Source: Kiritimatiellia bacterium (GTDB lineage Bacteria; Verrucomicrobiota; Kiritimatiellia; RFP12; JAAYLN01). Taken from it: a stretch of DNA of 64,000 nucleotides. The position numbers and the translations under genes are program-made. The notes beneath the pieces are model-generated. The model was not told the origin of the DNA. It searched no databases and saw nothing but the letters and a program-made list of their open reading frames with translations. Numbering within the stretch: position 1 is the stretch's first letter; each line of letters begins with the position of its first letter. Positions 1 to 64,000 of the stretch are shown piece after piece. The DNA lies in contig JAZQOA010000086.1 of the NCBI GenBank assembly GCA_045627605.1, forward strand, positions 15,281 to 79,280, read 5' to 3'.

Positions 1-1
1 C

Positions 2-1438
2 TGCGCGTCGATTTTCCCCGAAAACGCATCCGTCGGCCTCTTCGACAGAATCCCCTTTTCCGCGGCTTCGAACTTCGTCTGCCGCGTGACCACGACCAAC
101 ACCGCGCCACTCGACGTCCAGCTCGTCTGGATCGACTACCCGGCGACCGCAGGCGCAGGAAAAACGCTCGTCAACGACCTCGATCTCGTCGTCTCGCGCA
201 CCGGGCCGGACGGCGGCGACGCCCTTCTTTTCCACGGCAATGGCGGGGACGCGCCGGACAATCTCAACACCGTCGAATCCGTCAGGCTCGCGGACGCCCC
301 TCCCGGCGAATACACGATCACGGTGGATTGCCGCAAGACCATCCACGACTCGTCTGAAGGCGGCGCCGCGGCACTTTACGTCCGCGGAGCCTTCCGCGAC
401 GGCGAAGCCGCCGGCGGTCTGGAGGAGATTCCGCACTTCACCGTTGTCGTCTCCAACGACTTCAGCGGCCTCACGCAGACCTCCCACGCCCCGGGAACAT
501 ACGAATTCGAAGAGGGCGAAACCGCGACCTTCTCGGCAGACACCTACGCCTACGACGTCAATGCCTATGGAACGCGCACGGCTTGCCACTGGCTTTCAGG
601 CTGGACAGGCGACGGCGACATCCCCGCGGGCGGCACGGCGACATCCGTGACCTTCAGGGTCACGCAGGACAGCTCCCTCACCTGGCACTGGAACAAGGAA
701 CCGGACGAATACCTGCTCACGGTTTTCGTCGAAACCCCGGTTGATTTTCTCTACAATGGTTACTTCCCGGCCGGCTACAGCTATTATATCAGAAGCGGCG
801 CAATCCTCGACTTCGTGCTCCCTCGCGACTCCCCCTGGGGAGACCCGCAGAAGTACGCCGCCATGTACTTCAACGAGAACGTGCGGCGCTATGTAAACGG
901 GATATTCACCTTCCGCCTGGCAGGTGCCTGGCAAAGCGAGGCCGATGCTTTCGACGGCCCCTACTTCCTCAACCCGGACGGCACAATGGCCATGGAGTTC
1001 CAGGTGGCAATGACGAACGCCACCGACATCATCATCGACTACTACCCGGAAAACCAGACCTACAACGGGCTGCCCGCCTGGTGGTACGTCAAGTACCTCT
1101 ACGCCCCAACCGTCCTCGGAATGGCCTCGGGGGCCGCCGATGCCGACGACGACGGCGACGGCACCACCAACCAGAAGGAATACATGGCGGACACCAACCC
1201 AATGGATCCGAAGTCCGTCTTCAAAATCGAGGCGTTCACACCGAAGGGGATTTCCTGGAGCGGCGGACGCGAACGGCGGCAAGTCGTCGAATACGCAACG
1301 GAACTTTCACCCGGCGCGGTCTGGACGCCGATCTACACCAATCCGCCGCCCACTCCGGCCGAAAACTTCATTCCCCTGCCCCCGTCCGACGGTCCCGTGC
1401 GCTACTACCGGGTCCGGGCCATCGTGTCCGAAAAGTAA
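2..1438 (+). CDS. C-terminal part of a large secreted protein (subtilase-type post-catalytic region plus an acidic thrombospondin-type-3-like repeat). The 5' end lies outside the window.
   Basis: The frame is open from position 2, with no stop upstream of the GTG at 86. LVWIDYPATAGAGKTLVNDLDLVV resembles the region after the S8 peptidase catalytic domain. An acidic repeat DADDDGDGTTNQKEYMADTNPMDPKS lies near the C-terminus. Stop at 1436-1438. Confidence 0.5.
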   Translation, partial: CASIFPENASVGLFDRIPFSAASNFVCRVTTTNTAPLDVQLVWIDYPATAGAGKTLVNDLDLVVSRTGPDGGDALLFHGNGGDAPDNLNTVESVRLADAPPGEYTITVDCRKTIHDSSEGGAAALYVRGAFRDGEAAGGLEEIPHFTVVVSNDFSGLTQTSHAPGTYEFEEGETATFSADTYAYDVNAYGTRTACHWLSGWTGDGDIPAGGTATSVTFRVTQDSSLTWHWNKEPDEYLLTVFVETPVDFLYNGYFPAGYSYYIRSGAILDFVLPRDSPWGDPQKYAAMYFNENVRRYVNGIFTFRLAGAWQSEADAFDGPYFLNPDGTMAMEFQVAMTNATDIIIDYYPENQTYNGLPAWWYVKYLYAPTVLGMASGAADADDDGDGTTNQKEYMADTNPMDPKSVFKIEAFTPKGISWSGGRERRQVVEYATELSPGAVWTPIYTNPPPTPAENFIPLPPSDGPVRYYRVRAIVSEK

Positions 1439-1446
1439 TCTCCCTT

Positions 1447-3879
1447 CTAAAACCCCACGGCCTTGCGCGGGGTCTCGGCGTCGCCAACAGGGGCGAGCTT
1501 GAGTTTCGCCGACGCTTCGTCGCGCAAGGCGGCGAGGCGAACCGCGTTGCCCGCCTCCCCCGTGTAGTAGAGGCGCTGGCGGACGGTGCGGAAATCGCCG
1601 GGCGCGAGCATCTTGATCTTGTCAAGTTCCCGCGCCTCGTCCTCGGTGAGCGCCGTCTTGAAGTAGCGCTCGAAGAAAAGGCGTTTGCCTTCGTCCGTGA
1701 GGTAGCCGAACTCCACCTTGAAGGTGAAGCGGCGCAACACCGCCTGGTCAAGCGAGGCCGTGAAATTGGTCGCGCAAACGAGGACGCCCTTGAAATTCTC
1801 CATGCGCTGGAGGATTTCGTTGACTTGCGTGACCTCCCACGAATGCCGGGCGTCGCCTCTTGACCTGAGGAAACTGTCGACCTCGTCGAGAAAGAGGATT
1901 TCGCCCATGTCCTCCGCGCATTCGAAGGCGGAGCGGATATTGGCCTCGGTCGCGCCGACGTATTTCGAGACGAGGTCCGAGACCGAAAGCGCGCGCACCT
2001 TGCGGCCGAGCTTCTCGCCGAGGAACTTCACGAACTCCGTCTTGCCGCAGCCGGCGGGGCCGCTGAGAAGGATGTTCATGCGCGGCGCGTCGACGCCGTC
2101 ATCCGCCTTGTCGTCGTCGCTCTCGCCGCCCAGGCGTTCGAGGTGTTTCGAGCAGGCGCCGATAATGCTTTCAAGCCCCGTGGAGGACTTGATGTTGAGA
2201 CCGTCGAGGATGTAGCCGCGCGAAACGGTTGAATCCCCATCCTCGCCGCAGGCAAGCCCCATGAGCTTCGCGTGGTTTTCGAGGAGGGCCGCCATCGTCT
2301 TGAATGGTTCAGCCGCCTTCCCGGCGTCGAGCATTGCCTTGAAATTCTCGGAGCAACGCGAAATTGCGCCGGCGCTCACCGCGTACTTCGCGGCAAAGTC
2401 CGAGATTTCGGCGTCCGTGAAGACGCCTTCGAGCTTGTGGAGCTTGATGTTGTTGCACCAGATTTTCTCACGCTCGGCCTTGCCAATGGGCTTGAAGCCC
2501 ATGGCGAAGTCGAATCGGCGGCGCGTGGAGCGCGACAGTTCCTCTGCCGGGAGGTTGGTGATGAAAAACATCGTGCTCTTCGCGCGGTCCAGCACGTTGT
2601 TCAGCATGTTGGAGGAGCCGTAGGCGAGCAATTCGTCCGCCTCGTCCACCACGACGAGGTATTTCGCGGGGTCTGCGAAACGGCGGTTGCAGATCGCGAT
2701 GTTGCCGAACCGCCCCTCGGGTTTTGAGGAGCGTCCCCCGTTGCCGGCTTTGGCGTCGATCGGGACGATGACCTCCTGCAGCCCGAGGCGGCGCGCGACC
2801 GCATGGGACAGCGAGGTCTTGCCCGCCCCCGGCACGCCATGGAGGAGCACGTTGACGCCCCTGTGCGCCCCCTGGGCCTCGATCAGCGCGCAGAGTTGGT
2901 CGGTCTCCTCGCGAATCTTCTTCGAGAAATATTCCATGGGGAGGACATCGCCCTCGTAGAAGTGGAAGAAGAGATCGCCGATGGGCCGGGAGAAAAGCCC
3001 CCCGATGAAGCCCCTGACGCGCTCGTCGATCTCCATGTCGTAGTCGACGAACCCGTAGGTGGCGAGAAGGGAGTCTTCACACACCTCGGCGCGGATGGCG
3101 GATGGCGAGACGTCCAGGGCCGATGCCATAAAATCAAGATAGATGCTCTTGTTGATGTTGCTGTGGATCGGCGGGGTGTCGAGATAGTCAATCCATTGGC
3201 ACTCGCCTCCCTCCACGAGGTAGGAAAAGACGAGAATGTCTATCTGCAGGGGGCTGAGTTTGACGAATTTCGCCAACTGGCGGATGTTCCTGAGGGTGCT
3301 GTCGCCGCGACGCGACGCCGCCAAAGTCGAAAGTTCACGCCCGATGCGGTCGGCCATCGACTCCCTGAACCCGTCCAGGTCGCTGGTGTTGGACCAGATT
3401 GCCGCGAGGACGTCCGCCACATCCCTGGTTTCGTCCTGGAAAAGGGTCGCGGTTCCTTCGTCAAGGTCGAAACACAGCTGTTTGCATTCCTTTTTGCGCG
3501 GATGCCGGGGGTCGGAATCGAAGAAGAAGTCCTCTACGTCCTCGTCACTGGGCGCCCGACGCACGCCGCGCGAGTGGGGGGTGACGGATTTCTTGTCGAA
3601 ATAGGGACAGGGCTTTCCACCTTCAGGCGCGAGGCCGTGGCCATCGAGACCGTCGGCCTTGAAAGCCGGGGCGCAAACCTCCTCGGCCTCCCCGACGTCC
3701 TTGAGTATTTTTGCGAAATCCTTGAACAGGTGAATGCCAACTTCGTTTTGGTCGGCGTCAAGCACGTAGTTGCGCATGAATTCAAGGTTCTTCCGCTTCA
3801 AGTAGGCTGAAGCACCCTTGTTCGATGCGCTTTTTGCGCGGGTATGGCGACGGTATCTGCTGACTGGACGGGGTATCAT
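1447..3879 (-). CDS. AAA+ ATPase with two AAA modules and an N-terminal region of about 330 aa with no recognisable family
   Basis: Module 1 has Walker A GVPGAGKTS and Walker B LVVVDEADE. Module 2 has Walker A GPAGCGKTE, Walker B ILFLDEVDS and the sensor/Arg region ATNFTASLDQAVLRRF. The ORF opens with TTG at 3909; the first ATG is at 3879 and another is at 3777, so the start is uncertain. Confidence 0.75.
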   Translation of the reverse strand: MIPRPVSRYRRHTRAKSASNKGASAYLKRKNLEFMRNYVLDADQNEVGIHLFKDFAKILKDVGEAEEVCAPAFKADGLDGHGLAPEGGKPCPYFDKKSVTPHSRGVRRAPSDEDVEDFFFDSDPRHPRKKECKQLCFDLDEGTATLFQDETRDVADVLAAIWSNTSDLDGFRESMADRIGRELSTLAASRRGDSTLRNIRQLAKFVKLSPLQIDILVFSYLVEGGECQWIDYLDTPPIHSNINKSIYLDFMASALDVSPSAIRAEVCEDSLLATYGFVDYDMEIDERVRGFIGGLFSRPIGDLFFHFYEGDVLPMEYFSKKIREETDQLCALIEAQGAHRGVNVLLHGVPGAGKTSLSHAVARRLGLQEVIVPIDAKAGNGGRSSKPEGRFGNIAICNRRFADPAKYLVVVDEADELLAYGSSNMLNNVLDRAKSTMFFITNLPAEELSRSTRRRFDFAMGFKPIGKAEREKIWCNNIKLHKLEGVFTDAEISDFAAKYAVSAGAISRCSENFKAMLDAGKAAEPFKTMAALLENHAKLMGLACGEDGDSTVSRGYILDGLNIKSSTGLESIIGACSKHLERLGGESDDDKADDGVDAPRMNILLSGPAGCGKTEFVKFLGEKLGRKVRALSVSDLVSKYVGATEANIRSAFECAEDMGEILFLDEVDSFLRSRGDARHSWEVTQVNEILQRMENFKGVLVCATNFTASLDQAVLRRFTFKVEFGYLTDEGKRLFFERYFKTALTEDEARELDKIKMLAPGDFRTVRQRLYYTGEAGNAVRLAALRDEASAKLKLAPVGDAETPRKAVGF

Positions 3880-4083
3880 AGTTGTTTTTCTCCTTTGAAG
3901 TGATATCAACTGCCGGCGAACACCGGTCTTTCCTAACGGCTGTAATGATACCGGGTTTTTGAAAAAAGGAAAGCCGCCGGGGAACCGGCGCGACCTGCGT
4001 CATCCCAACGCCATCGTCCCCGTCCCCGGCGACGGCAACGCAGATTCACGGACGCCGCTTTGAATATGTTATAATAATAGGTT

Positions 4084-4674
4084 ATGAAAAAGGAAATTTT
4101 AAGCATTGCCGGCGCAGCGCTCGCGGCAGTTGTCTTCTCCGGTTGCGAGACGATGTACTCGGGCAACGGCTTCAACCAGCGCAAGGCCCAGCGCGACCAG
4201 GCCGTCATCCAGCAGGAGATGGAGCGGCGCCAGGTACAGCAAGACGCGCAGTCCGCCCGTCTGGCCGCGCAGTCCGCGGAATCGCGGCTCGACCAGATCG
4301 ACATGCGCGTGGATCGGCTTGAGGATGCATCGCGGGCGACATCGTGGGCGACGATTTCAGACGTCGAGGCCCTTCGCCGCGAAAACCAGGAGCTTCGCGC
4401 GGCGCTTGCCGATGCCCGCGCCGAGCACGAACGCCTCCGTTCCGAGATCATCGGCAACGTGCAGGGCCTCCTCAAGGAGCAGCAGAAGCGCAACACCCCG
4501 CCCCCCGCCCCGCAGCCCAAGCCGCAGACCGGCTACGAGCACAAGGTGGAGTCTGGGCAGACGCTTTCCGCGATCGCGCAGGCCTACGGCGTCTCGGTCC
4601 AGAAGATCAAGGACGCCAACGGGCTCAAGAACGACGTGATCCGCGTTGGCCAGACGCTTTTCATCCCCGATTGA
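4084..4674 (+). CDS. LysM-domain lipoprotein with a central coiled-coil
   Basis: Lipoprotein signal [22 protein letters not shown]-terminal LysM motif [45 protein letters not shown]. Confidence 0.8.
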
Positions 4675-4678
4675 GAAA

Positions 4679-4692
4679 CGGGGGCGCCCCCG
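4679..4692 (+). terminator. GC palindrome (CGGGGGCGCCCCCG) just after the LysM gene stop; a weak candidate terminator or attenuator
   Basis: Perfect 14-nt palindrome followed only by CCTTTGG, a short T tract. It lies in the 54-nt gap before metX. Confidence 0.25.
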
Positions 4693-4728
4693 CCTTTGGC
4701 GGCGGCAGTTTGACGACCAGGGACGACC

Positions 4729-6558
4729 ATGGCGAAGAAACGGAATTACATTGGAAAGACCGTCGGGGTCGTTGAGCCGAAGACAATGCGGCTCGACCTT
4801 CCCGAAGGCGGCTTCAAACTCGAACGAGGCGGCACGCTGCCGGAAATCACGGTAGCCTACGAGATGTGCGGTCTTATCCGCGAGGAGATGGACAACGTCG
4901 TCTTCGTCTGCCACGCCCTGACGGGCGACGCGCACGTCGCCGGCATCGTCCCCGGGCAGGATGAGCCCAGCGGCTGGTGGGAGGGCATGGTCGGTTCCGG
5001 GCGCGGCATCGACACCGACAAGTACTGCGTCGTCTGCGCCAACATCCTCGGCGGCTGCCGAGGGACGACGGGGCCAAGCTCGATCAATCCCGCGACGGGA
5101 AAGCCCTACGGATCGGCCTTCCCCGAAATTACAATCCGCGACATCGTCAAAGTCCACCGCATGCTCCTCAAGCAGCTCGGGGTGGAAAAAGTTTTCGCGG
5201 CCATCGGCGGCAGTTTCGGCGGCATGCAGGTCCTCGACTGGGCCGTCGAGGAACCGGACTCCCTTGAAAACGCGCTCGTCATCGCCTCCGCACCGGCCCT
5301 CAGCACCCAGGCCCTGGCCTTCGACATCATCGGCCGACGCGCCATCACGCGCGACCCGTCGTGGCAGCACGGCGACTACTACGCCTCCGAAACCGCCCCC
5401 GACGGCGGCCTTGGCCAAGCCCGCCGCATCGCCCACATCACCTACCTTTCCGACGAACTCATGACCGACAAGTTCGGCCGCGAACGCCGTCCGGAATGGC
5501 TCGCCGCCGGCGAGGATTTCCTCGCCCGGGCGAAGCGCGACTTCCGCACCACCTTCCAGATCGAGAGCTACCTCGACCACCAGGCGCAGACCTTCGTGCG
5601 GCGCTTCGACGCCAACTCCTACCTTCACATCACGCGCGCGATGGACGAATTCGACCTCGCCGAGCGCCACTCGTCGCTCAAGCAGGCCTTTTCGCGGATT
5701 ACGGCCAAGGTGATGTTCGCCTCGCTTTCGGGCGACTGGCTCTTCACGCCCGAACAATCAGAGGCCATGGCGGGCACCATGCTCGAGCTCGGCAAACCCG
5801 TCACCTACTTCAACCTCGAGGCCCCCGCAGGCCACGACGCCTTCCTCACCCACATCGACCAGCTCCTGCCGGCGATCAGCGCCTTCCTCGCCAACGGCAG
5901 GCCCTGCGAACGCCCGGCCGACGAGCTCGAACCGGCCAAGGAAAAAGCCTACGCCGCGATCACGGACATGGTCGAGCCCGGCTCGCGCGTCCTTGACATC
6001 GGCTGCGCCAGGGGCCGGCTCCTCCGCATCCTGCGCGAAAAGAAAAACGCCTCCGGCATCGGCCTCGACATCGCCTTCGCGCCCGCACTTGAAGCCCTCG
6101 GTCGCGGAAACAACGTGATTCTCGACGATTTGCGCGCCGGTTCGGGGGCCGACGACGCCGAAAACTTCTTCCTCATCCCCGACGACTCCTTCGACACCGT
6201 CGTCCTCAGCGAAACGCTGCAGGTCATGAAGCGTCCGCTCAAAGTGCTGCAGGAAGGACTGCGCATCGCGAAAAGCGTTATCGTCACCTTCCCCAATTTC
6301 GGCTACCTGACGACGCGCGCGCAGCTTTTCTTCTCCGGCCACATGCCCGTCGACGAGCATTTGCCGAGCGAGTGGTACGACACCGCCAACATCCACCTCT
6401 TCACGCTCCAGGACTTCATCAACCTCTGCGCGAAAAACAACATCGCCATCCGCAAGGTCGTCCCCAACTCCGAGTCGCCGCTTGGCCGCCTTCTCATCAA
6501 GATGGGCCACCCCAACCTCGGCGCCGAGCACCTCATCGTCAAAGTCGAAAGAATGTAG
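4729..6558 (+). CDS. metX: Homoserine O-acetyltransferase (MetX) fused to the methionine biosynthesis protein MetW
   Basis: The N-terminal ~380 aa carry MetX features (LERGGTLPEITVAYEMCG, VFVCHALTGDAHVAG, GGSFGGMQVLDWA). The C-terminal ~200 aa carry MetW features (VLDIGCARGRLL, SFDTVVLSETLQV, VTFPNFGYLTTRAQLFFSGHMPV, WYDTANIHLFTLQDF). It is a single uninterrupted 609-aa ORF. Confidence 0.85.
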   Translation: MAKKRNYIGKTVGVVEPKTMRLDLPEGGFKLERGGTLPEITVAYEMCGLIREEMDNVVFVCHALTGDAHVAGIVPGQDEPSGWWEGMVGSGRGIDTDKYCVVCANILGGCRGTTGPSSINPATGKPYGSAFPEITIRDIVKVHRMLLKQLGVEKVFAAIGGSFGGMQVLDWAVEEPDSLENALVIASAPALSTQALAFDIIGRRAITRDPSWQHGDYYASETAPDGGLGQARRIAHITYLSDELMTDKFGRERRPEWLAAGEDFLARAKRDFRTTFQIESYLDHQAQTFVRRFDANSYLHITRAMDEFDLAERHSSLKQAFSRITAKVMFASLSGDWLFTPEQSEAMAGTMLELGKPVTYFNLEAPAGHDAFLTHIDQLLPAISAFLANGRPCERPADELEPAKEKAYAAITDMVEPGSRVLDIGCARGRLLRILREKKNASGIGLDIAFAPALEALGRGNNVILDDLRAGSGADDAENFFLIPDDSFDTVVLSETLQVMKRPLKVLQEGLRIAKSVIVTFPNFGYLTTRAQLFFSGHMPVDEHLPSEWYDTANIHLFTLQDFINLCAKNNIAIRKVVPNSESPLGRLLIKMGHPNLGAEHLIVKVERM

Positions 6559-6580
6559 CGTCCGCGACGCCCCTACGCCA

Positions 6581-7465
6581 ATGGAAAAATGGATTGAAAA
6601 GCGCCTCGACGCCCTCGTGAGGGAACTTTCCCCGTGCAGGGACTGCCCCGTGGCCAACACCGTCAGGTTCATGAACCTCCCCGGGCAGCGCGCCATCGTC
6701 GAAACCCTCGAGCAATTCATCTCGATTCTCTTCCCCGGCTGCCATGGCACGGGCCCCGTCGACGACACGGGCGGCGAACACGCGGCAACCAGCGGCAACA
6801 TCGCCGCGGCCGCCTTGCGCCTCGCCGACCAGGCCGCGCGCGCCTTCGCCTACTACGACTGCCGGAAAACCTCGTGCGACCTCTGCCGCGAATGCAAAGC
6901 CAAGGCCGAGGAGGCGGTCGGCAAATTGCTCGACGCACTCCCCGAAGTCCGCAAGACGCTCGAGGAGGACATCCTCGCCGCCTACGAAGGCGACCCCGCC
7001 GCCAAGTCCACGATGGAAATCGTGATGAGCTACCCGGGGCTTCTCGCAATCACCATCCACCGCATCGCGCACGAACTCTATGCCGCCGGACTGCCGCTGA
7101 TCCCGCGCGTGATGAGCGAATACGCCCACTCGAAAACCGGGATCGACATCCACCCCGGCGCGACCATCGGCCCCGGCTTCTTCATCGACCACGGGACAGG
7201 CGTAGTCATCGGTGAAACCTGCACGATCGGCCGGCACGTCAAGCTCTACCAGGGCGTCACACTCGGCGCGCGGTCCTTCGCGAAGAATCCCGACGGCACC
7301 TTGGTCAAGGGCCTCAAGCGCCACCCTGACGTCGAGGACGACGTCGTCATCTACGCGGGCGCCACGGTGCTGGGCGGCGAAACCGTCATCGGCAGGGGCT
7401 CGGTCATCGGCGCCAGCGTTTGGGTCACCTCCTCCGTTCCGCCCGGTTCGCGTGTGCTGAAATAG
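6581..7465 (+). CDS. cysE: Serine O-acetyltransferase
   Basis: Hexapeptide-repeat core HRIAHELYAAGLPLIPRVMSEYAHSKTGIDIHPGATIGPGFFIDHGTGVVIGETCTIGRHVKLYQGVTLGA. The start is taken at the first ATG after the metX-metW stop (6581) rather than the ORF-track start at 6482, which overlaps metW. Confidence 0.85.
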   Translation: MEKWIEKRLDALVRELSPCRDCPVANTVRFMNLPGQRAIVETLEQFISILFPGCHGTGPVDDTGGEHAATSGNIAAAALRLADQAARAFAYYDCRKTSCDLCRECKAKAEEAVGKLLDALPEVRKTLEEDILAAYEGDPAAKSTMEIVMSYPGLLAITIHRIAHELYAAGLPLIPRVMSEYAHSKTGIDIHPGATIGPGFFIDHGTGVVIGETCTIGRHVKLYQGVTLGARSFAKNPDGTLVKGLKRHPDVEDDVVIYAGATVLGGETVIGRGSVIGASVWVTSSVPPGSRVLK

Positions 7466-7778
7466 TCCGCCTCGACGATGTACGGGATGACTGGTGCTGG
7501 GATGCCGCCGGAAGCAGTCTCCTGCTAAAGGCCCCGCTCGTTTCGACAAGCGCGATGTGGCTTGTGGAGTGCGATTTGGAATAATCGCCATTCCGGGCGG
7601 CGGGGATGAATCTCGCCGGCATTTGACGAATGCCCTAACAAATGTTACATTTACGCGTGAAACCAATTGTGAAATCAATTTCGGTTTCAAGGCGGTTGAA
7701 CATAGGTTATTAATGTTGCGCACAAAGAAAGCCAATTATGTGCTTATAACGGGAATCATAGACTTTCCCGCCCGACTC

Positions 7779-9422
7779 TCACATCGCAAGAAGCATTTGC
7801 TCCATACGCGGCATTTTAACAGTTCCCGCTTTCGCCAAAATTCGCTCGACTTCGGAATCCACACGATCTTGGTCTTTCGAAAAATAAAGATCAGAGAGTA
7901 CGGCGACATCGGATTCCGCCAGGCTACTCAAAAATGGAATGTGCACATTGCGCAAATTCTGCGCCTGGTAGCGGATGCTCCCGCCGCGCATCTGGACGGA
8001 CACCCGGCGGATCTGATCGGTCACGAACCGGCTTCGCATGATGACGCACAATGCTCGCATATTCCAAGTTTCCGATGTAATCCAATACACGTTGTGGTGA
8101 GGATAGTATCGTCCATCTTCATCCAACGCAACATTGCCACCTTGCTGGATGTCCGGCAGCAGAAGCTTGGGCGTTGACAATACAGAATAACTTATCCGGT
8201 CAAGCGTCCTATACCATGCGTTCGGATGTTGCCGTGCGCAGTATCGGGATTTAAGCCGGTCGGCGTGGCCGTTCAGGTACGACGCGACTTTTGGATAGGC
8301 GTCCAAATCAAGCAATGCAGTATCGTCAGCGGGATCGTAAGGATTGAGGATATAGCGGTCTCGCCACCTGATGGAGCCTTCTTGAATGTCGGTTGCGGCA
8401 ACAAGAGGCAAAAGGCAGCGGCGTTCCACATCGGCCACCTTCTGCACATCGACGAAGATGTCGTCGGCTCCTGACGCCACGCCTATGCCAATCCGGGTTC
8501 CCGGGGCGGACTGCTCGATTGTCGGATAGGACATCTGCACCTCCATCGCCGAGTCCCGTTCGGCGGCATCCGTTGTCAGCCAAGGCCCCCCATCGACATA
8601 CCAATTGGCAAAATGGCTCAAACGACTTGACTTAGAATCCGAGCGAATGGAGCGAAGGATGTCCGGCGAGGCTTCGGCTATTGTTGTCGCAAGGGTCTCG
8701 TTTCCCCGCCGCCTGTCGATGACAATGACAGCCGGATAAGCTGAAACATCCTCGACAAACGGCTGCGCATGTTCCATGTTCAGGTAAAGGACAACATGAA
8801 AGCCATTGGCTATGAATGAACGGAGGCGGCGGCCATAGCTGCTTTTCGCGAAACGATTCGAACAGATGAAGGAAAACACCCCCGATGGTGAAAGCAGGGA
8901 CAACGACCGCTCGACAAACGGCACATAGATATCGCAACGCTCGGAAAAGGTCACGTAACGGCGGCGGTATTCGGCCTGTTTGGCTTCGGCAATCTCGTCA
9001 AATCGGATATAAGGGGGATTGCCGACAACGACATCGAAATCCGCGGTAAACTCATGCAACAGGAAATCGCCGCAAAAAAACCATTTGTCAACAAGCCGTT
9101 CCGCAATGTCCGATGGACATTCCGCACTCAGCAGCAGACTTCTGACAGCGCACCTTGTCGTTTCAATGTTCTTTTCGGAAATGTCGCACGCCAAAAGGAA
9201 ATGGTCAAGCTCGGGTTTGTTCCAATCTGGTTTCTCGGCAATCAACTTCCCGACAACCGGAACGACAAACGCCCCTTCGCCGCAGCTTGGTTCCAGCACT
9301 CGCTTGCCGCTCCATTTGCGAAAACGCCCTGCAAGCTCAATTTCACGTAGCATGTGCGCGACAACCTCCGGGCGCGTAAACACCTCACCCGTTGCCTGAG
9401 CTTGTTTTTCCCGCTTTCTCAT
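7779..9422 (-). CDS. N6-adenine DNA methyltransferase (gamma-class, Eco57I/TaqI-like type II)
   Basis: AdoMet motif VLEPSCGEGAF and catalytic motif VVGNPPYIRF. The internal ATG at 9422 gives MRKREKQAQATGEVFTRPEVV and forms an ATGA overlap with the stop of the upstream endonuclease ORF. The region is visibly more AT-rich than its flanks. Confidence 0.8.
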   Translation of the reverse strand: MRKREKQAQATGEVFTRPEVVAHMLREIELAGRFRKWSGKRVLEPSCGEGAFVVPVVGKLIAEKPDWNKPELDHFLLACDISEKNIETTRCAVRSLLLSAECPSDIAERLVDKWFFCGDFLLHEFTADFDVVVGNPPYIRFDEIAEAKQAEYRRRYVTFSERCDIYVPFVERSLSLLSPSGVFSFICSNRFAKSSYGRRLRSFIANGFHVVLYLNMEHAQPFVEDVSAYPAVIVIDRRRGNETLATTIAEASPDILRSIRSDSKSSRLSHFANWYVDGGPWLTTDAAERDSAMEVQMSYPTIEQSAPGTRIGIGVASGADDIFVDVQKVADVERRCLLPLVAATDIQEGSIRWRDRYILNPYDPADDTALLDLDAYPKVASYLNGHADRLKSRYCARQHPNAWYRTLDRISYSVLSTPKLLLPDIQQGGNVALDEDGRYYPHHNVYWITSETWNMRALCVIMRSRFVTDQIRRVSVQMRGGSIRYQAQNLRNVHIPFLSSLAESDVAVLSDLYFSKDQDRVDSEVERILAKAGTVKMPRMEQMLLAM

Positions 9423-9916
9423 GCCCTTGCCTTCAAATGGAGATAAAGCGATTTTAGAAATGCGTATGCCGTCACATTCGGTCCACCATCCCTGATTGTT
9501 TGACCATCCTTTCCGGACACAAGCAAGGCCGTGGCATTGTAATCGCGTTCCAGCATCAGCCGCTCGCACAATATCTCGTAACGACGAAGATAGCTCGACT
9601 GCTCAAAAACCGGCAATGGGGGCAGCGTACTCTTTTGCAAGGCAACAGACCTGGTTGAGGATTCCGAATCTTCAAGGAAAAAGAAGTAGCCAAGCCAAGG
9701 CGACTCGGAAACGCCAAAAGCGCGTTCGCGATACGCCAACCAAAAATCGCGCGACACGCCCACAACCTCTTCCGAGCGATTGTTGAAATTGTTGCCAAAA
9801 CTTCCGCTTTGCGATTTCAGTTCAATGGCGGCGACAAGTTTTCCGTCGCGCAAGAATACCATGCGACGCCATCGCTGACGTCTCACGCAAGTCATCCGAC
9901 AAATCCCACGTAACAT
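9419..9916 (-). CDS. PD-(D/E)XK type II restriction endonuclease-like ORF (XhoI/PaeR7I-like from my recollection of the motif). It is short and possibly 5'-truncated.
   Basis: Motif DGKLVAAIELKSQSGSFGNNFNNRSEEVVGVSRDFW carries a D-x8-E-x-K core. At most ~165 aa fit between the cysK stop (9948) and 9419. The 278-aa ORF-track version only extends by running antisense-frame through cysK. The stop overlaps the methyltransferase ATG. Confidence 0.45.
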   Translation of the reverse strand: MLRGICRMTCVRRQRWRRMVFLRDGKLVAAIELKSQSGSFGNNFNNRSEEVVGVSRDFWLAYRERAFGVSESPWLGYFFFLEDSESSTRSVALQKSTLPPLPVFEQSSYLRRYEILCERLMLERDYNATALLVSGKDGQTIRDGGPNVTAYAFLKSLYLHLKARA

Positions 9917-9947
9917 TCCCCGCAATCCGCCGTCACCCTGCGGGGCA

Positions 9948-10877
9948 CTACGCGAAGAGCCAAGTCGAGAGGTAGCGTTCGCCCGTGTCGGGAAGGAGCA
10001 CGACGATGGTCTTGCCCTTGTACTCGGGGCGCTTTGACATTTCAAGCGCGACGTAAAGCGCGGCGCCGGACGTGATGCCAACGAGCAGGCCTTCCCGAGC
10101 GGCCGCCGCACGCGCAGCGACACCGGCGTCCTCGGCCGAGACGGCCACGACTTCGTCGATGAGCGAACGGTCAAGCACCTTCGGGATGAAATTGGCGCCG
10201 ATGCCCTGAAGGCGGTGCGGCCCGAAACGCCCCTGCGAAAGCAACGGGCTTTCATCGGGCTCGACCGCGACGATTTTCACACCGGGATTTTTGCCTCGCA
10301 AAAAGCGCGCCGCCCCCGTAAGCGTACCGCCCGTGCCGACACCGGCGACATAGGCGTCGACAACGCCCCCGGCATCCTCCCAGATTTCGGGGCCCGTCGT
10401 GCGGTAGTGAGCCTCGGCGTTGGCGGGGTTTTCAAACTGCTGGGCAATCATCGAGTTGGGAATCGAGGCGTTGAGTTCCTCGGCCTTGGCGATGGCGCCG
10501 GCCATGCCCTCCGCCCCCGGCGTGAGCACGATTTCGGCCCCGTAGGCGTTGGCGAGCTTGCGCCGCTCGACGCTCATCGTGTCGGGCATCGTGAGGATGA
10601 CGTGGTAGCCGCGAATTGCCGCGACAAGCGCCAGTCCAACGCCGGTGTTGCCCGATGTAGGCTCGATAATCGTCCCGCCGGGCTTGAGGCGTCCGTCACG
10701 CTCGGCGGCGTCGACCATCGCAAGCGCAACGCGATCCTTGGCGCTTCCGCCGGGGTTGAAGAACTCGACTTTGGCGAGCACACGGGCCCCGCCCTTGTTG
10801 AGTCTTTCCGAGATTTCGACCAGCGGGGTGCCACCGATGCATTCGAGAACCGACTTGGCTATGCGCGGCATATCCAT
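9948..10877 (-). CDS. cysK: Cysteine synthase A (O-acetylserine sulfhydrylase)
   Basis: IGGTPLVEISERL, KVEFFNPGGSAKDRVALAMV (PLP lysine region), PTSGNTGVGLA and GVGTGGTLTG. Confidence 0.9.
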   Translation of the reverse strand: MDMPRIAKSVLECIGGTPLVEISERLNKGGARVLAKVEFFNPGGSAKDRVALAMVDAAERDGRLKPGGTIIEPTSGNTGVGLALVAAIRGYHVILTMPDTMSVERRKLANAYGAEIVLTPGAEGMAGAIAKAEELNASIPNSMIAQQFENPANAEAHYRTTGPEIWEDAGGVVDAYVAGVGTGGTLTGAARFLRGKNPGVKIVAVEPDESPLLSQGRFGPHRLQGIGANFIPKVLDRSLIDEVVAVSAEDAGVAARAAAAREGLLVGITSGAALYVALEMSKRPEYKGKTIVVLLPDTGERYLSTWLFA

Positions 10878-11632
10878 TCGCCCCTTTCCTTCTTTCCAAG
10901 CAATGCCGCGCTATCGGGGTCGAGGAACATCCTGCAGTCGGGGTGCATCTGCATGATCGACGACGGGCACATATTGGAGACGGGACCGTCGATGGCGCCC
11001 TTGACCGCCTCGGCCTTGCGGGCGTCGGGGCAGGTGCAGACAATCGTCCGCGACCACATGATCTGCTTGATGGTCATTGAGAAGGCGTGGGTTGGGACTT
11101 CGTCCATCGTCTTGAACCACCCTTCGCCGATCTGCTGGTGCCGGCATTTCTCGTCGAGTTTGACGACGAGATAGGCGTCATTGGAGTCGAAGTCGGCGGG
11201 CGGGTCGTTGAAGGCGAGGTGGCCATTCTCGCCAATGCCGACGCAGGCGAGGTCAATCGGCGCCGCGCGAAGCAGGTCTTGGAGACGCCTGATTTCGGCC
11301 GCGGGGTCGGCCGCCTCGCCGTTGACCTCGTTGAAGGCCTTCATGGGCCGGGGCGTCTGCGACACGAAACGTTTGCGCATGTAGTTGCGAAAACTCGCCG
11401 GGTGCTCGATTGAGAGCCCGACGTATTCGTCGAGATGGAAACCGGTGACCTTCGTCCAGTCGATTCCGGGTTCCTTCACAAGCGCGGCGAGAAATTCGAA
11501 CTGGCTGGCGCCGGTGGCGACGATGATGCGCGCCTCGCCTTTTTCCGCGATTGCGCGACGGATGCAATCCGCCGCCGAGGCGGCCGCCTTTGCCGCCATG
11601 TCAAGTTTGTCCTTGCCAATGTAAGTTACCAT
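10859..11632 (-). CDS. Glucosamine-6-phosphate deaminase / 6-phosphogluconolactonase family protein
   Basis: IIVATGASQFEFLAAL, FHLDEYVGL and GIGENGHLAFNDPP. The start is taken at the internal ATG (MVTYIGKDK) at 11632. The 3' end overlaps the cysK start by 13-19 nt. Confidence 0.75.
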   Translation of the reverse strand: MVTYIGKDKLDMAAKAAASAADCIRRAIAEKGEARIIVATGASQFEFLAALVKEPGIDWTKVTGFHLDEYVGLSIEHPASFRNYMRKRFVSQTPRPMKAFNEVNGEAADPAAEIRRLQDLLRAAPIDLACVGIGENGHLAFNDPPADFDSNDAYLVVKLDEKCRHQQIGEGWFKTMDEVPTHAFSMTIKQIMWSRTIVCTCPDARKAEAVKGAIDGPVSNMCPSSIMQMHPDCRMFLDPDSAALLGKKERGEWICRA

Positions 11633-11693
11633 TGCTTTTCCTTTCACGCCGCTAAAGCGGCTGTTCCCGAACAAGTTTGAAAAGGGCCCCCCG

Positions 11694-14180
11694 CTACGCA
11701 AGCGAAATCACCAGATGGTCGAGGGCGTCGATCGTGACCGGCTTGAGCAGGTAGCCGTTGAAGCCGCACTCGGCGTGGTGCTTCACGACTTCGGCGTCGG
11801 CCGTCACGGCGTAGACGGGCAGCGAGGAGAGCTCGTTGCTCGCGCGGATGTAGTTGACAAGCTCCTCGCCGCTCATCTCCGGCATCCAGAGGTCGGTGAG
11901 CACGAGGTTGTAGGTGCCCTTCTTGAGTTCCTCGATGGCCGCCGCACCTGAGTTGACCGTCTTCGAATTGGAGACGCCAATGTGGCGGAGAAGGCGTGAA
12001 AGCACCATCAGGTTCAACGGCTGGTCGTCGACGAGCAGGACATTCAGCGCGGCGCGGCGCGCCTGCTCCTCGGGCGACCGCTGCGGCACAGCGGAGGCCG
12101 CGTTTTTCGCAACCTCCGCGTTTTTTTTCGCCGCAGTCGCCTCGGCGGGCTTCGCTGCGGGCGGTTCGACAAATTTAAGCTTTGAGAACTCAACCGAGAA
12201 CGTGCTGCCGGTCCCGACTTCAGACTCGACCTGTAGTTTGCCGCCCATTTTCTCGCTCAGGCGGCGCGTGATTGCCAGCCCGAGGCCAGTGCCCTTGGTG
12301 CGGTCCGTCGTGGAGAGCTGGACGAAAGGCTCGGCAAGTTTTTTGATGTTCTGCGGCGAGATGCCGGGGCCGGTGTCGCGGACGCGGATCGTGAGCTTGC
12401 CGGCATCTGGTTCCGTCGAGACGGTGACGTAAACGCCGCCCTTCTTCGTGAACTTGACGGCGTTGCTGACAAGATTCATGAGAATCTGCTTGAAGCGCGC
12501 GGGGTCGACGACCGGCAGGCGTCCGTCGTCCACCCCGTGGCTGTCGATTTCGAGTTCGATGCCGTTTTGCTGGGCCTGGGGGAGGAAGGCGAGGCCGATG
12601 TCGTCCGCGATCTTCGTCACGTTCGAGGGGGCCGGCGCAAAGGTCATCTTGTCGGCGTCAAGCTTGGAAAGGTCGAGGACGTCGTTGACAAGCGACATCA
12701 GCTGGTTGCCGGAGGCGATAATCGCGGAGAGGTAGCGGTCGCGCTCGGAACCCACGACGTTCCCGAACTTAAGCAACTCGGAGAAGCCGATGATGGCGTT
12801 GAGCGGCGTGCGGATGTCATGCGAGACCGTGGCGAAAAAGTAGGTTTTCGCCCGTTCCGCCTGAATGGCGCTGTCGCGCTCGCGCTTGATGGCCTCGATC
12901 ATCTCCCGTTCGCGCGCCGGCATGTGGATGCTGCCGAAACCAAGGCTCAGCAACAGAAGCACGAGCAGAACGGCGAAGTCCGCGATGGCGCAGCATTTCA
13001 AAAGATGGCAGTTGTCTTCAAACGCGTCCATCACGGATCCGATTTTCCCGTCCTGCGCCAGCTGCAAGGACTCAAGGGAACTGTAAGCCGTGCGCCAGAC
13101 CATCGTCTTCAACTTGGAATACGATTCGTCGGAAAGCATGACCAGCGCCTGGCGACGTTGGTCGTCGACACCCATTGACTGCTCCTCCGCCGACAGCTCC
13201 ACTCCTGCGATTTCCGGCGGCAACATGTCCTCCCCGACGCCGTAAGAGGCGGCGGCAAGGCGCATCGAACGGTGTTCGATGGCGGCAAGCGAGGCGGAGT
13301 TGCTAATCGACAGCGCAAGGTTTTCGACGAACTTCTCCGCTCCCGTCACCCCCGCGAAACGGTCCTTCAAGTTCATGACGCGGCCGTTGCCCGCCTCCTC
13401 GAAGTATTTCTTCATGAAGGACGCATCCCCCGTCGAGACATACTTGCGCGCATAGACCGTGAGGTTCGCCCCGCGAACGCTGAGCTGTTCCGCCGCCATG
13501 GAGAAATCACGCCTGAGCCGCAGGCCCTTGTCGATGTCGTCGTGCAACATGCGCATGCCCGAGCAGCGAACATAGAGCAGTCCGGTCAGGAGAATGCTGG
13601 CGAGAATGAAGACGAGGGCGACCAGCCGCAATCCATTGAGGCGAAGGAACGAGATTTTTTCCTTCGCCCCCGCGTGCTCCCTGACCTCCTCCTTGTGGAC
13701 GCGGTCTTCGCGGCCGAGTTCGTTGAGACGGGTGCGCATCCTCGCCGCGAAGGCGGCGTTGGCCGACCCCTCCTTGATCAACAGGGTGAAGTATGCCGCC
13801 AGCGCCCTTTTTGAAACGGGCTTGTTTGTCATGCCGTTCATGCCGGCGCCCGCGGCATTGTCGAAAAGCTCGGGGTTGTTATCCGCCGACATGCCGATGA
13901 ACGGGAGCGTCCCCGAATCGGGGTGCGCCGAGGCGCGGAACGCGGTGACCAGCTCGATGCCGTCCATCTCCGGCATGAAGATGTCCGTCAGCACGAGGCT
14001 GTAATATCCGCGCTTTGCGGCGATAAGCTTGTTGAGCGCCTCGCGCCCGTTGGTGGCGGTTTCGCATTCCGCGCCAAACTCGCGGACGGTGTCCGCCACA
14101 ATTTCAAGGGCGATTTCGTTGTCGTCCGCGACAAGAATCCTGTAGCCGCTGAAATCTTCGTTTTTGTCTGCCTGAACCAT
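11694..14180 (-). CDS. Membrane hybrid sensor histidine kinase (REC-TM-sensor-TM-HisKA-HATPase-REC)
   Basis: N-terminal receiver ILVADDNEIALEI...LVLTDIFMPEMDG. Two hydrophobic segments (LRLVALVFILASILLTGLLYV and ADFAVLLVLLLLSLGFG). H-box FFATVSHDIRTPLNAI. G-boxes VRDTGPGISPQN and GTGLGLAI. C-terminal receiver VLLVDDQPLNLMV...LVLTDLWMPEMSG. The ATG at 14180 lies 2 nt after the upstream stop. Confidence 0.8.
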   Translation of the reverse strand: MVQADKNEDFSGYRILVADDNEIALEIVADTVREFGAECETATNGREALNKLIAAKRGYYSLVLTDIFMPEMDGIELVTAFRASAHPDSGTLPFIGMSADNNPELFDNAAGAGMNGMTNKPVSKRALAAYFTLLIKEGSANAAFAARMRTRLNELGREDRVHKEEVREHAGAKEKISFLRLNGLRLVALVFILASILLTGLLYVRCSGMRMLHDDIDKGLRLRRDFSMAAEQLSVRGANLTVYARKYVSTGDASFMKKYFEEAGNGRVMNLKDRFAGVTGAEKFVENLALSISNSASLAAIEHRSMRLAAASYGVGEDMLPPEIAGVELSAEEQSMGVDDQRRQALVMLSDESYSKLKTMVWRTAYSSLESLQLAQDGKIGSVMDAFEDNCHLLKCCAIADFAVLLVLLLLSLGFGSIHMPAREREMIEAIKRERDSAIQAERAKTYFFATVSHDIRTPLNAIIGFSELLKFGNVVGSERDRYLSAIIASGNQLMSLVNDVLDLSKLDADKMTFAPAPSNVTKIADDIGLAFLPQAQQNGIELEIDSHGVDDGRLPVVDPARFKQILMNLVSNAVKFTKKGGVYVTVSTEPDAGKLTIRVRDTGPGISPQNIKKLAEPFVQLSTTDRTKGTGLGLAITRRLSEKMGGKLQVESEVGTGSTFSVEFSKLKFVEPPAAKPAEATAAKKNAEVAKNAASAVPQRSPEEQARRAALNVLLVDDQPLNLMVLSRLLRHIGVSNSKTVNSGAAAIEELKKGTYNLVLTDLWMPEMSGEELVNYIRASNELSSLPVYAVTADAEVVKHHAECGFNGYLLKPVTIDALDHLVISLA

Positions 14181-14182
14181 AG

Positions 14183-17100
14183 TCACACCTTCCGGGCCCC
14201 GTCGCCGCCCGGACAGAATTCGCCGAGCAGATTGAGGATGCTGTCGCCGGTCACCGGCTTTGTCAAGATGGAATCGAAAAGATCTACGTCGAAGGTCGAG
14301 CCGGCGTCGGCATCGGCCGTCACCGCGACGACGGGGACGCCCGCCAGCTCGGGGTCGGCGCGCATTTCGCGCGCAAGGGCCTCGCCGTTCATGCCCGGCA
14401 TCCACATGTCCGTCAACACAATGAGGCGCCCGTCGCGACGGGATGCCTCAGCCGACTTCAAATAGTCCATCGCCTCGCGGGCGCCGCCAAACATCTCGAT
14501 GCCGTCGACAGGGACGCCCAGTCGCTTCAGGTACTGGCGCAGAATCCTGAGGTTCATCTGGACGTCGTCGACGAGTACGAAACGCAATTTGGCAATATCG
14601 GCGGACGATGCCTCGCGACGCCGCGGCTGCGTCGCCGGAGCGTCGGGGGCGCATTCCCGCGCGGAGAGGGGGGCGCATTCGGTTTCGGGCAATCCCACCC
14701 CCGGCAGGGAAAGCGTGAAGACGCTCCCTGCGCCCAGTTTGCTCTCCGCGACAAGTGTCCCGCCGGCCGCCTCGGCAAGGCGCCGCGAAATCGGAAGCCC
14801 AAGCCCCGTGCCCTTGTAGACCTTGCCGCCGCGGATGCCGCCGTCCTGCACGAACGGGTCGAAAACAGCCTGGATCTTGTCGGGCGATATCCCGATGCCG
14901 GTGTCGGCCACCTTGACGACGAGCGTGGCGGTGCCGTCGTCGGAGACGCAATCGAGCCCCGCGGAAAAATTGACGCCGCCCTTCTGCGTGAACTTGACGG
15001 CGTTGCCGACGAGGTTCAGCAGGATCTGGCGCACGCGCTCTTCGCGGAGATCGAGGAGGGGGAAGTCCTTGTCGATTTCGTAGTCCAGGGAGATGTGCTT
15101 GTCCTGCGCGCTGAACTGGAAGATCGACGCCATTTCCTCGAAAAGCTTGCGCATGTCGCAGATGCCGCCCCTCACCTCGATGTTTCTCGCCTCAAGTTTC
15201 GAGAGGTCGAGGATGTCGTTGATGAGGGCGAGAAGCGCGTTCGACGACTTCGTGATGCCGTCGAGGTAGGTGTCGCGCTCCTCCGGGGAGCAGCCGGCAT
15301 CGCGCAGGAACTCGGAGAAGCCAATCACGGCGTTGAGCGGCGTGCGTATCTCGTGGCTCATCGTGGCGAGGAAGGTGCTCTTCGTCCGCTCCGCCTTCTT
15401 CGCGTCGTCAAGGGCCTGGAGAATCTCCTGGTTCTTGCGGGAAATCTCAGCCATGGCGTTGGCGCGCTGCACCGAGAGGGCGATGAAATCGACGGCGATG
15501 CGCATGACCCGCTCGCCGGACTCGAAGAAGGGCGAACGCCGCCGCGCGTAGATGACGCCGAGGCGCGCCCAGGGCTTGCCATCGACCATGACTTGCGTCG
15601 CCATAACCGACTTGTTGGGGCAGTCCGGGGGCAGCTGGAGCGCGTCGGGGCTCCGGGCGTCGGAGAGGTTCACCATGTTCGACGACCCGAAAAGGGCGGA
15701 GCCCGCGCTGTTCATCGGGCAGTTTGCGCAGCCATTGCAGATGCCCTCGCGGACGTCGTCGAGGAACCAGTCCCGCCGGTAGCCGTCGACGCCGGCGAAG
15801 ATCACGTGGTCGCAGTTGAAGTAGCCGATGAGCCGCCGCGCGACATAGTCGATGATCTGCCACTGGTCGCGGTGGGCGACGACGAAAGACGAGACATCCG
15901 CCTTGAACGACTCCGCCGCCGCCGCGCGGCGTTCCTCCGTCACGTCGTGGATGACGCACAGCACGAGGCGGTGGCCGCTGCCCATGAGCGTCTGCTTCCA
16001 GCAGCGGAGCGTGCGCGACGACCCATCCTCGAAGACCATCGTGTCCTCGTACTGGATGGCGGCGGCGCCACCAAGCGCCTCCTCGTCGCGCTTCGCCGCG
16101 AGGGCGCTGATTCCGGGGCCCAGCAGCTCCTCGGCCGTTTTACCGATGATCTCGTCCATCCTCGCGCCGATAAGCGCGGCGTAGGCCGCGTTGCAGCGGA
16201 CGTAGCGCAAGCCGTAGTCGGCGTCCTTGAGAAAACACGGCGACGGGCTGGCATTGAAGATGCGGTTGATGAAGATGCTCTCCTCGGCGGCCGCCGCGTG
16301 CAGACCGCTGAGCTCCTCGTAGTTGAGGCGTCGTTCGATGGCGCTGCCGAAAACCGAGGCGAGCCTGCGGAAATTTCCCTTCTCAAGTTCGTTGAGGCGG
16401 CGGTCCTCGTCGAAAACGACGTTGAGCACGCCCCAGGCCGCCCCCTTGACGAAGAGCGGCACCGAGGTCATCGAGGAGGCGTTGCCCGCGCCCTTCCGAC
16501 GCGAGATGCCGTAGGCGTCCCGGATTTCGGCGAGGTCACGGGCGTTCCACTCCCTGAGGCCTTGGGAAAGAAGCTGGGCGCGATGACTGGAGAAAAGCCC
16601 GATCGGCGCCGAGACCTTGCCGTTGATGACGGCGCGGCCGTCGCGCGCCACCATGTGGAGATCCTCGATGACATTGGCGCCGTGGGCGACGTCAAGGCGC
16701 GAAAGGAAACAGACGTCGGCGTTGAAACGCTCGCGGACGATTTCAAGGAAAGGACGCGTCCCGGTGCTGCCGACATCGCCCTGGAGGGCGAGGAGGGCCC
16801 GCTCCAGCGACATTGAGTTGGCGGCGGAGATTTCGGCCAATTCGCGCCGCGCGTTCTCGGCGGTCTCCTTGGCGGCGATCAGCTCCGCCTCGCGGTCGCG
16901 GCGCGCCCTGGCGAGTTCGAGCTCGTGGCGCATCTCGATGGATTCAAGTTCGCGGACGGCGAGTTCGGTCTGGTCGAGGATCGTGACGACGGCGTTCTCG
17001 GGGCAGTCGCTGAAGCCAGTCTTGACAATGCGCATCTCCTTGTAGCGAGGCGGGGCGCCCTTGGTGCGGTAGCGGGTCGAGACCGACTTGCACCCCGAAA

Positions 17101-17362
17101 GGCGTTCACGCAGGCCGGCGAGGTCTGTGAAGTCCAGGACCTCCTTTTGGAATTCCGGCGAGACATTGGCCAGCACCATCAGCTCGATGTAGTCCGAGAA
17201 GAGCACGTCGGTCGCCGCCGGACGCGATCTTTCATACGCCCGGTTGTCCATCCGGTAGATCGACATCCTGCCATTGAAGAGGTCGACGTAGAACATCGAC
17301 TCGTATTCGTTGGCGAGGGTCTCGATCAGACCCGTTTCCATGCTGTCGTGCGACTGGCTCAT
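14183..17362 (-). CDS. Cytoplasmic hybrid sensor histidine kinase (N-terminal unknown domain, coiled-coil, GAF/PAS-like modules, HisKA, HATPase, REC)
   Basis: H-box FLATMSHEIRTPLNAV. G-boxes VADTGIGISPDK and GTGLGLPISRRL. Receiver FVLVDDVQMNLRIL...IVLTDMWMPGMNG. No hydrophobic TM segment was seen. Confidence 0.8.
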   Translation of the reverse strand: MSQSHDSMETGLIETLANEYESMFYVDLFNGRMSIYRMDNRAYERSRPAATDVLFSDYIELMVLANVSPEFQKEVLDFTDLAGLRERLSGCKSVSTRYRTKGAPPRYKEMRIVKTGFSDCPENAVVTILDQTELAVRELESIEMRHELELARARRDREAELIAAKETAENARRELAEISAANSMSLERALLALQGDVGSTGTRPFLEIVRERFNADVCFLSRLDVAHGANVIEDLHMVARDGRAVINGKVSAPIGLFSSHRAQLLSQGLREWNARDLAEIRDAYGISRRKGAGNASSMTSVPLFVKGAAWGVLNVVFDEDRRLNELEKGNFRRLASVFGSAIERRLNYEELSGLHAAAAEESIFINRIFNASPSPCFLKDADYGLRYVRCNAAYAALIGARMDEIIGKTAEELLGPGISALAAKRDEEALGGAAAIQYEDTMVFEDGSSRTLRCWKQTLMGSGHRLVLCVIHDVTEERRAAAAESFKADVSSFVVAHRDQWQIIDYVARRLIGYFNCDHVIFAGVDGYRRDWFLDDVREGICNGCANCPMNSAGSALFGSSNMVNLSDARSPDALQLPPDCPNKSVMATQVMVDGKPWARLGVIYARRRSPFFESGERVMRIAVDFIALSVQRANAMAEISRKNQEILQALDDAKKAERTKSTFLATMSHEIRTPLNAVIGFSEFLRDAGCSPEERDTYLDGITKSSNALLALINDILDLSKLEARNIEVRGGICDMRKLFEEMASIFQFSAQDKHISLDYEIDKDFPLLDLREERVRQILLNLVGNAVKFTQKGGVNFSAGLDCVSDDGTATLVVKVADTGIGISPDKIQAVFDPFVQDGGIRGGKVYKGTGLGLPISRRLAEAAGGTLVAESKLGAGSVFTLSLPGVGLPETECAPLSARECAPDAPATQPRRREASSADIAKLRFVLVDDVQMNLRILRQYLKRLGVPVDGIEMFGGAREAMDYLKSAEASRRDGRLIVLTDMWMPGMNGEALAREMRADPELAGVPVVAVTADADAGSTFDVDLFDSILTKPVTGDSILNLLGEFCPGGDGARKV

Positions 17363-17383
17363 GATCTCACGCGGCCGGGGCTC

Positions 17384-18373
17384 CTACATTCTGAAGGCCG
17401 GCGTCAGGGCGGGCGTCTTCCACAGGCGGAGGAACTCGTCGTCCCACTTCGCCATGCTGAGCTGGAAGCCCGCCTGCTCCTGGGTGGTCAGGATTTCGCC
17501 GACCATTTGCGCGACGACCTCGACGCCGATTTCCTCGAGATACCGTACGCAGTCCTTGTAGAGGATCAAAAGCTCCATCATCGTCGTCGCGCCGGCGCCG
17601 TTGACCATGACGAAGGCCTTGTCGCCGCGCGCAAGCTGGATGTCCGCCACCAGTTCGCGGGCCATCAGCCCGACCGTCTCCGCCGCGCCGCGGAACGGCT
17701 GGATGCCGCCGCCGCCTTCGCCATGCTGCCCGGCGCCGATCTCCATCTCGTCGTCGCCCAAGCTGCCCATTGACTCGCCGGTGAAGGGGTTGGTGGCGAA
17801 CTTCGTCGCGACGGCGACCGTCGCCATCGAGTTGGCGTAGCGCTCGGCAAGCGCGGCAACCTCATCAAGCGAGCGGCCTTCGGCCGCGGCGGCCGCGGCG
17901 ATGTGATAGAGCGGCACCGCCCCGGCGAGGCCGCGCCGGTTGGCGCCGTCGCCACGGGGCGCGTTGGCGATGTCCTCCTGCGTCACGATCCTGCGGACGT
18001 TCATTCCCGCCATCTCGGCCATCTTCATGACCATGTTGCCCGTCAGCATGTCGCCAGCATGGTTGAGGACGAAAAGGAGCACACCGTGGCCCTTGTCCGC
18101 CCTTTGCAACGCCTCGAAAACGGTGCGGGGACCCGGGGCTGTGAAAACATCGCCAACCACCTGGATGTCGAGCATCCCCTTGCCGACATAGCCGAGTTGC
18201 GCCGGTTCGTGACCCGAGCCGCCGAACGTCACGATTGTCACGCGGTCGGCCTTTTCAAGCTCGCGGCTGACAACCATGCGCCCGTCGACCTCGACCAAGT
18301 CGCCGTGCAAAAGGGCAAACCCCTCGAGGAGCTCCTCGACGATTGTAGCCTTGTCATTGATGAATTTTCCCAT
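17384..18373 (-). CDS. dhaK: Dihydroxyacetone kinase DhaK-type subunit (Dha-binding domain only)
   Basis: MGKFINDKATIVEELLEGFAL and FGGSGHEPAQLGYVGKGMLD, the DhaK active-site His region. No dhaL or dhaM is adjacent. Confidence 0.8.
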   Translation of the reverse strand: MGKFINDKATIVEELLEGFALLHGDLVEVDGRMVVSRELEKADRVTIVTFGGSGHEPAQLGYVGKGMLDIQVVGDVFTAPGPRTVFEALQRADKGHGVLLFVLNHAGDMLTGNMVMKMAEMAGMNVRRIVTQEDIANAPRGDGANRRGLAGAVPLYHIAAAAAAEGRSLDEVAALAERYANSMATVAVATKFATNPFTGESMGSLGDDEMEIGAGQHGEGGGGIQPFRGAAETVGLMARELVADIQLARGDKAFVMVNGAGATTMMELLILYKDCVRYLEEIGVEVVAQMVGEILTTQEQAGFQLSMAKWDDEFLRLWKTPALTPAFRM

Positions 18374-18393
18374 GGCGCACCTTGCCTCCTTCC

Positions 18394-18407
18394 CATGCGC
18401 TCGCGCA
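18394..18407 (-). promoter_or_regulatory. 14-bp palindrome ATGCGC-GA-GCGCAT in the dhaK 5' region; a candidate operator
   Basis: Perfect inverted repeat located between an AT-rich stretch and the GGAAGGAGG ribosome-binding site upstream of the dhaK ATG (minus strand). Confidence 0.3.
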
Positions 18408-18474
18408 TTGCATTAAAAAAATACACCTTGCACGGGAAAAAATCAAGTTGGACACATCAATGAAGTTAAGGAAC

Positions 18475-21249
18475 CTACCGCAACCCCAGGTCGCGGCGAA
18501 TGTTGTCGATGAGCCGGAAGTGCGACACGCCAAGGGTTTCGCCCACGACGATGACGGCGCCATCGCCATACTTCAACGCGCTGACAAAAGGAATCAACCG
18601 GCTTTCATCGGCCTGAGCCGGCATCTTCGCGTACTGCACCCACCCCTCCGGGGCATACGGCACCTGCATGTAGCACGGGGCGAAGCCGTGGCGAACCGCG
18701 CCCTCCATGTTCCACGGCGCCTTGCACCAATCGCCTTCCATGACCCATTTGGCATGGCGTTCGCCAAGGGGATAGTCCTTCGGCGCCTCGCAACGCACGT
18801 CAAGGCTCTTGTCGCCAAGTATCCTGGCCAACGGCGGCGACCACCAGCTCCTGACGAGCAACGTGCCGCCGGCCCTGACCTTGGCGCGGATGACCTCCGC
18901 CGTGTTTGAGGCGACGCAATCGCCGCGAGGCACTTGGAACATGAAGGTCTCGGCCTTGCCCGCGACCGCCGCGACTTCCGCATCGTTGGTGCAGGCAAAC
19001 ACCTTCCAGCCGTCGGCCTCGCCCTGGGTGCGCACCCCCGGAATGCCCCTGTGGCAACGCGGGTCCCCGGCGTAATAGACGATCGGACGGTCAACCGCCC
19101 CTGCCGCGAGGAACGACATCTTCGCCATCACGTCCTCCCGCTGCGGGAAGGCCCAGCCTCCCGGCGCCGAGAGTCGAACCTCCCAGGCCTCGTCCGCCAC
19201 GGGCCGGTTGACGAAAGCGGTGAACGGAATTTCAAAGACAAGTCTGTCCGCGAGGGTCGAGACGGTCCAGTCCGGCGCCCAGGTCGTCTCCTCGACGCCC
19301 ACGTCGGAAATCTTGCGCTGCCCCTTTCCTTCCTTCCCGACCCAAAAGGCGTAGCGCTCCCCGCCGGCGCCGGCAATGGAAAGAGTCGCGGCATCCGTCC
19401 CGCGCCATTCGGCGACAAGTTTGTCCGCGACGGTTTTCGCGTTGTTTTTCGGGTCGGGCGACACGAACCACGCCAAACGGGCCCCGATGCCGCCGGGGGT
19501 GCCATCCTTCACGCCGACAAGCGCGTGCCACGGGGCCAGCGCATCGCCAAAGGCCTCCCCTGTCTTGAGGCGGGGCAGGTTTACGGCGACGGCGTTGCCG
19601 AGGCGAAGTTCCCGGTAGCTCGCCATCTGGCCGTAGAGGATCTTCTCGCGAAGGACGTTCCGCAACGCCGTCTCATCGCCCTGCGCAAGTTTTTCGGCCT
19701 CCGCAAGCAACGCCGCCGCGCGGGCGCGAACCTTGTCGTCCGCAAGAAGATTGGCGGAGACGTTCATGCCGTCCGCAAACAACCCGATGCGCCCCGGCTG
19801 GGCACCCCAGACGGCATCCATCGCCCGGAAGTATTCGGCCATCGGCTTTGCGGCGGGACCGAAGGCCGTCCGGCAGGTGTCCGCGAGAAAATCGTCGAGC
19901 GTCAGGCGGACGTCCCACATTTTGCGGGCGTAGAAGAGTTGCGTGAGACGGTTCTGAACGGCGTGCGCGGTGACGTCTGGCCCGCCCTTCGGACTGAGCG
20001 ACACTTCCGGAATCGAGGTGGCGAGGTGATTTTGAACGACCGTCTCGACGGCGTCGCCAATCATCGAGAAGAAGGGCATGAAAACCGGATGCTTTGAAAT
20101 GGCGTCATACTCGTAGGCGTAGTGGCCAACCGCCACATCCCCCCGGGCGCACCAGGCCTTGAGCCGCTTCAGTTCGCCGACATTCGCCGCGCAGGTCTCG
20201 TCGCCCCACTTGTGGATGTGGCACCGGGGGTGGCTGGCGTATTCGATGAACTCGGTGTTTTCGATTTTGCAGTCCGGGACGTCGAGGTAGCCCTGGTAGG
20301 CGAGCGTGGCGAATCGAAGGTCGGGGTACTTCGCCTTGAGGATTTTCACGACCTTGTTGTAATAGGCGAACCACGCGGTGGAGACGCCCAGGGCCTTGCA
20401 CTTCGCGCACTGGCAGTAATCCTGGTTGTCGTTGGGGAAGATCGAGACGATGTCGAGCGGCGCACCGCGCCTCCTGAACCCTTCGATTTGGGCGGCGAGG
20501 CGCGCGGCGACTTTCTCCGCGCCCAGTTCGCTCGAAAAGCAGATGTTGATCATCGAGCGGTGACCCGCGAGCTCGCAGAAGCATTCGGGATGCTCGGCGA
20601 AGAGTTCCTTTTCCCCGTTGAGATTCGCGTTGTGCATGGAGATCATCGAATACTGGCCATACTTCTCCTCGCCCTTCGCCACGCCGTGCCGGTGGATGGT
20701 CGCGAAATTGCGCGTCTGCCACAGGTTGAAGGCGGCGCGGTCGCGCCAGTCGCCGCAGTGGTGGAATCCGCGGTACTTGACCGAAGGCGTGTGCCTGAAG
20801 GCGAGCGATGCCGGCACCGCCCACTTTTCCAGCTTCGGGAAGAACGCCCCCGTCTCACCCGGCCAGAGCCAGCGAACGCCGAGTTCGCGCTGCAGGAACG
20901 CATACGCGGCGTGAAGCGTCGCGCGGGGCAGGTTGCCCTGGAGGATGAGATGCCCGCCGTCAACGCGGTATTCGACGACCTCGTCCGCGAAGTTTTCCGC
21001 ATCGCCCGCGACGAAGCGCACGGCATGCCCGCCGCCTTCGCCAGGCGCGACGACGTCGAAGGCCACGCCCGAAACACACATCAACGCATTGGTGAATTCC
21101 TCGACGGCGAACGCCACTGCCGGCGCGGCATTTGTCGCCACCTCGATTTTCCATTCTGTTGCGCCATTGTCAAAGAGCGGCGGGAGCCCCGCCCCGCAGA
21201 GAAACGGGAGAAGCGCCGCGAGACATGCTGAAACAACTGTTTTTTTCAT
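18475..21249 (-). CDS. Secreted multidomain protein, DUF4838-like (GH20/GH67-related fold by recollection), with a C-terminal extra domain
   Basis: Signal peptide MKKTVVSACLAALLPFLCGAG at the internal ATG 21249. Diverse amino-acid composition. The family call rests only on remembered DUF4838 architecture and is weak. Confidence 0.45.
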   Translation of the reverse strand: MKKTVVSACLAALLPFLCGAGLPPLFDNGATEWKIEVATNAAPAVAFAVEEFTNALMCVSGVAFDVVAPGEGGGHAVRFVAGDAENFADEVVEYRVDGGHLILQGNLPRATLHAAYAFLQRELGVRWLWPGETGAFFPKLEKWAVPASLAFRHTPSVKYRGFHHCGDWRDRAAFNLWQTRNFATIHRHGVAKGEEKYGQYSMISMHNANLNGEKELFAEHPECFCELAGHRSMINICFSSELGAEKVAARLAAQIEGFRRRGAPLDIVSIFPNDNQDYCQCAKCKALGVSTAWFAYYNKVVKILKAKYPDLRFATLAYQGYLDVPDCKIENTEFIEYASHPRCHIHKWGDETCAANVGELKRLKAWCARGDVAVGHYAYEYDAISKHPVFMPFFSMIGDAVETVVQNHLATSIPEVSLSPKGGPDVTAHAVQNRLTQLFYARKMWDVRLTLDDFLADTCRTAFGPAAKPMAEYFRAMDAVWGAQPGRIGLFADGMNVSANLLADDKVRARAAALLAEAEKLAQGDETALRNVLREKILYGQMASYRELRLGNAVAVNLPRLKTGEAFGDALAPWHALVGVKDGTPGGIGARLAWFVSPDPKNNAKTVADKLVAEWRGTDAATLSIAGAGGERYAFWVGKEGKGQRKISDVGVEETTWAPDWTVSTLADRLVFEIPFTAFVNRPVADEAWEVRLSAPGGWAFPQREDVMAKMSFLAAGAVDRPIVYYAGDPRCHRGIPGVRTQGEADGWKVFACTNDAEVAAVAGKAETFMFQVPRGDCVASNTAEVIRAKVRAGGTLLVRSWWSPPLARILGDKSLDVRCEAPKDYPLGERHAKWVMEGDWCKAPWNMEGAVRHGFAPCYMQVPYAPEGWVQYAKMPAQADESRLIPFVSALKYGDGAVIVVGETLGVSHFRLIDNIRRDLGLR

Positions 21250-21289
21250 TACGTGTCCTTTCCTGTGTTTTTCATGAGGCATCGCACGG

Positions 21290-22858
21290 TCAGACGTCGC
21301 GGACGCCGCCATAGTCCGGTCCGCCGCCGCCAAGGTAGCCACGCGACTTACCCGTCGCGTCGGAGAACCAGAACGAGTAGAGTTTCGCGCCGCCGGAAAG
21401 GCGAAAGGCCAGCTTGACCTTGCCCGGCGCCGCCGGCAACACCTCGATCCGGGTGGCGTCGACTCCCCGCAAGACGCGGCTGGCGCCACCGACGACCGAG
21501 ACCTCGATTTCGCCCGCGGAGCAGTCTGCATTGACGAAGAGACGGTCGCCCTCGGCAAACGAAAGGTCGCGCGTGACGAGGCTCCCCTCGCCTGTCACGG
21601 CGCAAAATCCGTCGCGCCTAAGGTGCGCAAGTCCCATCGCGCCGTTGTGGTACATGCCGTTTTCGGGAGTGTTCTGCCCGACCAGCGAAAGCCGCGACGT
21701 GTCGCCGGCGAAGGCCCCGTAGTAGAAGCAGAGCTTTTCGTCGCGGACGACGAAAAGGTTGCCCAGCGGCTGCACATAGCCGGCGTCCCACTTGCCGGAC
21801 CCCCAGCGTTCCGCGGCGATGGCCGGCGTGCGGTCGGGGCGCGTCCAGTGGAAGCCGTCGCGCGAATAGGCGAAGACAATGTCGGTGATCTTGGGGTTGC
21901 CCGTCTGGGCGGCCGCGTAGTTGTCGGGGCCCCGGTGAATCTCGAAGGCGCCGACGATGATCGACTCGTAGGCCACCGCATTGAGGGCGTAGAGCTGCGG
22001 CGGGCACTTGAACTCAGGGTCTTCGCCGTCGAGTTCGTCGGCCTTCGCCCACTGCACGACGCCGCCGGTGGTCTGTCCGCGATTCCAATCCCAGGAGCAG
22101 CCGGAGGCGAAGTCATCCGTCTCGTAGTAGCACGTGGCGCGCCCGATGCGCGGCAACCAACTCCTGAGTGAGAAAACCCACTTGCGGCGGAAGGGGTTCC
22201 AGAAGAAATTCGATCGGTCCCCCGCCGCGCCGGAAAGCCACCGGTCGTAGAAGTGGCGGCCGTCGGATGAGAAAAAGCAAAGCCCGCGCTCATCGCCGCC
22301 CGGCCCGTGCACGTACATCACCCAGCGCGAATAGGGGTTTTCAAGCTGGAAGTCGGGTATGACCTCCCAGCTGTCGGGACGGAAATCAGGCGGATAAATC
22401 TGGTTGGTGCCATCCGCGATGTCCACGCGGTCAAAGGAAATGCCGTCGGCGCTCTCGGCGTAGGCGACGGTGTTGAGCCAGCCCGCCTCGTACCAGAGGC
22501 GGAAGCGTTTTTCGCAAGGATCCCACCAGAGGCCGCCGCCATTCGGGCGCGCGGTGCTGTTGCGCGTGCCGTTGATCTCGAGCCAGGTCTCGGGCTTCAG
22601 CACCGGGTTGCCGCCGAACTTCACGGGATGTGGATATTCGCGCCGGAGCCCGTCCATCGACTCCACCAGGAAGTCGTCGACGAAAAGTTGCCGGCCCACG
22701 TCCACCGGGATCGGCGCCGGGATGTTGGCGGGGTCGAGATACGGCGGGGACGGCGGCACCGAGAGGTCCGTGAGCGCAACGTCGCGCGGCGGCCACTCGG
22801 CGGGCAACCTGATGCCGTTGTAAAGAACTTCCCCTTGAATTGCATTTCTGTCACCCAT
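21290..22858 (-). CDS. Beta-propeller glycoside-hydrolase-like protein (GH32/43/130-type blades) with a C-terminal beta-sandwich
   Basis: Repeated blade signatures YAESADGISFDR, FFSSDGRHFYDR and AYSRDGFHWTRPDR. No signal peptide. The first ATG is at 22858; the ORF-track start is a TTG at 22864. Confidence 0.5.
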   Translation of the reverse strand: MGDRNAIQGEVLYNGIRLPAEWPPRDVALTDLSVPPSPPYLDPANIPAPIPVDVGRQLFVDDFLVESMDGLRREYPHPVKFGGNPVLKPETWLEINGTRNSTARPNGGGLWWDPCEKRFRLWYEAGWLNTVAYAESADGISFDRVDIADGTNQIYPPDFRPDSWEVIPDFQLENPYSRWVMYVHGPGGDERGLCFFSSDGRHFYDRWLSGAAGDRSNFFWNPFRRKWVFSLRSWLPRIGRATCYYETDDFASGCSWDWNRGQTTGGVVQWAKADELDGEDPEFKCPPQLYALNAVAYESIIVGAFEIHRGPDNYAAAQTGNPKITDIVFAYSRDGFHWTRPDRTPAIAAERWGSGKWDAGYVQPLGNLFVVRDEKLCFYYGAFAGDTSRLSLVGQNTPENGMYHNGAMGLAHLRRDGFCAVTGEGSLVTRDLSFAEGDRLFVNADCSAGEIEVSVVGGASRVLRGVDATRIEVLPAAPGKVKLAFRLSGGAKLYSFWFSDATGKSRGYLGGGGPDYGGVRDV

Positions 22859-22860
22859 GG

Positions 22861-24828
22861 TCAAATTCCTCCTTCCGCCCCCTCTTCGGAAACGGAAATC
22901 ACGCCCGAGACGTCGAACTTGCCGGAGACGGGTTTCCCGGCGCGGACGTCCTCCTCGGTGAATTTCGCGAAAAGCAGTTCCTGCCGCCCTGTACGGTCGT
23001 TGTCGAAGGCGATGAAAACGGTGCCGTCGGCGGCTTGGTCGCCGTCGGGATACGAGCAGGGCCCCGCCTTAAGCACGAGGCCGCCGGACCATGTCGCGCC
23101 GTCGTCGTCCGAAAGGTATGCCGTCATGTCGTTCCGCCCGATGTCGGCATTGAGCGGGCCGTTCTTGACCAGAAGCAACGTGCCACTCGCCAGGCGGCGG
23201 ACAAAGTACCGCGAGTTGGTGTGGCGGAAGGGACAGGGCCGGGCGGGCCCCCATGTGCGGCCACCGTCGCGGGAATCGGCCTGCCAGGCGCCATCCGGTG
23301 CGCCACGTACGCGCATGTAGACGCGCAAAGCGCCATCCGAAAGCTCGACGACATTGTGCTCGTCGAATTCGCGCAGGTTCGCGGGAAGCGTCGCGCCGCC
23401 GCGCGGAACCAGCGTGGCGCCGCCATCGACACTCTCGTAGAGACGCGCGCTGAAATCATCTCGCCAGACCGCCACCGGGAAGAGCCAGCGTCCGTCACGC
23501 GCGGCGAGCGGCTTGCACATCATCACGCCCGAGGCGATTCTCCGGGGTTCGAAAACCACGCCGGAAGGCTCCGCGTCGGCATCAAGCTCAAGGCACATGA
23601 GATTGTCCGTGTTGGCGAAGTAATGGCCGGTCGTCCATTGATTCGCCGCGCCATCGCGAACCTCGACTTCACGGTCGGTCCACGTCCAGCGCAACCGGCC
23701 GTCGGGCGCAATCCAGACCTCGGGGTCGAAAGCCCTGCGCGGGCCATCGCGGTCGGGGTCGGCGACGAGCACCTCCTTCCAGGTCGCGCCTCCGTCGGCA
23801 CTGGTCGACAGCACCACGTAGTTGTTGGAATCCTCGCCGTTGGTCGGGCCGGAATACCACGTCGCCCAAAGACGTCCGCTCCTTTGAGACACCGCAATGG
23901 AGGGGATGCCCGAGAAACGCCGGCGCGGCTTGACGTGGAGGGCGTCGGGGGGCGACACGTAGGCTCGGCTTGGGGTGAGGTCCGTCGGGTAGGCGAACGG
24001 GAACTCCGGCTCGGGCGGATTCCACGGGCTCTCCACGAGGGCGCGGTAGGCCTTCAGCATCGGGCCAAGCCTGTCCGTCAGGGGGAAGTCGATGCCGCGC
24101 GCGAGGAGCGCGGCCAGGCGCCAGGGCTTGTTGCACCAGAAAAAGTTGACCTTGCCGCCAAGGGCGTGGTAGGCGAGGAGCTCGTCGCGCGTGTAGTCGG
24201 CCTCGTGCGGCTGGGTGAACTCCGCGCGTTCGTCGATGACGGCTTCAAGGCAGGCGCGGCGTTCCTCGGCCGTCCAGAGACGCGACCAGCTGTTCCCCGC
24301 GGGGGCGGTGAAAAGGCACGTCTTGATTTCGGGAACGACGCTCCGGGCCAGCTTCACCCCGGGAAGCCCCGCGGCGACGAAGGCCTGGTGGAGTCGCCCT
24401 TTCTCCTTGATTTTGCGGGCGACTTCGTCTGTGACATCGTCGCGGCAGTGGACGTTTATCCAGACGCCTTCCAGCGGGAAGCAATCGATGGCCTCGTCAA
24501 AGGTCGGGATCTTCGTCCCGGCGAACTTGGCGTCGTATTTCACGCCGGCGTCAACGCCCCGCAGGTCGTCGAAGGAGAGTTCGGAAACCGCGCCCGTCCC
24601 CGTCGTCGTGCGATCGATGGTGGAGTCGTGCATGACGACGAGTTCGCCCGTCGCGCAGCGGACGACGTCGAACTCGACCATGGCCGCGCCCTTTTCAATC
24701 GCCGACTTAAAAGCGGCAACCGTGTTCTCGGGACAGCACTCCCTGTCGCCGCGATGGGCGCAAATTCCTCCGGAAGGCATCTTCGCGCCGGTCCTCCGCG
24801 ACGCCTCAAAACCGCCAACTCCAAGCAT
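22861..24828 (-). CDS. Glycerophosphodiester phosphodiesterase (GDPD) domain fused to a BNR/Asp-box sialidase-like beta-propeller
   Basis: N-terminal GDPD motifs ICAHRGDRECCPENTVAAFKSAIEKGAAMVEFDVVRCATGELVVMHDSTIDRTT. C-terminal Asp-boxes STSADGGATW, SVDGGATL, SRDGGRTW and SDDDGATW. The start is uncertain (ATGs at 24828 and 24780); 24921 would overlap the GNAT gene. Confidence 0.7.
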   Translation of the reverse strand: MLGVGGFEASRRTGAKMPSGGICAHRGDRECCPENTVAAFKSAIEKGAAMVEFDVVRCATGELVVMHDSTIDRTTTGTGAVSELSFDDLRGVDAGVKYDAKFAGTKIPTFDEAIDCFPLEGVWINVHCRDDVTDEVARKIKEKGRLHQAFVAAGLPGVKLARSVVPEIKTCLFTAPAGNSWSRLWTAEERRACLEAVIDERAEFTQPHEADYTRDELLAYHALGGKVNFFWCNKPWRLAALLARGIDFPLTDRLGPMLKAYRALVESPWNPPEPEFPFAYPTDLTPSRAYVSPPDALHVKPRRRFSGIPSIAVSQRSGRLWATWYSGPTNGEDSNNYVVLSTSADGGATWKEVLVADPDRDGPRRAFDPEVWIAPDGRLRWTWTDREVEVRDGAANQWTTGHYFANTDNLMCLELDADAEPSGVVFEPRRIASGVMMCKPLAARDGRWLFPVAVWRDDFSARLYESVDGGATLVPRGGATLPANLREFDEHNVVELSDGALRVYMRVRGAPDGAWQADSRDGGRTWGPARPCPFRHTNSRYFVRRLASGTLLLVKNGPLNADIGRNDMTAYLSDDDGATWSGGLVLKAGPCSYPDGDQAADGTVFIAFDNDRTGRQELLFAKFTEEDVRAGKPVSGKFDVSGVISVSEEGAEGGI

Positions 24829-24899
24829 GGGAAATCTCCTGGACGCGGGGGTGCGCCGGATTGGCGCGGTTCCATCCTCCCCCGCCCCGCATGTCTGGA

Positions 24900-25496
24900 T
24901 TATAGCAGATTTCCGAGACACTTGGCAAAATAGACGGTGTCGACGCCCTTGCCGCGGTCGTCTTCCAGCACCGCCACGCGGGCATAGCCGCGCTTTTCAA
25001 GCGTGTGCAGCTGTGCGGCGTTAAGCGACCACGTCCGCGTATAGACGACTTGCATTCCGTGGGCGCGGGCGACCTCGCCCTCGAGGCTGTCGTATAGGGC
25101 GTTCATCACGCCGCGCCCGCGCAGGGCGCGCCCGACGCAGACAGTCGTGACGTAAAGCGCGGAGCCGAGTTCAGGCAACGCCTTGGCGGGCTCCTCCCGC
25201 CGGAAGGTCATGAAACCCGCGAACTCACCGCCGAAATAGGCGAGAATGAATTCCTGCAACAAAATTTGCGCGAAGTACTTGCGCGGTCCCGTCGCGAACG
25301 CCCCTGCCGGGACAGCGCCAAGGTCCAGATTCTTCTGGTCCGAGCGGTCCCGCGCCGAAAGGCACGGATAAAATTCGTTGTCGCAGGCGCAGAGAAGCCG
25401 CCACACGGAATCCTTTGACTCTTCGTCCAGAGCGCGGCCGACGAAACGGACCTCCACGCCGCGCCCGCCTTGTTTTTGCCCCGCGAAGTCCTCCAT
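24900..25496 (-). CDS. GNAT-family N-acetyltransferase
   Basis: Acetyl-CoA binding loop VCVGRALRGRGVMNALY. About 198 aa from the internal ATG at 25496 (MEDFAGQ). Confidence 0.6.
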   Translation of the reverse strand: MEDFAGQKQGGRGVEVRFVGRALDEESKDSVWRLLCACDNEFYPCLSARDRSDQKNLDLGAVPAGAFATGPRKYFAQILLQEFILAYFGGEFAGFMTFRREEPAKALPELGSALYVTTVCVGRALRGRGVMNALYDSLEGEVARAHGMQVVYTRTWSLNAAQLHTLEKRGYARVAVLEDDRGKGVDTVYFAKCLGNLL

Positions 25497-25506
25497 GACG
25501 CCCCTT

Positions 25507-26613
25507 TCACTTGGCGGACTTTTCCGCAGCCCCGGCCATCGCGGATAATCCGCCCCGCGTGTGCCGTTTGAAAACCTCGCGGTAACCCGGCTTGACCATG
25601 TCCGGCCCGTTGCAGACGGCGACATCCCGACCGCCGGCGGCCAGCACCAATTCAAGTTCGCGTTCAAGTCGTTCGGGCGTCTTGTGGGCGAGAGGCGTGC
25701 CTTCTGCGGCGTTCAAGCCGACAAACGGGATGCTCCTGCATCCAGCAAGATGCGGCGCGGAAAGGATTCGCCGGGTGTAGTCCGCGATCTTGGCGTCATC
25801 CCACTGGAAATACCAGGCGACGGTCTCCTCGATGTAGTCCGCCTTGAGCAAGCGCCCGTAGAGCGGGTCGGGAAGAAAAACCGGGTAGAGGTGGATCGCC
25901 ACCTTGATGCCGGGGCGCAACGTCTTGGCATAGTCGACCATCGCGTTGACATAGTTCACGAGGCTGTCGCGGAAAAAGATGTTGCGATTCGCCTCGGTCT
26001 CTGGCAGTCCTTTTTCAGCCAGCCAGGCGGAAAGGCGCCTGCGGCAGTCATCGCACGCGCACGACCTCAGGTTCGCGTAGCCTATGTAGTCGAATGTAAT
26101 CCCCTCGGCCAGCGGGTTTTTCTCAAGCATGGCCGCCATCCTCGACTTGGCCATGGCCTGGCCCTCGTCACTGAGAAAACACGAGATGAGCTCCGGGCAG
26201 AGATCAAGGGGCTCCACCGGCTCGCCGCCGAACTGGCATTTTTTCTCGACACGACGCGCGTTGACTTTGCCGCCGATTTCCTCCTTCGGGACGACTCCCC
26301 TCAAGTCGGTCCCGTTGATATAGTCGTAGAACGCCCTCTCCGCCGGTGTGAGAACCTGGCTGTGCGGCCCGACGGGAAAGAACCCGCAGTAAGGGCGCAT
26401 CCCGAACTTCTTCGCGGCGGCGACACCCTTCTCCCCCGATGCTCCGATGTCCGTCACGCCAATGTCGGCGTAGGCGCGGGCCGAGTCCTCATCGGTCACG
26501 GACGCCCATGCGAAGACCCGCTCGAAGACGGGCGTTTCATTTGTCTCCGCGCCCAGGGCAACCACCGTCAGGGGCAGAGCCAAAACCAGTGCCAAGTGCA
26601 ATTTCTTCTTCAT
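25507..26613 (-). CDS. Secreted hypothetical protein (possibly a TIM-barrel glycoside-hydrolase-like fold)
   Basis: Signal peptide MKKKLHLALVLALPLTVVALGA at the internal ATG 26613. No motif I can name with confidence. Confidence 0.5.
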   Translation of the reverse strand: MKKKLHLALVLALPLTVVALGAETNETPVFERVFAWASVTDEDSARAYADIGVTDIGASGEKGVAAAKKFGMRPYCGFFPVGPHSQVLTPAERAFYDYINGTDLRGVVPKEEIGGKVNARRVEKKCQFGGEPVEPLDLCPELISCFLSDEGQAMAKSRMAAMLEKNPLAEGITFDYIGYANLRSCACDDCRRRLSAWLAEKGLPETEANRNIFFRDSLVNYVNAMVDYAKTLRPGIKVAIHLYPVFLPDPLYGRLLKADYIEETVAWYFQWDDAKIADYTRRILSAPHLAGCRSIPFVGLNAAEGTPLAHKTPERLERELELVLAAGGRDVAVCNGPDMVKPGYREVFKRHTRGGLSAMAGAAEKSAK

Positions 26614-26651
26614 TTTTCTCCTTTTCCTTCCAAAATCGGCGATTCCCGGCT

Positions 26652-27782
26652 TCAACCCGCCTTGTTGGCGATTCCAAGCAAACGGCTTCCGGACGTCACC
26701 AACTTCCCGGCACGGACATCCGCCTCGGTGAACCGATGGTGGAGGATCTCGCGGTCGGTTGTCCGCCCACGGTCGTGCACGACGTGGATGAAGCCATCCG
26801 GCGTTTCACAGGCGTCGGGATACGACACGTCGGCGCGGCCATCGAGAAGAAGTCCGCCCAGCCATGTCCGGCCGTCGTCGTCCGAGACAAAGGCCGTTAT
26901 CTTCTCCCGCGGCGTGTAGGGGCGTTCCTCGGGCGCGCCCATGGCCACGTCGCCGTTTTTCACGAGGAGCAGCGCACCCGATTTCAAGCGCCCGATGAAA
27001 AAGCGCGAGTTGGTGGACTTGATTCCCGACGGCTTGAGCTGCGTCCAGGTCGCACCGCCATCGGCCGAGAAGGCCTCGCCGATGCCGTATCGCGTGCGCG
27101 CCAGCATCCAGAGCGTACCGTCCCTCCGCTCGACGATCATGTTCTCGGTGCAGTCGCGGTCTTCGGGCGGGATTTCCGCCGCGCTCAGGAACGAGACCGT
27201 CGCGCCGCCATCGGTCGAGACATAGGCATTGGCGGACTGGCGCGCGCACTCGGGATGCGCCAGCGGCCCCGCGAGGTCGCAAAGCGCATGCATCGTCTTC
27301 CCATGGCGGGGCGGGAAATTCGAGAACTCCGGCGGCAACAGCCAGGCGCCATCGCGCCGGACAACCGGTTTGTTCTTCATGAAGCCGTCGCACAGGCGGC
27401 GCGCCGGCGTCCACGCCGTGGCGGCGTCCTCCGGGTCGAGCGGGTTCATCGCCCAGACCCCGGCACGACCATCCCAGAAACTGTAGCACTGGCTGTAGAA
27501 GAGCCAGACCTTGCCGGAGGGATCGGTCCACAGGCCGGGGTCGATCACGCGGAGCGGCCCCGGCTTGTCGATGGCGAAAAGCGGTTCGCCCCAGTTTTCG
27601 CCGCCGTCGCCGCTGGTCGCCACGATGGCGGCGTTTTCATCGCCTTCTGTAACGTCTCCCGTGTGCCAGGCGAGCCAGAGGCGTCCGCCGGGCGACGACG
27701 TAATCGATGGCGCACTCTGGAAACCGCGCACGGCATCACGCAGGTAGTCTGGCACCGGGCGAAGCACCGGGAAGGGCTTCAT
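26652..27782 (-). CDS. BNR/Asp-box sialidase-like beta-propeller (exo-alpha-sialidase family)
   Basis: Asp-boxes SGDGGENW, STDGGATV, SADGGATW and SDDDGRTW. It is a paralog of the C-terminal half of 22861-24828. Start is at 27782 (MKPFPVL), or at 27809 if it overlaps the upstream stop. Confidence 0.7.
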   Translation of the reverse strand: MKPFPVLRPVPDYLRDAVRGFQSAPSITSSPGGRLWLAWHTGDVTEGDENAAIVATSGDGGENWGEPLFAIDKPGPLRVIDPGLWTDPSGKVWLFYSQCYSFWDGRAGVWAMNPLDPEDAATAWTPARRLCDGFMKNKPVVRRDGAWLLPPEFSNFPPRHGKTMHALCDLAGPLAHPECARQSANAYVSTDGGATVSFLSAAEIPPEDRDCTENMIVERRDGTLWMLARTRYGIGEAFSADGGATWTQLKPSGIKSTNSRFFIGRLKSGALLLVKNGDVAMGAPEERPYTPREKITAFVSDDDGRTWLGGLLLDGRADVSYPDACETPDGFIHVVHDRGRTTDREILHHRFTEADVRAGKLVTSGSRLLGIANKAG

Positions 27783-27792
27783 TGAATCCGTT

Positions 27793-30507
27793 TCAAATTG
27801 CGTTTCCATCTTTCCGTTCCTCCTCTAACGAGCCGAGAAGTTCGAGTGCGCCCGCCGTGGCGAGCATGCAGTTGATCCAGTCGCGTTCGGGGCTTTTCGC
27901 GTCCTGGTCCGTCCAGAAGGTGCGGAGACGCCCGGAGGGCTCCTGCACGCGCGTGGCGGCGTCGCCCAGCGCCCGGGCCTTGGCGAGGTCAAGTGGGTTG
28001 CCCCCGGCCTTCCAGAGCACGACGAAAGCGCGGATAAGCTTGGCCGCCGACGAATCGATCGGCACGTAGCAGTGGTACTGCTCCATGACGCCGGGCAAAA
28101 TCCAGTCGAGGTAGTTGGAGTCCCACGACCTCCCCTCGCGGTAGTGGTCGCACGGCACCGTGTTGCGCATGCCGGCGCCATCGGGCCGCGACGGACGTTC
28201 CCAGGCGATGAACTGGTCCTCGGAGAACCGGATGATTTCACGGGCCTGGGCGAGGCGGCGATTGTCGCCGGGGAAGCGCTTCAAGATGTAGAGCAGCGTC
28301 TCGCAGGCGGGGTGCTTGGTGAGGTTGACGAACTTTTCGGAGGGTTTGACGTCTTCAAACTGCCCTTCCCAGTTCCAATCGGCAAGCGGCCCCTTCTCGA
28401 CAAAGGCGAAGCCCCTGTCCGCAGCCGCGCGGTATTCGGGCTTTCCCGTCAGGGCAAAGAGCTCCTCAAGGAGACCGCAGACGCCCAGCGGAAAACAGCG
28501 GTTGGGATTGACCGGGGTTCCGTCCTGGGCGCGCATCTTGAGAAAGCATGTGCCATCCTCGCCCTGGAGACGCAGGTAAGTCGCGGCAATGCGTTCGGCC
28601 GCCTCAAGGTACTTCGCCTCACCCGTCGCCTTTGAAAGCACAAGGAAGGCGCTGGCCGCCGTCTGCGGATAGAGGAGCATGTGCTGGCCGGCAAAGGTGC
28701 CGGCGGTGTAATGCGCCCCCTCGTAGGTCTGCGTGAAGAATTCAAGCGGCGAACCGGCGGGCTCGGCGTGGGCAATCAGGTAGTCGGCCGCGGCATGGGC
28801 GATTTTCAGGGCGTCCGCCGCGCGGTCGGGCCTCATCCGGGCATACTTCACCATCGCCCGGATCATCGCGGCGTGCATCTTGGAGGGATAGCAGTTGAGA
28901 TGGTAGCCGGGATCCGGAAGGCCCGTCTCAAGCCAGTGGCGCGTCGAAGGCATGGCGAAGACATAGTCGTAGATCATTTCGGCGGCCTTGGAATAGGGCC
29001 GTGCAGCAGGCGGGTACCATCCCGGATGGAAGGCGGCGGTCTTCCAGAAGACGCGACGGCCCGCCAACCCAATTTCCCCGCCCGCAGACGAAACGCCATG
29101 GCAAAAGAGCGTCACGAAACCACCTGCGGGGATGCGTTCCCAGACCGACGTCAGCGGCTCGGTCGGAGCGGTCGCCTCCCATTCCACTTCGCGGTGGTTG
29201 TCGAGGACGGCGAGGAAGCGGTATTTCACCGCCCCTTCGACCGCGCTGAAAGCGAATGAGGGCGGGTACATGAACCATTCGGAGTGGCCGTTCCAAAACT
29301 CCTGGCCGTCCACCCCGCCCGGGCGAACGACATGCGTCAACTCCTCGGCGACGGCCGCCTCCAGCTTGCGGTCTCCGACAAAGCGTATGTTCTCCGGTTT
29401 GAAGGGGCAGCCTTCGGCGGAGGAAATCGACGACGGCTTCCCTTCGGGGAAATCGCATCGCTCGAAGGTGATGTCCCGGACGCCGAACTTAAGCGCCTTG
29501 CCCTCGGTGTGGATGCGGTAGCCCTCGCGGCAGCAGGTGAAGTCGCAGTTGCGGAAGGTGACGTTTTCAATGTCGACGCCGAACTTTTCCGGGTCGCCAT
29601 AGAGGGTGCTCATGTTGACGGCCGTGCCGCCGCGGCGAGTCTCGACGTTTTCCACGACGACATCGCGGATCGTCCCCTCGCCCACGCCGATTCTGAAAAC
29701 CGACGAGGTCGAGGCCAGCCGGCAGTTGGAAATGCGTATGCGCTCGCACGGCGATGGATTGCGGAGACGGCGGCCTGAAGCGCGGATGGCGATGGCATCG
29801 TCGCCCGTGTCGATATCAACGTTGTCAACCTCCACGCCCTGGCAGCAATCTATGTCGATGCCGTCGGTGTTGCCGTCGTCCTGCCCGTTGCGGCAAGTAT
29901 AGTCGCGGACTTCGACCTCCGAGCAGGCGTGGAAGAAAAGCGACCAGCAAGGCGAATTGCGAATCGTCACGCCAACCACGCTGATGCCGCGCGTCTCGAC
30001 GAAGACCACGAGTTGCCCGGGCCGGAGGTTTTGCTTGTCCTTCGCCCAGCGGATGCCATTCCACCAGGCGGCAGACGTGGGCTTCATCCAGTCGAAATAG
30101 GCGATGGGCCTTTCATCGAAGAAATGGTCGCCGTTGCCGTCGATCACGCCCTTGCCTGTAATGGCGACATACTGCTGGCGGTAGGCGATGATGAAATGAA
30201 GGCCGCGCCAGTACTCGCTCTTTGGGCAGCTGAAGTTTTCGGGATAGGCGTCTTCCGCGTTGTAGTCCGCGAAATCGGGACTTGCCTTGAGTACGGCGCC
30301 CTCTTCGAGGTGGAGCTCCACTTCGCTCCTGAGCCAGAGCGTGCCGCTCGTGAACTCGCCGGCCGGCACAACGACCTTGCCGCCCTTTGCGGCGGCGGCG
30401 TCAATCGCCGCCTGAATCGCCCCGGCGTTGGCGGCGGGCGACGCCGAGGGCGCCGCCCCGTAATCCACGACATTGAAGACCTTGCGTTCCGTCTCTCTCA
30501 TCGCCAT
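27793..30507 (-). CDS. Glycoside hydrolase family 28-like (parallel beta-helix) domain fused to a ~500-aa helical, possibly (alpha/alpha)-toroid, domain
   Basis: GH28-type N-terminus FNVVDYGAAPSA...IQAAIDAAAAKGGKVVVPAGEFTSGTLWL, and NSPCWSLFFHAC...GNTDGIDIDCC...TGDDAIAIRA. The C-terminal half is helix-rich with no motif I can assign. No signal peptide. Confidence 0.65.
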   Translation of the reverse strand: MAMRETERKVFNVVDYGAAPSASPAANAGAIQAAIDAAAAKGGKVVVPAGEFTSGTLWLRSEVELHLEEGAVLKASPDFADYNAEDAYPENFSCPKSEYWRGLHFIIAYRQQYVAITGKGVIDGNGDHFFDERPIAYFDWMKPTSAAWWNGIRWAKDKQNLRPGQLVVFVETRGISVVGVTIRNSPCWSLFFHACSEVEVRDYTCRNGQDDGNTDGIDIDCCQGVEVDNVDIDTGDDAIAIRASGRRLRNPSPCERIRISNCRLASTSSVFRIGVGEGTIRDVVVENVETRRGGTAVNMSTLYGDPEKFGVDIENVTFRNCDFTCCREGYRIHTEGKALKFGVRDITFERCDFPEGKPSSISSAEGCPFKPENIRFVGDRKLEAAVAEELTHVVRPGGVDGQEFWNGHSEWFMYPPSFAFSAVEGAVKYRFLAVLDNHREVEWEATAPTEPLTSVWERIPAGGFVTLFCHGVSSAGGEIGLAGRRVFWKTAAFHPGWYPPAARPYSKAAEMIYDYVFAMPSTRHWLETGLPDPGYHLNCYPSKMHAAMIRAMVKYARMRPDRAADALKIAHAAADYLIAHAEPAGSPLEFFTQTYEGAHYTAGTFAGQHMLLYPQTAASAFLVLSKATGEAKYLEAAERIAATYLRLQGEDGTCFLKMRAQDGTPVNPNRCFPLGVCGLLEELFALTGKPEYRAAADRGFAFVEKGPLADWNWEGQFEDVKPSEKFVNLTKHPACETLLYILKRFPGDNRRLAQAREIIRFSEDQFIAWERPSRPDGAGMRNTVPCDHYREGRSWDSNYLDWILPGVMEQYHCYVPIDSSAAKLIRAFVVLWKAGGNPLDLAKARALGDAATRVQEPSGRLRTFWTDQDAKSPERDWINCMLATAGALELLGSLEEERKDGNAI

Positions 30508-30601
30508 CTCCCCTTTTCGACGCCCTTAATAAACGGCGACTTTAAAAGCTTAATCTAAATGGCACGACACCCCACATCCCCACATTGGCGTCCTCAGCCA
30601 C

Positions 30602-31525
30602 CTATCCATCTATCCTTTCGCCCCAAACTGGCACGACTGCGTTGAGCCCCAGTTCCCTCACCCGAGCAGCCCCTTCGTAGCCGCGCCCCCATGTCGAGCG
30701 CGCACCACCACCGATGGCGTGACCGAGTTCCTGGAGGTGTCCGAACACCATCCGCTTCGCCCGCACCTGCCGCGCCGCATCCTCAGGGTCAATGTAGTTG
30801 TAGGGGCTTACGATCCAGAGATCGGGATTCGGGCGATTTGGACGCATCTCGTGGATGAATCCCGAATCGCCGGTGTGATAAATGACATAGTCGCCAATTG
30901 CAATCTCAAATGCCGTTGTGAAATCCTGCAGGTAGTAGTTGTGCGACATTACATGCGTGGTGATTGCGACGTCCTTGATCCTATATGTCCGCCCGCGTTT
31001 CGTATATCCGCCAACAGCACCGGCGCGGTATGCGCCGTAGTTGCCGCTGAAGTTGTTGAAGACGGTCTTGCCAGCCTTGTCGAGTGCTTTTAGCGTGGCC
31101 CTGGAATAGTGATCGTCGTGGTTGTGGGTGATGCAGGCGAAGTCTACAATCGGCACGCTTAGGATATCCTGCCTGTGCGCAAGGTCTATCGTGAATATCG
31201 TCTTTTGCGTTTTAATTACGACACCCATGTTGTAAACATACCATACGGCAGGTTTCGTTCCGGTCACTTCAGTTTGCGCAACGTCACGGAAAACCTTGTC
31301 GTAAGCCTCGTCATACCGCTTTAGCGCAGGATACCTGGCAAAAAACGCCATCTTGTCTGCTTCGGAAAGTCCTATCCCGGATTTGCGGAACCTGACGTAC
31401 TCTTCGGGCGGCAACGCGTCAATCTCGCATTGGAAGCGGTAGAGGTCCTCGGGCATCCCGTCGACCCACTTTTTTCCATCGGGCGAATCCATGACAGCCC
31501 CCTTGGGGAAATCGCCATCTTCCAT
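30602..31525 (-). CDS. MBL-fold metallo-hydrolase (paralog 1)
   Basis: Zn-binding motif ITHNHDDHYS. 307 aa. The start codon directly abuts the stop of the upstream paralog (31525/31526). Confidence 0.7.
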   Translation of the reverse strand: MEDGDFPKGAVMDSPDGKKWVDGMPEDLYRFQCEIDALPPEEYVRFRKSGIGLSEADKMAFFARYPALKRYDEAYDKVFRDVAQTEVTGTKPAVWYVYNMGVVIKTQKTIFTIDLAHRQDILSVPIVDFACITHNHDDHYSRATLKALDKAGKTVFNNFSGNYGAYRAGAVGGYTKRGRTYRIKDVAITTHVMSHNYYLQDFTTAFEIAIGDYVIYHTGDSGFIHEMRPNRPNPDLWIVSPYNYIDPEDAARQVRAKRMVFGHLQELGHAIGGGARSTWGRGYEGAARVRELGLNAVVPVWGERIDG

Positions 31526-32452
31526 TTACACGATCCTTTCGCCCCATGTCGGCATAATGGCCGCATACCCCTTCGCATTGCAGTCGCGAACAGCCCGGAG
31601 GCCATCCTCGTAAGACCAACGCCACTTGTCATGGCCAAGCTCCTGCAGATGCGCTATCACAGTTAGCTTCGGACATACCATCTGCACACCGTCGCCTACG
31701 TTCATCCCGCAATATGGATGGACGATCCAAAGATCCGGTCCGGGACGGTTCAGCATGATTTCGTAATGATAGCACATATCGCCCGAATGGTAGATGCGGT
31801 AATCGCCGATTGTGATTTCAAGTGGCATCGTGAAGTCGAGCAAGTAGCTGTTGTGCGCGGCGACATGCGTTTCAATCCTGACGTCGCCAATGGTGAATGT
31901 CCGCGGTCTGCGCGTGAATCCGCCGTATCCGCCGTGCGTTCTCTTCGCGCCTTCATTTGCTTCGAAGTTGCTGATGATCAGCTTTCCGGCGGCGTTAAAG
32001 GCGTCAAGGCAGCCATCATCGCAATGATCGTCATGATTGTGCGTGTAGCACGCGAAATCGCAGAATGGCACACTCGACAGATCCTGCCGGTGCGAAAGGT
32101 CGATTGAGAAGACTGTTTTCCGGGTTTTAACAACAAGGCCCATGTTGTAGACGAACCAGACCGCTGGTGTACGCCCCGAAACTTTTGTCTCGGAAACCTC
32201 GCGGAATACTTTCCCGTATGCCTCGTCATAGCGTTTCAGGACAGGGAACCGAGCGTACAAGTTGGCCTTTTCCGTTTCGGGAAGATCGAGTCCGCGCTCA
32301 CGGAACGCCATGAAATCCGCACCCTTGATCGCGTCAATCTCTTTCTGGCGAATGGAAAACTCGGCGGAAAGGCCATCGCCCTTGGAAAGTTGATTTTCTT
32401 CCGCGTCCGTCAGGGGACTGGCTGAGGTTTGAAGGGGATTCTCCTGCATCAT
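31526..32452 (-). CDS. MBL-fold metallo-hydrolase (paralog 2)
   Basis: Motif YTHNHDDHCD. Collinear similarity to the neighbour along the whole length (for example FARYPALKRYDEAYDKVFRDV versus YARFPVLKRYDEAYGKVFREV). ATG at 32452 or 32449. Confidence 0.7.
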   Translation of the reverse strand: MMQENPLQTSASPLTDAEENQLSKGDGLSAEFSIRQKEIDAIKGADFMAFRERGLDLPETEKANLYARFPVLKRYDEAYGKVFREVSETKVSGRTPAVWFVYNMGLVVKTRKTVFSIDLSHRQDLSSVPFCDFACYTHNHDDHCDDGCLDAFNAAGKLIISNFEANEGAKRTHGGYGGFTRRPRTFTIGDVRIETHVAAHNSYLLDFTMPLEITIGDYRIYHSGDMCYHYEIMLNRPGPDLWIVHPYCGMNVGDGVQMVCPKLTVIAHLQELGHDKWRWSYEDGLRAVRDCNAKGYAAIMPTWGERIV

Positions 32453-32474
32453 CAATCAGCCTCTTTTGCGCAAG

Positions 32475-34238
32475 CTACCGCACGTCAAACGCGAACATCC
32501 TGCACGCGGCGCCCTCGCCCCAGAGGCTTTCGGGAACAAGCCGGACCGCCATCGTCTCGGCGCCGACGGCGACCTTGACCATGCGGCGGCGGTTGTCGTC
32601 GACATGGGCGACCTTGCGCCAGCCGCCTTCGGCGGAATCATCGCGGACGTAAATGGAAAAGGCGCGGACAAGCGTCGCGGGCATCGCAAGCGGCTTGATT
32701 TCGAAGGCGAACTCGTGCATGAGGTTGTAGTGGTGGCCATGTTCGCCGGTGCGGTTGAGATCGCTGTCGAAGACAATCCGCGCCTCGCCGACCTTTTCGG
32801 GCTTGGCGAAGGCATACTCCACCCAGCCGCCGAGCGGGATCTCCGCGCCGTTTACCGCATCGCCGACGGGGCGGTCCGTCCCGTTGAGAAGGGCCGAGGG
32901 ATCGCCGTCCGACGCGGAAAGGCGCGCCGCCTTCGACAGCGCCGGGATGTCGCGCCTGAGCCAGGGGATGTAGCAGTCGTCGTCGAGAAGCGTCTGCTGG
33001 AGTTCGCGTACGTATTTTTCGGCGACGCCGCGGGGCGTTGTCTGCTCGCGGACGGCGATCGAAGCCGCCGTGCCGACGGCCTGGCCGATGATGGCGCAAG
33101 TCGCCATGACGCGCGTGGAGCTCAGCGCGGCATGCGAAACGCTGATGTTGCGTCCGGCGCAGAAAAGATTCTCGACGTTGCGGGAGTAGAGGGAGCGGTA
33201 GGAAATGCCGTAGGGCGACGGCGCGGGGTGGAAAATCGTCGGGGGCTCCCGCGTACCGAACCCCTTGGGGTTGTGGTCGTCCATCGACCAACCGCCGTAT
33301 GCGACGACATCGTCGAAACGGCCTTCGGCGCGAATGTCGTTTTGCGTCATGATGCGGTCGCCCAGGTAGCGGCGTGTTTCGCGCTTGCCGGGCAGGGAGC
33401 CAACCCAGTCGAGCTTCCAGTTGGCGGCGCCGTGGTCGCCCTTGTTCTTGTAGTGGTCCCAGAGGCCGAAGACGACCTTGAGCAATTCGTCGCGGATTTC
33501 CTCGGTGTCGGCCAGCGCGTTTTGCATGCCGCCCAGTTCGAGCCACCACCAGTTGCCGCCGGCGCGGAAGTTCTTGAAGACGCGGGTGATGTCGGCGTCG
33601 GTCTCGTACTTGTTGGCCCAGGGCGGCGGGACAAACGGCTGCGGCTCGGTCGTCTCGCGCGCCTGGACCAGGCAGCTCAGGCCCATCGTGTGGTTGTCGG
33701 CGGCTTCCGGCTCGATATCCTCGCCGAACTCGGCCCGTGCCTCGCGTCCCATGGGCCAGTCGGCGCCGGACAGGGGCGCGAGGACGCTGTCGCCCGAACA
33801 ATCGGCGAAAAGGCGCGCCTTCACGGTCTGCCACTTCTGCGTCGTCGTCTGCCACCCGGTGACGGAGACGATCCGCCGCCCGTCCATCTCGGCCTTGTTG
33901 CACGAGCAGTTGAGAATCAGCTTGACGCCAGGCTGGTAGCGGACGGCGCCGTAGAGAATGGAGTCCCAGACGGACGGGTTTCGCCCGGGGTTGTAGAAGT
34001 GGTTGTCGAGCATCAGCTCCTCGATGATGCCCGTCTCGCGCATGTCGCGGCCGTGGGCGCCGCCGACCCACATGCGGATTTCGCTTGAGGCGTTTCCGCC
34101 AAGGACGGGGCGATCCTGCATAAGGGCGACCTTCGCGCCGTGCCTCGCCGCGGCAATTGCCGCCAGCATTCCCGAAAGTCCGCCGCCAACAACGCAGAAG
34201 TCAACTTCCGTGACTTCTTCTTCAAAGGGTGTATTCAT
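32475..34238 (-). CDS. FAD-dependent oxidoreductase of the kind common in glycan-utilisation loci
   Basis: Dinucleotide-binding motif DFCVVGGGLSGMLAAIAAARHGAKVALMQDRPVLGGNASSE. The start is taken at the internal ATG 34238 (MNTPFEEE). Confidence 0.75.
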   Translation of the reverse strand: MNTPFEEEVTEVDFCVVGGGLSGMLAAIAAARHGAKVALMQDRPVLGGNASSEIRMWVGGAHGRDMRETGIIEELMLDNHFYNPGRNPSVWDSILYGAVRYQPGVKLILNCSCNKAEMDGRRIVSVTGWQTTTQKWQTVKARLFADCSGDSVLAPLSGADWPMGREARAEFGEDIEPEAADNHTMGLSCLVQARETTEPQPFVPPPWANKYETDADITRVFKNFRAGGNWWWLELGGMQNALADTEEIRDELLKVVFGLWDHYKNKGDHGAANWKLDWVGSLPGKRETRRYLGDRIMTQNDIRAEGRFDDVVAYGGWSMDDHNPKGFGTREPPTIFHPAPSPYGISYRSLYSRNVENLFCAGRNISVSHAALSSTRVMATCAIIGQAVGTAASIAVREQTTPRGVAEKYVRELQQTLLDDDCYIPWLRRDIPALSKAARLSASDGDPSALLNGTDRPVGDAVNGAEIPLGGWVEYAFAKPEKVGEARIVFDSDLNRTGEHGHHYNLMHEFAFEIKPLAMPATLVRAFSIYVRDDSAEGGWRKVAHVDDNRRRMVKVAVGAETMAVRLVPESLWGEGAACRMFAFDVR

Positions 34239-34290
34239 AAGAATTAGTATATTCCACCAGCCGCCATTCGTCAAAATCCGAAAAAAGAAC

Positions 34291-34319
34291 TTGAAATAAT
34301 CAGGCGGATGGGATATAAT
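34291..34319 (+). promoter_or_regulatory. Sigma-70-type promoter for tRNA-Asp
   Basis: TTGAAA (34291-34296), 17-nt spacer, TATAAT (34314-34319). The tRNA 5' end is 18 nt downstream. Confidence 0.55.
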
Positions 34320-34336
34320 ATTTGCATTCACTTCGC

Positions 34337-34413
34337 GGGGGAGTAGCGCAATTGGTTAGCGCACCGGACTGTCGATCCGGCGGTTGCGAGTTCGATCCTC
34401 GTCTCTCCCGCCA
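34337..34413 (+). tRNA. tRNA-Asp (anticodon GTC), CCA encoded
   Basis: Hand-folded cloverleaf. Acceptor GGGGGAG/CTCTCCC with one G-U pair. D arm GCGC-AATTGGTTA-GCGC. Anticodon stem CCGGA/TCCGG with loop CTGTCGA. T arm GCGAG-TTCGATC-CTCGT. Discriminator G plus CCA, followed by a T tract. Confidence 0.9.
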
Positions 34414-34488
34414 CTTTTTTTCCAGCGGCCGCCTTCTTCCGAAGCGCGGTCGTTTTGTTTTTCGGGACATGCGGCAAGGCGCACAGCG

Positions 34489-34859
34489 ATGGAAATCAAA
34501 ACTATCCAGACTGACAACTGCGAAATCCAATGCGCTATTTTTGGAAGCGGAAACATCCCCCTGGTGATTATTCCCGGAATCAGCCTCCGCAGTCCGCTGA
34601 ATTATGCGCCGGCCATTGAAGCCGCCTACGCCACGCTGGTCCGGGATTTCACCATTTTCGTGTCAAATGCCCGGTCCTCGCCATTGGCGCGGCCAAGGAC
34701 AAGGTCTTCACCGCCCGCGCCACCTCAGAATTGGCGGAGGCCCTTGCGGGCGAATGCTTCATCCATCCCCCGCCCTACGGCCACGCCGTCTACGACGAGG
34801 CTCCAGACTACGTGCACCGCCTTTCGGCATTCTTCACGGGCAGCACGGCATCAAGCTAA
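34489..34859 (+). pseudogene. Remnant of an alpha/beta-hydrolase gene (internal deletion plus frameshift)
   Basis: The N-terminal 58 codons (MEIKTIQTDNCEIQCAIFGSGNIPLVIIPG...VRDFTIFV) are in one frame. From 34665 a different frame reads KCPVLAIGAAKDKVFTARATSELAEALAGECFIHPPPYGHAVYDEAPDYVHRLSAFF and stops at 34857-34859. The central part, which would carry the GxSxG nucleophile, is absent. Confidence 0.6.
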
Positions 34860-35018
34860 CAGGGCATCATCTTCGGTGACAAGGACGACACTTTGGCGGG
34901 AGGGGCGGTGACGAACTTCGAGGGCAATGGAGACGTTGTCGGCAATGGCGACACGACATTGCAGGACGTCCTCAATGTCTCCACGGTCTCCCCTGTCCCC
35001 ACGCCCCCAACGGCAGGA

Positions 35019-35924
35019 CTACTTGACCAGTACGGAGATGAGCTGGTGGTCGCTGAAGTTCTTGTCCTTGAACTGGGCGGGCGGCGCGACTTCGGGGGCG
35101 ATGATTTCGGCATTGCCCTTTAGGAAGATGTAGTCGAAGCAGGAGGCCGGGTAGTACTTCGTGGCCGGCATCGTGTTGCGTTCGACGACGCCTTTGAAGC
35201 AGTCCCTAAAGCCGGCATCGAGAACCGTTGGGATTGTTTTCTCGCCCTTGTAGCCGTCGTCAAAGACGCTCGTGTTGAAGTCGCCGCCGAAAATCACACG
35301 GGAAACTTTCCGCCCCGCGTAGTCCTTCGCCATGATTTCCCCGGCGAAGGCGACGAGCTGGCGGGCGGAGATTTCGCGAAGCGCGCGGTTGGCCAAGGGG
35401 ACCTTGTCCTTGTCTGGTGCGTTATCGGGGATGAAGTTGCTCTTGAGGTGGACACCGGCCACGGCGGTCAGGTTGCTGTCGATGTCGAAAACAGCCCAGA
35501 CGAACCCCCGGGGCGGCTTCTTGCCGTCCTCCCACTTCCACTCGCGCCAGCCGGAGTCAACAGGCTTCAACTTGGAGATGATGGCGTTCTGGTGCGCGGG
35601 GACGGGGGCGTCCGGCGTGGTGGGGAACGCCGTGCAGGCGCTGACCGAAAAAACCTTGAGCGCCTCGTGCGAAACGAGGCGCTCGCAAACCTCGCGGCTG
35701 CGCATCTCCTCGAGCATGAGGATGTCGACGTTGTGGCGCGCGATGAAGCGGGCGGCGGTATTGATGCGGTACTGCTCGTACTGCGCGGACTTTTCCGTCT
35801 CGTTGGTGACGGGGAATCCCGCCGGGAACCAGCGGAGGTTCCACGCCCCCACCCTCGCGCCATCGGCGGCGAATGTCGACGCCGCGACAACGGCGGCGGC
35901 CAAAAAAAGTGCAATGCGTTTCAT
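35019..35924 (-). CDS. Secreted endonuclease/exonuclease/phosphatase (EEP) family protein
   Basis: Signal peptide MKRIALFLAAAVVAASTFA. EEP motifs GAWNLRWFP, VDILMLEEM and the C-terminal FSDHQLISV. Confidence 0.75.
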   Translation of the reverse strand: MKRIALFLAAAVVAASTFAADGARVGAWNLRWFPAGFPVTNETEKSAQYEQYRINTAARFIARHNVDILMLEEMRSREVCERLVSHEALKVFSVSACTAFPTTPDAPVPAHQNAIISKLKPVDSGWREWKWEDGKKPPRGFVWAVFDIDSNLTAVAGVHLKSNFIPDNAPDKDKVPLANRALREISARQLVAFAGEIMAKDYAGRKVSRVIFGGDFNTSVFDDGYKGEKTIPTVLDAGFRDCFKGVVERNTMPATKYYPASCFDYIFLKGNAEIIAPEVAPPAQFKDKNFSDHQLISVLVK

Positions 35925-35931
35925 ACTTGAT

Positions 35932-38544
35932 TTACTCCTTGTAGAATTTCGACTTCAGCCACGCCGCGCGTTTTGCGTCGATGGCGAGCCTGAAATCGGC
36001 GAACTCGAAAATGCGCTCGTTGAAAAGGCGGTCGACCTCGGCCTTGGCGGGTTCGCCGGCGATGACAGCCGCCGCCTCCTTGTCGAGGGCGGCAAGCCAG
36101 GGCTTGACCTCGGCCTCGTAAAACTCGGCGTCGCCCATGTGGGGGTCGCCCCAGAAGTCGGCGTTCGACCACTCCTCGCGGAGCGCCTTGTATTCGCCGA
36201 CGGCCTGGCGCAGGACGCCGAGGCGAACCGCCGCGCGGGCGGCTGCGGGCATGGCGAACTTGACGCGCATGCCGCGGCCTGTCTCGTGGACGCTGCCGCC
36301 GCCCAATGCGCCCGTCGGGAGATCCGCCCACTTCGGGCAGAGGACGAACCACCACTGCGAACCGTCTTCGGGCAGGCGGTCGTAGAACATGATCCACGGC
36401 GTGAAGATGTGGAAGACGTGGCAATCGTCGGTCGAGACCGAATCGACTTCAAGGTAGTCGCACGTCAGCTTGCGACCCGGCATCGGCGAATCCCAGTCGA
36501 CGTCGTAGTACTTGCGGGGATAGCGCGCGGAGACGAGGTTCCAGTGGCGCTCCGTGCAGTCGCCCGGCATGATGGAAAACTCCATCCGCGCGCCATCGGC
36601 ATAGCCGTCGCGCGTCTTCGCGGCGGCGGGGTCGTTGAGCTTGACGTAGAAGTGCAGGCCCGTGGTGTCGTAAAGGACGACGACGCAGCCTTCCTTGCCC
36701 GGGACGTCCGCCTGCAGGTGCGGGGGTTCGCCCGACTTGAGGAGCGCGACCTGCCGGGTCTTCTCCATGTGCGAGTAAACGGAGTATTTGCCCATGCGGT
36801 TCTCCGTCGGGTACTTGTCGAAGATGCCCGCGAAGAGCGCGCCTTCGGCGGTATGCGGCGCGGATTTCACGAATTGCGTCGCGTAAACGAGCTTCTCCTC
36901 CGGGTAGAGCATGTCGCCTGTGACTTCGTAAATCGCCTCGATGAACTTGTAGTGTTCCTGGTCGGAGTTGATTTCGTAAAGGGCGCGGGAAGCCGCACGG
37001 AGGCGGTTGAAGAAGCGCGTGTCGGAGACGAGCTTCGTCTCGCCTGCGGCAGCCTCGGCGTCGGAGAGGGCGCGCAACGTGAGGAGCCGTGCCTTGAAAT
37101 CGCGGGCATCCCGGGCCGAAATCGCGGCTTCAAGCACGGCGGCGTTGAAACGGGCGTCGGCCCGCACGAGGCCGTTCGTCTTGAGAATGGCGATTTCGGA
37201 AAGCGCCCCGGTGTTGTCGCCGAGGCAGTAGAGGGCGCGCGCCAGATCGTAGCGGTACGAGACGCCAGGCGGGTTGAAGGCAACAGCCTCGCGGATCGCC
37301 GGCAACACCTCCCTGTAGGCGCGCTTGCCGACGAGAAAGGCGATGTGCGGCTGGCGAACGCGGTCCACCGAGGCGTCGGGCTTCGCCACGGCCGGGTTGC
37401 GGGTGTATTCGCGTTTCTCCGCGCGGGCGGCCTTGACGCGCTCCTCCTCGGCGTTCCAGGCCTCGGTCGAGGATTTCTTGATCGCCGCCAGCTCGTCGTA
37501 GTACTTCACGACGCCGGCGATGTCGTCCGCCGCCTTCGCCGCGGAATGGAGCGTGAGCGTCAGGCGGGCGTGCTCGGCGGGCGGGAACTTCGCTCGGGCA
37601 TCGGTCGCGCGCTTCATCAGCGCGGCGATTTCACCCCAGTTTGCAAAGGGGTTGCCACGGGTCATCGTCTCCTCGAAGGCGAAATAGGCGCCAAGCGCGG
37701 AGGCGTCAAGCGGCAGGGCGTCGATCTCCGCGCGCAACTTCGCGATGGACGCCTCGTCGTTGAGGCGCACGCAGGAGGCGAGCTCGCGGCCCTTCATCGC
37801 GACGATGGCCGGGCCATAGACGCCCTTCAATTTTTCCCCGAAGAGGCGCGCAACTTCAAGGTGGCGCCGCAAGTTGGAGTTGGAACGGAAGTAGTCGAGG
37901 GACTCGTTGACCGCGGAATAGACCATGTTGGTGTCGTCGGACGAAACCGGGGCAAGCGAAACGGCGTCCGCGACGAGCTTCTCGCAGGCTTCGTTGCGCC
38001 CCTTCTCCGTGCCGGCCTTCGACTGCATCCACAGCAAAGTCTTGTCGCGGCGGATCTTCATCGCGGGGGAAAGCCTGTCTTGCGGCATGAGCTCCGTCAT
38101 GATCCGCCTGGCTTCGTCCAGGCGGGCCTTGTCAAGCGCGGGACGGCCGTTGATTTCAAGCGGCACCTGCCAAAGGCCGAAAGTCGACCCCTCGTCGCGG
38201 AAGCCGGCGATTAGCTCGGCCTGCTCGGCGGGCTTCTTCTTCGCGAGCGCCACGGCGTCGTTGATGAAGGCGCGCTGGGCACTGTCCCACAGGTCATAGA
38301 CCTGGACCGTCACGTCCTTGTCGCGCGCCAAGGCGTCAAGCATCGACTTGACCTTGGCGAAGTCGCCCGCGGCAAAGGCCTTGTTAAACTCGGTCTTGAA
38401 TTCATTGCGGATGGACTGCGAACAGGTCGTGAAGTTGGTGACGGAGGCAAAGTCCGTCGCCGCAGGCGCCTCTGCCACGACGGCAGGGGGCATGGCGGAC
38501 AAAAGGGCGAATGCCGCGGGAATGAGAAGCGTGGCGACCTTCAT
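35932..38544 (-). CDS. Large secreted hypothetical protein (870 aa) with a helical repeat-like N-terminal part and a possible CBM9/DOMON-like C-terminal sugar-binding domain
   Basis: Signal peptide MKVATLLIPAAFALLSAMPPAVVAEA. Normal amino-acid composition, unlike the antisense 960-aa ORF. The domain guesses are weak. Confidence 0.6.
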   Translation of the reverse strand: MKVATLLIPAAFALLSAMPPAVVAEAPAATDFASVTNFTTCSQSIRNEFKTEFNKAFAAGDFAKVKSMLDALARDKDVTVQVYDLWDSAQRAFINDAVALAKKKPAEQAELIAGFRDEGSTFGLWQVPLEINGRPALDKARLDEARRIMTELMPQDRLSPAMKIRRDKTLLWMQSKAGTEKGRNEACEKLVADAVSLAPVSSDDTNMVYSAVNESLDYFRSNSNLRRHLEVARLFGEKLKGVYGPAIVAMKGRELASCVRLNDEASIAKLRAEIDALPLDASALGAYFAFEETMTRGNPFANWGEIAALMKRATDARAKFPPAEHARLTLTLHSAAKAADDIAGVVKYYDELAAIKKSSTEAWNAEEERVKAARAEKREYTRNPAVAKPDASVDRVRQPHIAFLVGKRAYREVLPAIREAVAFNPPGVSYRYDLARALYCLGDNTGALSEIAILKTNGLVRADARFNAAVLEAAISARDARDFKARLLTLRALSDAEAAAGETKLVSDTRFFNRLRAASRALYEINSDQEHYKFIEAIYEVTGDMLYPEEKLVYATQFVKSAPHTAEGALFAGIFDKYPTENRMGKYSVYSHMEKTRQVALLKSGEPPHLQADVPGKEGCVVVLYDTTGLHFYVKLNDPAAAKTRDGYADGARMEFSIMPGDCTERHWNLVSARYPRKYYDVDWDSPMPGRKLTCDYLEVDSVSTDDCHVFHIFTPWIMFYDRLPEDGSQWWFVLCPKWADLPTGALGGGSVHETGRGMRVKFAMPAAARAAVRLGVLRQAVGEYKALREEWSNADFWGDPHMGDAEFYEAEVKPWLAALDKEAAAVIAGEPAKAEVDRLFNERIFEFADFRLAIDAKRAAWLKSKFYKE

Positions 38545-40359
38545 TTACCGGTCCTCCTTTACAAGGCGTTCGCGAAGATCAAGGATGCGGCTCACCATCT
38601 CGAGCCGCAGGTAGTCGAGTGCCGAACGTTCGTAATCGACCTGCGCAATCCACGTCGAGGCGGCGCGGCCCGCGTAGGCCGTGTCGATGTTTTTCGAGTG
38701 GCGCGCCTTCTCGGCGAGTTGCTTGAGGAGCGTGCCGTAGCGGATGTCGTCAAGCGCTTCGCGAAGGCCCTCCCACTCAATCGTGTCGATGATGTCGTGG
38801 TCCTGCGAGTAGACGAGCATCAGGCCGCGCAAAAAGGACTCCTGATGGACCCAGAAGTCGTTCCAGTTGTTCCTGAAGAGAATGTACTGGTTTGATGCGT
38901 CGTAGTTGCGGCGCCACGTCTGCCACCCGTAGATGCGGCGCGTGTAGTCGGGGTTCTCCGGGCCGCTGTGGGGGTCGCCGTACCAGCCCAGGCGCATGTC
39001 GGGATTGGCGTCGTGGAGGAGGTCGGCGTTGACCTTGCTGTGGTCCTTGGGCTGGCGCGGGATGTTGGCGAAGTCCAGGCCGAAGAGCAGGTACTTGTGG
39101 TAGCCGGTCGTCGCATAGACATAGCCGCCCTGCTTCTGCGTCGCCTGCCAGGTGGCGCGCTGCGCCCTGACGGTGGCGGGACCGCCCTCGTCGATGGCGT
39201 ATGAATAAGCCGTCACACCCTCGCCAAAACGCCCCCGGAGCGCGGCGAGGCTGTTCGAAACCGCGTATGCGGTGTTGACGTACTTAGCGTATTCGCGGTC
39301 CGTTTCCTTCACGGGGTACGAGGTGGTGACGCCCGATCCCGGCACGGCGTGGAAGAGGACGTTGGTATCCATGCCGGCTTCGGCCAGGACCTTGTAGAGG
39401 CGCTCCGCCTCGCTGGGGCGGTTGACTTCGCTGACCCGGACGTTGCGCATGTTGTGGGCGGCGAGGTTCTTCGCGATCTTGGGGTTGTCCGCGAGACTCA
39501 CGTAGAGGTAGGCGGAAAGGAGGAACGGGCGGCTAAGGTCGCGGAATGTCGCGGGCAAAGGCAACTCGAAAGGCAGCACCTTGAGCTCGACGGGGATGCG
39601 CACGGACTTGCCGGCGGCGGAAACCGTGACCGCCCCCTTGTAAAGTCCGGGCTGGGCGCCGGCAGGTACGTGGCAGGTGAAGATGATTTGCTTGAAGGCG
39701 TTTTTCTGGATGGCGAAGGGCTTGAGCGAGGCGGCATCGTGAATCCACTCGGGCTTCGGCTCGGAGACGCCCGTGTGGTCCACGAAGGCGCCAATCGCGC
39801 TGACCAGCTGGTAGGCCGTGGCCCCGCCGTAGTCGCAGCGGAGGAAGTTCTCCTTCGTCTCGTGGTTGACGTCGACAAGCGTCTCGTCGTTCAGCAGCAG
39901 CTCCGGCGTCGGCATGCGGCGGGTGGCGTCCGACTCATACGACCCCCAGGCCGTTCCCTGCTGGTACCAGACCTTGAGGACCTTGGCCCTGATCTCCGAG
40001 GCGTGGATCCGGGCTCCGTTCTTCGCGACGAGATCCCCGGGAACCAGCGTGGCGGCGGCAATGTCGTCGAAGCCGAAAAGCAGAAAAGAGCCGTCCTCGT
40101 ACTCGCCTTTCGCCGCCATCAGCCGGCAAGGGCCGGTAAAGTCGCCATCGACGGGAAAGAGGTCGGGCGTGCGGCGAATGCCCGAAAGGGGATCCACCGT
40201 GCAGACGGCGAAGGGGGCGTCCTTCCAGTAGGCATCCTTGCGAAAAGTCTCGACCTTGGCGCGGTTTGTCTTTTGCATCGCGCCATCGACGGGATAAGGG
40301 GTGTCGGCCAGCGCCGTTGCGCAGACAAGCGCCAGTGCCGTTGCCAAAATGCGTTTCAT
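38545..40359 (-). CDS. Secreted hypothetical protein (~604 aa), possibly DUF4091/GH123-like
   Basis: Signal peptide MKRILATALALVCATALA at the internal ATG 40359. The stop directly abuts the start of the downstream gene (38544/38545). The family guess comes from the C-terminal W/Y-rich region and is weak. Confidence 0.55.
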   Translation of the reverse strand: MKRILATALALVCATALADTPYPVDGAMQKTNRAKVETFRKDAYWKDAPFAVCTVDPLSGIRRTPDLFPVDGDFTGPCRLMAAKGEYEDGSFLLFGFDDIAAATLVPGDLVAKNGARIHASEIRAKVLKVWYQQGTAWGSYESDATRRMPTPELLLNDETLVDVNHETKENFLRCDYGGATAYQLVSAIGAFVDHTGVSEPKPEWIHDAASLKPFAIQKNAFKQIIFTCHVPAGAQPGLYKGAVTVSAAGKSVRIPVELKVLPFELPLPATFRDLSRPFLLSAYLYVSLADNPKIAKNLAAHNMRNVRVSEVNRPSEAERLYKVLAEAGMDTNVLFHAVPGSGVTTSYPVKETDREYAKYVNTAYAVSNSLAALRGRFGEGVTAYSYAIDEGGPATVRAQRATWQATQKQGGYVYATTGYHKYLLFGLDFANIPRQPKDHSKVNADLLHDANPDMRLGWYGDPHSGPENPDYTRRIYGWQTWRRNYDASNQYILFRNNWNDFWVHQESFLRGLMLVYSQDHDIIDTIEWEGLREALDDIRYGTLLKQLAEKARHSKNIDTAYAGRAASTWIAQVDYERSALDYLRLEMVSRILDLRERLVKEDR

Positions 40360-40414
40360 CCTCGGGAACCTCCTCTTGTCGTTGTTCATCGTGCGAATAG
40401 GCCGCAAGCACAAT

Positions 40415-41278
40415 TCATGCCATGTAGCTGGCCCGGAAATCGGCGATGACGCCGCGGACGTAGTCCCTCTCCCCGGGCTGGGAAATATCGAAACCGTAGA
40501 TGTTTTCCGACAAGTTCTTGCAGACCTCGAGGTTCACGGGGCCGTCGAAGCCGCGCTTGTCCATCGCCCTGCGGAGCGCCTTGAAATCAAGCGTGCCCAT
40601 GCCCGGCTTGAGGTGTTCGTCCCACTTTCCGTGGTTGTCCGTGATGTGGAGCTCGCAGACCTCGAAGGGAATGCTGTCGAGATAAGTCTCGAAATCAATG
40701 CCCTGGCGAAGGGAGGCGACATAGGCGTGGCCGACGTCAAGGAGCAGTCCCGCACTGCGGTCGCCGCCGAAGAGGTCGTAGGCCTCCTGGAAGCGCGGGT
40801 CGCAATTGTAGAAGGAAAGGTCGTGCGGGTCGTCCGAGCCGCATGTGTTCTCAATCCCGTAGCGGATGCCGGTTCCGGCGAAATGCGCCGCATGGCGGCG
40901 GAAAAGTTCGTAGGAGAGCTTGATTTGCGAACGCCTGTTGCCCTCTTCGTCCCGGTCGTTTATGGAATCGGAACAGCAGTCGTAGAGCAAGCCGCCGGTC
41001 GCTTCGTTCCACCAGTCGATTTCGTCGTAGAGCGCCTTGAGGAAATCCTCGTCGAAGCCGTCCTTGGCGGGCGTCAGGTTGTTCTGGACGTTGCCATGGA
41101 CGCAAAGCGTCATCCCCTTCTCCTTGAGGAAAGCCGCCGCCTCGGCCTTTTCGCCCTTGTCGAACGCCATGATGTTCTGGAGGATCGAAACGCACGTGCA
41201 ACCCTCGCCATGGAGGAAATCAAAGGTGTCGGGGAGTTTCAGGCCCCCGAGCAGCCAGCTGCAATAGCCAAGTTTCAT
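40415..41278 (-). CDS. Sugar phosphate isomerase/epimerase (xylose-isomerase-like TIM barrel)
   Basis: MKLGYCSWLLGG, LLLDVGHAYV and ELHITDNHGKWDEHLKPGMGTLDF, typical AP-endonuclease-2/XI-like metal ligand motifs. Confidence 0.75.
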   Translation of the reverse strand: MKLGYCSWLLGGLKLPDTFDFLHGEGCTCVSILQNIMAFDKGEKAEAAAFLKEKGMTLCVHGNVQNNLTPAKDGFDEDFLKALYDEIDWWNEATGGLLYDCCSDSINDRDEEGNRRSQIKLSYELFRRHAAHFAGTGIRYGIENTCGSDDPHDLSFYNCDPRFQEAYDLFGGDRSAGLLLDVGHAYVASLRQGIDFETYLDSIPFEVCELHITDNHGKWDEHLKPGMGTLDFKALRRAMDKRGFDGPVNLEVCKNLSENIYGFDISQPGERDYVRGVIADFRASYMA

Positions 41279-41348
41279 TACGGATGCTGCCTTTCAAATT
41301 TGGAAAAGTATTTTAGCAAAAATCTAAGGACTATGTTATAAATGTTAC

Positions 41349-42008
41349 ATGAAAATCGAGGAATTAATCGACAAGAATGATGCAACGGCGCAGTTGGTGA
41401 AGGCCGCGTTGAACATCCTTATGGAGTCGCCCTACTTTTACAAGACAGACGACGAACGCGCCTTCCTGGCCGTTTTGCATTACAGGCAGGCCTTTGCGGC
41501 TTTCTTTGAGAAATTCTTCGGCTGGACGCTCGTCGTCGACGCCAAGTGCGCCCGCCTCTACAAGCCCAAGTGGTACAATGAGGAAATTACCGAGTCGAAC
41601 CGCGACATGTTTGGCTTCACGAAACGAGACGAATGCATTGCCTTCCTCCTTTTGCTGGAGTTCTTCGAGCGCGAATCGCGTGAACAAGGGGTGGCCGTTG
41701 ACGACCGCGAGAACCTTCGCTTTCGCTTCGGCGATTGGCTTGAGATGTCGGCTCGTCGTTTCCGCGAACTATTGCCGGACAAACGCGAGGCCTATGCCGA
41801 CGAACGCGTCCGCCAGATCCTCCGTTCCATCATGCCGCAACTCGAGCGCTATCGTTTTTTGCGCAAGGTGCGCCCAACAGGCGAGGAGGATGTCGGCGAA
41901 ACCGAGACAATCTACGAGGCGCTTCCGGCATTGTGGCACTATCAGGCCGCGCAGCTTGCGGAGCCACTATTATTTTCAGTTGACGAGAATACGAGTGAAA
42001 AGAAGTGA
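41349..42008 (+). CDS. JetB/MksE-like small subunit (KITE-type, DUF4194/DUF2398-like) of a Wadjet/Mks SMC system
   Basis: 219 aa. The segment FLAVLHYRQAFAAFFEKFFGWTLVVDAKCARLYKP matches my recollection of the JetB/MksE pattern (hydrophobic helix, G-L/W-x-L-x-hydrophobic-D, A-x-L). The context is directly upstream of jetC and jetD. No Shine-Dalgarno sequence. A TATAAA box ends 7 nt before the ATG, so the transcript may be leaderless. Confidence 0.55.
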   Translation: MKIEELIDKNDATAQLVKAALNILMESPYFYKTDDERAFLAVLHYRQAFAAFFEKFFGWTLVVDAKCARLYKPKWYNEEITESNRDMFGFTKRDECIAFLLLLEFFERESREQGVAVDDRENLRFRFGDWLEMSARRFRELLPDKREAYADERVRQILRSIMPQLERYRFLRKVRPTGEEDVGETETIYEALPALWHYQAAQLAEPLLFSVDENTSEKK

Positions 42009-42012
42009 GAAC

Positions 42013-42924
42013 ATGAGCGACATGACGGAAATGAGTTTAGCGGTGCTGATTGACGCCGACAATGTTGTGCGTTCCGACATGAATGTTGTGATCGGTGAAA
42101 TCGCCAAGTATGGCACGCCGGTCATCAAGAGGGCCTATGGCGATTGGTCGTCTTCGGCATTGTCAGGGTGGAAGGAGGTTTTGCTTGACATCGGTGCCGT
42201 GCCAATCCAGCAATATGCCTACACCACGGGCAAAAACGCAACTGACGTGGCCATGGTCATCGACGCGATGGATTTTCTTCACAATGGTGATGTCGATGGT
42301 TTTGTACTTGTTTCAAGCGACAGTGACTTCACACCATTGGCGTTGAGGTTGCGGGAATCAGGCAAAAAGGTATTTGGCATAGGCGAGAAGAAAACTCCCC
42401 GACCGTTTATCAAAGCCTGCGACAAGTTTATCTATGTCGAAATACTAAGGCCCGCGTATGTTTTGGCCCCAACCACTGTTATTGAATCCGACTCTTCAAC
42501 TTCGACTAGGCAACCGGGACCTCTTTTACCGATGTCTGTAAAATCGCATTGCCCGACACAACCCGTGGACAAGCATGAGACAACTTCCTGCATGGCCGCT
42601 CCATTGCCTGCGAATAACACTGCCTCGCCGAAAAACAATGAAAATCAAAAAGTGTCGCAGGCTACGGCAGCGTCAAGCGTCAAGAAGGCGGTCACTGCAA
42701 AAACGGTCGCCTTTATTGCGCAATGTATATCTGAAATTGCCAACGACGATGGACGATGCACATTGGCTAATTTGGGCAGTCTGATTTCGAAGAACCGTCC
42801 TGATTTCGACAGTAGAAATTACGGTTATTCCCAGTTGTCAAAGTTGCTTAAGTCTATTGACCGATTCCAAGTCACGGGCTCTGGCGCAACGATCAGCGTA
42901 AAGGACAAAAGTCAAAATTCATGA
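42013..42924 (+). CDS. NYN-domain (PIN-like nuclease, LabA/DUF88) protein with a C-terminal LOTUS/OST-HTH domain
   Basis: NYN acidic motifs AVLIDADNV, TDVAMVIDAMDF and FVLVSSDSDFTPLA. A ~85-aa low-complexity linker follows. The C-terminal OST-HTH-like segment is FIAQCISEIANDDGRCTLANLGSLISKNRPDFDSRNYGYSQLSKLLKSIDRFQV. The ATG lies 4 nt after the jetB-like stop, and the stop overlaps the jetC ATG (ATGA at 42921-42924). Confidence 0.8.
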   Translation: MSDMTEMSLAVLIDADNVVRSDMNVVIGEIAKYGTPVIKRAYGDWSSSALSGWKEVLLDIGAVPIQQYAYTTGKNATDVAMVIDAMDFLHNGDVDGFVLVSSDSDFTPLALRLRESGKKVFGIGEKKTPRPFIKACDKFIYVEILRPAYVLAPTTVIESDSSTSTRQPGPLLPMSVKSHCPTQPVDKHETTSCMAAPLPANNTASPKNNENQKVSQATAASSVKKAVTAKTVAFIAQCISEIANDDGRCTLANLGSLISKNRPDFDSRNYGYSQLSKLLKSIDRFQVTGSGATISVKDKSQNS

Positions 42925-45900
42925 AGACGCAGGAACGCTATCATATCTCGGCTGTACGCCTTGTTGAGTTTCACAATCTCGGTACGACAACGGTTTCGCT
43001 TCCGGATGGCGGCCATCTTTTTCTCCTTGGCGACAACGGTTCTGGAAAAACCACATTGCTTGACGCGATTCACTTGGTTCTTACGGCCGGGAGGGAAATG
43101 GAATTCAATGCCGCGGCGCGCGTGGCCGGGGCCAAGGATTCGGGGGGGCGCACTTACCAGGGTGTTGTGCTGCGGTACAATGCCGTGACGGGACGCACGC
43201 ATCGTGAAAGCGGCATCACATACGCTGCGTTGGAACTGCAGGCCGACAACGGACGCGTCATTTCGCTTGCCGTCGGACTTGCGGCAGACGGGATGGATGT
43301 CCAAATCGAGCGTCGGGGGGCAATCGCCTCCGTGCCGGTTGCGGAACTCCCGCTGACCATCGAGGAGGACGGCCGGCAACGCGTCGCGACACTGCGGGAG
43401 TTCAAGACAGGCGTCGATGCGTTGCCGGGTGGCCACGCATACACGAATATCAACGAATACGCCGATGCCGTAGGGGTGCGCCTTTTCGGCGGAGTCGACA
43501 AGTATGCGGACGTATGCAAGCTCCTTCGCACGGGCAAGGCCTACCGCGAGATCGCGGCGCGCGCGGCCAACTACGACGAGCTCTTTCGCCAACTTCTCGA
43601 AGATCCGTCCCGCGAGACTTTCGAACCCTTGCTGACGGGTCTTCGCGAATTGGATCGCAGCAAAGCCACATTTGACCAGATTGACGAGCGTTCGAAATAC
43701 TTGGAGGACTTGAGGCGTGAGAGCAGGCGTTTGGCCGACATCCGCCTGAAGACCGAACTTCTGGCCTGGATATCAGCCGAGCATGCGCGTAAGATGGCCT
43801 TGGCCGAGATAGAACGCCTGACGGCGTCGATTGACGCCGCCGCGGCGGAACGAATGCAACTGGAACGGGAGGCGCAGTCCGCCAAGGAGGCCATAGCCCT
43901 CGCCAAGGAGCGACTCATCGAATTGCGTTCAAAGGACGCGACGGGGCTTGTCAACCAAGAGAAACAGGCGGCGGCGCGTCTTGCCGAGGCGGAGCGAAAA
44001 GCGGGCGACGCAAAACATGACGCCGCCGAACAGCGGAAGCGCGCGACGGCGGATGCCGATGCGGCGGCCTTTGCCAGGAAGGAACGGGCACTCGTGGCGA
44101 AGCGCCATGGGGATTGCCTTCAGAAAGCCGCCAAGACCGCTGCGCTCGGCGCCGGTGCCGTCACGGACTTTTTGTTTGCCGTGGCGAATGGCGACGACAG
44201 CGGATCTGATGAAATGCCATTTGCCGCATTTCGTAAAACCATAGGCGAGGCCATTGAGACGAGAACGCGCGAGAAAGGTGATGCCTTTTATGCCGTGAAT
44301 GCAGCTGAAGATGAGGCGGAGGCTGCGCGCCAGGCACTCGACCTCCTCAAAAGCCGCGAGGAGAGTTTGCCGAATGTGCCGGGCTTTGAGCAGGCCCGGA
44401 CGGAAATACGGTCGTCACTTCTGGACGCGCGTCCAATCTACGAAGCCCTTGAACCGGCGCCTGGGTGCGATGCGAGGCATCTTGCCATGCTCGAACGGAT
44501 ATTAGGTGACGATTTCCTTTCCACGTGGATCGCCGCTGAAAGCGCGTTTGACGCCGTGCGCCGTGTCGCCTGGCAGGCAAACGACGCCCAGTCGGTGGCG
44601 TGCCGCGGCGATGCCGACGGGGTGGATGTGACATCTCTGACGCCTTGGCTCGGCTCGTATATTTCATTTGAAGAATCCGATGTTGAGGCCGTTCGCCTTG
44701 TTGCCTCGCATCTCGCCGCCAAGCTCGCCCCCGCCGATGGCGCGTTTCTCTCATTCAAGACCTGGGAGTTCCGAGCCAGGCATGGTGTGCTGGCGGACGC
44801 CAAGCCGCGTCTCATCGGGCATAAGGCGCGCGCGGCGGAACAGGCGCGTCTTGTGCGGGCGGCCGAAGAGCGACTTTCCGCCATCGAGAAGGAACTGAAG
44901 AAACTTCGCCGGAAGGCCGACGCATGCGCGGAGTCCCTTGCCGCGGTAAAGGGGCTTAACGCCGTGCTGGAGGAGGCCCGGGCTGATTTCTGCGCCGCAG
45001 CTGAAAAAGCGAGTCGTGCGCGGGAACGGGCAAGGAGTTCGAATGAGCTGGCGGAGCGTGTCGAGTCCGAGGCCCAGGCGAGGAAGGACGAGGCGGCCGA
45101 GGCGCACGCCGAACTTGACGACATCCAGCTCAAAATGCGCGCAGCTGGAATCGACGGAGCTTTGGAAAAGAAGATAGCCGATGTCGATAGGAAGGTGCGT
45201 CAGGGCGAGGATAAGGTCGCTGGCATCAATCAGCGTCTTGGCGAAACCAATGCGCGGGTGAAATCTTCGGAGAAGGCTCGCGCGGAACAACAAATGATTG
45301 TCGAGCGGGAGCTGTTACGCGCAAGCGAATGCGCCCGGCATTTTGAGGATGCGATGCCCGAGGACGGTGATGTCGCCAAGTTCGCGCACACGAAGTGCCC
45401 CGCAGCCTTTGAGCCGGGCGCTGATTTCAATGGCTTGCGCGAGGGCTTTGTTTCCGCCGGGAAGGTTTCCGAGACCGTCATTGAGCAGAAAATCCGCGAT
45501 GCGAAAGGCGAATTCTATTCATTTTCCTTCGATCGCGTCGCGAATCGCCTGGCAGATCGACGGGGGAGCTCGCTTGACGACGTGATCACAGACGAAACGC
45601 GCCGGCTCGACGAACTTCGCGGTGTGATAAATCAGAAGACCCGCGAGGTTTTCGAACGGATTTTCAAGGGCGAGGTGATGCGGCGGCTCAACATCAACCT
45701 TCTTGCCGTGGAGAATCTGGTGCGGCGCATACAGAAGAAACTGGCTGGTCGTCGCTTTGGCTCGAACCGATATGCCTTCGAAATTTCACCCGTACCCGAA
45801 TACGAGGCTTTCGTGGAGCTTGTCAGACATGGCAATCTCTTCGATTTGGATGACAGCGACGAAAAACTACGCGAATGCCTGGAGTCGCACCGGGATGAAA

Positions 45901-46403
45901 TTATGAATGCGGATCTTGATTGCGTACCGGATATCTTCGACTACCGCAAGTGGTTCCGCTTTCAGTTGAAGGTGGTCGTTGAAAACGACGAGGGACGCGT
46001 CATAGATCGCAAAGTGAAGAGCATGGGCTCCGGTGGCGAGCAGGCTGTGCCGAACTACCTGCTGATCCTCACGGTGGCGGAATTCCTCTACCATGGTGGC
46101 GAAGCAAATGGTTTGCCAAAGCTTTCCCCGCTTTTGTTCGACGAGGCATTCTACGGAATCGACGCCGCGCGCCGCGATCAGTTGCTGGCGTTTGCCGAAG
46201 ACCTAGGTCTCCAGCTATTCGTGTCATCACCGGACCAGGACGGCGTAAAACGCGAGATTCGCCATTCGGTTTCGCTCATCGTTGTCAAGGACGAACACCT
46301 CGATGTCCACCTAAGTCCTGTCCTTTGGAACAATGCGCCAGTTCAGACGGACATGCTTGGCGAGACAACGGCAGTGGGCATGACCGTGTTGGAGGAGATT
46401 TAA
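42921..46403 (+). CDS. SMC-like ABC ATPase, JetC/MksB-type (TIGR02680-like)
   Basis: 1160 aa. Walker A GDNGSGKTTLLDA. A central A/E/R/K/L-rich coiled-coil of several hundred residues. ABC signature MGSGGEQAV. Walker B/D-loop PLLFDEAFYGID. Confidence 0.8.
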   Translation: MKTQERYHISAVRLVEFHNLGTTTVSLPDGGHLFLLGDNGSGKTTLLDAIHLVLTAGREMEFNAAARVAGAKDSGGRTYQGVVLRYNAVTGRTHRESGITYAALELQADNGRVISLAVGLAADGMDVQIERRGAIASVPVAELPLTIEEDGRQRVATLREFKTGVDALPGGHAYTNINEYADAVGVRLFGGVDKYADVCKLLRTGKAYREIAARAANYDELFRQLLEDPSRETFEPLLTGLRELDRSKATFDQIDERSKYLEDLRRESRRLADIRLKTELLAWISAEHARKMALAEIERLTASIDAAAAERMQLEREAQSAKEAIALAKERLIELRSKDATGLVNQEKQAAARLAEAERKAGDAKHDAAEQRKRATADADAAAFARKERALVAKRHGDCLQKAAKTAALGAGAVTDFLFAVANGDDSGSDEMPFAAFRKTIGEAIETRTREKGDAFYAVNAAEDEAEAARQALDLLKSREESLPNVPGFEQARTEIRSSLLDARPIYEALEPAPGCDARHLAMLERILGDDFLSTWIAAESAFDAVRRVAWQANDAQSVACRGDADGVDVTSLTPWLGSYISFEESDVEAVRLVASHLAAKLAPADGAFLSFKTWEFRARHGVLADAKPRLIGHKARAAEQARLVRAAEERLSAIEKELKKLRRKADACAESLAAVKGLNAVLEEARADFCAAAEKASRARERARSSNELAERVESEAQARKDEAAEAHAELDDIQLKMRAAGIDGALEKKIADVDRKVRQGEDKVAGINQRLGETNARVKSSEKARAEQQMIVERELLRASECARHFEDAMPEDGDVAKFAHTKCPAAFEPGADFNGLREGFVSAGKVSETVIEQKIRDAKGEFYSFSFDRVANRLADRRGSSLDDVITDETRRLDELRGVINQKTREVFERIFKGEVMRRLNINLLAVENLVRRIQKKLAGRRFGSNRYAFEISPVPEYEAFVELVRHGNLFDLDDSDEKLRECLESHRDEIMNADLDCVPDIFDYRKWFRFQLKVVVENDEGRVIDRKVKSMGSGGEQAVPNYLLILTVAEFLYHGGEANGLPKLSPLLFDEAFYGIDAARRDQLLAFAEDLGLQLFVSSPDQDGVKREIRHSVSLIVVKDEHLDVHLSPVLWNNAPVQTDMLGETTAVGMTVLEEI

Positions 46404-47611
46404 TGCCGGACGATGACCGTTTATTTATCCCCGCGGGGAAAATCACCGCTGCATTAAACCGCGCCCCGGCGTTGCGCCCTTTTCTGGCACGTCTTGCCCG
46501 TCGTGCCTTGAAGGGCCAGCCCATGCCGAATTCCTTTACGGCTGGGAAAATCGACTACGTGGCGCAACAGGAGCTGAACATCCTGCTCCGCACCGTCACG
46601 GTGCGCTCTGCGGAAGGGAACGTTCACGGCAAGATGCCGGTGCGGCTTGCAGAGCCTGAAGTCTGGCTACCCGTCGCGAAAGCACTTGGGATAGAGGCGA
46701 ATGAATCGGCTGAAACGCCCCGCGCCATGTTTGCCCGGCTGGAATGGTCGCATCCAGGGAAAATGGGCGTTCTTCGCGCGCTTGAACATGAGCAAGAGGT
46801 GTCAAAATACCTGAAATCAGGTGAACGATGCCGCGAATGGACCAAGCTCTTCAATCTGGCCGTTGAGGTTGAATCATTGCCGACATCGCAAGTGCTGACG
46901 CTTTCCCAGCTTGGTTCGTCGGCATTCAACGACAGCAAGGTTCTGCGGTCAGGGGCGTTGCGGCGGCAGCTTTGCTTGATTCTCGCGGCTTTTTCAGGCA
47001 TGTTGCCAGAAGACGAACGTGGGGTGTTTGGCTCATTTGGAATAGTTGAGAATCCCTACACCAGCTCCGTGACTGTTTTTGCCCCGTTCGCGTTCTGTGA
47101 TCGCGATGGCGTTGTTTTCGATTTTCCCGCCCGGATGTTTGCGGCTGGGCTTGCCTGCCAGCTGCCCCTTGAGACCGTCGGGCATATGACCCGCGTTGAA
47201 TGGCGCGGAGCGGAAAAGAAGGTCGTGACAAGCGAAAACGCAGCGCCACTTGTGGCCTTTGTCGAGAAGCGAATCCCCTGTGTCTACACCGAGGGGTATC
47301 CAAATACTGCGGTACTACGTCTGCTGGAACTTATCTCTTCTTGCGGGGTGACGGCGAGCCACTGGGGCGACGCCGACTTGGACGGGTTGCTGATCGCACA
47401 TGCGGTCTCAACGAAAATTTCCGTTACCCAGACCATGGCGCTCCAAATCATAAACATGCCCGGAGCGCTCAAGGGCATTCCGCTAACTTCGGAGCAAAGG
47501 AACAGAATCGAGCGTTTCATTGACACGCGGCCTATGTCGGAATATACCGGTCCTCTTCGGCAGCTTCTAGCAAGGGACTGCTGGTACGAACAGGAGGCAT
47601 TCCCGTTATGA
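46403..47611 (+). CDS. JetD/MksG-type protein with a C-terminal Toprim-like nuclease domain
   Basis: 402 aa. C-terminal Toprim signature with Glu in VVTSENAAPL and DxD in HWGDADLDGLLIA. The start overlaps the jetC stop (TAATG, 46401-46405). The upstream GTG/ATG-extended ORF-track start (46325) lies inside jetC. Confidence 0.75.
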   Translation: MPDDDRLFIPAGKITAALNRAPALRPFLARLARRALKGQPMPNSFTAGKIDYVAQQELNILLRTVTVRSAEGNVHGKMPVRLAEPEVWLPVAKALGIEANESAETPRAMFARLEWSHPGKMGVLRALEHEQEVSKYLKSGERCREWTKLFNLAVEVESLPTSQVLTLSQLGSSAFNDSKVLRSGALRRQLCLILAAFSGMLPEDERGVFGSFGIVENPYTSSVTVFAPFAFCDRDGVVFDFPARMFAAGLACQLPLETVGHMTRVEWRGAEKKVVTSENAAPLVAFVEKRIPCVYTEGYPNTAVLRLLELISSCGVTASHWGDADLDGLLIAHAVSTKISVTQTMALQIINMPGALKGIPLTSEQRNRIERFIDTRPMSEYTGPLRQLLARDCWYEQEAFPL

Positions 47612-49182
47612 AGCGCAAGCAAGAAGATTTGGCGGGCGACCTCTTTGCAGTCGGATTGCAAGGAGACGACAGGCCGACATCGCCCCCGGCAAAGCTCATT
47701 GACGCACCGTTGGTCAATGAGACCGCGACTTGGCTTGCCGCTCGCGCCACAACGCTTGGCAGTCTTTTCGCAAGTGATCGCGCCGCCGAGTATGTGGCGA
47801 TTTTACGGGCCTTTGCGCAATTCCGGGCAGGTCATGAGCCGGAGCCTTTGCACGAAGACCTTTTCAATCTTGTCTGCGGAGACGAGGCGACAAGCGAGGA
47901 CGAGGCGCTTTTCAAATCTGACATCAGGCAGTTGAAGGACTGGCAGCTTGTCACGGACCGGATCGAAAAAGAACGGTTGCGCGGGTATCGGGACACGCGC
48001 CGCACCAAGTTCCGCTATCACCTTCATGACGATGCCGTGGCATTTGTCGCCTGGCTTGAGGAACGCAGAATCCAGGATCTTCATCCAGACGACGGGAACA
48101 TCACCAAGTATCTTCTTGACCGGCAGTGTTCCCTGCTAAATGAACTCTGTCGGTTGACGCGCAAGGTCGTGCCGTCAAAGGTCGATCATGAAATCGCCGG
48201 AGACGTCCTCTACAGGATTGACCAAGTCGGCCGCTTTGTCGAGGCCACGGCGCATGACCTTCAGGTGCTGAACCTTCGCCTGCTGAGTTTCGGCGCAGAT
48301 GCCTTCAAGGTGGATGAAGCCAGGGAAATAGTCGATGAACTCGGCGTTTTCCTGGAGCGGTTCGGTCGGCATTTTAACGATTCCCGCTCAGAGATAACAG
48401 TTCTGATCGCCACCCTTCGGCGAGAGGTTCAGATGTCGCGTTTCAAGGCCTGCGCGGAGCGAATGCGAGAAGACGCCGCGAAGTATCGCCATATCGCTTC
48501 CAGAAATATTCCAGATGCCGAAGCCATATTGTCCGACGCTTCGAGTTTCTATGGCGACAATGGCCGCCTGATTGAGTTGATGGGGAGGGTTGTCGATTCT
48601 GCGCGCAAGGTCTGGGGACGGCTCAACGCCAAGTTGCGCGAACTTGAACGCCGCAATCACCGTCTTGATGATGTAAAGGCCAGGCTTGACGATTTCGCCA
48701 GGCTAAGCGAGGACGAGGTTCCGTACGGCTGGATGCGTCGTCTTCTGGAGACGGCCTCGCTGCGAGGTGACGCGCAAATCCGGCCTGATGGCGAAAAATC
48801 ACGCCCGCCTATGCCGAAGCGCTCGTCGAATGTCAGAGCCAAGCGTGATGTCACCTGGATCACACCTCGCAAAGTCGGTGAAAAAGCGGACGTCCGTTCA
48901 ATAGCGGAGGCACGAGCTCAGCTGATGCGTGACTGGATGAACGAGCGCGGCATCATGCCAGACAAGAAGGACGAGTGCCGATTGTCATCTGGTTCTTACG
49001 TAAAGTATGAAGATTTCAAGATGATCATGAAGCTTGTGCAGGCGGTTCGCCTTGGCAACGGGGAAAAGGCGAAGCGCTTGCTTGGAGTGACTGGCGAACA
49101 ACTTCCAGAGCGAGTCGCCATTGCCAAGGATGGCTTTTCACTGACACTGGACGACATCCGCCTGTTGCCATTTGAGGCTTGA
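47608..49182 (+). CDS. JetA/MksF-like (kleisin-type, DUF2397/TIGR02677-like) subunit, located last in the operon
   Basis: 524 aa. The N-terminal winged-helix-like region is SLFASDRAAEYVAILRAFAQF...IRQLKDWQLVTDRIEKERLRGYRDTRRTKFRYHLHDDAVAFVAWLEE, followed by long helical segments. The ATG overlaps the jetD stop (ATGA, 47608-47611). The family call is from memory of the HMM pattern, not a search. Confidence 0.55.
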   Translation: MKRKQEDLAGDLFAVGLQGDDRPTSPPAKLIDAPLVNETATWLAARATTLGSLFASDRAAEYVAILRAFAQFRAGHEPEPLHEDLFNLVCGDEATSEDEALFKSDIRQLKDWQLVTDRIEKERLRGYRDTRRTKFRYHLHDDAVAFVAWLEERRIQDLHPDDGNITKYLLDRQCSLLNELCRLTRKVVPSKVDHEIAGDVLYRIDQVGRFVEATAHDLQVLNLRLLSFGADAFKVDEAREIVDELGVFLERFGRHFNDSRSEITVLIATLRREVQMSRFKACAERMREDAAKYRHIASRNIPDAEAILSDASSFYGDNGRLIELMGRVVDSARKVWGRLNAKLRELERRNHRLDDVKARLDDFARLSEDEVPYGWMRRLLETASLRGDAQIRPDGEKSRPPMPKRSSNVRAKRDVTWITPRKVGEKADVRSIAEARAQLMRDWMNERGIMPDKKDECRLSSGSYVKYEDFKMIMKLVQAVRLGNGEKAKRLLGVTGEQLPERVAIAKDGFSLTLDDIRLLPFEA

Positions 49183-49359
49183 CAGTCATTGTCAAGCTGT
49201 TGACTGTTAATGTTTTACAATAAACCGAAGGCTCCGCATACAGTCAACAAACTCCTTCGTCTTCGACGGCACTGGCACCAGAGCCGTTGGCCCCAGTGCT
49301 TTGCAAACCGGTATTCCCGGGTGATGCATCTGTTTCCCCTGGGATATTCACGACCGCAG

Positions 49360-50949
49360 TCAAACTGCGGCCCGTACGACAGTGCCCTCGACGAAGCGGC
49401 GGGTGCCGCGTTCGAAGGAGAGCCCCACGAGCCATACGGGCTTGTCGGGCGCAAGGAAAGGCTCGGCGTACTGCTTCGCCGTCGCCTGGTCCATCGCGAC
49501 CACTGCGGGACGGTCCACCTTCAGCTCGAAGATGTAGGTGCCGCACGGATGGTCCGCCACGAGGTCGATGCGCCCGTCGGATGTCGTCCGCTCCGGCTCC
49601 ATGCGGAAGCCCTGCCCTGCCAGCAGGAACTGTAGGTTCCGCGCGAACGACGCCTCATGCACCGTCTCCTCGGTCGAGCCGTACGACACACCTGCATAGA
49701 GCGACTTGAGTCCCCTGAAAAAATCGTCCCACTCGCAGTCCAGCAGCCGTCCGCCAAGCCGAACCGCCCACGCCGTGTCTTTGTCAGCCGCCAGCCCAGC
49801 CATCAACTTCGAGAGATCACGGCGCACCTCGGCGTCAGGAACGCCCAGCACGTAAGACCCGCGTCTGGAATCGTAATCGAGAATCGTCAAGTAGCCAGTC
49901 TGGTAGAGCATCGCAGGCGCACGAAGATTCGTCAGGTCGCTCACGTCGAAGTCCTCGTCTCGAATGCCGGTCAGCCGCTCTGGGTCGATCGCCAGCAGGT
50001 CGCCGCGCTTGAGAACGTTCATCAGCATCGACGCCCGTCCTGTCTTGGACCAGTAAAACTCGAACTCATCATCGCACTTCGCGAGATTGAGGTTGATCGA
50101 CACGGGGTTGTAGACCTTCTCCCCGCGCTTCTTCCAGAACCGATAGCCGTTGTAGAGCCGACGGAGCTCCGCACGGTAGGCGTCGTAGGCAAGCCCCATC
50201 TTCTCAGCCTGCATGCGCATGCGATCGGAGAAGTACTCGTCGAGCTCAGCCTCGGTATAGCCGAGCATCATCGCGTACCCATCTTCAAGGGAAAGGTCAA
50301 TCAGGTTCGAGAGCGTCGAGAAAATCGACATCTTCGTGAACTTCGAGACACCCGTGATCATCAGGAAACGGTACTTCTCGGTACGGTCCTTGAGCTGTCC
50401 GTAGAACGTCGCGAGAAGTGTGCGCACCTTCTCAGCGAACGGGATGTCATGCAGGACCTTTGCTACGGGATCGTCGTACTCGTCCACCAAGATGACCGGA
50501 AGCTCACCCTCCCCGCGCATCGCCTTCGCCGCGAGCACATCGATGGCCGCACCGAAGTTCTCGCCCGGATCTTTCGCCGGATCGTAATTGCAACCGGCTT
50601 CGGCAATCACAGCCCCGATGCGCGCGGCAAACGACCTCTCGAAGTTCTCGTAGCCCGTCGCGTTCGCGCACTGGCCGAAGTTGAAGTGCAGGACGGGATG
50701 CCTCTTCCACTCGTAGTCAGTCTTCGCGATCGCAAGGCCCTCGAAGAGGTCCTTCCTACCGTTGAAGATCTCCTTCAGCGTGGTGATCATCAGCGACTTG
50801 CCGAAACGCCGCGGACGCGCAATGAACAGGCACTTGCGACTGGACGTCACCAGCCGATGCAGGTATGCGGTCTTGTCCACATACAGCATCTGCGGGTTCG
50901 CCGTGCGAATCGCAAGAAAGCTTCCGGTGTCCTCAGGTATCGGTTTCAT
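49360..50949 (-). CDS. AAA-ATPase-like domain protein with a C-terminal PD-(D/E)XK nuclease domain (PF09820+PF08011-type architecture)
   Basis: N-terminus FLAIRTANPQMLYVDKTAYLHRLV...LFIARPRRFGKSLMITTLKEIF. C-terminus SDGRIDLVADHPCGTYIFELKVD (D...E-x-K). ATG at 50949, with a GTG at 50952. Confidence 0.7.
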   Translation of the reverse strand: MKPIPEDTGSFLAIRTANPQMLYVDKTAYLHRLVTSSRKCLFIARPRRFGKSLMITTLKEIFNGRKDLFEGLAIAKTDYEWKRHPVLHFNFGQCANATGYENFERSFAARIGAVIAEAGCNYDPAKDPGENFGAAIDVLAAKAMRGEGELPVILVDEYDDPVAKVLHDIPFAEKVRTLLATFYGQLKDRTEKYRFLMITGVSKFTKMSIFSTLSNLIDLSLEDGYAMMLGYTEAELDEYFSDRMRMQAEKMGLAYDAYRAELRRLYNGYRFWKKRGEKVYNPVSINLNLAKCDDEFEFYWSKTGRASMLMNVLKRGDLLAIDPERLTGIRDEDFDVSDLTNLRAPAMLYQTGYLTILDYDSRRGSYVLGVPDAEVRRDLSKLMAGLAADKDTAWAVRLGGRLLDCEWDDFFRGLKSLYAGVSYGSTEETVHEASFARNLQFLLAGQGFRMEPERTTSDGRIDLVADHPCGTYIFELKVDRPAVVAMDQATAKQYAEPFLAPDKPVWLVGLSFERGTRRFVEGTVVRAAV

Positions 50950-51047
50950 CACGCAAGATTATACCACATTCTGCGACGGCGCGACAATCCGACTTCACCT
51001 AACGGCAATGGTAGTGCCATAGCCCCTCATTTTGCCATACTACTCCC

Positions 51048-52277
51048 ATGCGGAGAATTTGCCTCTACAGTTTACCTCTTCTCCTCCTCGCCGCCGCCTG
51101 TCCGACGGCGACGGTGGTGGTTGCCGACGGCGACACCGTGACCAGCGAACCCGCCGGCATCGACGACCTCACCTTCGTCACCGCCGACCTCGACCCCGGC
51201 GTCGCCTACCACGTCCGCATCTTCAACGGCCTCTGCGGCTACGTCGACGTCACCGTCAACAACCTCGCGCTCGTCTCCGAAACCGAAGCCGAATGGCCCG
51301 CCGACAGAACCCGCACCGACATCGGCGTGGGCGAGGTGGTGAGACTGTCGCTTCGCCCGACTCTGCAGTCGAATGTAACATGGTCTTGCTTCGGTTCCCT
51401 CATAAAGCAAGAAGCTAATGAAAGTGTAGTAAAAGTTAGAGCTACAGACACTCATGGATCGGCAAAGGTTTCAGCAATGATCGGCGACATCCGACTCAGT
51501 ATGCAGTTTATGGTCTTTAGTCCAACAGGGTATTCGTTTGCAGAAGCATACACTTACGGTGGTGCCAACGCATACCCGGGATTTGCCGAGGTCGAGGGGC
51601 TAATCGATGTTTACCTAGCTCCGACAAATGTTAGCTTTGCAAACGTCTGGATGGAGGAAGGGTATGCAGAGGCCACTAATGTGTCTGGATGGTTCCTATG
51701 GCCTGGCAACAGTTGCAATCATGATTCAGAGCATGGTGCTTTCATTCCATGTGAAATTTCCAGTCGCAATTTCTTTACGGACATGATTGGCAGTGACTTC
51801 AAGCCAGGTGATTGGATTGACGGCGAAATGAAATGGGAAATACCCACTTCATGGTGGATTATTCCAGAGGATGGTGCTTCGACCAATCGGCATCAGATGT
51901 CAAGACCCAGAGCGCAAATGTTCTCAATTCGGCGCAACGGAACTTTCACAATAACAAAGTTTGGAACGGGGTTAACTCGAACGCCCCGAGGAATGGTTAC
52001 GGAAATACCGGAAAAGATACGACCGATAAAAGATGCGCCGCGAGACAAACCCCTGCCCCCTCCTCCTCCAGCTTCATTCATGTCCCCACTTGAAATTAAA
52101 CCAAATGATTCCCCGGACCGCATCAAGGAGGTAATGGGCATAAATGAAACGATAGCGAGCAACTACGCTGCCAGAGTCGCATCATATCAGGAAGACAAGG
52201 TAAAAAGAGCGTTCTTTCGAGAATTTGATTCGTTCTACAATCAGCTCCATGTTTTCGTGGACTATGTTTTGCAATAG
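51048..52277 (+). CDS. Hypothetical secreted protein or lipoprotein (409 aa) with a proline-rich C-terminal segment
   Basis: Signal-like N-terminus MRRICLYSLPLLLLAAAC. No recognisable family. There is an abrupt GC drop inside the ORF near 51.37 kb. Confidence 0.5.
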   Translation: MRRICLYSLPLLLLAAACPTATVVVADGDTVTSEPAGIDDLTFVTADLDPGVAYHVRIFNGLCGYVDVTVNNLALVSETEAEWPADRTRTDIGVGEVVRLSLRPTLQSNVTWSCFGSLIKQEANESVVKVRATDTHGSAKVSAMIGDIRLSMQFMVFSPTGYSFAEAYTYGGANAYPGFAEVEGLIDVYLAPTNVSFANVWMEEGYAEATNVSGWFLWPGNSCNHDSEHGAFIPCEISSRNFFTDMIGSDFKPGDWIDGEMKWEIPTSWWIIPEDGASTNRHQMSRPRAQMFSIRRNGTFTITKFGTGLTRTPRGMVTEIPEKIRPIKDAPRDKPLPPPPPASFMSPLEIKPNDSPDRIKEVMGINETIASNYAARVASYQEDKVKRAFFREFDSFYNQLHVFVDYVLQ

Positions 52278-52305
52278 CCATGCATATCCTTTACGGAGTG
52301 ATACG

Positions 52306-52581
52306 ATGAAGACTGCTCTTACCATGCTCATGCTTTGTGTTTCGGCGGTATTTGCCGAAGATGCAATCCCGCCTTCCGATCTTAACTTCGGCAATTTGGT
52401 GTTTTGCATCACGAATGGTGTTTCCATTAATGCCGAATCTTCACCTCAACCAGAATCCAATGTGTCCAAACTCTCCTCCGCATTGGCCCATACGGATTCA
52501 CCATTTCTGCGGGATTCCCCGAAGCTGTTTTTGTCCGCCCCGTCCGCTACGCGCCCCCCTCCATGGGCTGCCTTGAGTTGA
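52306..52581 (+). CDS. Small hypothetical secreted protein (91 aa)
   Basis: Signal-like MKTALTMLMLCVSAVFA from the internal ATG 52306. No homology recognised. It could be non-coding. Confidence 0.3.
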   Translation: MKTALTMLMLCVSAVFAEDAIPPSDLNFGNLVFCITNGVSINAESSPQPESNVSKLSSALAHTDSPFLRDSPKLFLSAPSATRPPPWAALS

Positions 52582-52678
52582 TATATTAACTTTTCAACTC
52601 TCCAACGCATTGGGAAACCGGGGATATTCCCCCCAGGAATTGGCAGGAAATATCCCGCAAGGCTTCGCCGACATCCTC

Positions 52679-52707
52679 TTGCGGGATGCCGGGCAATCCA
52701 GTATAAT
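52679..52707 (+). promoter_or_regulatory. Candidate sigma-70 promoter for the phosphodiester glycosidase gene
   Basis: TTGCGG (52679-52684), 17-nt spacer, TATAAT (52702-52707). An AAGGAG ribosome-binding site at 52721-52726 lies 7 nt before the ATG at 52734. Confidence 0.45.
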
Positions 52708-52733
52708 TGAGAAAGCATCCAAGGAGATTTTCC

Positions 52734-53705
52734 ATGAAAAAGTCACTCGTCGCCGTTTTTCTCGCCGCCACCGCGGCCTGCGGGGTCTTCGCCGCCTCGA
52801 CCAAGCTCGACAAAAAAGCCGTCGCCTGGTTCCCGAAGGAAATCCAGGAGGCGTCGCCCTCCATCGCCACGCGGATCGACCTCGCGCCCGGCGTGGAATA
52901 CGGCTACGTCTATTGCAAAAAACTTTTCGGCCATCCGGGCGACATCCACGCGGTCCGCATCGACCTCGCCAAAGCCAAGGTCAGGCCGCACATCGACGAA
53001 GGCGCCCTGCTCCCCGACATGAAGCTCCGCCTCCGCACGACCTCCGCCGCCGCAGCCGCGCACGACGCGCTCTTCTCCGTCAACGGCGGGTTCTTCAGCT
53101 GGAAGGACAACCCCGAAAAGAAAATCAAGGCGCTCATCCCCTACTACCGCATGAAAATCAACGGCAAGGTCCTCGAATCCAATTCGGGCGGCACACTGGG
53201 CCTCGCCTTCTCAAACGACGGTTCCAAGGTCAAGGTCGGCAGGGTCTCGGACGCCGAACTTGAGGAGTGGGACAACTTCATGGCCGGCGAGGGACTGGTC
53301 TCCGGCGGGAAATGCTGTCTCGACTGGAAGCGTCCCGAGGGCATCAAGACCAAGCCCGAGGCGCCGCGTACGCTCGTCGGCATGGACGCCGAGGGCAAAT
53401 ACCTCTGGGTCATCGTCACGGGCGGACGCAAAACAGGCAAAATGCCGTCAATGGGTCTCTCCTACCTTGACGGCGCAGACCTCCTCCTGTGGTTCGGCTG
53501 TGCCGAAGGCGTCAACATGGATGGCGGCGGCTCGACGACGCTGGCCGTTCGCAAGGACGCCCTCAAGGGTGCCAAGAAGCCCTACACGCCTGAAGCGCAC
53601 CCCGCTGCGGCGGCCAAGGACTACTTCATCTTGAACTGCACCAGCGACGGCAGCGAGCGCGCCGTCCTCGACCACATCCAGTTCTGGGATTCGAAGTCGA
53701 AGTAG
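52734..53705 (+). CDS. Phosphodiester glycosidase family protein (DUF2233/NAGPA-like), secreted
   Basis: Signal peptide MKKSLVAVFLAATAACGVFA. Motifs FSVNGGFF, TLVGMDAEGKYLWVIVTGGR and AEGVNMDGGGSTTLAV. Confidence 0.7.
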   Translation: MKKSLVAVFLAATAACGVFAASTKLDKKAVAWFPKEIQEASPSIATRIDLAPGVEYGYVYCKKLFGHPGDIHAVRIDLAKAKVRPHIDEGALLPDMKLRLRTTSAAAAAHDALFSVNGGFFSWKDNPEKKIKALIPYYRMKINGKVLESNSGGTLGLAFSNDGSKVKVGRVSDAELEEWDNFMAGEGLVSGGKCCLDWKRPEGIKTKPEAPRTLVGMDAEGKYLWVIVTGGRKTGKMPSMGLSYLDGADLLLWFGCAEGVNMDGGGSTTLAVRKDALKGAKKPYTPEAHPAAAAKDYFILNCTSDGSERAVLDHIQFWDSKSK

Positions 53706-53733
53706 CCAAAGTCCGTCGCGGAAGCGACCCCAT

Positions 53734-53770
53734 AAAAAAAGGCCGGCGGGAAACCCGCCGGCCTTTTTTT
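53734..53770. terminator. Bidirectional rho-independent terminator between convergent genes
   Basis: A7 tract, perfect stem GGCCGGCGGG-AAA-CCCGCCGGCC (53741-53763), then T7 tract. Confidence 0.8.
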
Positions 53771-53785
53771 GCGTCCTTGCGCAGC

Positions 53786-55195
<1,410 letters not shown>

Positions 55196-55213
55196 TGTTC
55201 TTTCCCCCGCTTG

Positions 55214-56257
55214 TTAGATGGAGGCCTTGACGGCGTCGACGACTTGCTCGACCGTGACGAGGATGCCGCCCATGCGGTTGACGAGCGGAATCGACGAGGC
55301 CTTGCGACCGAGGTGGAGCGCGATGTCGTCGCGGAACTGGCCGCAGCTCATTTCGACGACGAAGAGCTTCTTGCCTGCGACGGTCTTCTCAAGCGCCTCG
55401 CCCGGGAAGGGGTAGAGCGTCTGCGGACGGAACATGCCGACCTTGACGCCTTCCTCGCGGAGCGCGTCCACCGCGGAGCGGCTGACGCGGCTCGAGGTGC
55501 CGTAGGCGGCGAGGATAATCTCGGCGTCATCGGTCCTGTAGCACTCGGCCATCTGCTCGGCCGCCTCGATCTTGGCATACTTGGCCTGGAGATCGATGTT
55601 GTGCTGCTCCTGCTGCGGCGCATTGAGGAAGATCGAGGTGATGAGGTTCTTGCGCGTACGGGCGTCGCCTTCGGCGGCCCACGAAGCCGTCTCGGGACGC
55701 GGCGATTCCTTTTCGGGAAGGCGGAGCGTCTCCATCATCTGGCCGAGAACGGCGTCGGCAATCACGATGACCGGGTTGCGGTACTTGAAGGCAAGCTCGA
55801 AGGCCTTCATCGTGAAATCGCACATTTCCTGGACGTTGCCGGGGGCGAGCACGATGCAGTGGTAGCTGCCGTGGCCGCCGCCCTTGACCACCTGGTTGTA
55901 GTCGGCCTGCTCGGGGTAGACGTTGCCAAGGCCCGGGCCGGAACGCTGCACGGTGACGATGACGCCGGGGAGCTCTGCGCCCGCGAGGTAGGAGATGCCT
56001 TCCTGCATGAGGCTCATGCCCGGCCCCGAGGTCGCCGTCATCGAAAGCTTGCCCGTGGAGGCCGCGCCGTAGACCATGTTGATCGACGACGTTTCGCATT
56101 CGGCCTGGAGGAACTCCTTGCCGACGGACGGGAAGTAAAGCGCCGCCATCTGGGCGATTTCGCTCGCCGGGGTAATCGGATAGCCGAAGAAGGCGTCGGC
56201 GCCGGCGTAGAGGGCGCCAATCACCACGGCTTCGTTGCCTTTTACAAACTTAGTCAT
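55214..56257 (-). CDS. 2-oxoacid:ferredoxin oxidoreductase alpha subunit
   Basis: MTKFVKGNEAVVIGALYAGADAFFGYPITPASEI from the internal ATG 56257. 347 aa. Confidence 0.85.
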   Translation of the reverse strand: MTKFVKGNEAVVIGALYAGADAFFGYPITPASEIAQMAALYFPSVGKEFLQAECETSSINMVYGAASTGKLSMTATSGPGMSLMQEGISYLAGAELPGVIVTVQRSGPGLGNVYPEQADYNQVVKGGGHGSYHCIVLAPGNVQEMCDFTMKAFELAFKYRNPVIVIADAVLGQMMETLRLPEKESPRPETASWAAEGDARTRKNLITSIFLNAPQQEQHNIDLQAKYAKIEAAEQMAECYRTDDAEIILAAYGTSSRVSRSAVDALREEGVKVGMFRPQTLYPFPGEALEKTVAGKKLFVVEMSCGQFRDDIALHLGRKASSIPLVNRMGGILVTVEQVVDAVKASI

Positions 56258-56270
56258 TTCAAACGTCCTC

Positions 56271-56510
56271 CTACTTTGCGGTGTGGACCTCGATGGCGTA
56301 GGGCTCGGGGCAGTTGTAGAAGCAAATCGCGCAACCAATGCACCCCTCGCCAACGTATTCGGCCGCATTGACGCCGCGCTTGTTAAGCGTGGTCTTCATG
56401 CGCAGTACTTTCTTCGGGCAGGCCGCCACGCAGCGTCCGCAGCCCTTGCAGTGGTCTTCCGAAAAGACCGGCCTCGGCAACGTTCCCGGGGCAATGGCTT
56501 CTTCGCTCAT
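56271..56510 (-). CDS. 2-oxoacid:ferredoxin oxidoreductase delta subunit (2x[4Fe-4S] ferredoxin)
   Basis: Two cluster motifs, CKGCGRCVAACP and CIGCAICFYNCP, in 79 aa. Confidence 0.8.
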   Translation of the reverse strand: MSEEAIAPGTLPRPVFSEDHCKGCGRCVAACPKKVLRMKTTLNKRGVNAAEYVGEGCIGCAICFYNCPEPYAIEVHTAK

Positions 56511-56585
56511 CTTCGTTTAATCCTTAGCTTGTTGGGTGAAAACAAAGTCTTACTATTTTACAACTTCCGGCCGATTCCAACAACA

Positions 56586-57809
56586 TCAGGCCAGCTCGTG
56601 GACGAGCAGACCCGAGCGCAGCTTCGGCTCGAACCACGTGCTCTTGGGCGGCATGATCTGCCCCGCGTCGGCAATCGCCATCATCTGGGCGACCGTCACA
56701 GGCGCCATGGAGAAGGCGACCGCCGCCTTGCCGGAGTCAACACGCTTCTCAAGCTCCTTCGTCCCGCGGATGCCGCCGACGAACGCGATGCGGGTGTTGG
56801 TGCGCGGGTCGCCGATGCCAAGCACCGGGGCAAGCAGGCGCTCCTGGAGGACGCTCACGTCAAGCGCGCTCACGGGGTCGGCCTCGAACGCGGGCCAGGA
56901 GAGTCCATACCACTTGCCTCCGAGGTACATCGAGACATTGCGCGACGAGGCCGGTTCCGCGGCGGCTCCTTCCGCGACCGTGAAGATTTCCTTCACGCGC
57001 CCGAGGAAGGCCTCGGGGGCGAGGCCGTTGAGATCGGCGACGACCCGGTTGTAGGGGAGGATCCGCAGCTGCGACGCGGGGAAAAGCACCGCGAGGAACC
57101 AGTTGTACTCCTCGGCGCCCGTGTGGGCGGGATTGGCGGCGCGGCGCTCGGCGCCGGCGCGGAAAGCGGCCTTGGCGCGGTGATGGCCGTCCGCCACGTA
57201 GGCGACGGGAACCGCGTCGAAAAGCCCGCGCAACTTGGCGGTGTCCGCCGCCGGCACCTTCCACACGGTGTGGCGGATGCCGTCCGCCGCGGTGAAGTCA
57301 TACAGGGGGGCCGTCGCCATTGCCGCGGCGACCACGGCGTCGATCGACGCCTCGTCGCGGTACGTGAGGAAGACCGGCCCGGTGTTGGCGTTGAGGTCGA
57401 GGACGTGCCGCGTGCGGTCATCCTCCTTGTCCTGGCGGGTCTTTTCGTGCTTGCGGATGACATCGGCGCCGTAGTCGTCGATGTGGCAGCAGGAGACGAC
57501 ACCCGTCTGGGCGTGGTTGCCCATGACCTGGCGGTAGGCGTAGTAGGAGGCCTCGGGATCGGTGGCGAGCGCCCCCTGCTCCTTCAGCGCATTCAGCGCT
57601 TTAACGGCCTGCGCGTAGACGGGGTCGGAGTAGATGTCCGTCCCGTCGGGCAGGTCGATTTCGGGACGCGACACGTGCAGGAAGCTCACGGGATTGCCCG
57701 CCGCAAGGGCGCGGGCCTCGGCCGTGTCAACGACATCGTAGGGCACGGAGGCGAGTTGCGCGGCGACCTCCGGGGCGGGACGCAGCGCGTTGAATGGCTT
57801 GGTTTTCAT
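56586..57809 (-). CDS. DUF1015 family protein
   Basis: The N-terminus MKTKPFNALRPAPEVAAQLASVPYDVVDTAEAR and the ~407-aa length are typical of DUF1015. The ATG overlaps the cimA stop (ATGA). Confidence 0.7.
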   Translation of the reverse strand: MKTKPFNALRPAPEVAAQLASVPYDVVDTAEARALAAGNPVSFLHVSRPEIDLPDGTDIYSDPVYAQAVKALNALKEQGALATDPEASYYAYRQVMGNHAQTGVVSCCHIDDYGADVIRKHEKTRQDKEDDRTRHVLDLNANTGPVFLTYRDEASIDAVVAAAMATAPLYDFTAADGIRHTVWKVPAADTAKLRGLFDAVPVAYVADGHHRAKAAFRAGAERRAANPAHTGAEEYNWFLAVLFPASQLRILPYNRVVADLNGLAPEAFLGRVKEIFTVAEGAAAEPASSRNVSMYLGGKWYGLSWPAFEADPVSALDVSVLQERLLAPVLGIGDPRTNTRIAFVGGIRGTKELEKRVDSGKAAVAFSMAPVTVAQMMAIADAGQIMPPKSTWFEPKLRSGLLVHELA

Positions 57810-59407
57810 TTTCCAGTTTTCTCCAGTTCGTCGTGGATGAGTTTGATTTCGACGGAATCGAGGAGGGCGATCCAGCTCGCCTCGATGATGTCGGATGAAA
57901 CGCCAACCGTGTTCCAGATCCGGCCGCCGTCGGTTGATTCAATCAGCACCCGCACCATCGACGCCGTCGCGGCGCCGGTGTCGAAAACGCGCACCTTGTA
58001 GTCGGTGAGCTTCATCTCGCCCAGTCGCGGGTAGAATTTTTCAAGCGCCTTGCGGAGGGCGCCGTCGAGGGCGTTGACGGGGCCGTTGCCTTCGGCCGCC
58101 GTGATTTCCTCGCGGCCCGCCGACGAGATCTTGATCATCGCCGTGGTGTTGCGCCCCTTCGAGGCGCCAACCGAAAGTTCCGAAACAAGGCGGAAGCGCT
58201 CAAGTTCGAAAAAAGGCTTGTAAGGCGAAAGGATCCGGCGGATGAGAATCTCGAAACTGCCATCGGCGCCTTCGAACTGGTAGCCGGCCTTTTCAAGTTC
58301 CTTGAGCCGGGCGAGGACAAGCTCGACGCCTGCGGCATCTGGCTCCAGGCCGGGCAGGACGGCGCCGATGCGATCGATGACCGCGCTTTTGCCGGCCATC
58401 TCGCTGATGAGGAAACGGCGCGAATTGCCGACGCTTTCGGGGGCGACATGCTCGAAGGAGCGCGCCGCCTTGCGGACGCCATCCATGTGCATGCCGCCTT
58501 TGTGGGCGAAGGCACGGCGGCCGACGTAGGGCAATCCGCCAGGCAAGGTCACGTTGGCGATCGCGGCCACGCGGCGCACCGTCGGCGTCAGCTGCCGGAT
58601 GTGCTCGTCGCCGATGCAGCCATAGCCAAGCTTGAGCTGCAAGTCCCCGATGACCGTGGCGAGATTGGCGTTGCCGCAGCGCTCGCCAAAGCCGGCGATC
58701 GTCCCCTGGACGTGCGTGGCTCCGGCGCGAACGGCGGCAAGCGTATTCGCAACGGCAAGCCCGCCGTCATCGTGCGCATGGATGCCGACCGCGCACCGGC
58801 CGCCCAGATGGGCGACGACGGCGGCTGTCGCGCAGGAAACGTCCTCGGGGAACATTCCCCCATTTGTCTCGCACAGGCAGACGACCGACGCGCCGGCGGA
58901 GGCCGCCGTCTCGGCAACCTTCATCGCGTAGGCGGGGTCGTCGACGTAGCCGTTGAAAAAGTGCTCGGCGTCGAAAATCACGCGCCGCCCCGCGTCGACA
59001 AGCCACTTGATGGTCGCCGCGATCATCCTGAGGTTCTCGTCGTCGGTCGTGTGCAAGACTTCGGCAACGTGAAACTTCCAGGCTTTGCCGAAGACGCAGA
59101 CGGTCTTCGTCCCCGCGCGCAAAAGACTCGCCAGCCGAGGGTCGTCGCCCGGCTCGGTACCGGGGCGGCACGTGGCGCCGAAAGCCACGACCGCGGCCTG
59201 TTTCAAGTTCAGCTTCCTGACGACGTCGAAGAACTCAAGGTCCTTCGGGTTCGACCCCGGATTGCCCGCCTCGACAAGCGCCACGCCAAGCGCGTCAAGC
59301 GCCTCGGCGATTTCGAGTTTGTCGTTGATCGAAAAGGAGATTGACTCCGCCTGTGCGCCGTCGCGCAGCGTCGTGTCGAGGAGTTCTATTTTTTGGGGCG
59401 CCGCCAT
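57806..59407 (-). CDS. cimA: Citramalate synthase (LeuA/CimA family, long form with a LeuA-dimer-like C-terminus)
   Basis: IELLDTTLRDGAQAESISFSINDKLEIAEALDALGV, HAHDDGGLAVANTLAAV and a length of 533 aa. Distinguishing citramalate from isopropylmalate synthase is inferred from length and architecture only. Confidence 0.7.
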   Translation of the reverse strand: MAAPQKIELLDTTLRDGAQAESISFSINDKLEIAEALDALGVALVEAGNPGSNPKDLEFFDVVRKLNLKQAAVVAFGATCRPGTEPGDDPRLASLLRAGTKTVCVFGKAWKFHVAEVLHTTDDENLRMIAATIKWLVDAGRRVIFDAEHFFNGYVDDPAYAMKVAETAASAGASVVCLCETNGGMFPEDVSCATAAVVAHLGGRCAVGIHAHDDGGLAVANTLAAVRAGATHVQGTIAGFGERCGNANLATVIGDLQLKLGYGCIGDEHIRQLTPTVRRVAAIANVTLPGGLPYVGRRAFAHKGGMHMDGVRKAARSFEHVAPESVGNSRRFLISEMAGKSAVIDRIGAVLPGLEPDAAGVELVLARLKELEKAGYQFEGADGSFEILIRRILSPYKPFFELERFRLVSELSVGASKGRNTTAMIKISSAGREEITAAEGNGPVNALDGALRKALEKFYPRLGEMKLTDYKVRVFDTGAATASMVRVLIESTDGGRIWNTVGVSSDIIEASWIALLDSVEIKLIHDELEKTGK

Positions 59408-59429
59408 TGGAAGTCTTCAGCCGGCCGGC

Positions 59430-60419
59430 TTAGTATCGGGAATCCGGGAAGTAGAAGTCCTTGGCGTTCTCGGGCGTGATAATCTCGGAGGGGATGACAA
59501 TCTCCGAGACGCCGCCTTCGGGTTTCTTGCCGTTGCGAAGCCCCTTGAGAGCCTCGATGATGCCGCGGTGGGCCATCATCGGCGGATACGAGACCGTGGC
59601 CCGGACAACCTTGTCGCCGTCCATGACCTTCTTCACGACGATCTTGCTGCCGCCGCCGCCGACCATCGCCTTGATGTCGTCGCGCCCGGAGTTCTCATAG
59701 GCGCGGAGGGCGCCGACAAGGACGTCGTCGTCGCCGACCCAGATGGCATCGACGTGCTTGTACTTCTGCAGGTAGACCTCCATGAGGTTCATGCCCTTCT
59801 CGGTGTCCCACCACGCGGGCTGGGACTCGAGGATCTTGATTTCGGGGAACTCCTTGGCCATGACGTCGTTGAAGCCCTCGACGCGCTGCGTGTTGATCGG
59901 GCACGGGATGCCTTCCATGACGAGAATCTCGCCCTTGCCGCCGATGAGGCCGCCAATGGCGCGCGCGGCCTGTTCGCCGAGGTTGCGGTTGTCGCCGTTG
60001 ACGAAGAGGTCCTGGCAGGGCTCGAGCATCGGGTTGGAGACGATGACGGTGTAGACGCCCTTGTCGTGGGCGCGCTTGCAGGCGGGCGTAATCGGCCCGG
60101 GCTCCTGGCAGACGACCACGAGGGCGTCGATGCCGCGCGTGACAAGGTTGTCGATCTTGTCGTGCTGCTCTGCGGCATCCTTGCCGATCGTGACGATGAC
60201 TTCGACATCGTCGTTGGCCGCTTCGACTTCCTTCTTGGCGAGCTCGGCCGCCGAGACAATGCCGCCCGACCACCCATGGTCGGCCGCGGGGAGGGAAACG
60301 CCAATCTTCAGCTTGGCCTGCCGGGCGGTACTTTCGGCGGCGTCGCCGCCCTTGCCGCAGCCGACGAATCCCGCCAGCGCAAACGCGGCGGCGGCGACGA
60401 CAGTGAAAAAGTTCTTCAT
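59430..60419 (-). CDS. Sugar ABC-transporter periplasmic binding lipoprotein (ribose/galactose-type PBP)
   Basis: Lipobox FALAGFVGC, KIGVSLPAADHGWSGG and the RGIDALVV pattern of type-I periplasmic binding proteins. No cognate permease or ATPase is adjacent. Confidence 0.75.
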   Translation of the reverse strand: MKNFFTVVAAAAFALAGFVGCGKGGDAAESTARQAKLKIGVSLPAADHGWSGGIVSAAELAKKEVEAANDDVEVIVTIGKDAAEQHDKIDNLVTRGIDALVVVCQEPGPITPACKRAHDKGVYTVIVSNPMLEPCQDLFVNGDNRNLGEQAARAIGGLIGGKGEILVMEGIPCPINTQRVEGFNDVMAKEFPEIKILESQPAWWDTEKGMNLMEVYLQKYKHVDAIWVGDDDVLVGALRAYENSGRDDIKAMVGGGGSKIVVKKVMDGDKVVRATVSYPPMMAHRGIIEALKGLRNGKKPEGGVSEIVIPSEIITPENAKDFYFPDSRY

Positions 60420-60479
60420 TGGAGTTGTCCTTTTATGGGGGGGCGGGGTCCGCGAACGACGGACGCCGCAGTTGTTGTT

Positions 60480-61889
60480 TTAGTAGATCTTGTTCAGCTG
60501 GGCGAGCTGGCCGGCGATGAGGTCGTCCGCGACGGTGGGGCCGAAGGGCGAAGTCGCCGCCTCGTAGCCGTCCTCCTTGAAGCTGTCGGAGAACGGGAAG
60601 TAGCCACGGCTGCCATTGGTGAGGCAGGCGCAAATCGTCAGGGCAAAGGGGCTCTTGGCCTTGACGGCCTTGCCGATGTCGTTGAAAGGCTCGCCGGGGA
60701 AGCCGCCGAAGGCGACGGACTTGCCAATCGCGAGCGTGAAGAGCGGGAGGTCGAAGAAATCGGGGCCGTCCTTCAGGCGGCGGATGCGCCCGGCGCGCGC
60801 GACCTCGGTCGTGAGCTCCATCCCCTTCCAGGGCAACTCGGCGTCCTTGCCGGCCTCGTGGGTGGCCCACACCTTCTCGGCCCAGGCAAGATCCTTCTCG
60901 TCGCCCGGCTTGGCGCGGTTGGAGGGGACGCGGACGCTTCCGGTGGCGAACTTGATCTTGCCCGCCTCAAGCGGCGCACACTTCAGCCAGACGTTGAGCG
61001 CAGCGGCGGTGATGACATTGGCCATGTGGCGGGCGTGGTCGTAGCCGCGGTCGACATCGTCGAAGTCGCGCTTGAGTCCGTTGAGCTCGCCGGGTTTCGG
61101 CATGACGTTGCAGTGGTTGACGTCGCCCTGGGTGCCGTTGATCACAAGCGAGAAAGCCTCGCCCATCGTCGCGGCCTCGAAGACGGCGCGCGTGAGGCCG
61201 GGCCAGTCCGCGGTAAGGGTCTCGCCGCCGACGACATCCGGGTGGGTCTGGAAGTTGATGACGGCGATGGACTTCGCGCCCTCGCGGTCGATGCGCAGGA
61301 CCTGCACCTGCTCGTCGGGCGGATTGCCGACGGGCTTGACAATGTCGGGGTTGTTGGTGCCCGGATTCGTCATGACCTTGCCGCTCTTCATGAGGTAGCG
61401 GCGGCCGAAGGTGATGCGCTTGGCCTCGCTGCGCCCGCAGGAGAGCCTGGCGGGCTTGAGGTCGGCGATGGCCGCGACAGCGGCATCCGCCGCGCGGGTC
61501 GTCGCCATATTGACGTAGATGTAGTCGATCTCGGTGGCGTTGGAGGGGACGCCGTCGCCCGAGGTCCCCGACGAGCCATGCGTCGAATTCATGGCGAGAT
61601 AGCCGCCGTCATGCGTGTGCGAGGCGTGGAGGAAGATCGCGTCGCGCTTGACGCCGGTCGCCTTCACGATCGCGTCGCGCATGGCGCCCGCAACCACATC
61701 GGAAAGCGCCTCGCAGTCGAACTGCATGACGAGTGCGGTCTCCTCGCCGTCCGCGAAGGCGACGCAGTTGATCTGCAGGGGGTCGAGCACCTTCTTGGCG
61801 CGGCGATCCTGGTAGTAGCCGGGCATGTAGGAGCCCAGCGGCGGGGTGATGTCAACGCGCGCGAAACCAGCTGAAAACATATTTTCCAT
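60480..61889 (-). CDS. Neutral/alkaline ceramidase N-terminal-domain-like hydrolase
   Basis: N-terminus AGFARVDITPPLGSYMPGYY...DPLQINCVAFADGEETALVMQFDCEAL, matching my recollection of the ceramidase-like family. Start at the internal ATG 61889 or 61880. Confidence 0.5.
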   Translation of the reverse strand: MENMFSAGFARVDITPPLGSYMPGYYQDRRAKKVLDPLQINCVAFADGEETALVMQFDCEALSDVVAGAMRDAIVKATGVKRDAIFLHASHTHDGGYLAMNSTHGSSGTSGDGVPSNATEIDYIYVNMATTRAADAAVAAIADLKPARLSCGRSEAKRITFGRRYLMKSGKVMTNPGTNNPDIVKPVGNPPDEQVQVLRIDREGAKSIAVINFQTHPDVVGGETLTADWPGLTRAVFEAATMGEAFSLVINGTQGDVNHCNVMPKPGELNGLKRDFDDVDRGYDHARHMANVITAAALNVWLKCAPLEAGKIKFATGSVRVPSNRAKPGDEKDLAWAEKVWATHEAGKDAELPWKGMELTTEVARAGRIRRLKDGPDFFDLPLFTLAIGKSVAFGGFPGEPFNDIGKAVKAKSPFALTICACLTNGSRGYFPFSDSFKEDGYEAATSPFGPTVADDLIAGQLAQLNKIY

Positions 61890-61981
61890 TTTGACTTTCC
61901 TCAGGCGGCTTTGAAAAACCAAGCCCCGCGAAGGCCGGGATTGGCCACCGCGGGACCCGATTTGAGCGCCGCGTAAAAATG

Positions 61982-63049
61982 CTAATCCTTGACGACGATG
62001 ATCTTGCCGCCGTTCTGGGCGGACTTGTGGGCGGCCGCGCAAAGCGCGAGGTTGTGGATCGCGCCCCCGGCGGTAAGGAACTTGCCGGTCTGGACGGAGG
62101 CGGCATGCCCCTCGATAAGCGCCTGGTAGATGTTCTGGATCTTGCCGGGCGCAACGGCCGTCGTCTTCTTGCCGTCGTCGAGCTCGAGGCGGATTCTGAC
62201 GGGCTCGTCATCGTAGCCCGAAAGCTGGAAGAGCGTGCCGTAGCCACGGAGAATGGCCTTGTCGCCGTAGATTTCGTAGCCGAGGTTGGTGAGGGTGCCG
62301 GCAAGGCCGCCGCGCAGCTCCGAGAAGGAGGCGTTGACGCTGCCCTGGGTGCCGTCCTCGAAGAAGAACTTGATGTAGGCGCCGTCTTCGGCCTTGATCT
62401 TCATGACCTTGGGGTAGTAGACGGCGGCGACCTTGGCGATCTTCTTGCCGAACATGTACTCCGCGACGTAGAAGCAGTGGCTGGCGACATCGCCGATCGG
62501 GCCGCCCATCTCCTCGATCTTGGAGCAGCGCCAGGTGGCCGCCTCGGCGGGATCGTAGCCGTAGGCGAACTCCATGTGGAAGCAGCTGTCGTTGACGTTG
62601 CCGAGCTTGCCGGCCTGGAGCAACTTGGCGCCCGCGATATTCCAGGCGTTGTTGACCATCATGTGGTCGACGGTGAGCGAAAGGTTCTTCGCCTTGGCAA
62701 GCTTGTCCATCGCCTTGGCGTCAGCGACGCTTGTGGCGGCGGGTTTCTCGACAATCACGTGCTTGCCGGCCTTGAGGGCGGCAATGGCGAGCTTGGCGTG
62801 GGAGGCGTTGTTCGTCGCGATGTAGACGGCGTCGATCGACTTGTCGGCGAGGATGGCGTCGGAATTCTCGTACCACTTGAGGCCGAGGGCCTCGGCAGCC
62901 GCCTGACGGGCGGGATTCATGTCGGTGGCGGCGACAAGCACCGCCTTCTTAAGCCCGTTGAAACGGCTCTTGTCGCAGCCGAAGCCTTCCTTGGCGACGC
63001 GGTTTTCCGCAATGCCGCCAAAGCCGATGATCGCGTATTTGACCTTCAT
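61982..63049 (-). CDS. Gfo/Idh/MocA family NAD(P)-dependent oxidoreductase
   Basis: Rossmann N-terminus MKVKYAIIGFGGIAENR, and GKHVIVEKPAA. Start at the internal ATG 63049. Confidence 0.8.
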   Translation of the reverse strand: MKVKYAIIGFGGIAENRVAKEGFGCDKSRFNGLKKAVLVAATDMNPARQAAAEALGLKWYENSDAILADKSIDAVYIATNNASHAKLAIAALKAGKHVIVEKPAATSVADAKAMDKLAKAKNLSLTVDHMMVNNAWNIAGAKLLQAGKLGNVNDSCFHMEFAYGYDPAEAATWRCSKIEEMGGPIGDVASHCFYVAEYMFGKKIAKVAAVYYPKVMKIKAEDGAYIKFFFEDGTQGSVNASFSELRGGLAGTLTNLGYEIYGDKAILRGYGTLFQLSGYDDEPVRIRLELDDGKKTTAVAPGKIQNIYQALIEGHAASVQTGKFLTAGGAIHNLALCAAAHKSAQNGGKIIVVKD

Positions 63050-63181
63050 GTTGTCCTTTCTGTTGAAAATCAAGGTTAAGCAATTATACCAAATTGACTG
63101 GCCGCTGGCAAAAGCGTCCCGTCGCGATTTTTCACCCGATTGATACAGGGATTTCGCTTGCAACCGTCTGCGGCCAAGAAG

Positions 63182-63210
63182 CAAAACGGCCGCCCTTGCC
63201 GGGCGGCCGT
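63182..63210 (-). terminator. Rho-independent terminator of the permease gene
   Basis: Stem ACGGCCGCCC/GGGCGGCCGT with loop TTGCC (63186-63210), followed on the minus strand by TTTTGC. Confidence 0.6.
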
Positions 63211-63229
63211 CTTACAGGGAGGCCGGAGA

Positions 63230-64000
63230 CTACGCCTGCCCGCCGAGAACGGAATCCTCCAGGATTTTCTTCGCCTGGGCGAAGTACTCGACCTTGGTTT
63301 CCTTCGGGACCGCGCGCCAGTGGAGGAAGTGCTGGCGGATGAGCGCGACCATCGGCTTGTTGAGACGCACCCAGGCGTCGCGGGTGCCGGTGAGGCGCAC
63401 AAGCCGCATCTTGGAGATGTACTCCTTGGTGTCTGGATCGGTCGGCAGGTCGATCGTGATCATCTGCGAGACGCCAAGGTCAAAGGGCTTGAGCCACACC
63501 TGCACCTCGAGGCGCGGGATGTAGGCGCCGTCGGCCAGCGGGTCGGTCTCGTCCGCGAGCGTCAGCTTGGGCGGCCCCGAGAAAAAGGCGCCGGACGAGC
63601 CTTCGCCGAGGTTCTCGAAGTAGTTGTAGAAGAACGAGAGGACGGCGACGCGGTCGTAGTGCGTGAAGGTGAACGGCAGCGTGAAGGTGATGCTGTCGTC
63701 GTCCGCCGGTTCGGGCAGCGACCAGCCGGCATCGTCGGTGGGCTTGGCGATTTCAATCGCGGAGCGCGCCGGGAAGTACGTCGAGGCGAGGGTCGCCACG
63801 GCAATGGCGAGCGAGGCGTAGATCGTCGTCACGGACGTGAAGTTCATGTTCATGCCGCCCGTGAGGTTGAGCGCGGTGAGGATGCGGCCCGTGCCCTGCG
63901 AGAGGATGTAGCCGAGGACCGCGCCCACCACCGAGTACACAAGCGCCTCGGCGACGAACATGAAGAAGATGTAGCGCGGCGCGATGCCGACGGCGTTGTA
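63230..64000 (-). CDS. ABC-transporter permease, FtsX/MacB-like C-terminal region. The 5' end lies outside the window.
   Basis: VAEALVYSVVGAVLGYILSQG and TIYASLAIAVATLASTYFPARSAIEI (FtsX-type TM3-TM4 region), followed by a ~170-aa C-terminal extension. The frame is open to the window edge. Confidence 0.65.
   Translation of the reverse strand, partial: YNAVGIAPRYIFFMFVAEALVYSVVGAVLGYILSQGTGRILTALNLTGGMNMNFTSVTTIYASLAIAVATLASTYFPARSAIEIAKPTDDAGWSLPEPADDDSITFTLPFTFTHYDRVAVLSFFYNYFENLGEGSSGAFFSGPPKLTLADETDPLADGAYIPRLEVQVWLKPFDLGVSQMITIDLPTDPDTKEYISKMRLVRLTGTRDAWVRLNKPMVALIRQHFLHWRAVPKETKVEYFAQAKKILEDSVLGGQA

Follow-up and report, generated by a model that had tools for sequence, protein, structure and literature searches.

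The five-gene operon in the window, a stretch of 64,000 nucleotides from a Kiritimatiellia bacterium, was confirmed by its predicted products as a genuine but divergent Wadjet (JetABCD) operon, comprising an SMC-like JetC, a kleisin JetA, a KITE protein JetB and a CAP/Toprim protein JetD. Its additional gene codes for a MARF1-like NYN-LOTUS protein. With somewhat better than even confidence we regard this gene as a facultative embedded accessory that acts on its own and not as a fifth subunit. In Wadjet, an anti-plasmid system, JetABC forms an SMC loop extruder and sensor, and the Toprim nuclease JetD cuts the captured circular DNA. The features of the locus are collected in Table 1.

Table 1. 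Features of the operon and its borders (positions in the window).
Feature	Position	Strand	Remarks
Upstream intergenic region, AT-rich, 70 nt	41279–41348	+	5' of jetB; presumed promoter
jetB-like KITE subunit, 219 aa	41349–42008	+	PF09661, PF13835, PADLOC JetB2
MARF1-like NYN-LOTUS gene, embedded, 303 aa	42013–42924	+	PF01936, PF12872
jetC-like SMC-family ABC ATPase, 1160 aa	42921–46403	+	PADLOC JetC1, PF13558, PF13555
jetD-like CAP + Toprim nuclease, 402 aa	46403–47611	+	PF09664, PF09983, PADLOC JetD1
jetA-like kleisin, 524 aa	47608–49182	+	PF09660, TIGR02677, PADLOC JetA2
8-bp inverted repeat GCTTGACA / TGTCAAGC	49177–49197	+	read from sequence; overlaps jetA stop codon

The five open reading frames (41349–49182) are tightly packed on the + strand in the order B-C-D-A, with the NYN-LOTUS gene between B and C. 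The junction between jetB and the NYN-LOTUS gene reads TGA-GAAC-ATG and leaves a gap of 4 nt (42009–42012). It is followed by an ATGA overlap with jetC (42921–42924), a TAATG overlap of jetC and jetD (46401–46405) and a further ATGA overlap of jetD and jetA (47608–47611). This layout had been described in an earlier note on the sequence, and all coordinates and junctions were found as given there. Judging from the spacing, the five reading frames are likely to be translationally coupled. That the arrangement is an assembly artefact or contains a mis-called reading frame has a vanishingly small probability. Support for it was searched for and none was found; an independent Logan contig (L060) shows the same NYN-jetC junction with an identical NYN and a 98.9% identical JetC. 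Moreover, the 90%-identity clusters of NYN and of JetD each include members with longest contigs of 60,407 bp and 47,761 bp, and several samples yielded divergent contigs with this arrangement.

HMM searches (Pfam, PADLOC, NCBIfam) place reading frames 1, 3, 4 and 5 in the JetB, JetC, JetD and JetA families, in agreement with the assignments of the earlier note. JetB matches PF09661 (DUF2398; 2.6e-10, 40.4 bits against a cut-off of 26.9), PF13835 (7.5e-7) and PADLOC JetB2 (5.3e-12), and is 69–81% identical to its counterparts in closer operons and 54–58% in more distant ones. JetC matches PADLOC JetC1 (1.1e-45), PF13558 (2.6e-14), PF13555 (3.9e-12) and, far under the cut-off, TIGR02680 (4e-22); a long coiled coil is presumed from its full-length alignment to JetC models. 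The motifs listed in the earlier note are all present, namely Walker A GDNGSGKTT, signature GSGGEQ and Walker B LLFDEAF in JetC as well as TSENAAP and GDADLDG in JetD. For JetD, PF09664 (1.8e-7, 31.5 bits against a cut-off of 23.4), PF09983 (1e-4) and PADLOC JetD1 (8.4e-19) were obtained. Its residues T276, E278, N279, A280, A281, P282, G322, D323 and D325 do not vary among 30 homologues, so that the Toprim-type glutamate (E278) and the DxD pair (D323/D325) are conserved. With the AF2 model of JetD (pLDDT 91) the best PDB folds were topoisomerase VI-A structures (CAP + Toprim, E 2e-5); this fold search retrieved no solved JetD structure, and a sequence-level search against solved Jet structures gave no match. 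Of the four proteins, JetA is assigned least firmly (PF09660, DUF2397, 1.9e-8, 34.1 bits against a cut-off of 28.5; TIGR02677 8e-10; PADLOC JetA2 4e-4) and is backed by synteny in 59 related operons. Its identity amounts to 52–58% in closer operons (65% over one partial copy) and to about 30–43% in more distant ones.

Wadjet type II (JetABCD/EptABCD) is taken here as the type with the Pfam families DUF2397-DUF2398-DUF2399 and TIGR02677–02680, the Neobacillus vireti JET-II complex being an example. The operon resembles this type in that the best Pfam families of JetA, JetB and JetD are those of type II and exceed their cut-offs. Its four genes likewise form one operon, with a Toprim JetD and an SMC-like JetC that carries the Walker A, signature and Walker B motifs. 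It differs in the order B-C-D-A with an extra gene between B and C, in a JetC close to type I model lengths and in JetC1 and JetD1 as best PADLOC models. In addition, JetB reaches only half the length of the type II models and is therefore probably a single KITE, in contrast to the tandem KITE of type II (10.1101/2025.03.10.642339). JetB and JetC match in size, and JetC and JetD in their best PADLOC models, Wadjet type I (E. coli GF4-3, P. aeruginosa, Corynebacterium MksBEFG), with which loop extrusion followed by cleavage of circular DNA is presumably shared, but JetA and JetB match type II families instead. None of the four NCBIfam type II equivalogs (TIGR02677–TIGR02680) passed, with 36.6–77.9 bits against cut-offs of 124.65–462.85. 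Since all four scores are far under the cut-offs, the operon was filed under a divergent Wadjet lineage and not under canonical type II; on sequence grounds this lineage is type II-like with a half-length JetB. Its operons, whose gene orders are cyclic permutations of one another, occur in Kiritimatiellia, Lentisphaerae and Verrucomicrobia.

The second reading frame was correctly recognized earlier as a NYN + LOTUS protein (PF01936 NYN, 9.5e-42; PF12872 OST-HTH, 5.1e-14). The NYN domain covers residues ~9–142 and the C-terminal OST-HTH/LOTUS domain residues ~234–291, separated by a variable low-complexity linker (~151–229). D14, N17, D78, D103 and D105 are invariant in the alignment of homologues and are read as the putative acidic active site of the NYN domain; the family profile matches PDB 2qip, 2kpm and 2kzv. 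Architecture and acidic residues are those of bacterial MARF1-like LK-nuclease/NYN + OST-HTH proteins, which were proposed to be stand-alone RNA-degrading enzymes (Anantharaman & Aravind 2010, PMC2848206), and G4 RNA has been reported as a ligand of a bacterial LOTUS domain (PMC7498356). By analogy to this family literature, the protein is expected to bind RNA and to act as an RNase. According to the published description, the family turns up sporadically, though widely, in bacteria and lacks a conserved neighbourhood (PMC2848206); the clade of the window, in contrast, has one, the jetB|jetC junction. As suggested in the earlier note, no described Wadjet subtype with such a protein seems to exist, and our literature search revealed no publication that connects Wadjet to NYN or LOTUS.

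All examined NYN-LOTUS members of the 61–69% identity tier (8/8, the copy of the window included) occupy the jetB|jetC slot, and the same-slot clade was found in at least seven contig families besides the window. This fixed position points to a specificity beyond that of random cargo. It also speaks for the NYN-LOTUS protein as a lineage-specific fifth functional partner of JetABCD in a true five-component Wadjet variant, a reading we consider unlikely. Conceivable roles of such a partner are the sensing or degradation of plasmid transcripts or R-loops, the processing of an RNA that tunes the complex, or docking onto JetB or JetC via its long disordered linker. The tight or overlapping contacts to jetB and jetC fit this reading as well. 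In most loci the gene overlaps jetB or starts at most 13 nt after it, with 227 nt in L162; this spacing is closer than for the other embedded genes examined, for example ~300 nt before the Schlafen gene of operon L001. At synonymous sites the NYN gene (dS 0.2–1.0 among embedded copies, saturated against the window) has diverged to a similar degree as the adjacent jetB, which argues for co-divergence and an old linkage of the two. A further point in favour is the linker of the embedded clade, which is longer and variable (~55–85 aa in most members, compared to ~20–30 aa in stand-alone homologues).

The earlier assumption of a five-component variant stands as far as the Wadjet operon and an intact, non-unique NYN-LOTUS gene are concerned. 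It is not supported for the five-component system: among the 59 related operons from species-representative genomes the gene occurred at 0/40 scorable jetB|jetC junctions, and it is absent from the sister operon. In the JetC tree the window is sister to operon L008, which lacks NYN-LOTUS, with 98% bootstrap, while the remaining NYN-bearing operons form a separate clade (100%) whose grouping with the window obtains 0% support. This topology requires at least two gains or several losses. Within the surrounding 99%-supported clade the distribution is patchy, with the gene in the window and the NYN clade and not in L008, L007, L001, L003 and L005; conservation throughout the lineage can thus no longer be maintained. 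A one-off insertion, which the earlier note had named as evidence to the contrary, does not apply either in view of the 8/8 occupied slots, yet the 40 scorable junctions of the related representative-genome operons are without the gene.

Further observations count against a fifth partner. In L061 and L062 jetC is gone and NYN-LOTUS is kept at full length with all conserved residues, an arrangement present in two samples. In L063 and L064, likewise in two samples, jetB and jetC carry internal deletions and NYN-LOTUS is intact, again with all conserved residues. For these four lineages a dN/dS of 0.09–0.17 was determined; the deletions could be too recent to show independent selection on NYN-LOTUS. 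In addition, the two domains, NYN and LOTUS, are much like those of stand-alone homologues (NYN 65–76% identity), so that no new interaction surface is evident. The gene has a GC content of 48.7% and, with 0.54, a lower GC3 than the jet genes of the window (0.62–0.70); its GC3 is below that of the flanking jet genes by 0.06–0.21 in the window and six other loci. If the clade nevertheless were a functional SMC partner, with an RNA-binding RNase coupling recognition or destruction of invader transcripts, R-loops or G-rich RNA to plasmid sensing by loop extrusion, an RNA-level module would be established for an SMC immune complex for the first time, and bacterial MARF1-like proteins would gain their first assigned role. 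We regard this specific form as unlikely.

The neighbourhood also argues against a dedicated subunit, as the slot is used by unrelated genes. Spacers of more than 350 nt, mostly gene-bearing, were observed at 4/40 jetB|jetC and 12/40 jetC|jetD junctions, compared to 1/30 for A|B and 0/27 for D|A. In sibling operons, genes inserted at B|C and C|D encode Schlafen AlbA_2+HATPase_c_4, NERD, PIN7 and PRiA4_ORF3+SEC-C proteins. Others match PADLOC candidate models, namely AAA_14+DUF4143 (PDC-S01, 2e-86), YhcG/DUF1016 (PDC-S02, 2e-135), ORF6N+PLD (PDC-S05, 9e-108) and GmrSD (HEC-06, 5e-39). Neighbouring cassettes are swapped: a Schlafen gene comes after NYN in L067–L070 and L073, and the L068 copy shares 71% identity with that of L001, an operon without an adjacent NYN, as against 30% with that of L073. 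Together with the junctions lacking NYN-LOTUS, the absence in L008 and the retention where jetC is deleted, the unrelated genes in these junctions point to embedded optional cargo.

'Guilt-by-embedding' (Payne et al., bioRxiv 10.1101/2024.01.29.577857) is the principle by which the candidate classes PDC and HEC were defined. The NYN-LOTUS gene resembles such genes in its same-strand nesting between core genes, its variable presence and its non-embedded homologues elsewhere, and PDC-S01, PDC-S02, PDC-S05 and HEC-06 homologues sit in the same junctions of sibling operons. The hosts in that study were Hma, BREX, DISARM and type I R-M, not Wadjet (10.1101/2024.01.29.577857), and our literature search found no description of embedding in Wadjet. 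Different from the HEC and PDC genes, NYN-LOTUS is a long-established, host-specific clade in its own right.

A hitch-hiker without immune role, either a housekeeping RNA-turnover paralogue or a selfish or addiction gene in a permissive junction, has to be weighed as well and appears quite improbable. Such a gene would persist because its removal would be neutral or costly. Homologues at ≤57% identity stand alone, for example amid housekeeping genes in the enolase/serS interval of Kiritimatiellae (L080, L081), and the sporadic occurrence of the family noted above would suit this reading. JGI metagenome loci with NYN-LOTUS (42–47% identity) were without Jet genes within 10 kb in 80/80 cases, and the phage family phrog_37744 matches at 4e-56. 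Such homologues outside Wadjet operons also speak for the favoured embedded accessory gene. A PADLOC scan of NYN-LOTUS gave no convincing model (best match 0.0026) and no HEC or PDC match. In published phage assays no defence was obtained with the embedded NYN protein HEC-09 (10.1101/2024.01.29.577857); unlike NYN-LOTUS, HEC-09 consists of an N-terminal HTH-like region and a NYN domain. Against a mere hitch-hiker stand the strong purifying selection among embedded homologues (dN/dS 0.07–0.17) over saturated synonymous divergence, the strict position specificity and the other occupants of the same slots, which are mostly nuclease or defence-candidate families.

For the favoured reading as an embedded accessory gene we propose that the locus was acquired horizontally as a divergent JetABCD operon of cyclic order B-C-D-A. 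By analogy with established Wadjet systems, JetABC would be the sensor that extrudes loops as an SMC complex, and JetD would cut captured circular DNA. The NYN-LOTUS clade would have been inherited for long in the jetB|jetC slot, yet gained or lost among close relatives, the junction acting as a hot spot for interchangeable embedded genes. The protein is most likely an independent RNA-targeting nuclease, with catalysis by NYN and binding of G-rich or structured RNA by LOTUS, and probably not a structural subunit of JetABCD. Expressed from the Wadjet promoter via translational coupling, it would confront the same invaders with a second layer of action at the RNA level.

In L010, L013 and L051, jetD is followed by a gene for another NYN protein, of the architecture NYN + Zn-ribbon. 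NYN nucleases hence recur with this Wadjet lineage, a recurrence of a second family that would also agree with a fifth partner.

Upstream, a minus-strand gene (40415–41278) diverges from jetB across the intergenic region, which is presumed to hold the operon promoter from its position; a sigma-70 consensus scan of 41279–41348 found no + strand promoter. The inverted repeat at the other border may mark the end of the operon at 49182 and was not among the listings of a terminator scan. Two + strand reading frames beyond it (49210–49635 and 49657–51141) gave no match in the family search. Due to this, their R/H/P-rich translations and their antisense position they are read as spurious; the next real gene lies opposite to them at 49360–50952 on the minus strand, convergent with the operon, and encodes AAA-ATPase_like and PDDEXK_9 domains.

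The five plus-strand open reading frames described in the earlier note were found at exactly 41349-49182, together with their junctions (a 4-nt gap, TGA GAAC ATG, followed by ATGA, TAATG and ATGA) and all of the quoted motifs. The assignment of ORFs 1, 3, 4 and 5 to the Jet families, likewise proposed there, was confirmed by Pfam and PADLOC profile matches. For the JetD-like protein more than 400 homologues were obtained, and an alignment of 30 of them revealed invariant columns at TSENAAP and GDADLDG. Comparison of the JetD and JetC sequences and of a JetD profile with PDB chains gave no meaningful match and retrieved no solved Jet protein. The AF2 model of ORF 4 (pLDDT 91) matched the fold of topoisomerase VI-A, CAP + Toprim, with an E-value of 2e-5, no solved JetD being among the results of this fold search; the match is consistent with, but no direct proof of, the CAP + Toprim architecture described for JetD in the literature. 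The sequences are type II-like, but JetB, at 219 aa, is only roughly half as long as the JetB models of type II, and the jet proteins score far under the curated cut-offs of the NCBIfam type II equivalogs, whereas JetC length and subunit sizes are type I-like. Due to its half length, JetB is here probably a single KITE, in comparison to the tandem KITE of type II Wadjet (10.1101/2025.03.10.642339). With type II-like sequences and type I-like subunit sizes the operon therefore represents a Wadjet that is real but divergent.

Features of the window and of related loci (L-numbers), with positions and assignments
Feature	Position	Strand	Assignment or remark
tRNA-Asp	34337-34413		
Xylose-isomerase-like TIM-barrel gene	40415-41278	minus	island edge
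Low-GC3 island	~41300-52300		GC3 0.54-0.70
Five-gene operon	41349-49182	plus	
ORF 1, JetB		plus	DUF2398 (PF09661, above cut-off), PADLOC JetB2
ORF 2, NYN-LOTUS		plus	NYN (9.5e-42), OST-HTH/LOTUS (5e-14)
Linker NYN to LOTUS	42463-42699	plus	residues ~151-229; low-complexity, S/T/P/N/K-rich
ORF 3, JetC		plus	PADLOC JetC1 (1e-45), SbcC_Walker_B, AAA_29
ORF 4, JetD		plus	DUF2399 (PF09664, above cut-off), PADLOC JetD1 (8e-19)
ORF 5, JetA		plus	DUF2397 (PF09660, above cut-off)
Inverted repeat, 8 bp	49177-49197		GCTTGACA...TGTCAAGC, across jetA stop codon
Antisense ORF	49210-49635	plus	looks spurious
AAA-ATPase_like + PDDEXK_9 gene	49360-50952	minus	530 aa, predicted; convergent, immediately 3' of operon
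Antisense ORF	49657-51141	plus	looks spurious
409-aa ORF	51048-52277	plus	rejected as operon member
NAGPA-domain gene	52707-53705		island edge
Schlafen gene of L001	L001:3798-5267		AlbA_2 + HATPase_c_4 (+HTH), jetB|jetC slot
Schlafen gene of L068	L068:1750-3339		AlbA_2 + HATPase_c_4 (+HTH), jetB|jetC slot
Schlafen gene of L073	L073:1221-2669		AlbA_2 + HATPase_c_4 (+HTH), jetB|jetC slot
NYN + Zn-ribbon gene of L010	L010:11210-12256		directly 3' of jetD
NYN + Zn-ribbon gene of L013	L013:10729-11775		directly 3' of jetD
NYN + Zn-ribbon gene of L051	L051:10897-11937		directly 3' of jetD

To search for related operons, one genome per GTDB species was scanned. Nearly all of the 59 loci returned (L001-L059) belong to MAGs of Kiritimatiellia, Lentisphaerae and Verrucomicrobia, many of these obtained from gut and rumen samples. 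Mapping of the five operon proteins of the window onto these loci revealed four-gene operons in three cyclic permutations, A-B-C-D, B-C-D-A (the order of the window) and D-A-B-C, the circular order A-B-C-D being kept throughout. NYN-LOTUS was found between jetB and jetC in none of the 40 scorable junctions of these species-representative loci. Spacers of more than 350 nt occurred in 12/40 cases at jetC|jetD and in 4/40 at jetB|jetC, compared to 1/30 at jetA|jetB and 0/27 at jetD|jetA; the first two junctions are insertion hot spots (L001, L009, L011-L015, L025, L033 and L047 for jetC|jetD; L001, L020 and L034 for jetB|jetC), whereas the latter two are almost never broken. The junction cargo comprises Schlafen AlbA_2 + HATPase_c_4 + HTH, AAA_14 + DUF4143, ORF6N + PLD, RhuM + PLD, DUF1016/YhcG PD-(D/E)xK, NERD, PIN7, GmrSD, T5orf172 and PRiA4_ORF3 + SEC-C proteins as well as several unknowns. 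Four cargo genes gave strong matches to PADLOC candidate models (PDC-S01 2e-86, PDC-S02 2e-135, PDC-S05 9e-108, HEC-06 5e-39). These PDC/HEC models derive from embedded genes of Hma, BREX, DISARM and type I R-M systems, the hosts of the embedding study, in which Wadjet was not included (10.1101/2024.01.29.577857). A different NYN protein of ~348 aa, with two TFIIB-type Zn-ribbons and without LOTUS, occurs directly after jetD in three A-B-C-D operons and matched no PADLOC model.

The family search with NYN-LOTUS yielded at least 8000 candidates. Among them a top tier of 61-69% identity and 276-312 aa stands out, with a gap in E-value to the remaining ones (at most 57%, mostly ~245-256 aa). In all eight top-tier cases looked up, the window's own included, the gene is located directly after jetB and before jetC. 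The order B-NYN-C was found in L065, L074 and L162, and B-NYN-Schlafen-C in L067-L070 and L073. In L065 and L074 jetB is preceded by ClpB, so that these operons begin with jetB like that of the window. Two decayed arrangements were each observed in two samples, with NYN-LOTUS at full length in both: L061 and L062 show B-NYN-D without jetC, followed by HicAB, with jetA apparently lost or truncated and an 83-aa ORF after jetD, and L063 and L064 carry large internal deletions in jetB and jetC next to an intact NYN-LOTUS. A one-off insertion missing from every related operon, named in the earlier note as a possible refutation, is not what was encountered, as the gene turns up repeatedly in a clade of its own. 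Lower-tier homologues are solitary; their neighbours are an FMN reductase, a preceding R-M/HipA island, enolase and serS on either side, or a preceding TauE gene. A JGI metagenome scan seeded with the embedded clade and aimed at further complete B-NYN-C-D-A operons gave 80 loci with NYN-LOTUS homologues of 42-47% identity, none of which contained jet genes within 10 kb; it serves as a negative control and yielded no new embedded case. A PHROG family matches NYN-LOTUS at 4e-56; among PADLOC defence models only PDLC01154 was hit, with an unconvincing E-value of 0.0026. Every homologue aligned retains the conserved acidic residues of the NYN domain. What chiefly distinguishes the embedded clade is the linker that joins NYN and LOTUS: it is longer and variable, measuring ~55-85 aa with only ~20% conservation in most members, compared to ~20-30 aa in solitary homologues.

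Among the embedded copies, dN/dS of NYN-LOTUS amounts to 0.07-0.17 and dS to 0.2-1.0. As this dS range resembles that of the neighbouring jetB and dS is saturated in comparisons with the window, the linkage of both genes is old, and NYN-LOTUS is under purifying selection, also where Wadjet is broken. That the gene is a non-immune hitch-hiker appears improbable to us. In a bootstrapped neighbour-joining tree of JetC residues 1-740, the window groups with L008, which is without NYN, at 98%, and a separate clade unites L065 with L067 at 100%; these four fall within a 99% clade together with L007, L001, L003 and L005, which are without NYN-LOTUS. A single origin of all NYN-bearing operons including the window received 0% bootstrap on this tree and was rejected. 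NYN-LOTUS may either have been gained once and then lost several times, or have moved between homologous operons, two histories that are inseparable by neighbour-joining trees of one protein. The Schlafen genes in the jetB|jetC slot occur with or without NYN-LOTUS. The copy of L001, from a slot without NYN, shares 71% identity with that of L068 (59/60 in the first 60 residues), whereas the L073 and L068 copies share only 30%, a pattern that suggests cassette exchange.

With GC3 values of 0.62-0.70 the jet genes lie below the backbone genes (0.82-0.91), which places the operon on an acquired island; NYN-LOTUS is with 0.54 the compositional odd one out within the operon, and its offset from the jet genes recurs in six other loci. 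The earlier note had proposed a five-component variant. A conserved fifth component is not supported, because the presence of NYN-LOTUS is optional even between sister operons. The features observed correspond to those reported for embedded defence genes: beside this optional presence, a slot that also holds interchangeable nuclease-type cargo, persistence as the host system decays, a composition unlike that of the neighbours, and an outgroup that is solitary and partly phage-borne. We consider it reasonably probable that NYN-LOTUS is a facultative, autonomous MARF1-like RNase, predicted as such and presumably co-transcribed and co-expressed with the operon, which would complement an anti-plasmid system acting on DNA with a layer at the RNA level. 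The main rival, a true functional cooperation with JetABCD that might include an interaction with Jet proteins, is in our estimate rather unlikely; it is kept alive by the strict confinement of the gene to one slot, by its tight packing and by its long inheritance together with the operon. If it were true, the operon would encode an SMC immune complex of a new type; if NYN-LOTUS is merely co-expressed cargo, it is a useful but incremental example. The operon is a good and testable lead, but of its readings the most exciting has the lower probability.

To our knowledge, bacterial MARF1-like NYN-LOTUS proteins are widespread and have no known function. They were reported without a conserved neighbourhood (PMC2848206), and a discrete clade tied to a single anti-plasmid operon slot gives the first hint from gene context of a role in conflicts. 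It also offers a clean test system, consisting of the operon with the gene, the operon without it, and the gene alone. Our searches found no literature linking Wadjet with NYN or LOTUS. Wadjet and embedded genes as such are already known; the literature searched contains no description of Wadjet combined with NYN-LOTUS, of a NYN-LOTUS clade specific to this host, or of the permuted Wadjet lineage. The host operon belongs to this poorly described lineage, which occurs in Kiritimatiellia, Lentisphaerae and Verrucomicrobia from gut and rumen. Embedded defence genes appear to extend to Wadjet, and its C|D and B|C junctions might be a source of new candidates.

The operon ends at 49182, the next credible gene being convergent. 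The promoter consensus scan showed no plus-strand promoter 5' of jetB, and the inverted repeat at the jetA stop codon was not among the terminator-scan results; counts of both scans were not above those of shuffled sequence, and such scans are uninformative for the host phylum. Three further plus-strand ORFs were considered as operon members and rejected, and related loci contained homologues of none of them. Two look spurious, as they are antisense to the well-supported minus-strand gene, match no family and have R/H/P-rich translations. The third, of 409 aa, gave no match in Pfam, PADLOC or PHROGs; its N-terminus is signal-peptide- or lipoprotein-like (MRRICLYSLPLLLLAAAC) and its GC3 of 0.55 resembles that of the island.

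Follow-up and report, generated by a model that had tools for sequence, protein, structure and literature searches.

Does a predicted nuclease gene lodged between two genes of a Wadjet operon belong to the SMC machine, or does it travel with it as cargo? The question is raised by a Kiritimatiellia contig, of which we analyzed a stretch of 64,000 nucleotides (the window). NYN-LOTUS, the gene at issue, has a translation free of stops, and the opposite strand is riddled with them. The sequence-only reading had taken its product for an intact enzyme that could add a new functional layer to Wadjet-like systems. The first part of that account agrees with our results, while the comparative evidence does not support the second. 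We give a probability of roughly 0.6 to NYN-LOTUS being cargo of a divergent Wadjet operon, co-transcribed with it but autonomous and directed at RNA.

Table 1. Features of the NYN-LOTUS gene and the surrounding operon (window positions)
Feature	Position	Strand	Remarks
NYN-LOTUS gene	42013-42924	+	303 aa; main subject; between JetB-like and JetC genes
NYN (PIN-like) nuclease domain	42037-42438	+	aa 9-142; Pfam NYN PF01936
D14	42052-42054	+	predicted catalytic residue
D44	42142-42144	+	predicted catalytic residue
D78	42244-42246	+	predicted catalytic residue
D103	42319-42321	+	predicted catalytic residue
D105	42325-42327	+	predicted catalytic residue
Linker, S/T/P/N-rich, predicted disordered	42451-42696	+	aa 147-228, 82 aa
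Minimal LOTUS/OST-HTH winged-helix domain	42697-42906	+	aa 229-298
xylose-isomerase-like TIM-barrel gene	40415-41278	-	opposite the rejected 346-aa ORF
Divergent intergenic region 5' of jetB	41279-41348	.	70 bp, AT-rich
JetB-like KITE subunit	41349-42008	+	219 aa; single KITE, DUF2398-like; first gene of operon
JetC-like SMC ATPase	42921-46403	+	1160 aa; PADLOC JetC1 E 1e-45; Pfam AAA_29, SbcC_Walker_B
JetD-like Toprim nuclease	46325-47611	+	428 aa; PADLOC JetD1 E 1e-18; Pfam DUF2399, JetD_C
JetA-like kleisin	47608-49182	+	524 aa; DUF2397-like; last gene of operon

The protein is a member of the bacterial family that joins an NYN domain (PF01936/COG1432, LabA-like) to an OST-HTH domain. Its NYN match (E = 9.5e-42; 143.4 bits against a Pfam gathering cutoff of 24.2) spans profile positions 2 to 144 of 145. 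The C-terminal LOTUS-like domain proposed earlier matches OST-HTH PF12872 over aa 234 to 291 (E = 5.1e-14; 52.3 bits against a cutoff of 23.8) and, by phmmer, the structures 2kpm (E = 4e-8) and 2kzv (E = 2e-7). AlphaFold models both domains with high confidence (aa 8 to 141 and aa 229 to 298), the LOTUS domain as three helices and three short strands with the C-terminal extension helix absent. Foldseek searches with this model retrieved VPA0982 (2qip; E = 9e-9), the MARF1 NYN domains 5yaa and 6fdl (TM 0.76 to 0.78), and both bacterial LOTUS NMR structures, 2kzv and 2kpm. The intervening linker, also described in the sequence-only reading, is 44% S/T/P/N, compared with 22% elsewhere in the protein, and has a pLDDT below 50. 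Its length and sequence vary among homologs, and most stand-alone relatives have a far shorter linker or almost none. Under the names of Anantharaman, Zhang & Aravind (2010) and the NYN.COG1432 group of Matelska et al. (2017), this family (LabA-like or "LK-nuclease," e.g., VPA0982) has the same two domains, acidic residues, and fold as the window copy, which differs in its longer linker and in being nested in a Wadjet operon. With 38.1 bits against a curated cutoff of 178.45, the protein is not a member of the NCBIfam equivalog TIGR00288. The TIGR00288 name is attached to relatives in some sources.

The three acidic NYN blocks read earlier from the letters are in place (LIDADN at aa 12, TDVAMVIDAMD at aa 77, and LVSSDSDF at aa 99), and a fourth, G43-D44-W45, lies at the end of strand 2. 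In MARF1, a mouse and human NYN + RRM + LOTUS RNase that cleaves ssRNA with LOTUS assistance and Mg/Mn, the catalytic Asp residues lie where strands 1, 2, and 4 end and where helix 3 begins, accompanied by Asn and Ser (PMC6217404). These positions correspond to D14, D44, D103 (and D105), D78, N17, and S101/S102 of the window protein, all present, in a mapping made by secondary-structure position in the model against the published description. The mapping rests on fold and secondary-structure position because a PDB profile search did not reach MARF1 by sequence. In a set of 50 homologs, D14, N17, D44, S101, S102, D103, and D105 never vary, and at least 90% retain D78; all mapped active-site residues are invariant in a 21-sequence close set, and the catalytic residues are identical in the four other embedded copies compared. 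The conserved residues and the modeled fold thus indicate an intact NYN active site and predict catalytic competence, in line with the earlier impression of the protein.

The relationship to MARF1 is best taken as "works like" rather than membership. The NYN fold and the four catalytic Asp positions with Asn and Ser are common to both, but the window protein is 15 to 19% identical in structural alignment, lacks an RRM, and has one minimal LOTUS domain rather than eight. The prediction that bacterial NYN-LOTUS proteins are RNases dates from 2006 to 2010; according to a 2017 survey of PIN domains (PMC5499597), RNase activity had never been measured for any bacterial member, and none had been functionally characterized. 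Minimal and extended LOTUS domains both bind RNA, and protein binding is reported only for the extended form, which is confined to animals (PMC7498356). Binding of an RNA helicase, an option raised in the sequence-only reading, is therefore unlikely for this minimal domain without a C-terminal extension. NE0665 (PDB 2kpm), a bacterial LOTUS domain close to that of the window, did not bind G4 RNA (PMC7498356).

The neighboring genes encode kleisin JetA, KITE subunit JetB, SMC ATPase JetC, and Toprim nuclease JetD together, in the order B-NYN-C-D-A, which identifies a Wadjet operon. This call is based on DUF2397 (34.1 bits against a cutoff of 28.5), DUF2398 (40.4 against 26.9), and DUF2399/JetD_C at or above their Pfam cutoffs and on the PADLOC JetC match at E = 1e-45. 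The JetB-like protein matches only the N-terminal part of DUF2398, as well as PADLOC JetB2 (E = 5e-12); it has 404 homologs, with identities of 54 to 82% among the best 120 listed. The JetA-like protein matches TIGR02677 at E = 8e-10, under the cutoff of that model. The start of JetD is uncertain, and the gene overlaps the end of JetC. As in type II Wadjet (TIGR02677-02680; Neobacillus vireti JetABCD), the host proteins match the DUF2397, DUF2398, DUF2399, and JetC models; however, all four fall far below the NCBIfam equivalog cutoffs, and the operon does not classify as type II. Its JetB is a 219-aa single KITE whereas type II JetB is a tandem KITE, its JetC has 1160 aa, and its gene order is circularly permuted.

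Embedding in this operon, as first read, is tight: the NYN start codon lies 4 nt past the JetB stop (42008), and its stop overlaps the JetC start as ATGA (42921-42924). The divergent region 5' of jetB is presumed to hold the operon promoter; no sigma-70-like match was found on its plus strand. A promoter and terminator scan yielded no hits beyond those expected from shuffling, with neither type of element internal to the operon near the NYN-LOTUS gene, and Rfam found no RNA element within the operon. A 346-aa ORF 5' of jetB (40301-41341, plus strand) was rejected as an operon gene, having no family match and being the shadow of a minus-strand gene (Table 1). Embedded cargo genes go unmentioned in the Wadjet literature that we searched.

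For comparison, we used 80 species-level Wadjet relatives found with the JetB profile in MAGs of Kiritimatiellia, Lentisphaerae, and Verrucomicrobia; at these loci the four jet genes are all present, arranged as ABCD, BCDA, or DABC. No NYN gene occurs at any of the 63 JetB/JetC junctions among them, JetB being followed directly by JetC at 55, and just two of the 80 loci contain an NYN gene anywhere within 10 kb. A fifth Jet subunit would be expected in most operons of the subtype, and NYN-LOTUS is absent from most. Extra DNA is found at the B/C (8/63) and C/D (10/46) junctions, compared with 1/56 at A/B and 0/21 at D/A, and the two junctions flanking jetC are cassette hotspots. The cargo comprises SLFN_AlbA_2/HATPase_c_4 ATPases, NERD, RhuM, HerA with SPFH, ORF6N-PLD (PADLOC PDC-S05; E = 9e-108), AAA_14-DUF4143 (PDC-S01; E = 2e-86), T5orf172 (PDC-S57), and DUF1016/YhcG PDDEXK (PDC-S02; E = 2e-135), nearly all on the strand of the operon. 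BREX, DISARM, and type I R-M systems supplied the embedded genes behind the PDC (phage-defense-candidate) models (Payne et al., bioRxiv 10.1101/2024.01.29.577857), and the hotspots are comparable to the slots for embedded genes described in those three kinds of operon and in Hma. When occupied and empty B/C junctions were aligned at the nucleotide level, neither flanking repeats nor clear insertion scars were seen.

Embedding of NYN-LOTUS is restricted to one small clade, in which four arrangements were seen: B-NYN-C (the window and L006/7), B-NYN-SLFN-C (L194-197 and L200), B(deleted)-NYN-188aa-C(deleted) (L004/5), and B-NYN-...-D with JetC lost (L002/3). Cassettes are shuffled, since each of two SLFN alleles (only 26 to 30% identical to each other) is found both beside NYN and in its absence, in different Wadjet subclades. 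That the distribution is patchy within a subclade is a statement of moderate strength, drawn from tree topology. In operons from which JetC or JetB has been deleted, NYN-LOTUS keeps its full length and all its catalytic residues, and pairwise dN/dS values of 0.06 to 0.17 show purifying selection. Between L002 and L006, dS is 0.65 for NYN and 0.76 for JetB, indicating co-divergence. The longer disordered linker is the only clade-specific sequence feature that sets embedded copies apart from stand-alone ones. In metagenomes, the NYN clade profile recovered relatives of at most 54% identity and no further embedded-clade members; in viral contigs it recovered no relatives, and a phage collection held just eight weak or partial NYN records.

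The wider family is very large (9,692 clusters at 50% identity; E <= 1e-3) and mostly stand-alone. The window protein is 46 to 57% identical to hundreds of stand-alone members, and its nearest relatives outside the clade are stand-alone genes in varied contexts. Across 56 loci, the general family has no conserved neighbor, consistent with the earlier prediction of a stand-alone RNase without conserved neighborhood (Anantharaman, Zhang & Aravind 2010; PMC2848206). The largest neighbor cluster covers 4 of the 56, which means that the ~400-aa gene downstream in L088 and L092 is no general partner. NYN(-LOTUS) homologs occur on 378 plasmids, 165 of them conjugative. In four of eight inspected alphaproteobacterial (Rhizobiaceae/Phyllobacteriaceae) plasmids, the NYN gene heads or nearly heads an operon divergent from the relaxase gene traA. 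On pAgK84, an NYN-LOTUS gene adjoins traA.

We propose that the gene was probably captured into the JetB/JetC junction in one small lineage of rumen and gut Kiritimatiellia and is co-transcribed with Wadjet, its product acting alone as an accessory that targets RNA. The minimal LOTUS winged helix would capture single-stranded, probably G-rich, RNA, and the ~80-aa flexible tether would hand it to the NYN active site, which would cut it in a Mg2+/Mn2+-dependent manner, as demonstrated for MARF1. NYN-LOTUS would then be neither subunit, sensor, nor gate of JetABCD. As an autonomous, co-transcribed accessory it would thus be a defense candidate by "guilt by embedding" (Payne et al. 2024) and not a Jet subunit. 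The features on which that argument relies were all observed: the gene is flanked by same-strand genes of a multigene defense system, the slot is variable or empty in relatives, and homologs are common outside Wadjet. A close parallel is HEC-09 of the same preprint, also a MARF1-like NYN nuclease gene inside a multigene defense operon; it differs in having an N-terminal HTH and no LOTUS domain and in its host system, Hma rather than Wadjet. HEC-09 gave no defense against the phages tested (Payne et al. 2024, bioRxiv 10.1101/2024.01.29.577857). No PADLOC HEC/PDC model matched the window protein, which hit only a generic PADLOC NYN model, PDLC01154, at a weak E value of 0.0026.

Embedded genes may be functionally coupled to their host system, and an unlikely alternative is that NYN-LOTUS is a functional Wadjet accessory. 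It could serve as a second effector arm on plasmid transcripts, R-loops, or replication intermediates, or as a PrrC-like guard. In the guard version, NYN-LOTUS would be held inactive by JetB/JetC and freed upon Wadjet inhibition. PrrC in the type I R-M system EcoprrI and BrxU in BREX are likewise nuclease genes nested on the same strand in a larger defense system, and PrrC is controlled by EcoprrI. Physical and regulatory coupling is proven for PrrC, whereas the comparative data for the window gene point to autonomy. The tight translational coupling to both neighbors fits an accessory role, as do the long-term retention directly 3' of JetB in all six protein clusters examined from the embedded clade and the co-divergence with JetB; however, purifying selection on NYN-LOTUS persists where JetC or JetB has been destroyed, the B/C slot lacks NYN in related species and is occupied by unrelated, exchangeable cassettes, and the embedded copies carry no distinguishing feature besides the linker. 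Minimal LOTUS domains, moreover, are known to bind RNA and not proteins. An accessory role also draws on independent adjacency to the same Wadjet type. In L105, another NYN-LOTUS gene lies 46 nt after JetA, with HipA nearby; in L097, one lies just upstream of JetA, with AbiL nearby; and in L031, an NYN-Zn-ribbon gene follows JetD. The L097 and L105 adjacency is more frequent than the ~0.5% that two single-copy genes placed at random would give, and functional synergy could be the reason. Finally, family members in plasmid transfer operons adjoin oriT, so the family may act on conjugation intermediates.

A bolder form of coupling would make NYN-LOTUS the RNA-targeting arm or guard of SMC defense, silenced by JetB/JetC and unleashed on plasmid transcripts or conjugation intermediates once Wadjet is inhibited or has loaded onto a foreign circle; the presence of the family next to oriT would then be the plasmid-side view of a shared substrate. 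We regard this version as a long shot.

It is also improbable, if a little less so than that bolder form, that NYN-LOTUS encodes a housekeeping-type RNase for RNA turnover, brought into the operon by a chance recombination event and retained solely through its expression there, with no role in defense or mobile-element conflict. Many relatives at 46 to 55% identity lie near metabolic genes (5-formyl-THF cyclo-ligase with rubrerythrin, aminotransferase, and FMN reductase), sequence conservation is very strong family-wide, and the 56 loci hold no conserved antitoxin-like partner. On the other hand, the other occupants of the slot are defense-candidate families, the family is distributed sporadically, plasmids included, and several PVC-clade relatives lie in defense, toxin-antitoxin, or mobile-element contexts, such as RE_LlaJI/HipA_2 in L091, a Zeta toxin with SNF2/DUF3670 and DUF3791/DUF3990 in L175, and the L097 and L105 loci above. 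It is very improbable that NYN-LOTUS was left behind by, or captured from, a plasmid or ICE and works for that element (for example, in establishment or anti-defense), being neutral or antagonistic to Wadjet. The plasmid-borne homologs and their traA-divergent operons speak for this origin; against it stand a seamless insertion with no integrase, transposase, or repeats beside the gene, its position on the operon strand, its co-divergence with JetB over saturated dS, and the difficulty of rationalizing an anti-Wadjet gene under purifying selection inside Wadjet.

An intact enzyme gene within an operon is by itself no evidence of membership in the machine. The data show a Wadjet lineage with two cassette hotspots, one on either side of jetC, whose passenger families also occur inside operons of the BREX, DISARM, Hma, and type I R-M kinds; if confirmed, this would extend "guilt by embedding" to SMC-based anti-plasmid systems. 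Together with the plasmid-transfer copies, the embedded copy would give a very large family that was uncharacterized in 2017 a concrete conflict hypothesis, and it would offer a natural genetic context in which to test such a role.

The embedded NYN-LOTUS gene is a clean 303-codon open reading frame (ORF) whose opposite strand is riddled with stops, and its product matches the NYN and OST-HTH/LOTUS domains far over the curated Pfam cut-offs (table). The AlphaFold2 model, computed from an alignment of 50 sequences (mean pLDDT, 79), was confident for both domains and disordered for the linker, and it showed a LOTUS domain of the minimal type, lacking the C-terminal extension helix. Foldseek searches of this model against the PDB returned the LabA-like NYN protein VPA0982 (2qip; E = 9e-9), the NYN domains of mouse and human MARF1 (5yaa and 6fdl; TM, 0.76 to 0.78), and two bacterial LOTUS NMR structures. 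Cleavage of ssRNA by MARF1 requires each of four Asp residues, three located where strands 1, 2, and 4 end and one at the N-terminal end of helix 3, in a site that also has a conserved Asn and a conserved Ser (PMC6217404). Going by location in the model, the counterparts here are D14, D44, D103 (with D105), D78, N17, and S101/S102. Because D14, N17, D44, S101, S102, D103, and D105 are invariant among the 50 homologues and D78 is shared by at least 90% of them (all, D78 included, are invariant in a 21-sequence close set), the protein looks catalytically intact by alignment and model. The sequence-only reading had made the same claim, along with a Ser/Thr/Pro/Asn-rich linker and a C-terminal LOTUS domain, and all of these held: the four MARF1-type Asp positions are present and the predicted structure keeps the NYN fold. 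The three acidic blocks it quoted were located at aa 12, 77, and 99; a fourth, G43-D44-W45, had been overlooked. The protein belongs to the NYN.COG1432 plus OST-HTH family and not to TIGR00288 (38 bits versus a cut-off of 178), and it had no match among the PADLOC HEC/PDC models. By analogy it may work like MARF1, of which it is not an orthologue.

Features of the operon, its surroundings, and the NYN-LOTUS protein (nucleotide positions in the window; aa, residues of the protein)
Feature	Position	Strand	Remark
tRNA-Asp	34337-34413		
Xylose-isomerase-like TIM-barrel gene	40415-41278	-	AP_endonuc_2, E = 2e-20
JetB-like KITE	41349-42008	+	First gene of operon
NYN-LOTUS gene	42013-42924	+	
NYN domain	aa 9-142		Full length; Pfam E = 9.5e-42
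Linker	aa 147-228		44% S/T/P/N versus 22% in remainder
OST-HTH/LOTUS domain	aa 234-291		Pfam E = 5.1e-14
JetC-like SMC	42921-46403	+	
JetD-like Toprim nuclease	46325-47611	+	
JetA-like kleisin	47608-49182	+	Last gene
AAA-ATPase_like + PDDEXK_9 gene	49360-50952	-	E = 1e-47; convergent with jetA

NYN-LOTUS is the second of five co-oriented, tightly packed genes, starting 4 nt after the jetB stop and overlapping the jetC start as ATGA. Since a promoter scan around the gene found none and the intergenic room is too small for one, NYN-LOTUS is predicted to be co-transcribed with Wadjet. Pfam recognises DUF2397, DUF2398, and DUF2399 in the Jet proteins above threshold, but all four proteins score far under the TIGR02677-80 equivalog cut-offs. 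Whereas JetB of type II Wadjet is a tandem KITE, that of the window is a single KITE of 219 aa resembling just the N-terminal part of type II DUF2398; JetC, at 1160 aa, has a type-I-like length. Judged by these sequence comparisons, the host operon is thus a divergent, non-canonical Wadjet of order B-(NYN)-C-D-A. JetB proteins of this kind form ~400 clusters, and the recovered genome loci are nearly all MAGs of the PVC group. A 346-aa ORF upstream of jetB (40301-41341, plus strand) was rejected as a shadow of the minus-strand TIM-barrel gene, so the operon starts at jetB, from which that gene is separated by a 70-bp AT-rich divergent spacer. The drop in G+C content across 40000-54000 (55-59%, versus ~63% in the flanks) suggests an acquired island. 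No family match was obtained for ORF 51048-52277 or for ORFs 49210-49635 and 49657-51141 (both plus strand), which overlap the AAA-ATPase_like/PDDEXK_9 gene.

At least 8,000 homologues share words with NYN-LOTUS, and the family comprises 9,692 clusters at 50% identity (E ≤ 1e-3). Close relatives made up 16 clusters among the matches listed, with 61-69% identity by BLASTP and 62-72% in the multiple alignment. In all six clade clusters whose contigs were examined (the window's included), the gene lies directly 3' of jetB. The arrangements were B-NYN-C (the window and retrieved loci L006/L007), B-NYN-SLFN-C (L194-L197 and L200), and two decayed forms, each seen in two independent assemblies. One of these (L002/L003) reads B-NYN-...-JetD and has lost JetC; in the other (L004/L005), NYN-LOTUS and a 188-aa ORF stand between a JetB without aa 35-119 and a JetC reduced to aa 1-46 and 942-1057. 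Sampling of the embedded clade is narrow, since all metagenomic examples come from one ENA assembly series. NYN-LOTUS is intact in both decayed forms, with all catalytic residues kept, and pairwise dN/dS among embedded copies was 0.06-0.17, pairs from operons with destroyed JetC or JetB included. Synonymous divergence between L002 and L006 was similar for NYN (dS, 0.65) and JetB (0.76), which indicates that NYN-LOTUS travelled together with the operon, and saturated dS to the window points to an old capture. In a tree of JetB+JetC, the NYN-bearing operons from metagenomes formed one clade while the window grouped with NYN-free operons; presence of the gene therefore appears, with moderate confidence, to be patchy even inside this Wadjet subclade. 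A truncated JetC was also seen in an operon without NYN (L013).

A JetB profile search of species-representative genomes yielded 80 loci (L008-L087), nearly all from rumen/gut MAGs of Kiritimatiellia, Lentisphaerae, or Verrucomicrobia. JetC begins directly after JetB in 55 of 63 scorable B|C junctions; extra DNA of 0.3-9 kb occupies the other 8, as well as 10/46 C|D junctions, and interruptions were found at 1/56 A|B and 0/21 D|A junctions. Both jetC flanks are cassette hotspots in these Wadjet relatives (L011, L014, L016, L017, L019, L020, L022, L027, L029, L032, L041, L071, and L072). The inserted genes, nearly all of which share the strand of the operon, code for Schlafen-AlbA_2/HATPase_c_4/HTH ATPases, ORF6N-PLD proteins, AAA_14-DUF4143 ATPases, T5orf172, DUF1016/YhcG PDDEXK nucleases, NERD, RhuM-PLD, a 23S-rRNA-IVP-like protein, a SWIM protein, and HerA with SPFH. 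Several strongly match PADLOC PDC-S05, PDC-S01, PDC-S57, and PDC-S02 (E = 1e-50 to 2e-135), models whose source genes are nested within BREX, DISARM, and type I R-M systems (Payne et al. preprint, bioRxiv 10.1101/2024.01.29.577857). Two Schlafen-type cassette alleles (26-30% mutual identity) each occur with and without NYN-LOTUS in different Wadjet subclades, so cassettes in the slot are swapped independently of the flanking jet genes. Jet gene order differed clade by clade among the 80 loci: A-B-C-D in 31 complete loci, B-C-D-A (the window type) in 14, and D-A-B-C in 2 complete and 4 partial loci. All three orders are rotations of one cycle, which suggests either a circular intermediate or a tandem duplication with subsequent loss.

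By analogy with MARF1 biochemistry (PMC6217404), NYN-LOTUS would be a Mg/Mn-dependent RNase. Its minimal LOTUS domain may recruit single-stranded, probably G-rich, RNA, as LOTUS RNA-binding data suggest (PMC7498356), and the long flexible tether would bring the bound RNA to the NYN site; one caveat is that the structurally closely related NE0665-LOTUS did not bind G4 RNA (PMC7498356). Most likely, NYN-LOTUS is one of numerous interchangeable passengers and works on its own. Hma systems embed another NYN protein, HEC-09, for which the assays performed revealed no defence (Payne et al. preprint). The sequence-only reading had proposed a new functional layer of Wadjet: its observations of intact domains and embedding stand, but the interpretation survives only in part, and the new layer is not borne out, given that no NYN gene was found in any of the 63 B|C junctions of relatives and that the slot is shared with unrelated exchangeable cassettes. 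That NYN-LOTUS is a coupled effector or guard of Wadjet is accordingly unlikely. The best argument for some synergy is recurrent proximity: 2 of 80 metagenome loci retrieved by NYN similarity immediately adjoin the same Wadjet type (L105, with HipA, B-C-D-A, and then NYN-LOTUS 46 nt past JetA; L097, with AbiLi/AbiLii, NYN-LOTUS, and JetA), and a NYN-Zn-ribbon gene directly follows JetD in L031 (15419-16465). Shared residence in defence islands, however, would lead us to expect such proximity equally. The NYN-Zn-ribbon architecture (~348 aa) comprises NYN, several Zn-ribbons, and a C-terminal domain; in L055 such a gene (around 4200-5280) is separated from JetA, 3 kb downstream, by housekeeping-type genes.

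A hitch-hiking housekeeping RNase is somewhat less probable still. More distant NYN-LOTUS relatives (46-57% identity; ~245 aa, short linker) occur both in metabolic-gene contexts (L088, L092, and L181) and in defence, toxin-antitoxin, or mobile contexts (L091 and L175). Across 56 family loci, no conserved up- or downstream neighbour was found beyond clusters of 3-4, in agreement with Anantharaman et al. 2010 (PMC2848206), who likewise saw no constant gene context and proposed an RNA-degrading enzyme working alone. NYN-LOTUS homologues were found on 378 of 72,556 plasmids, 165 of them conjugative. That the embedded gene is a mobile-element remnant is very improbable.

Other members of the family have distinct settings of their own. 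In six assemblies (L175-L180), a 53%-identical NYN-LOTUS overlaps a 46-aa ORF followed by a 909-aa SNF2/DUF3670 helicase. This closely linked cassette is flanked by Zeta toxin, a DUF3791/DUF3990 pair, and NOV_C, surroundings of a mobile or defence-like kind. On pAgK84 (L185), Aminobacter pSR6 (L186), pC6.5e (L190), and a Rhizobium T1470 plasmid (L193), full-length NYN-LOTUS is first or nearly first in an operon transcribed divergently to the relaxase gene traA, adjoining the presumed oriT. A TraD-like mobilization protein, replaced in pAgK84 by a hypothetical protein, and a type IV coupling protein follow. Our literature search found NYN domains linked with traA/oriT nowhere. Klebsiella phage-plasmids of ~110 kb (H26/H27 and H42-H49), filed under both phages and plasmids, carry a conserved NYN-domain protein with 48% identity to aa 1-186.

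The nesting of NYN-LOTUS in Wadjet exemplifies defence-system embedding. The literature searched gave no report of gene embedding in Wadjet and co-mentioned Wadjet and NYN in unrelated passages only. Both the enzyme family and the type of arrangement are thus known; what is new is Wadjet as host and the visible cassette hotspot. Rather than adding a layer to Wadjet biology, the finding shows that cargo genes can be embedded in Wadjet operons, and the embedded copy offers a useful, testable handle on a very large uncharacterised RNase family.
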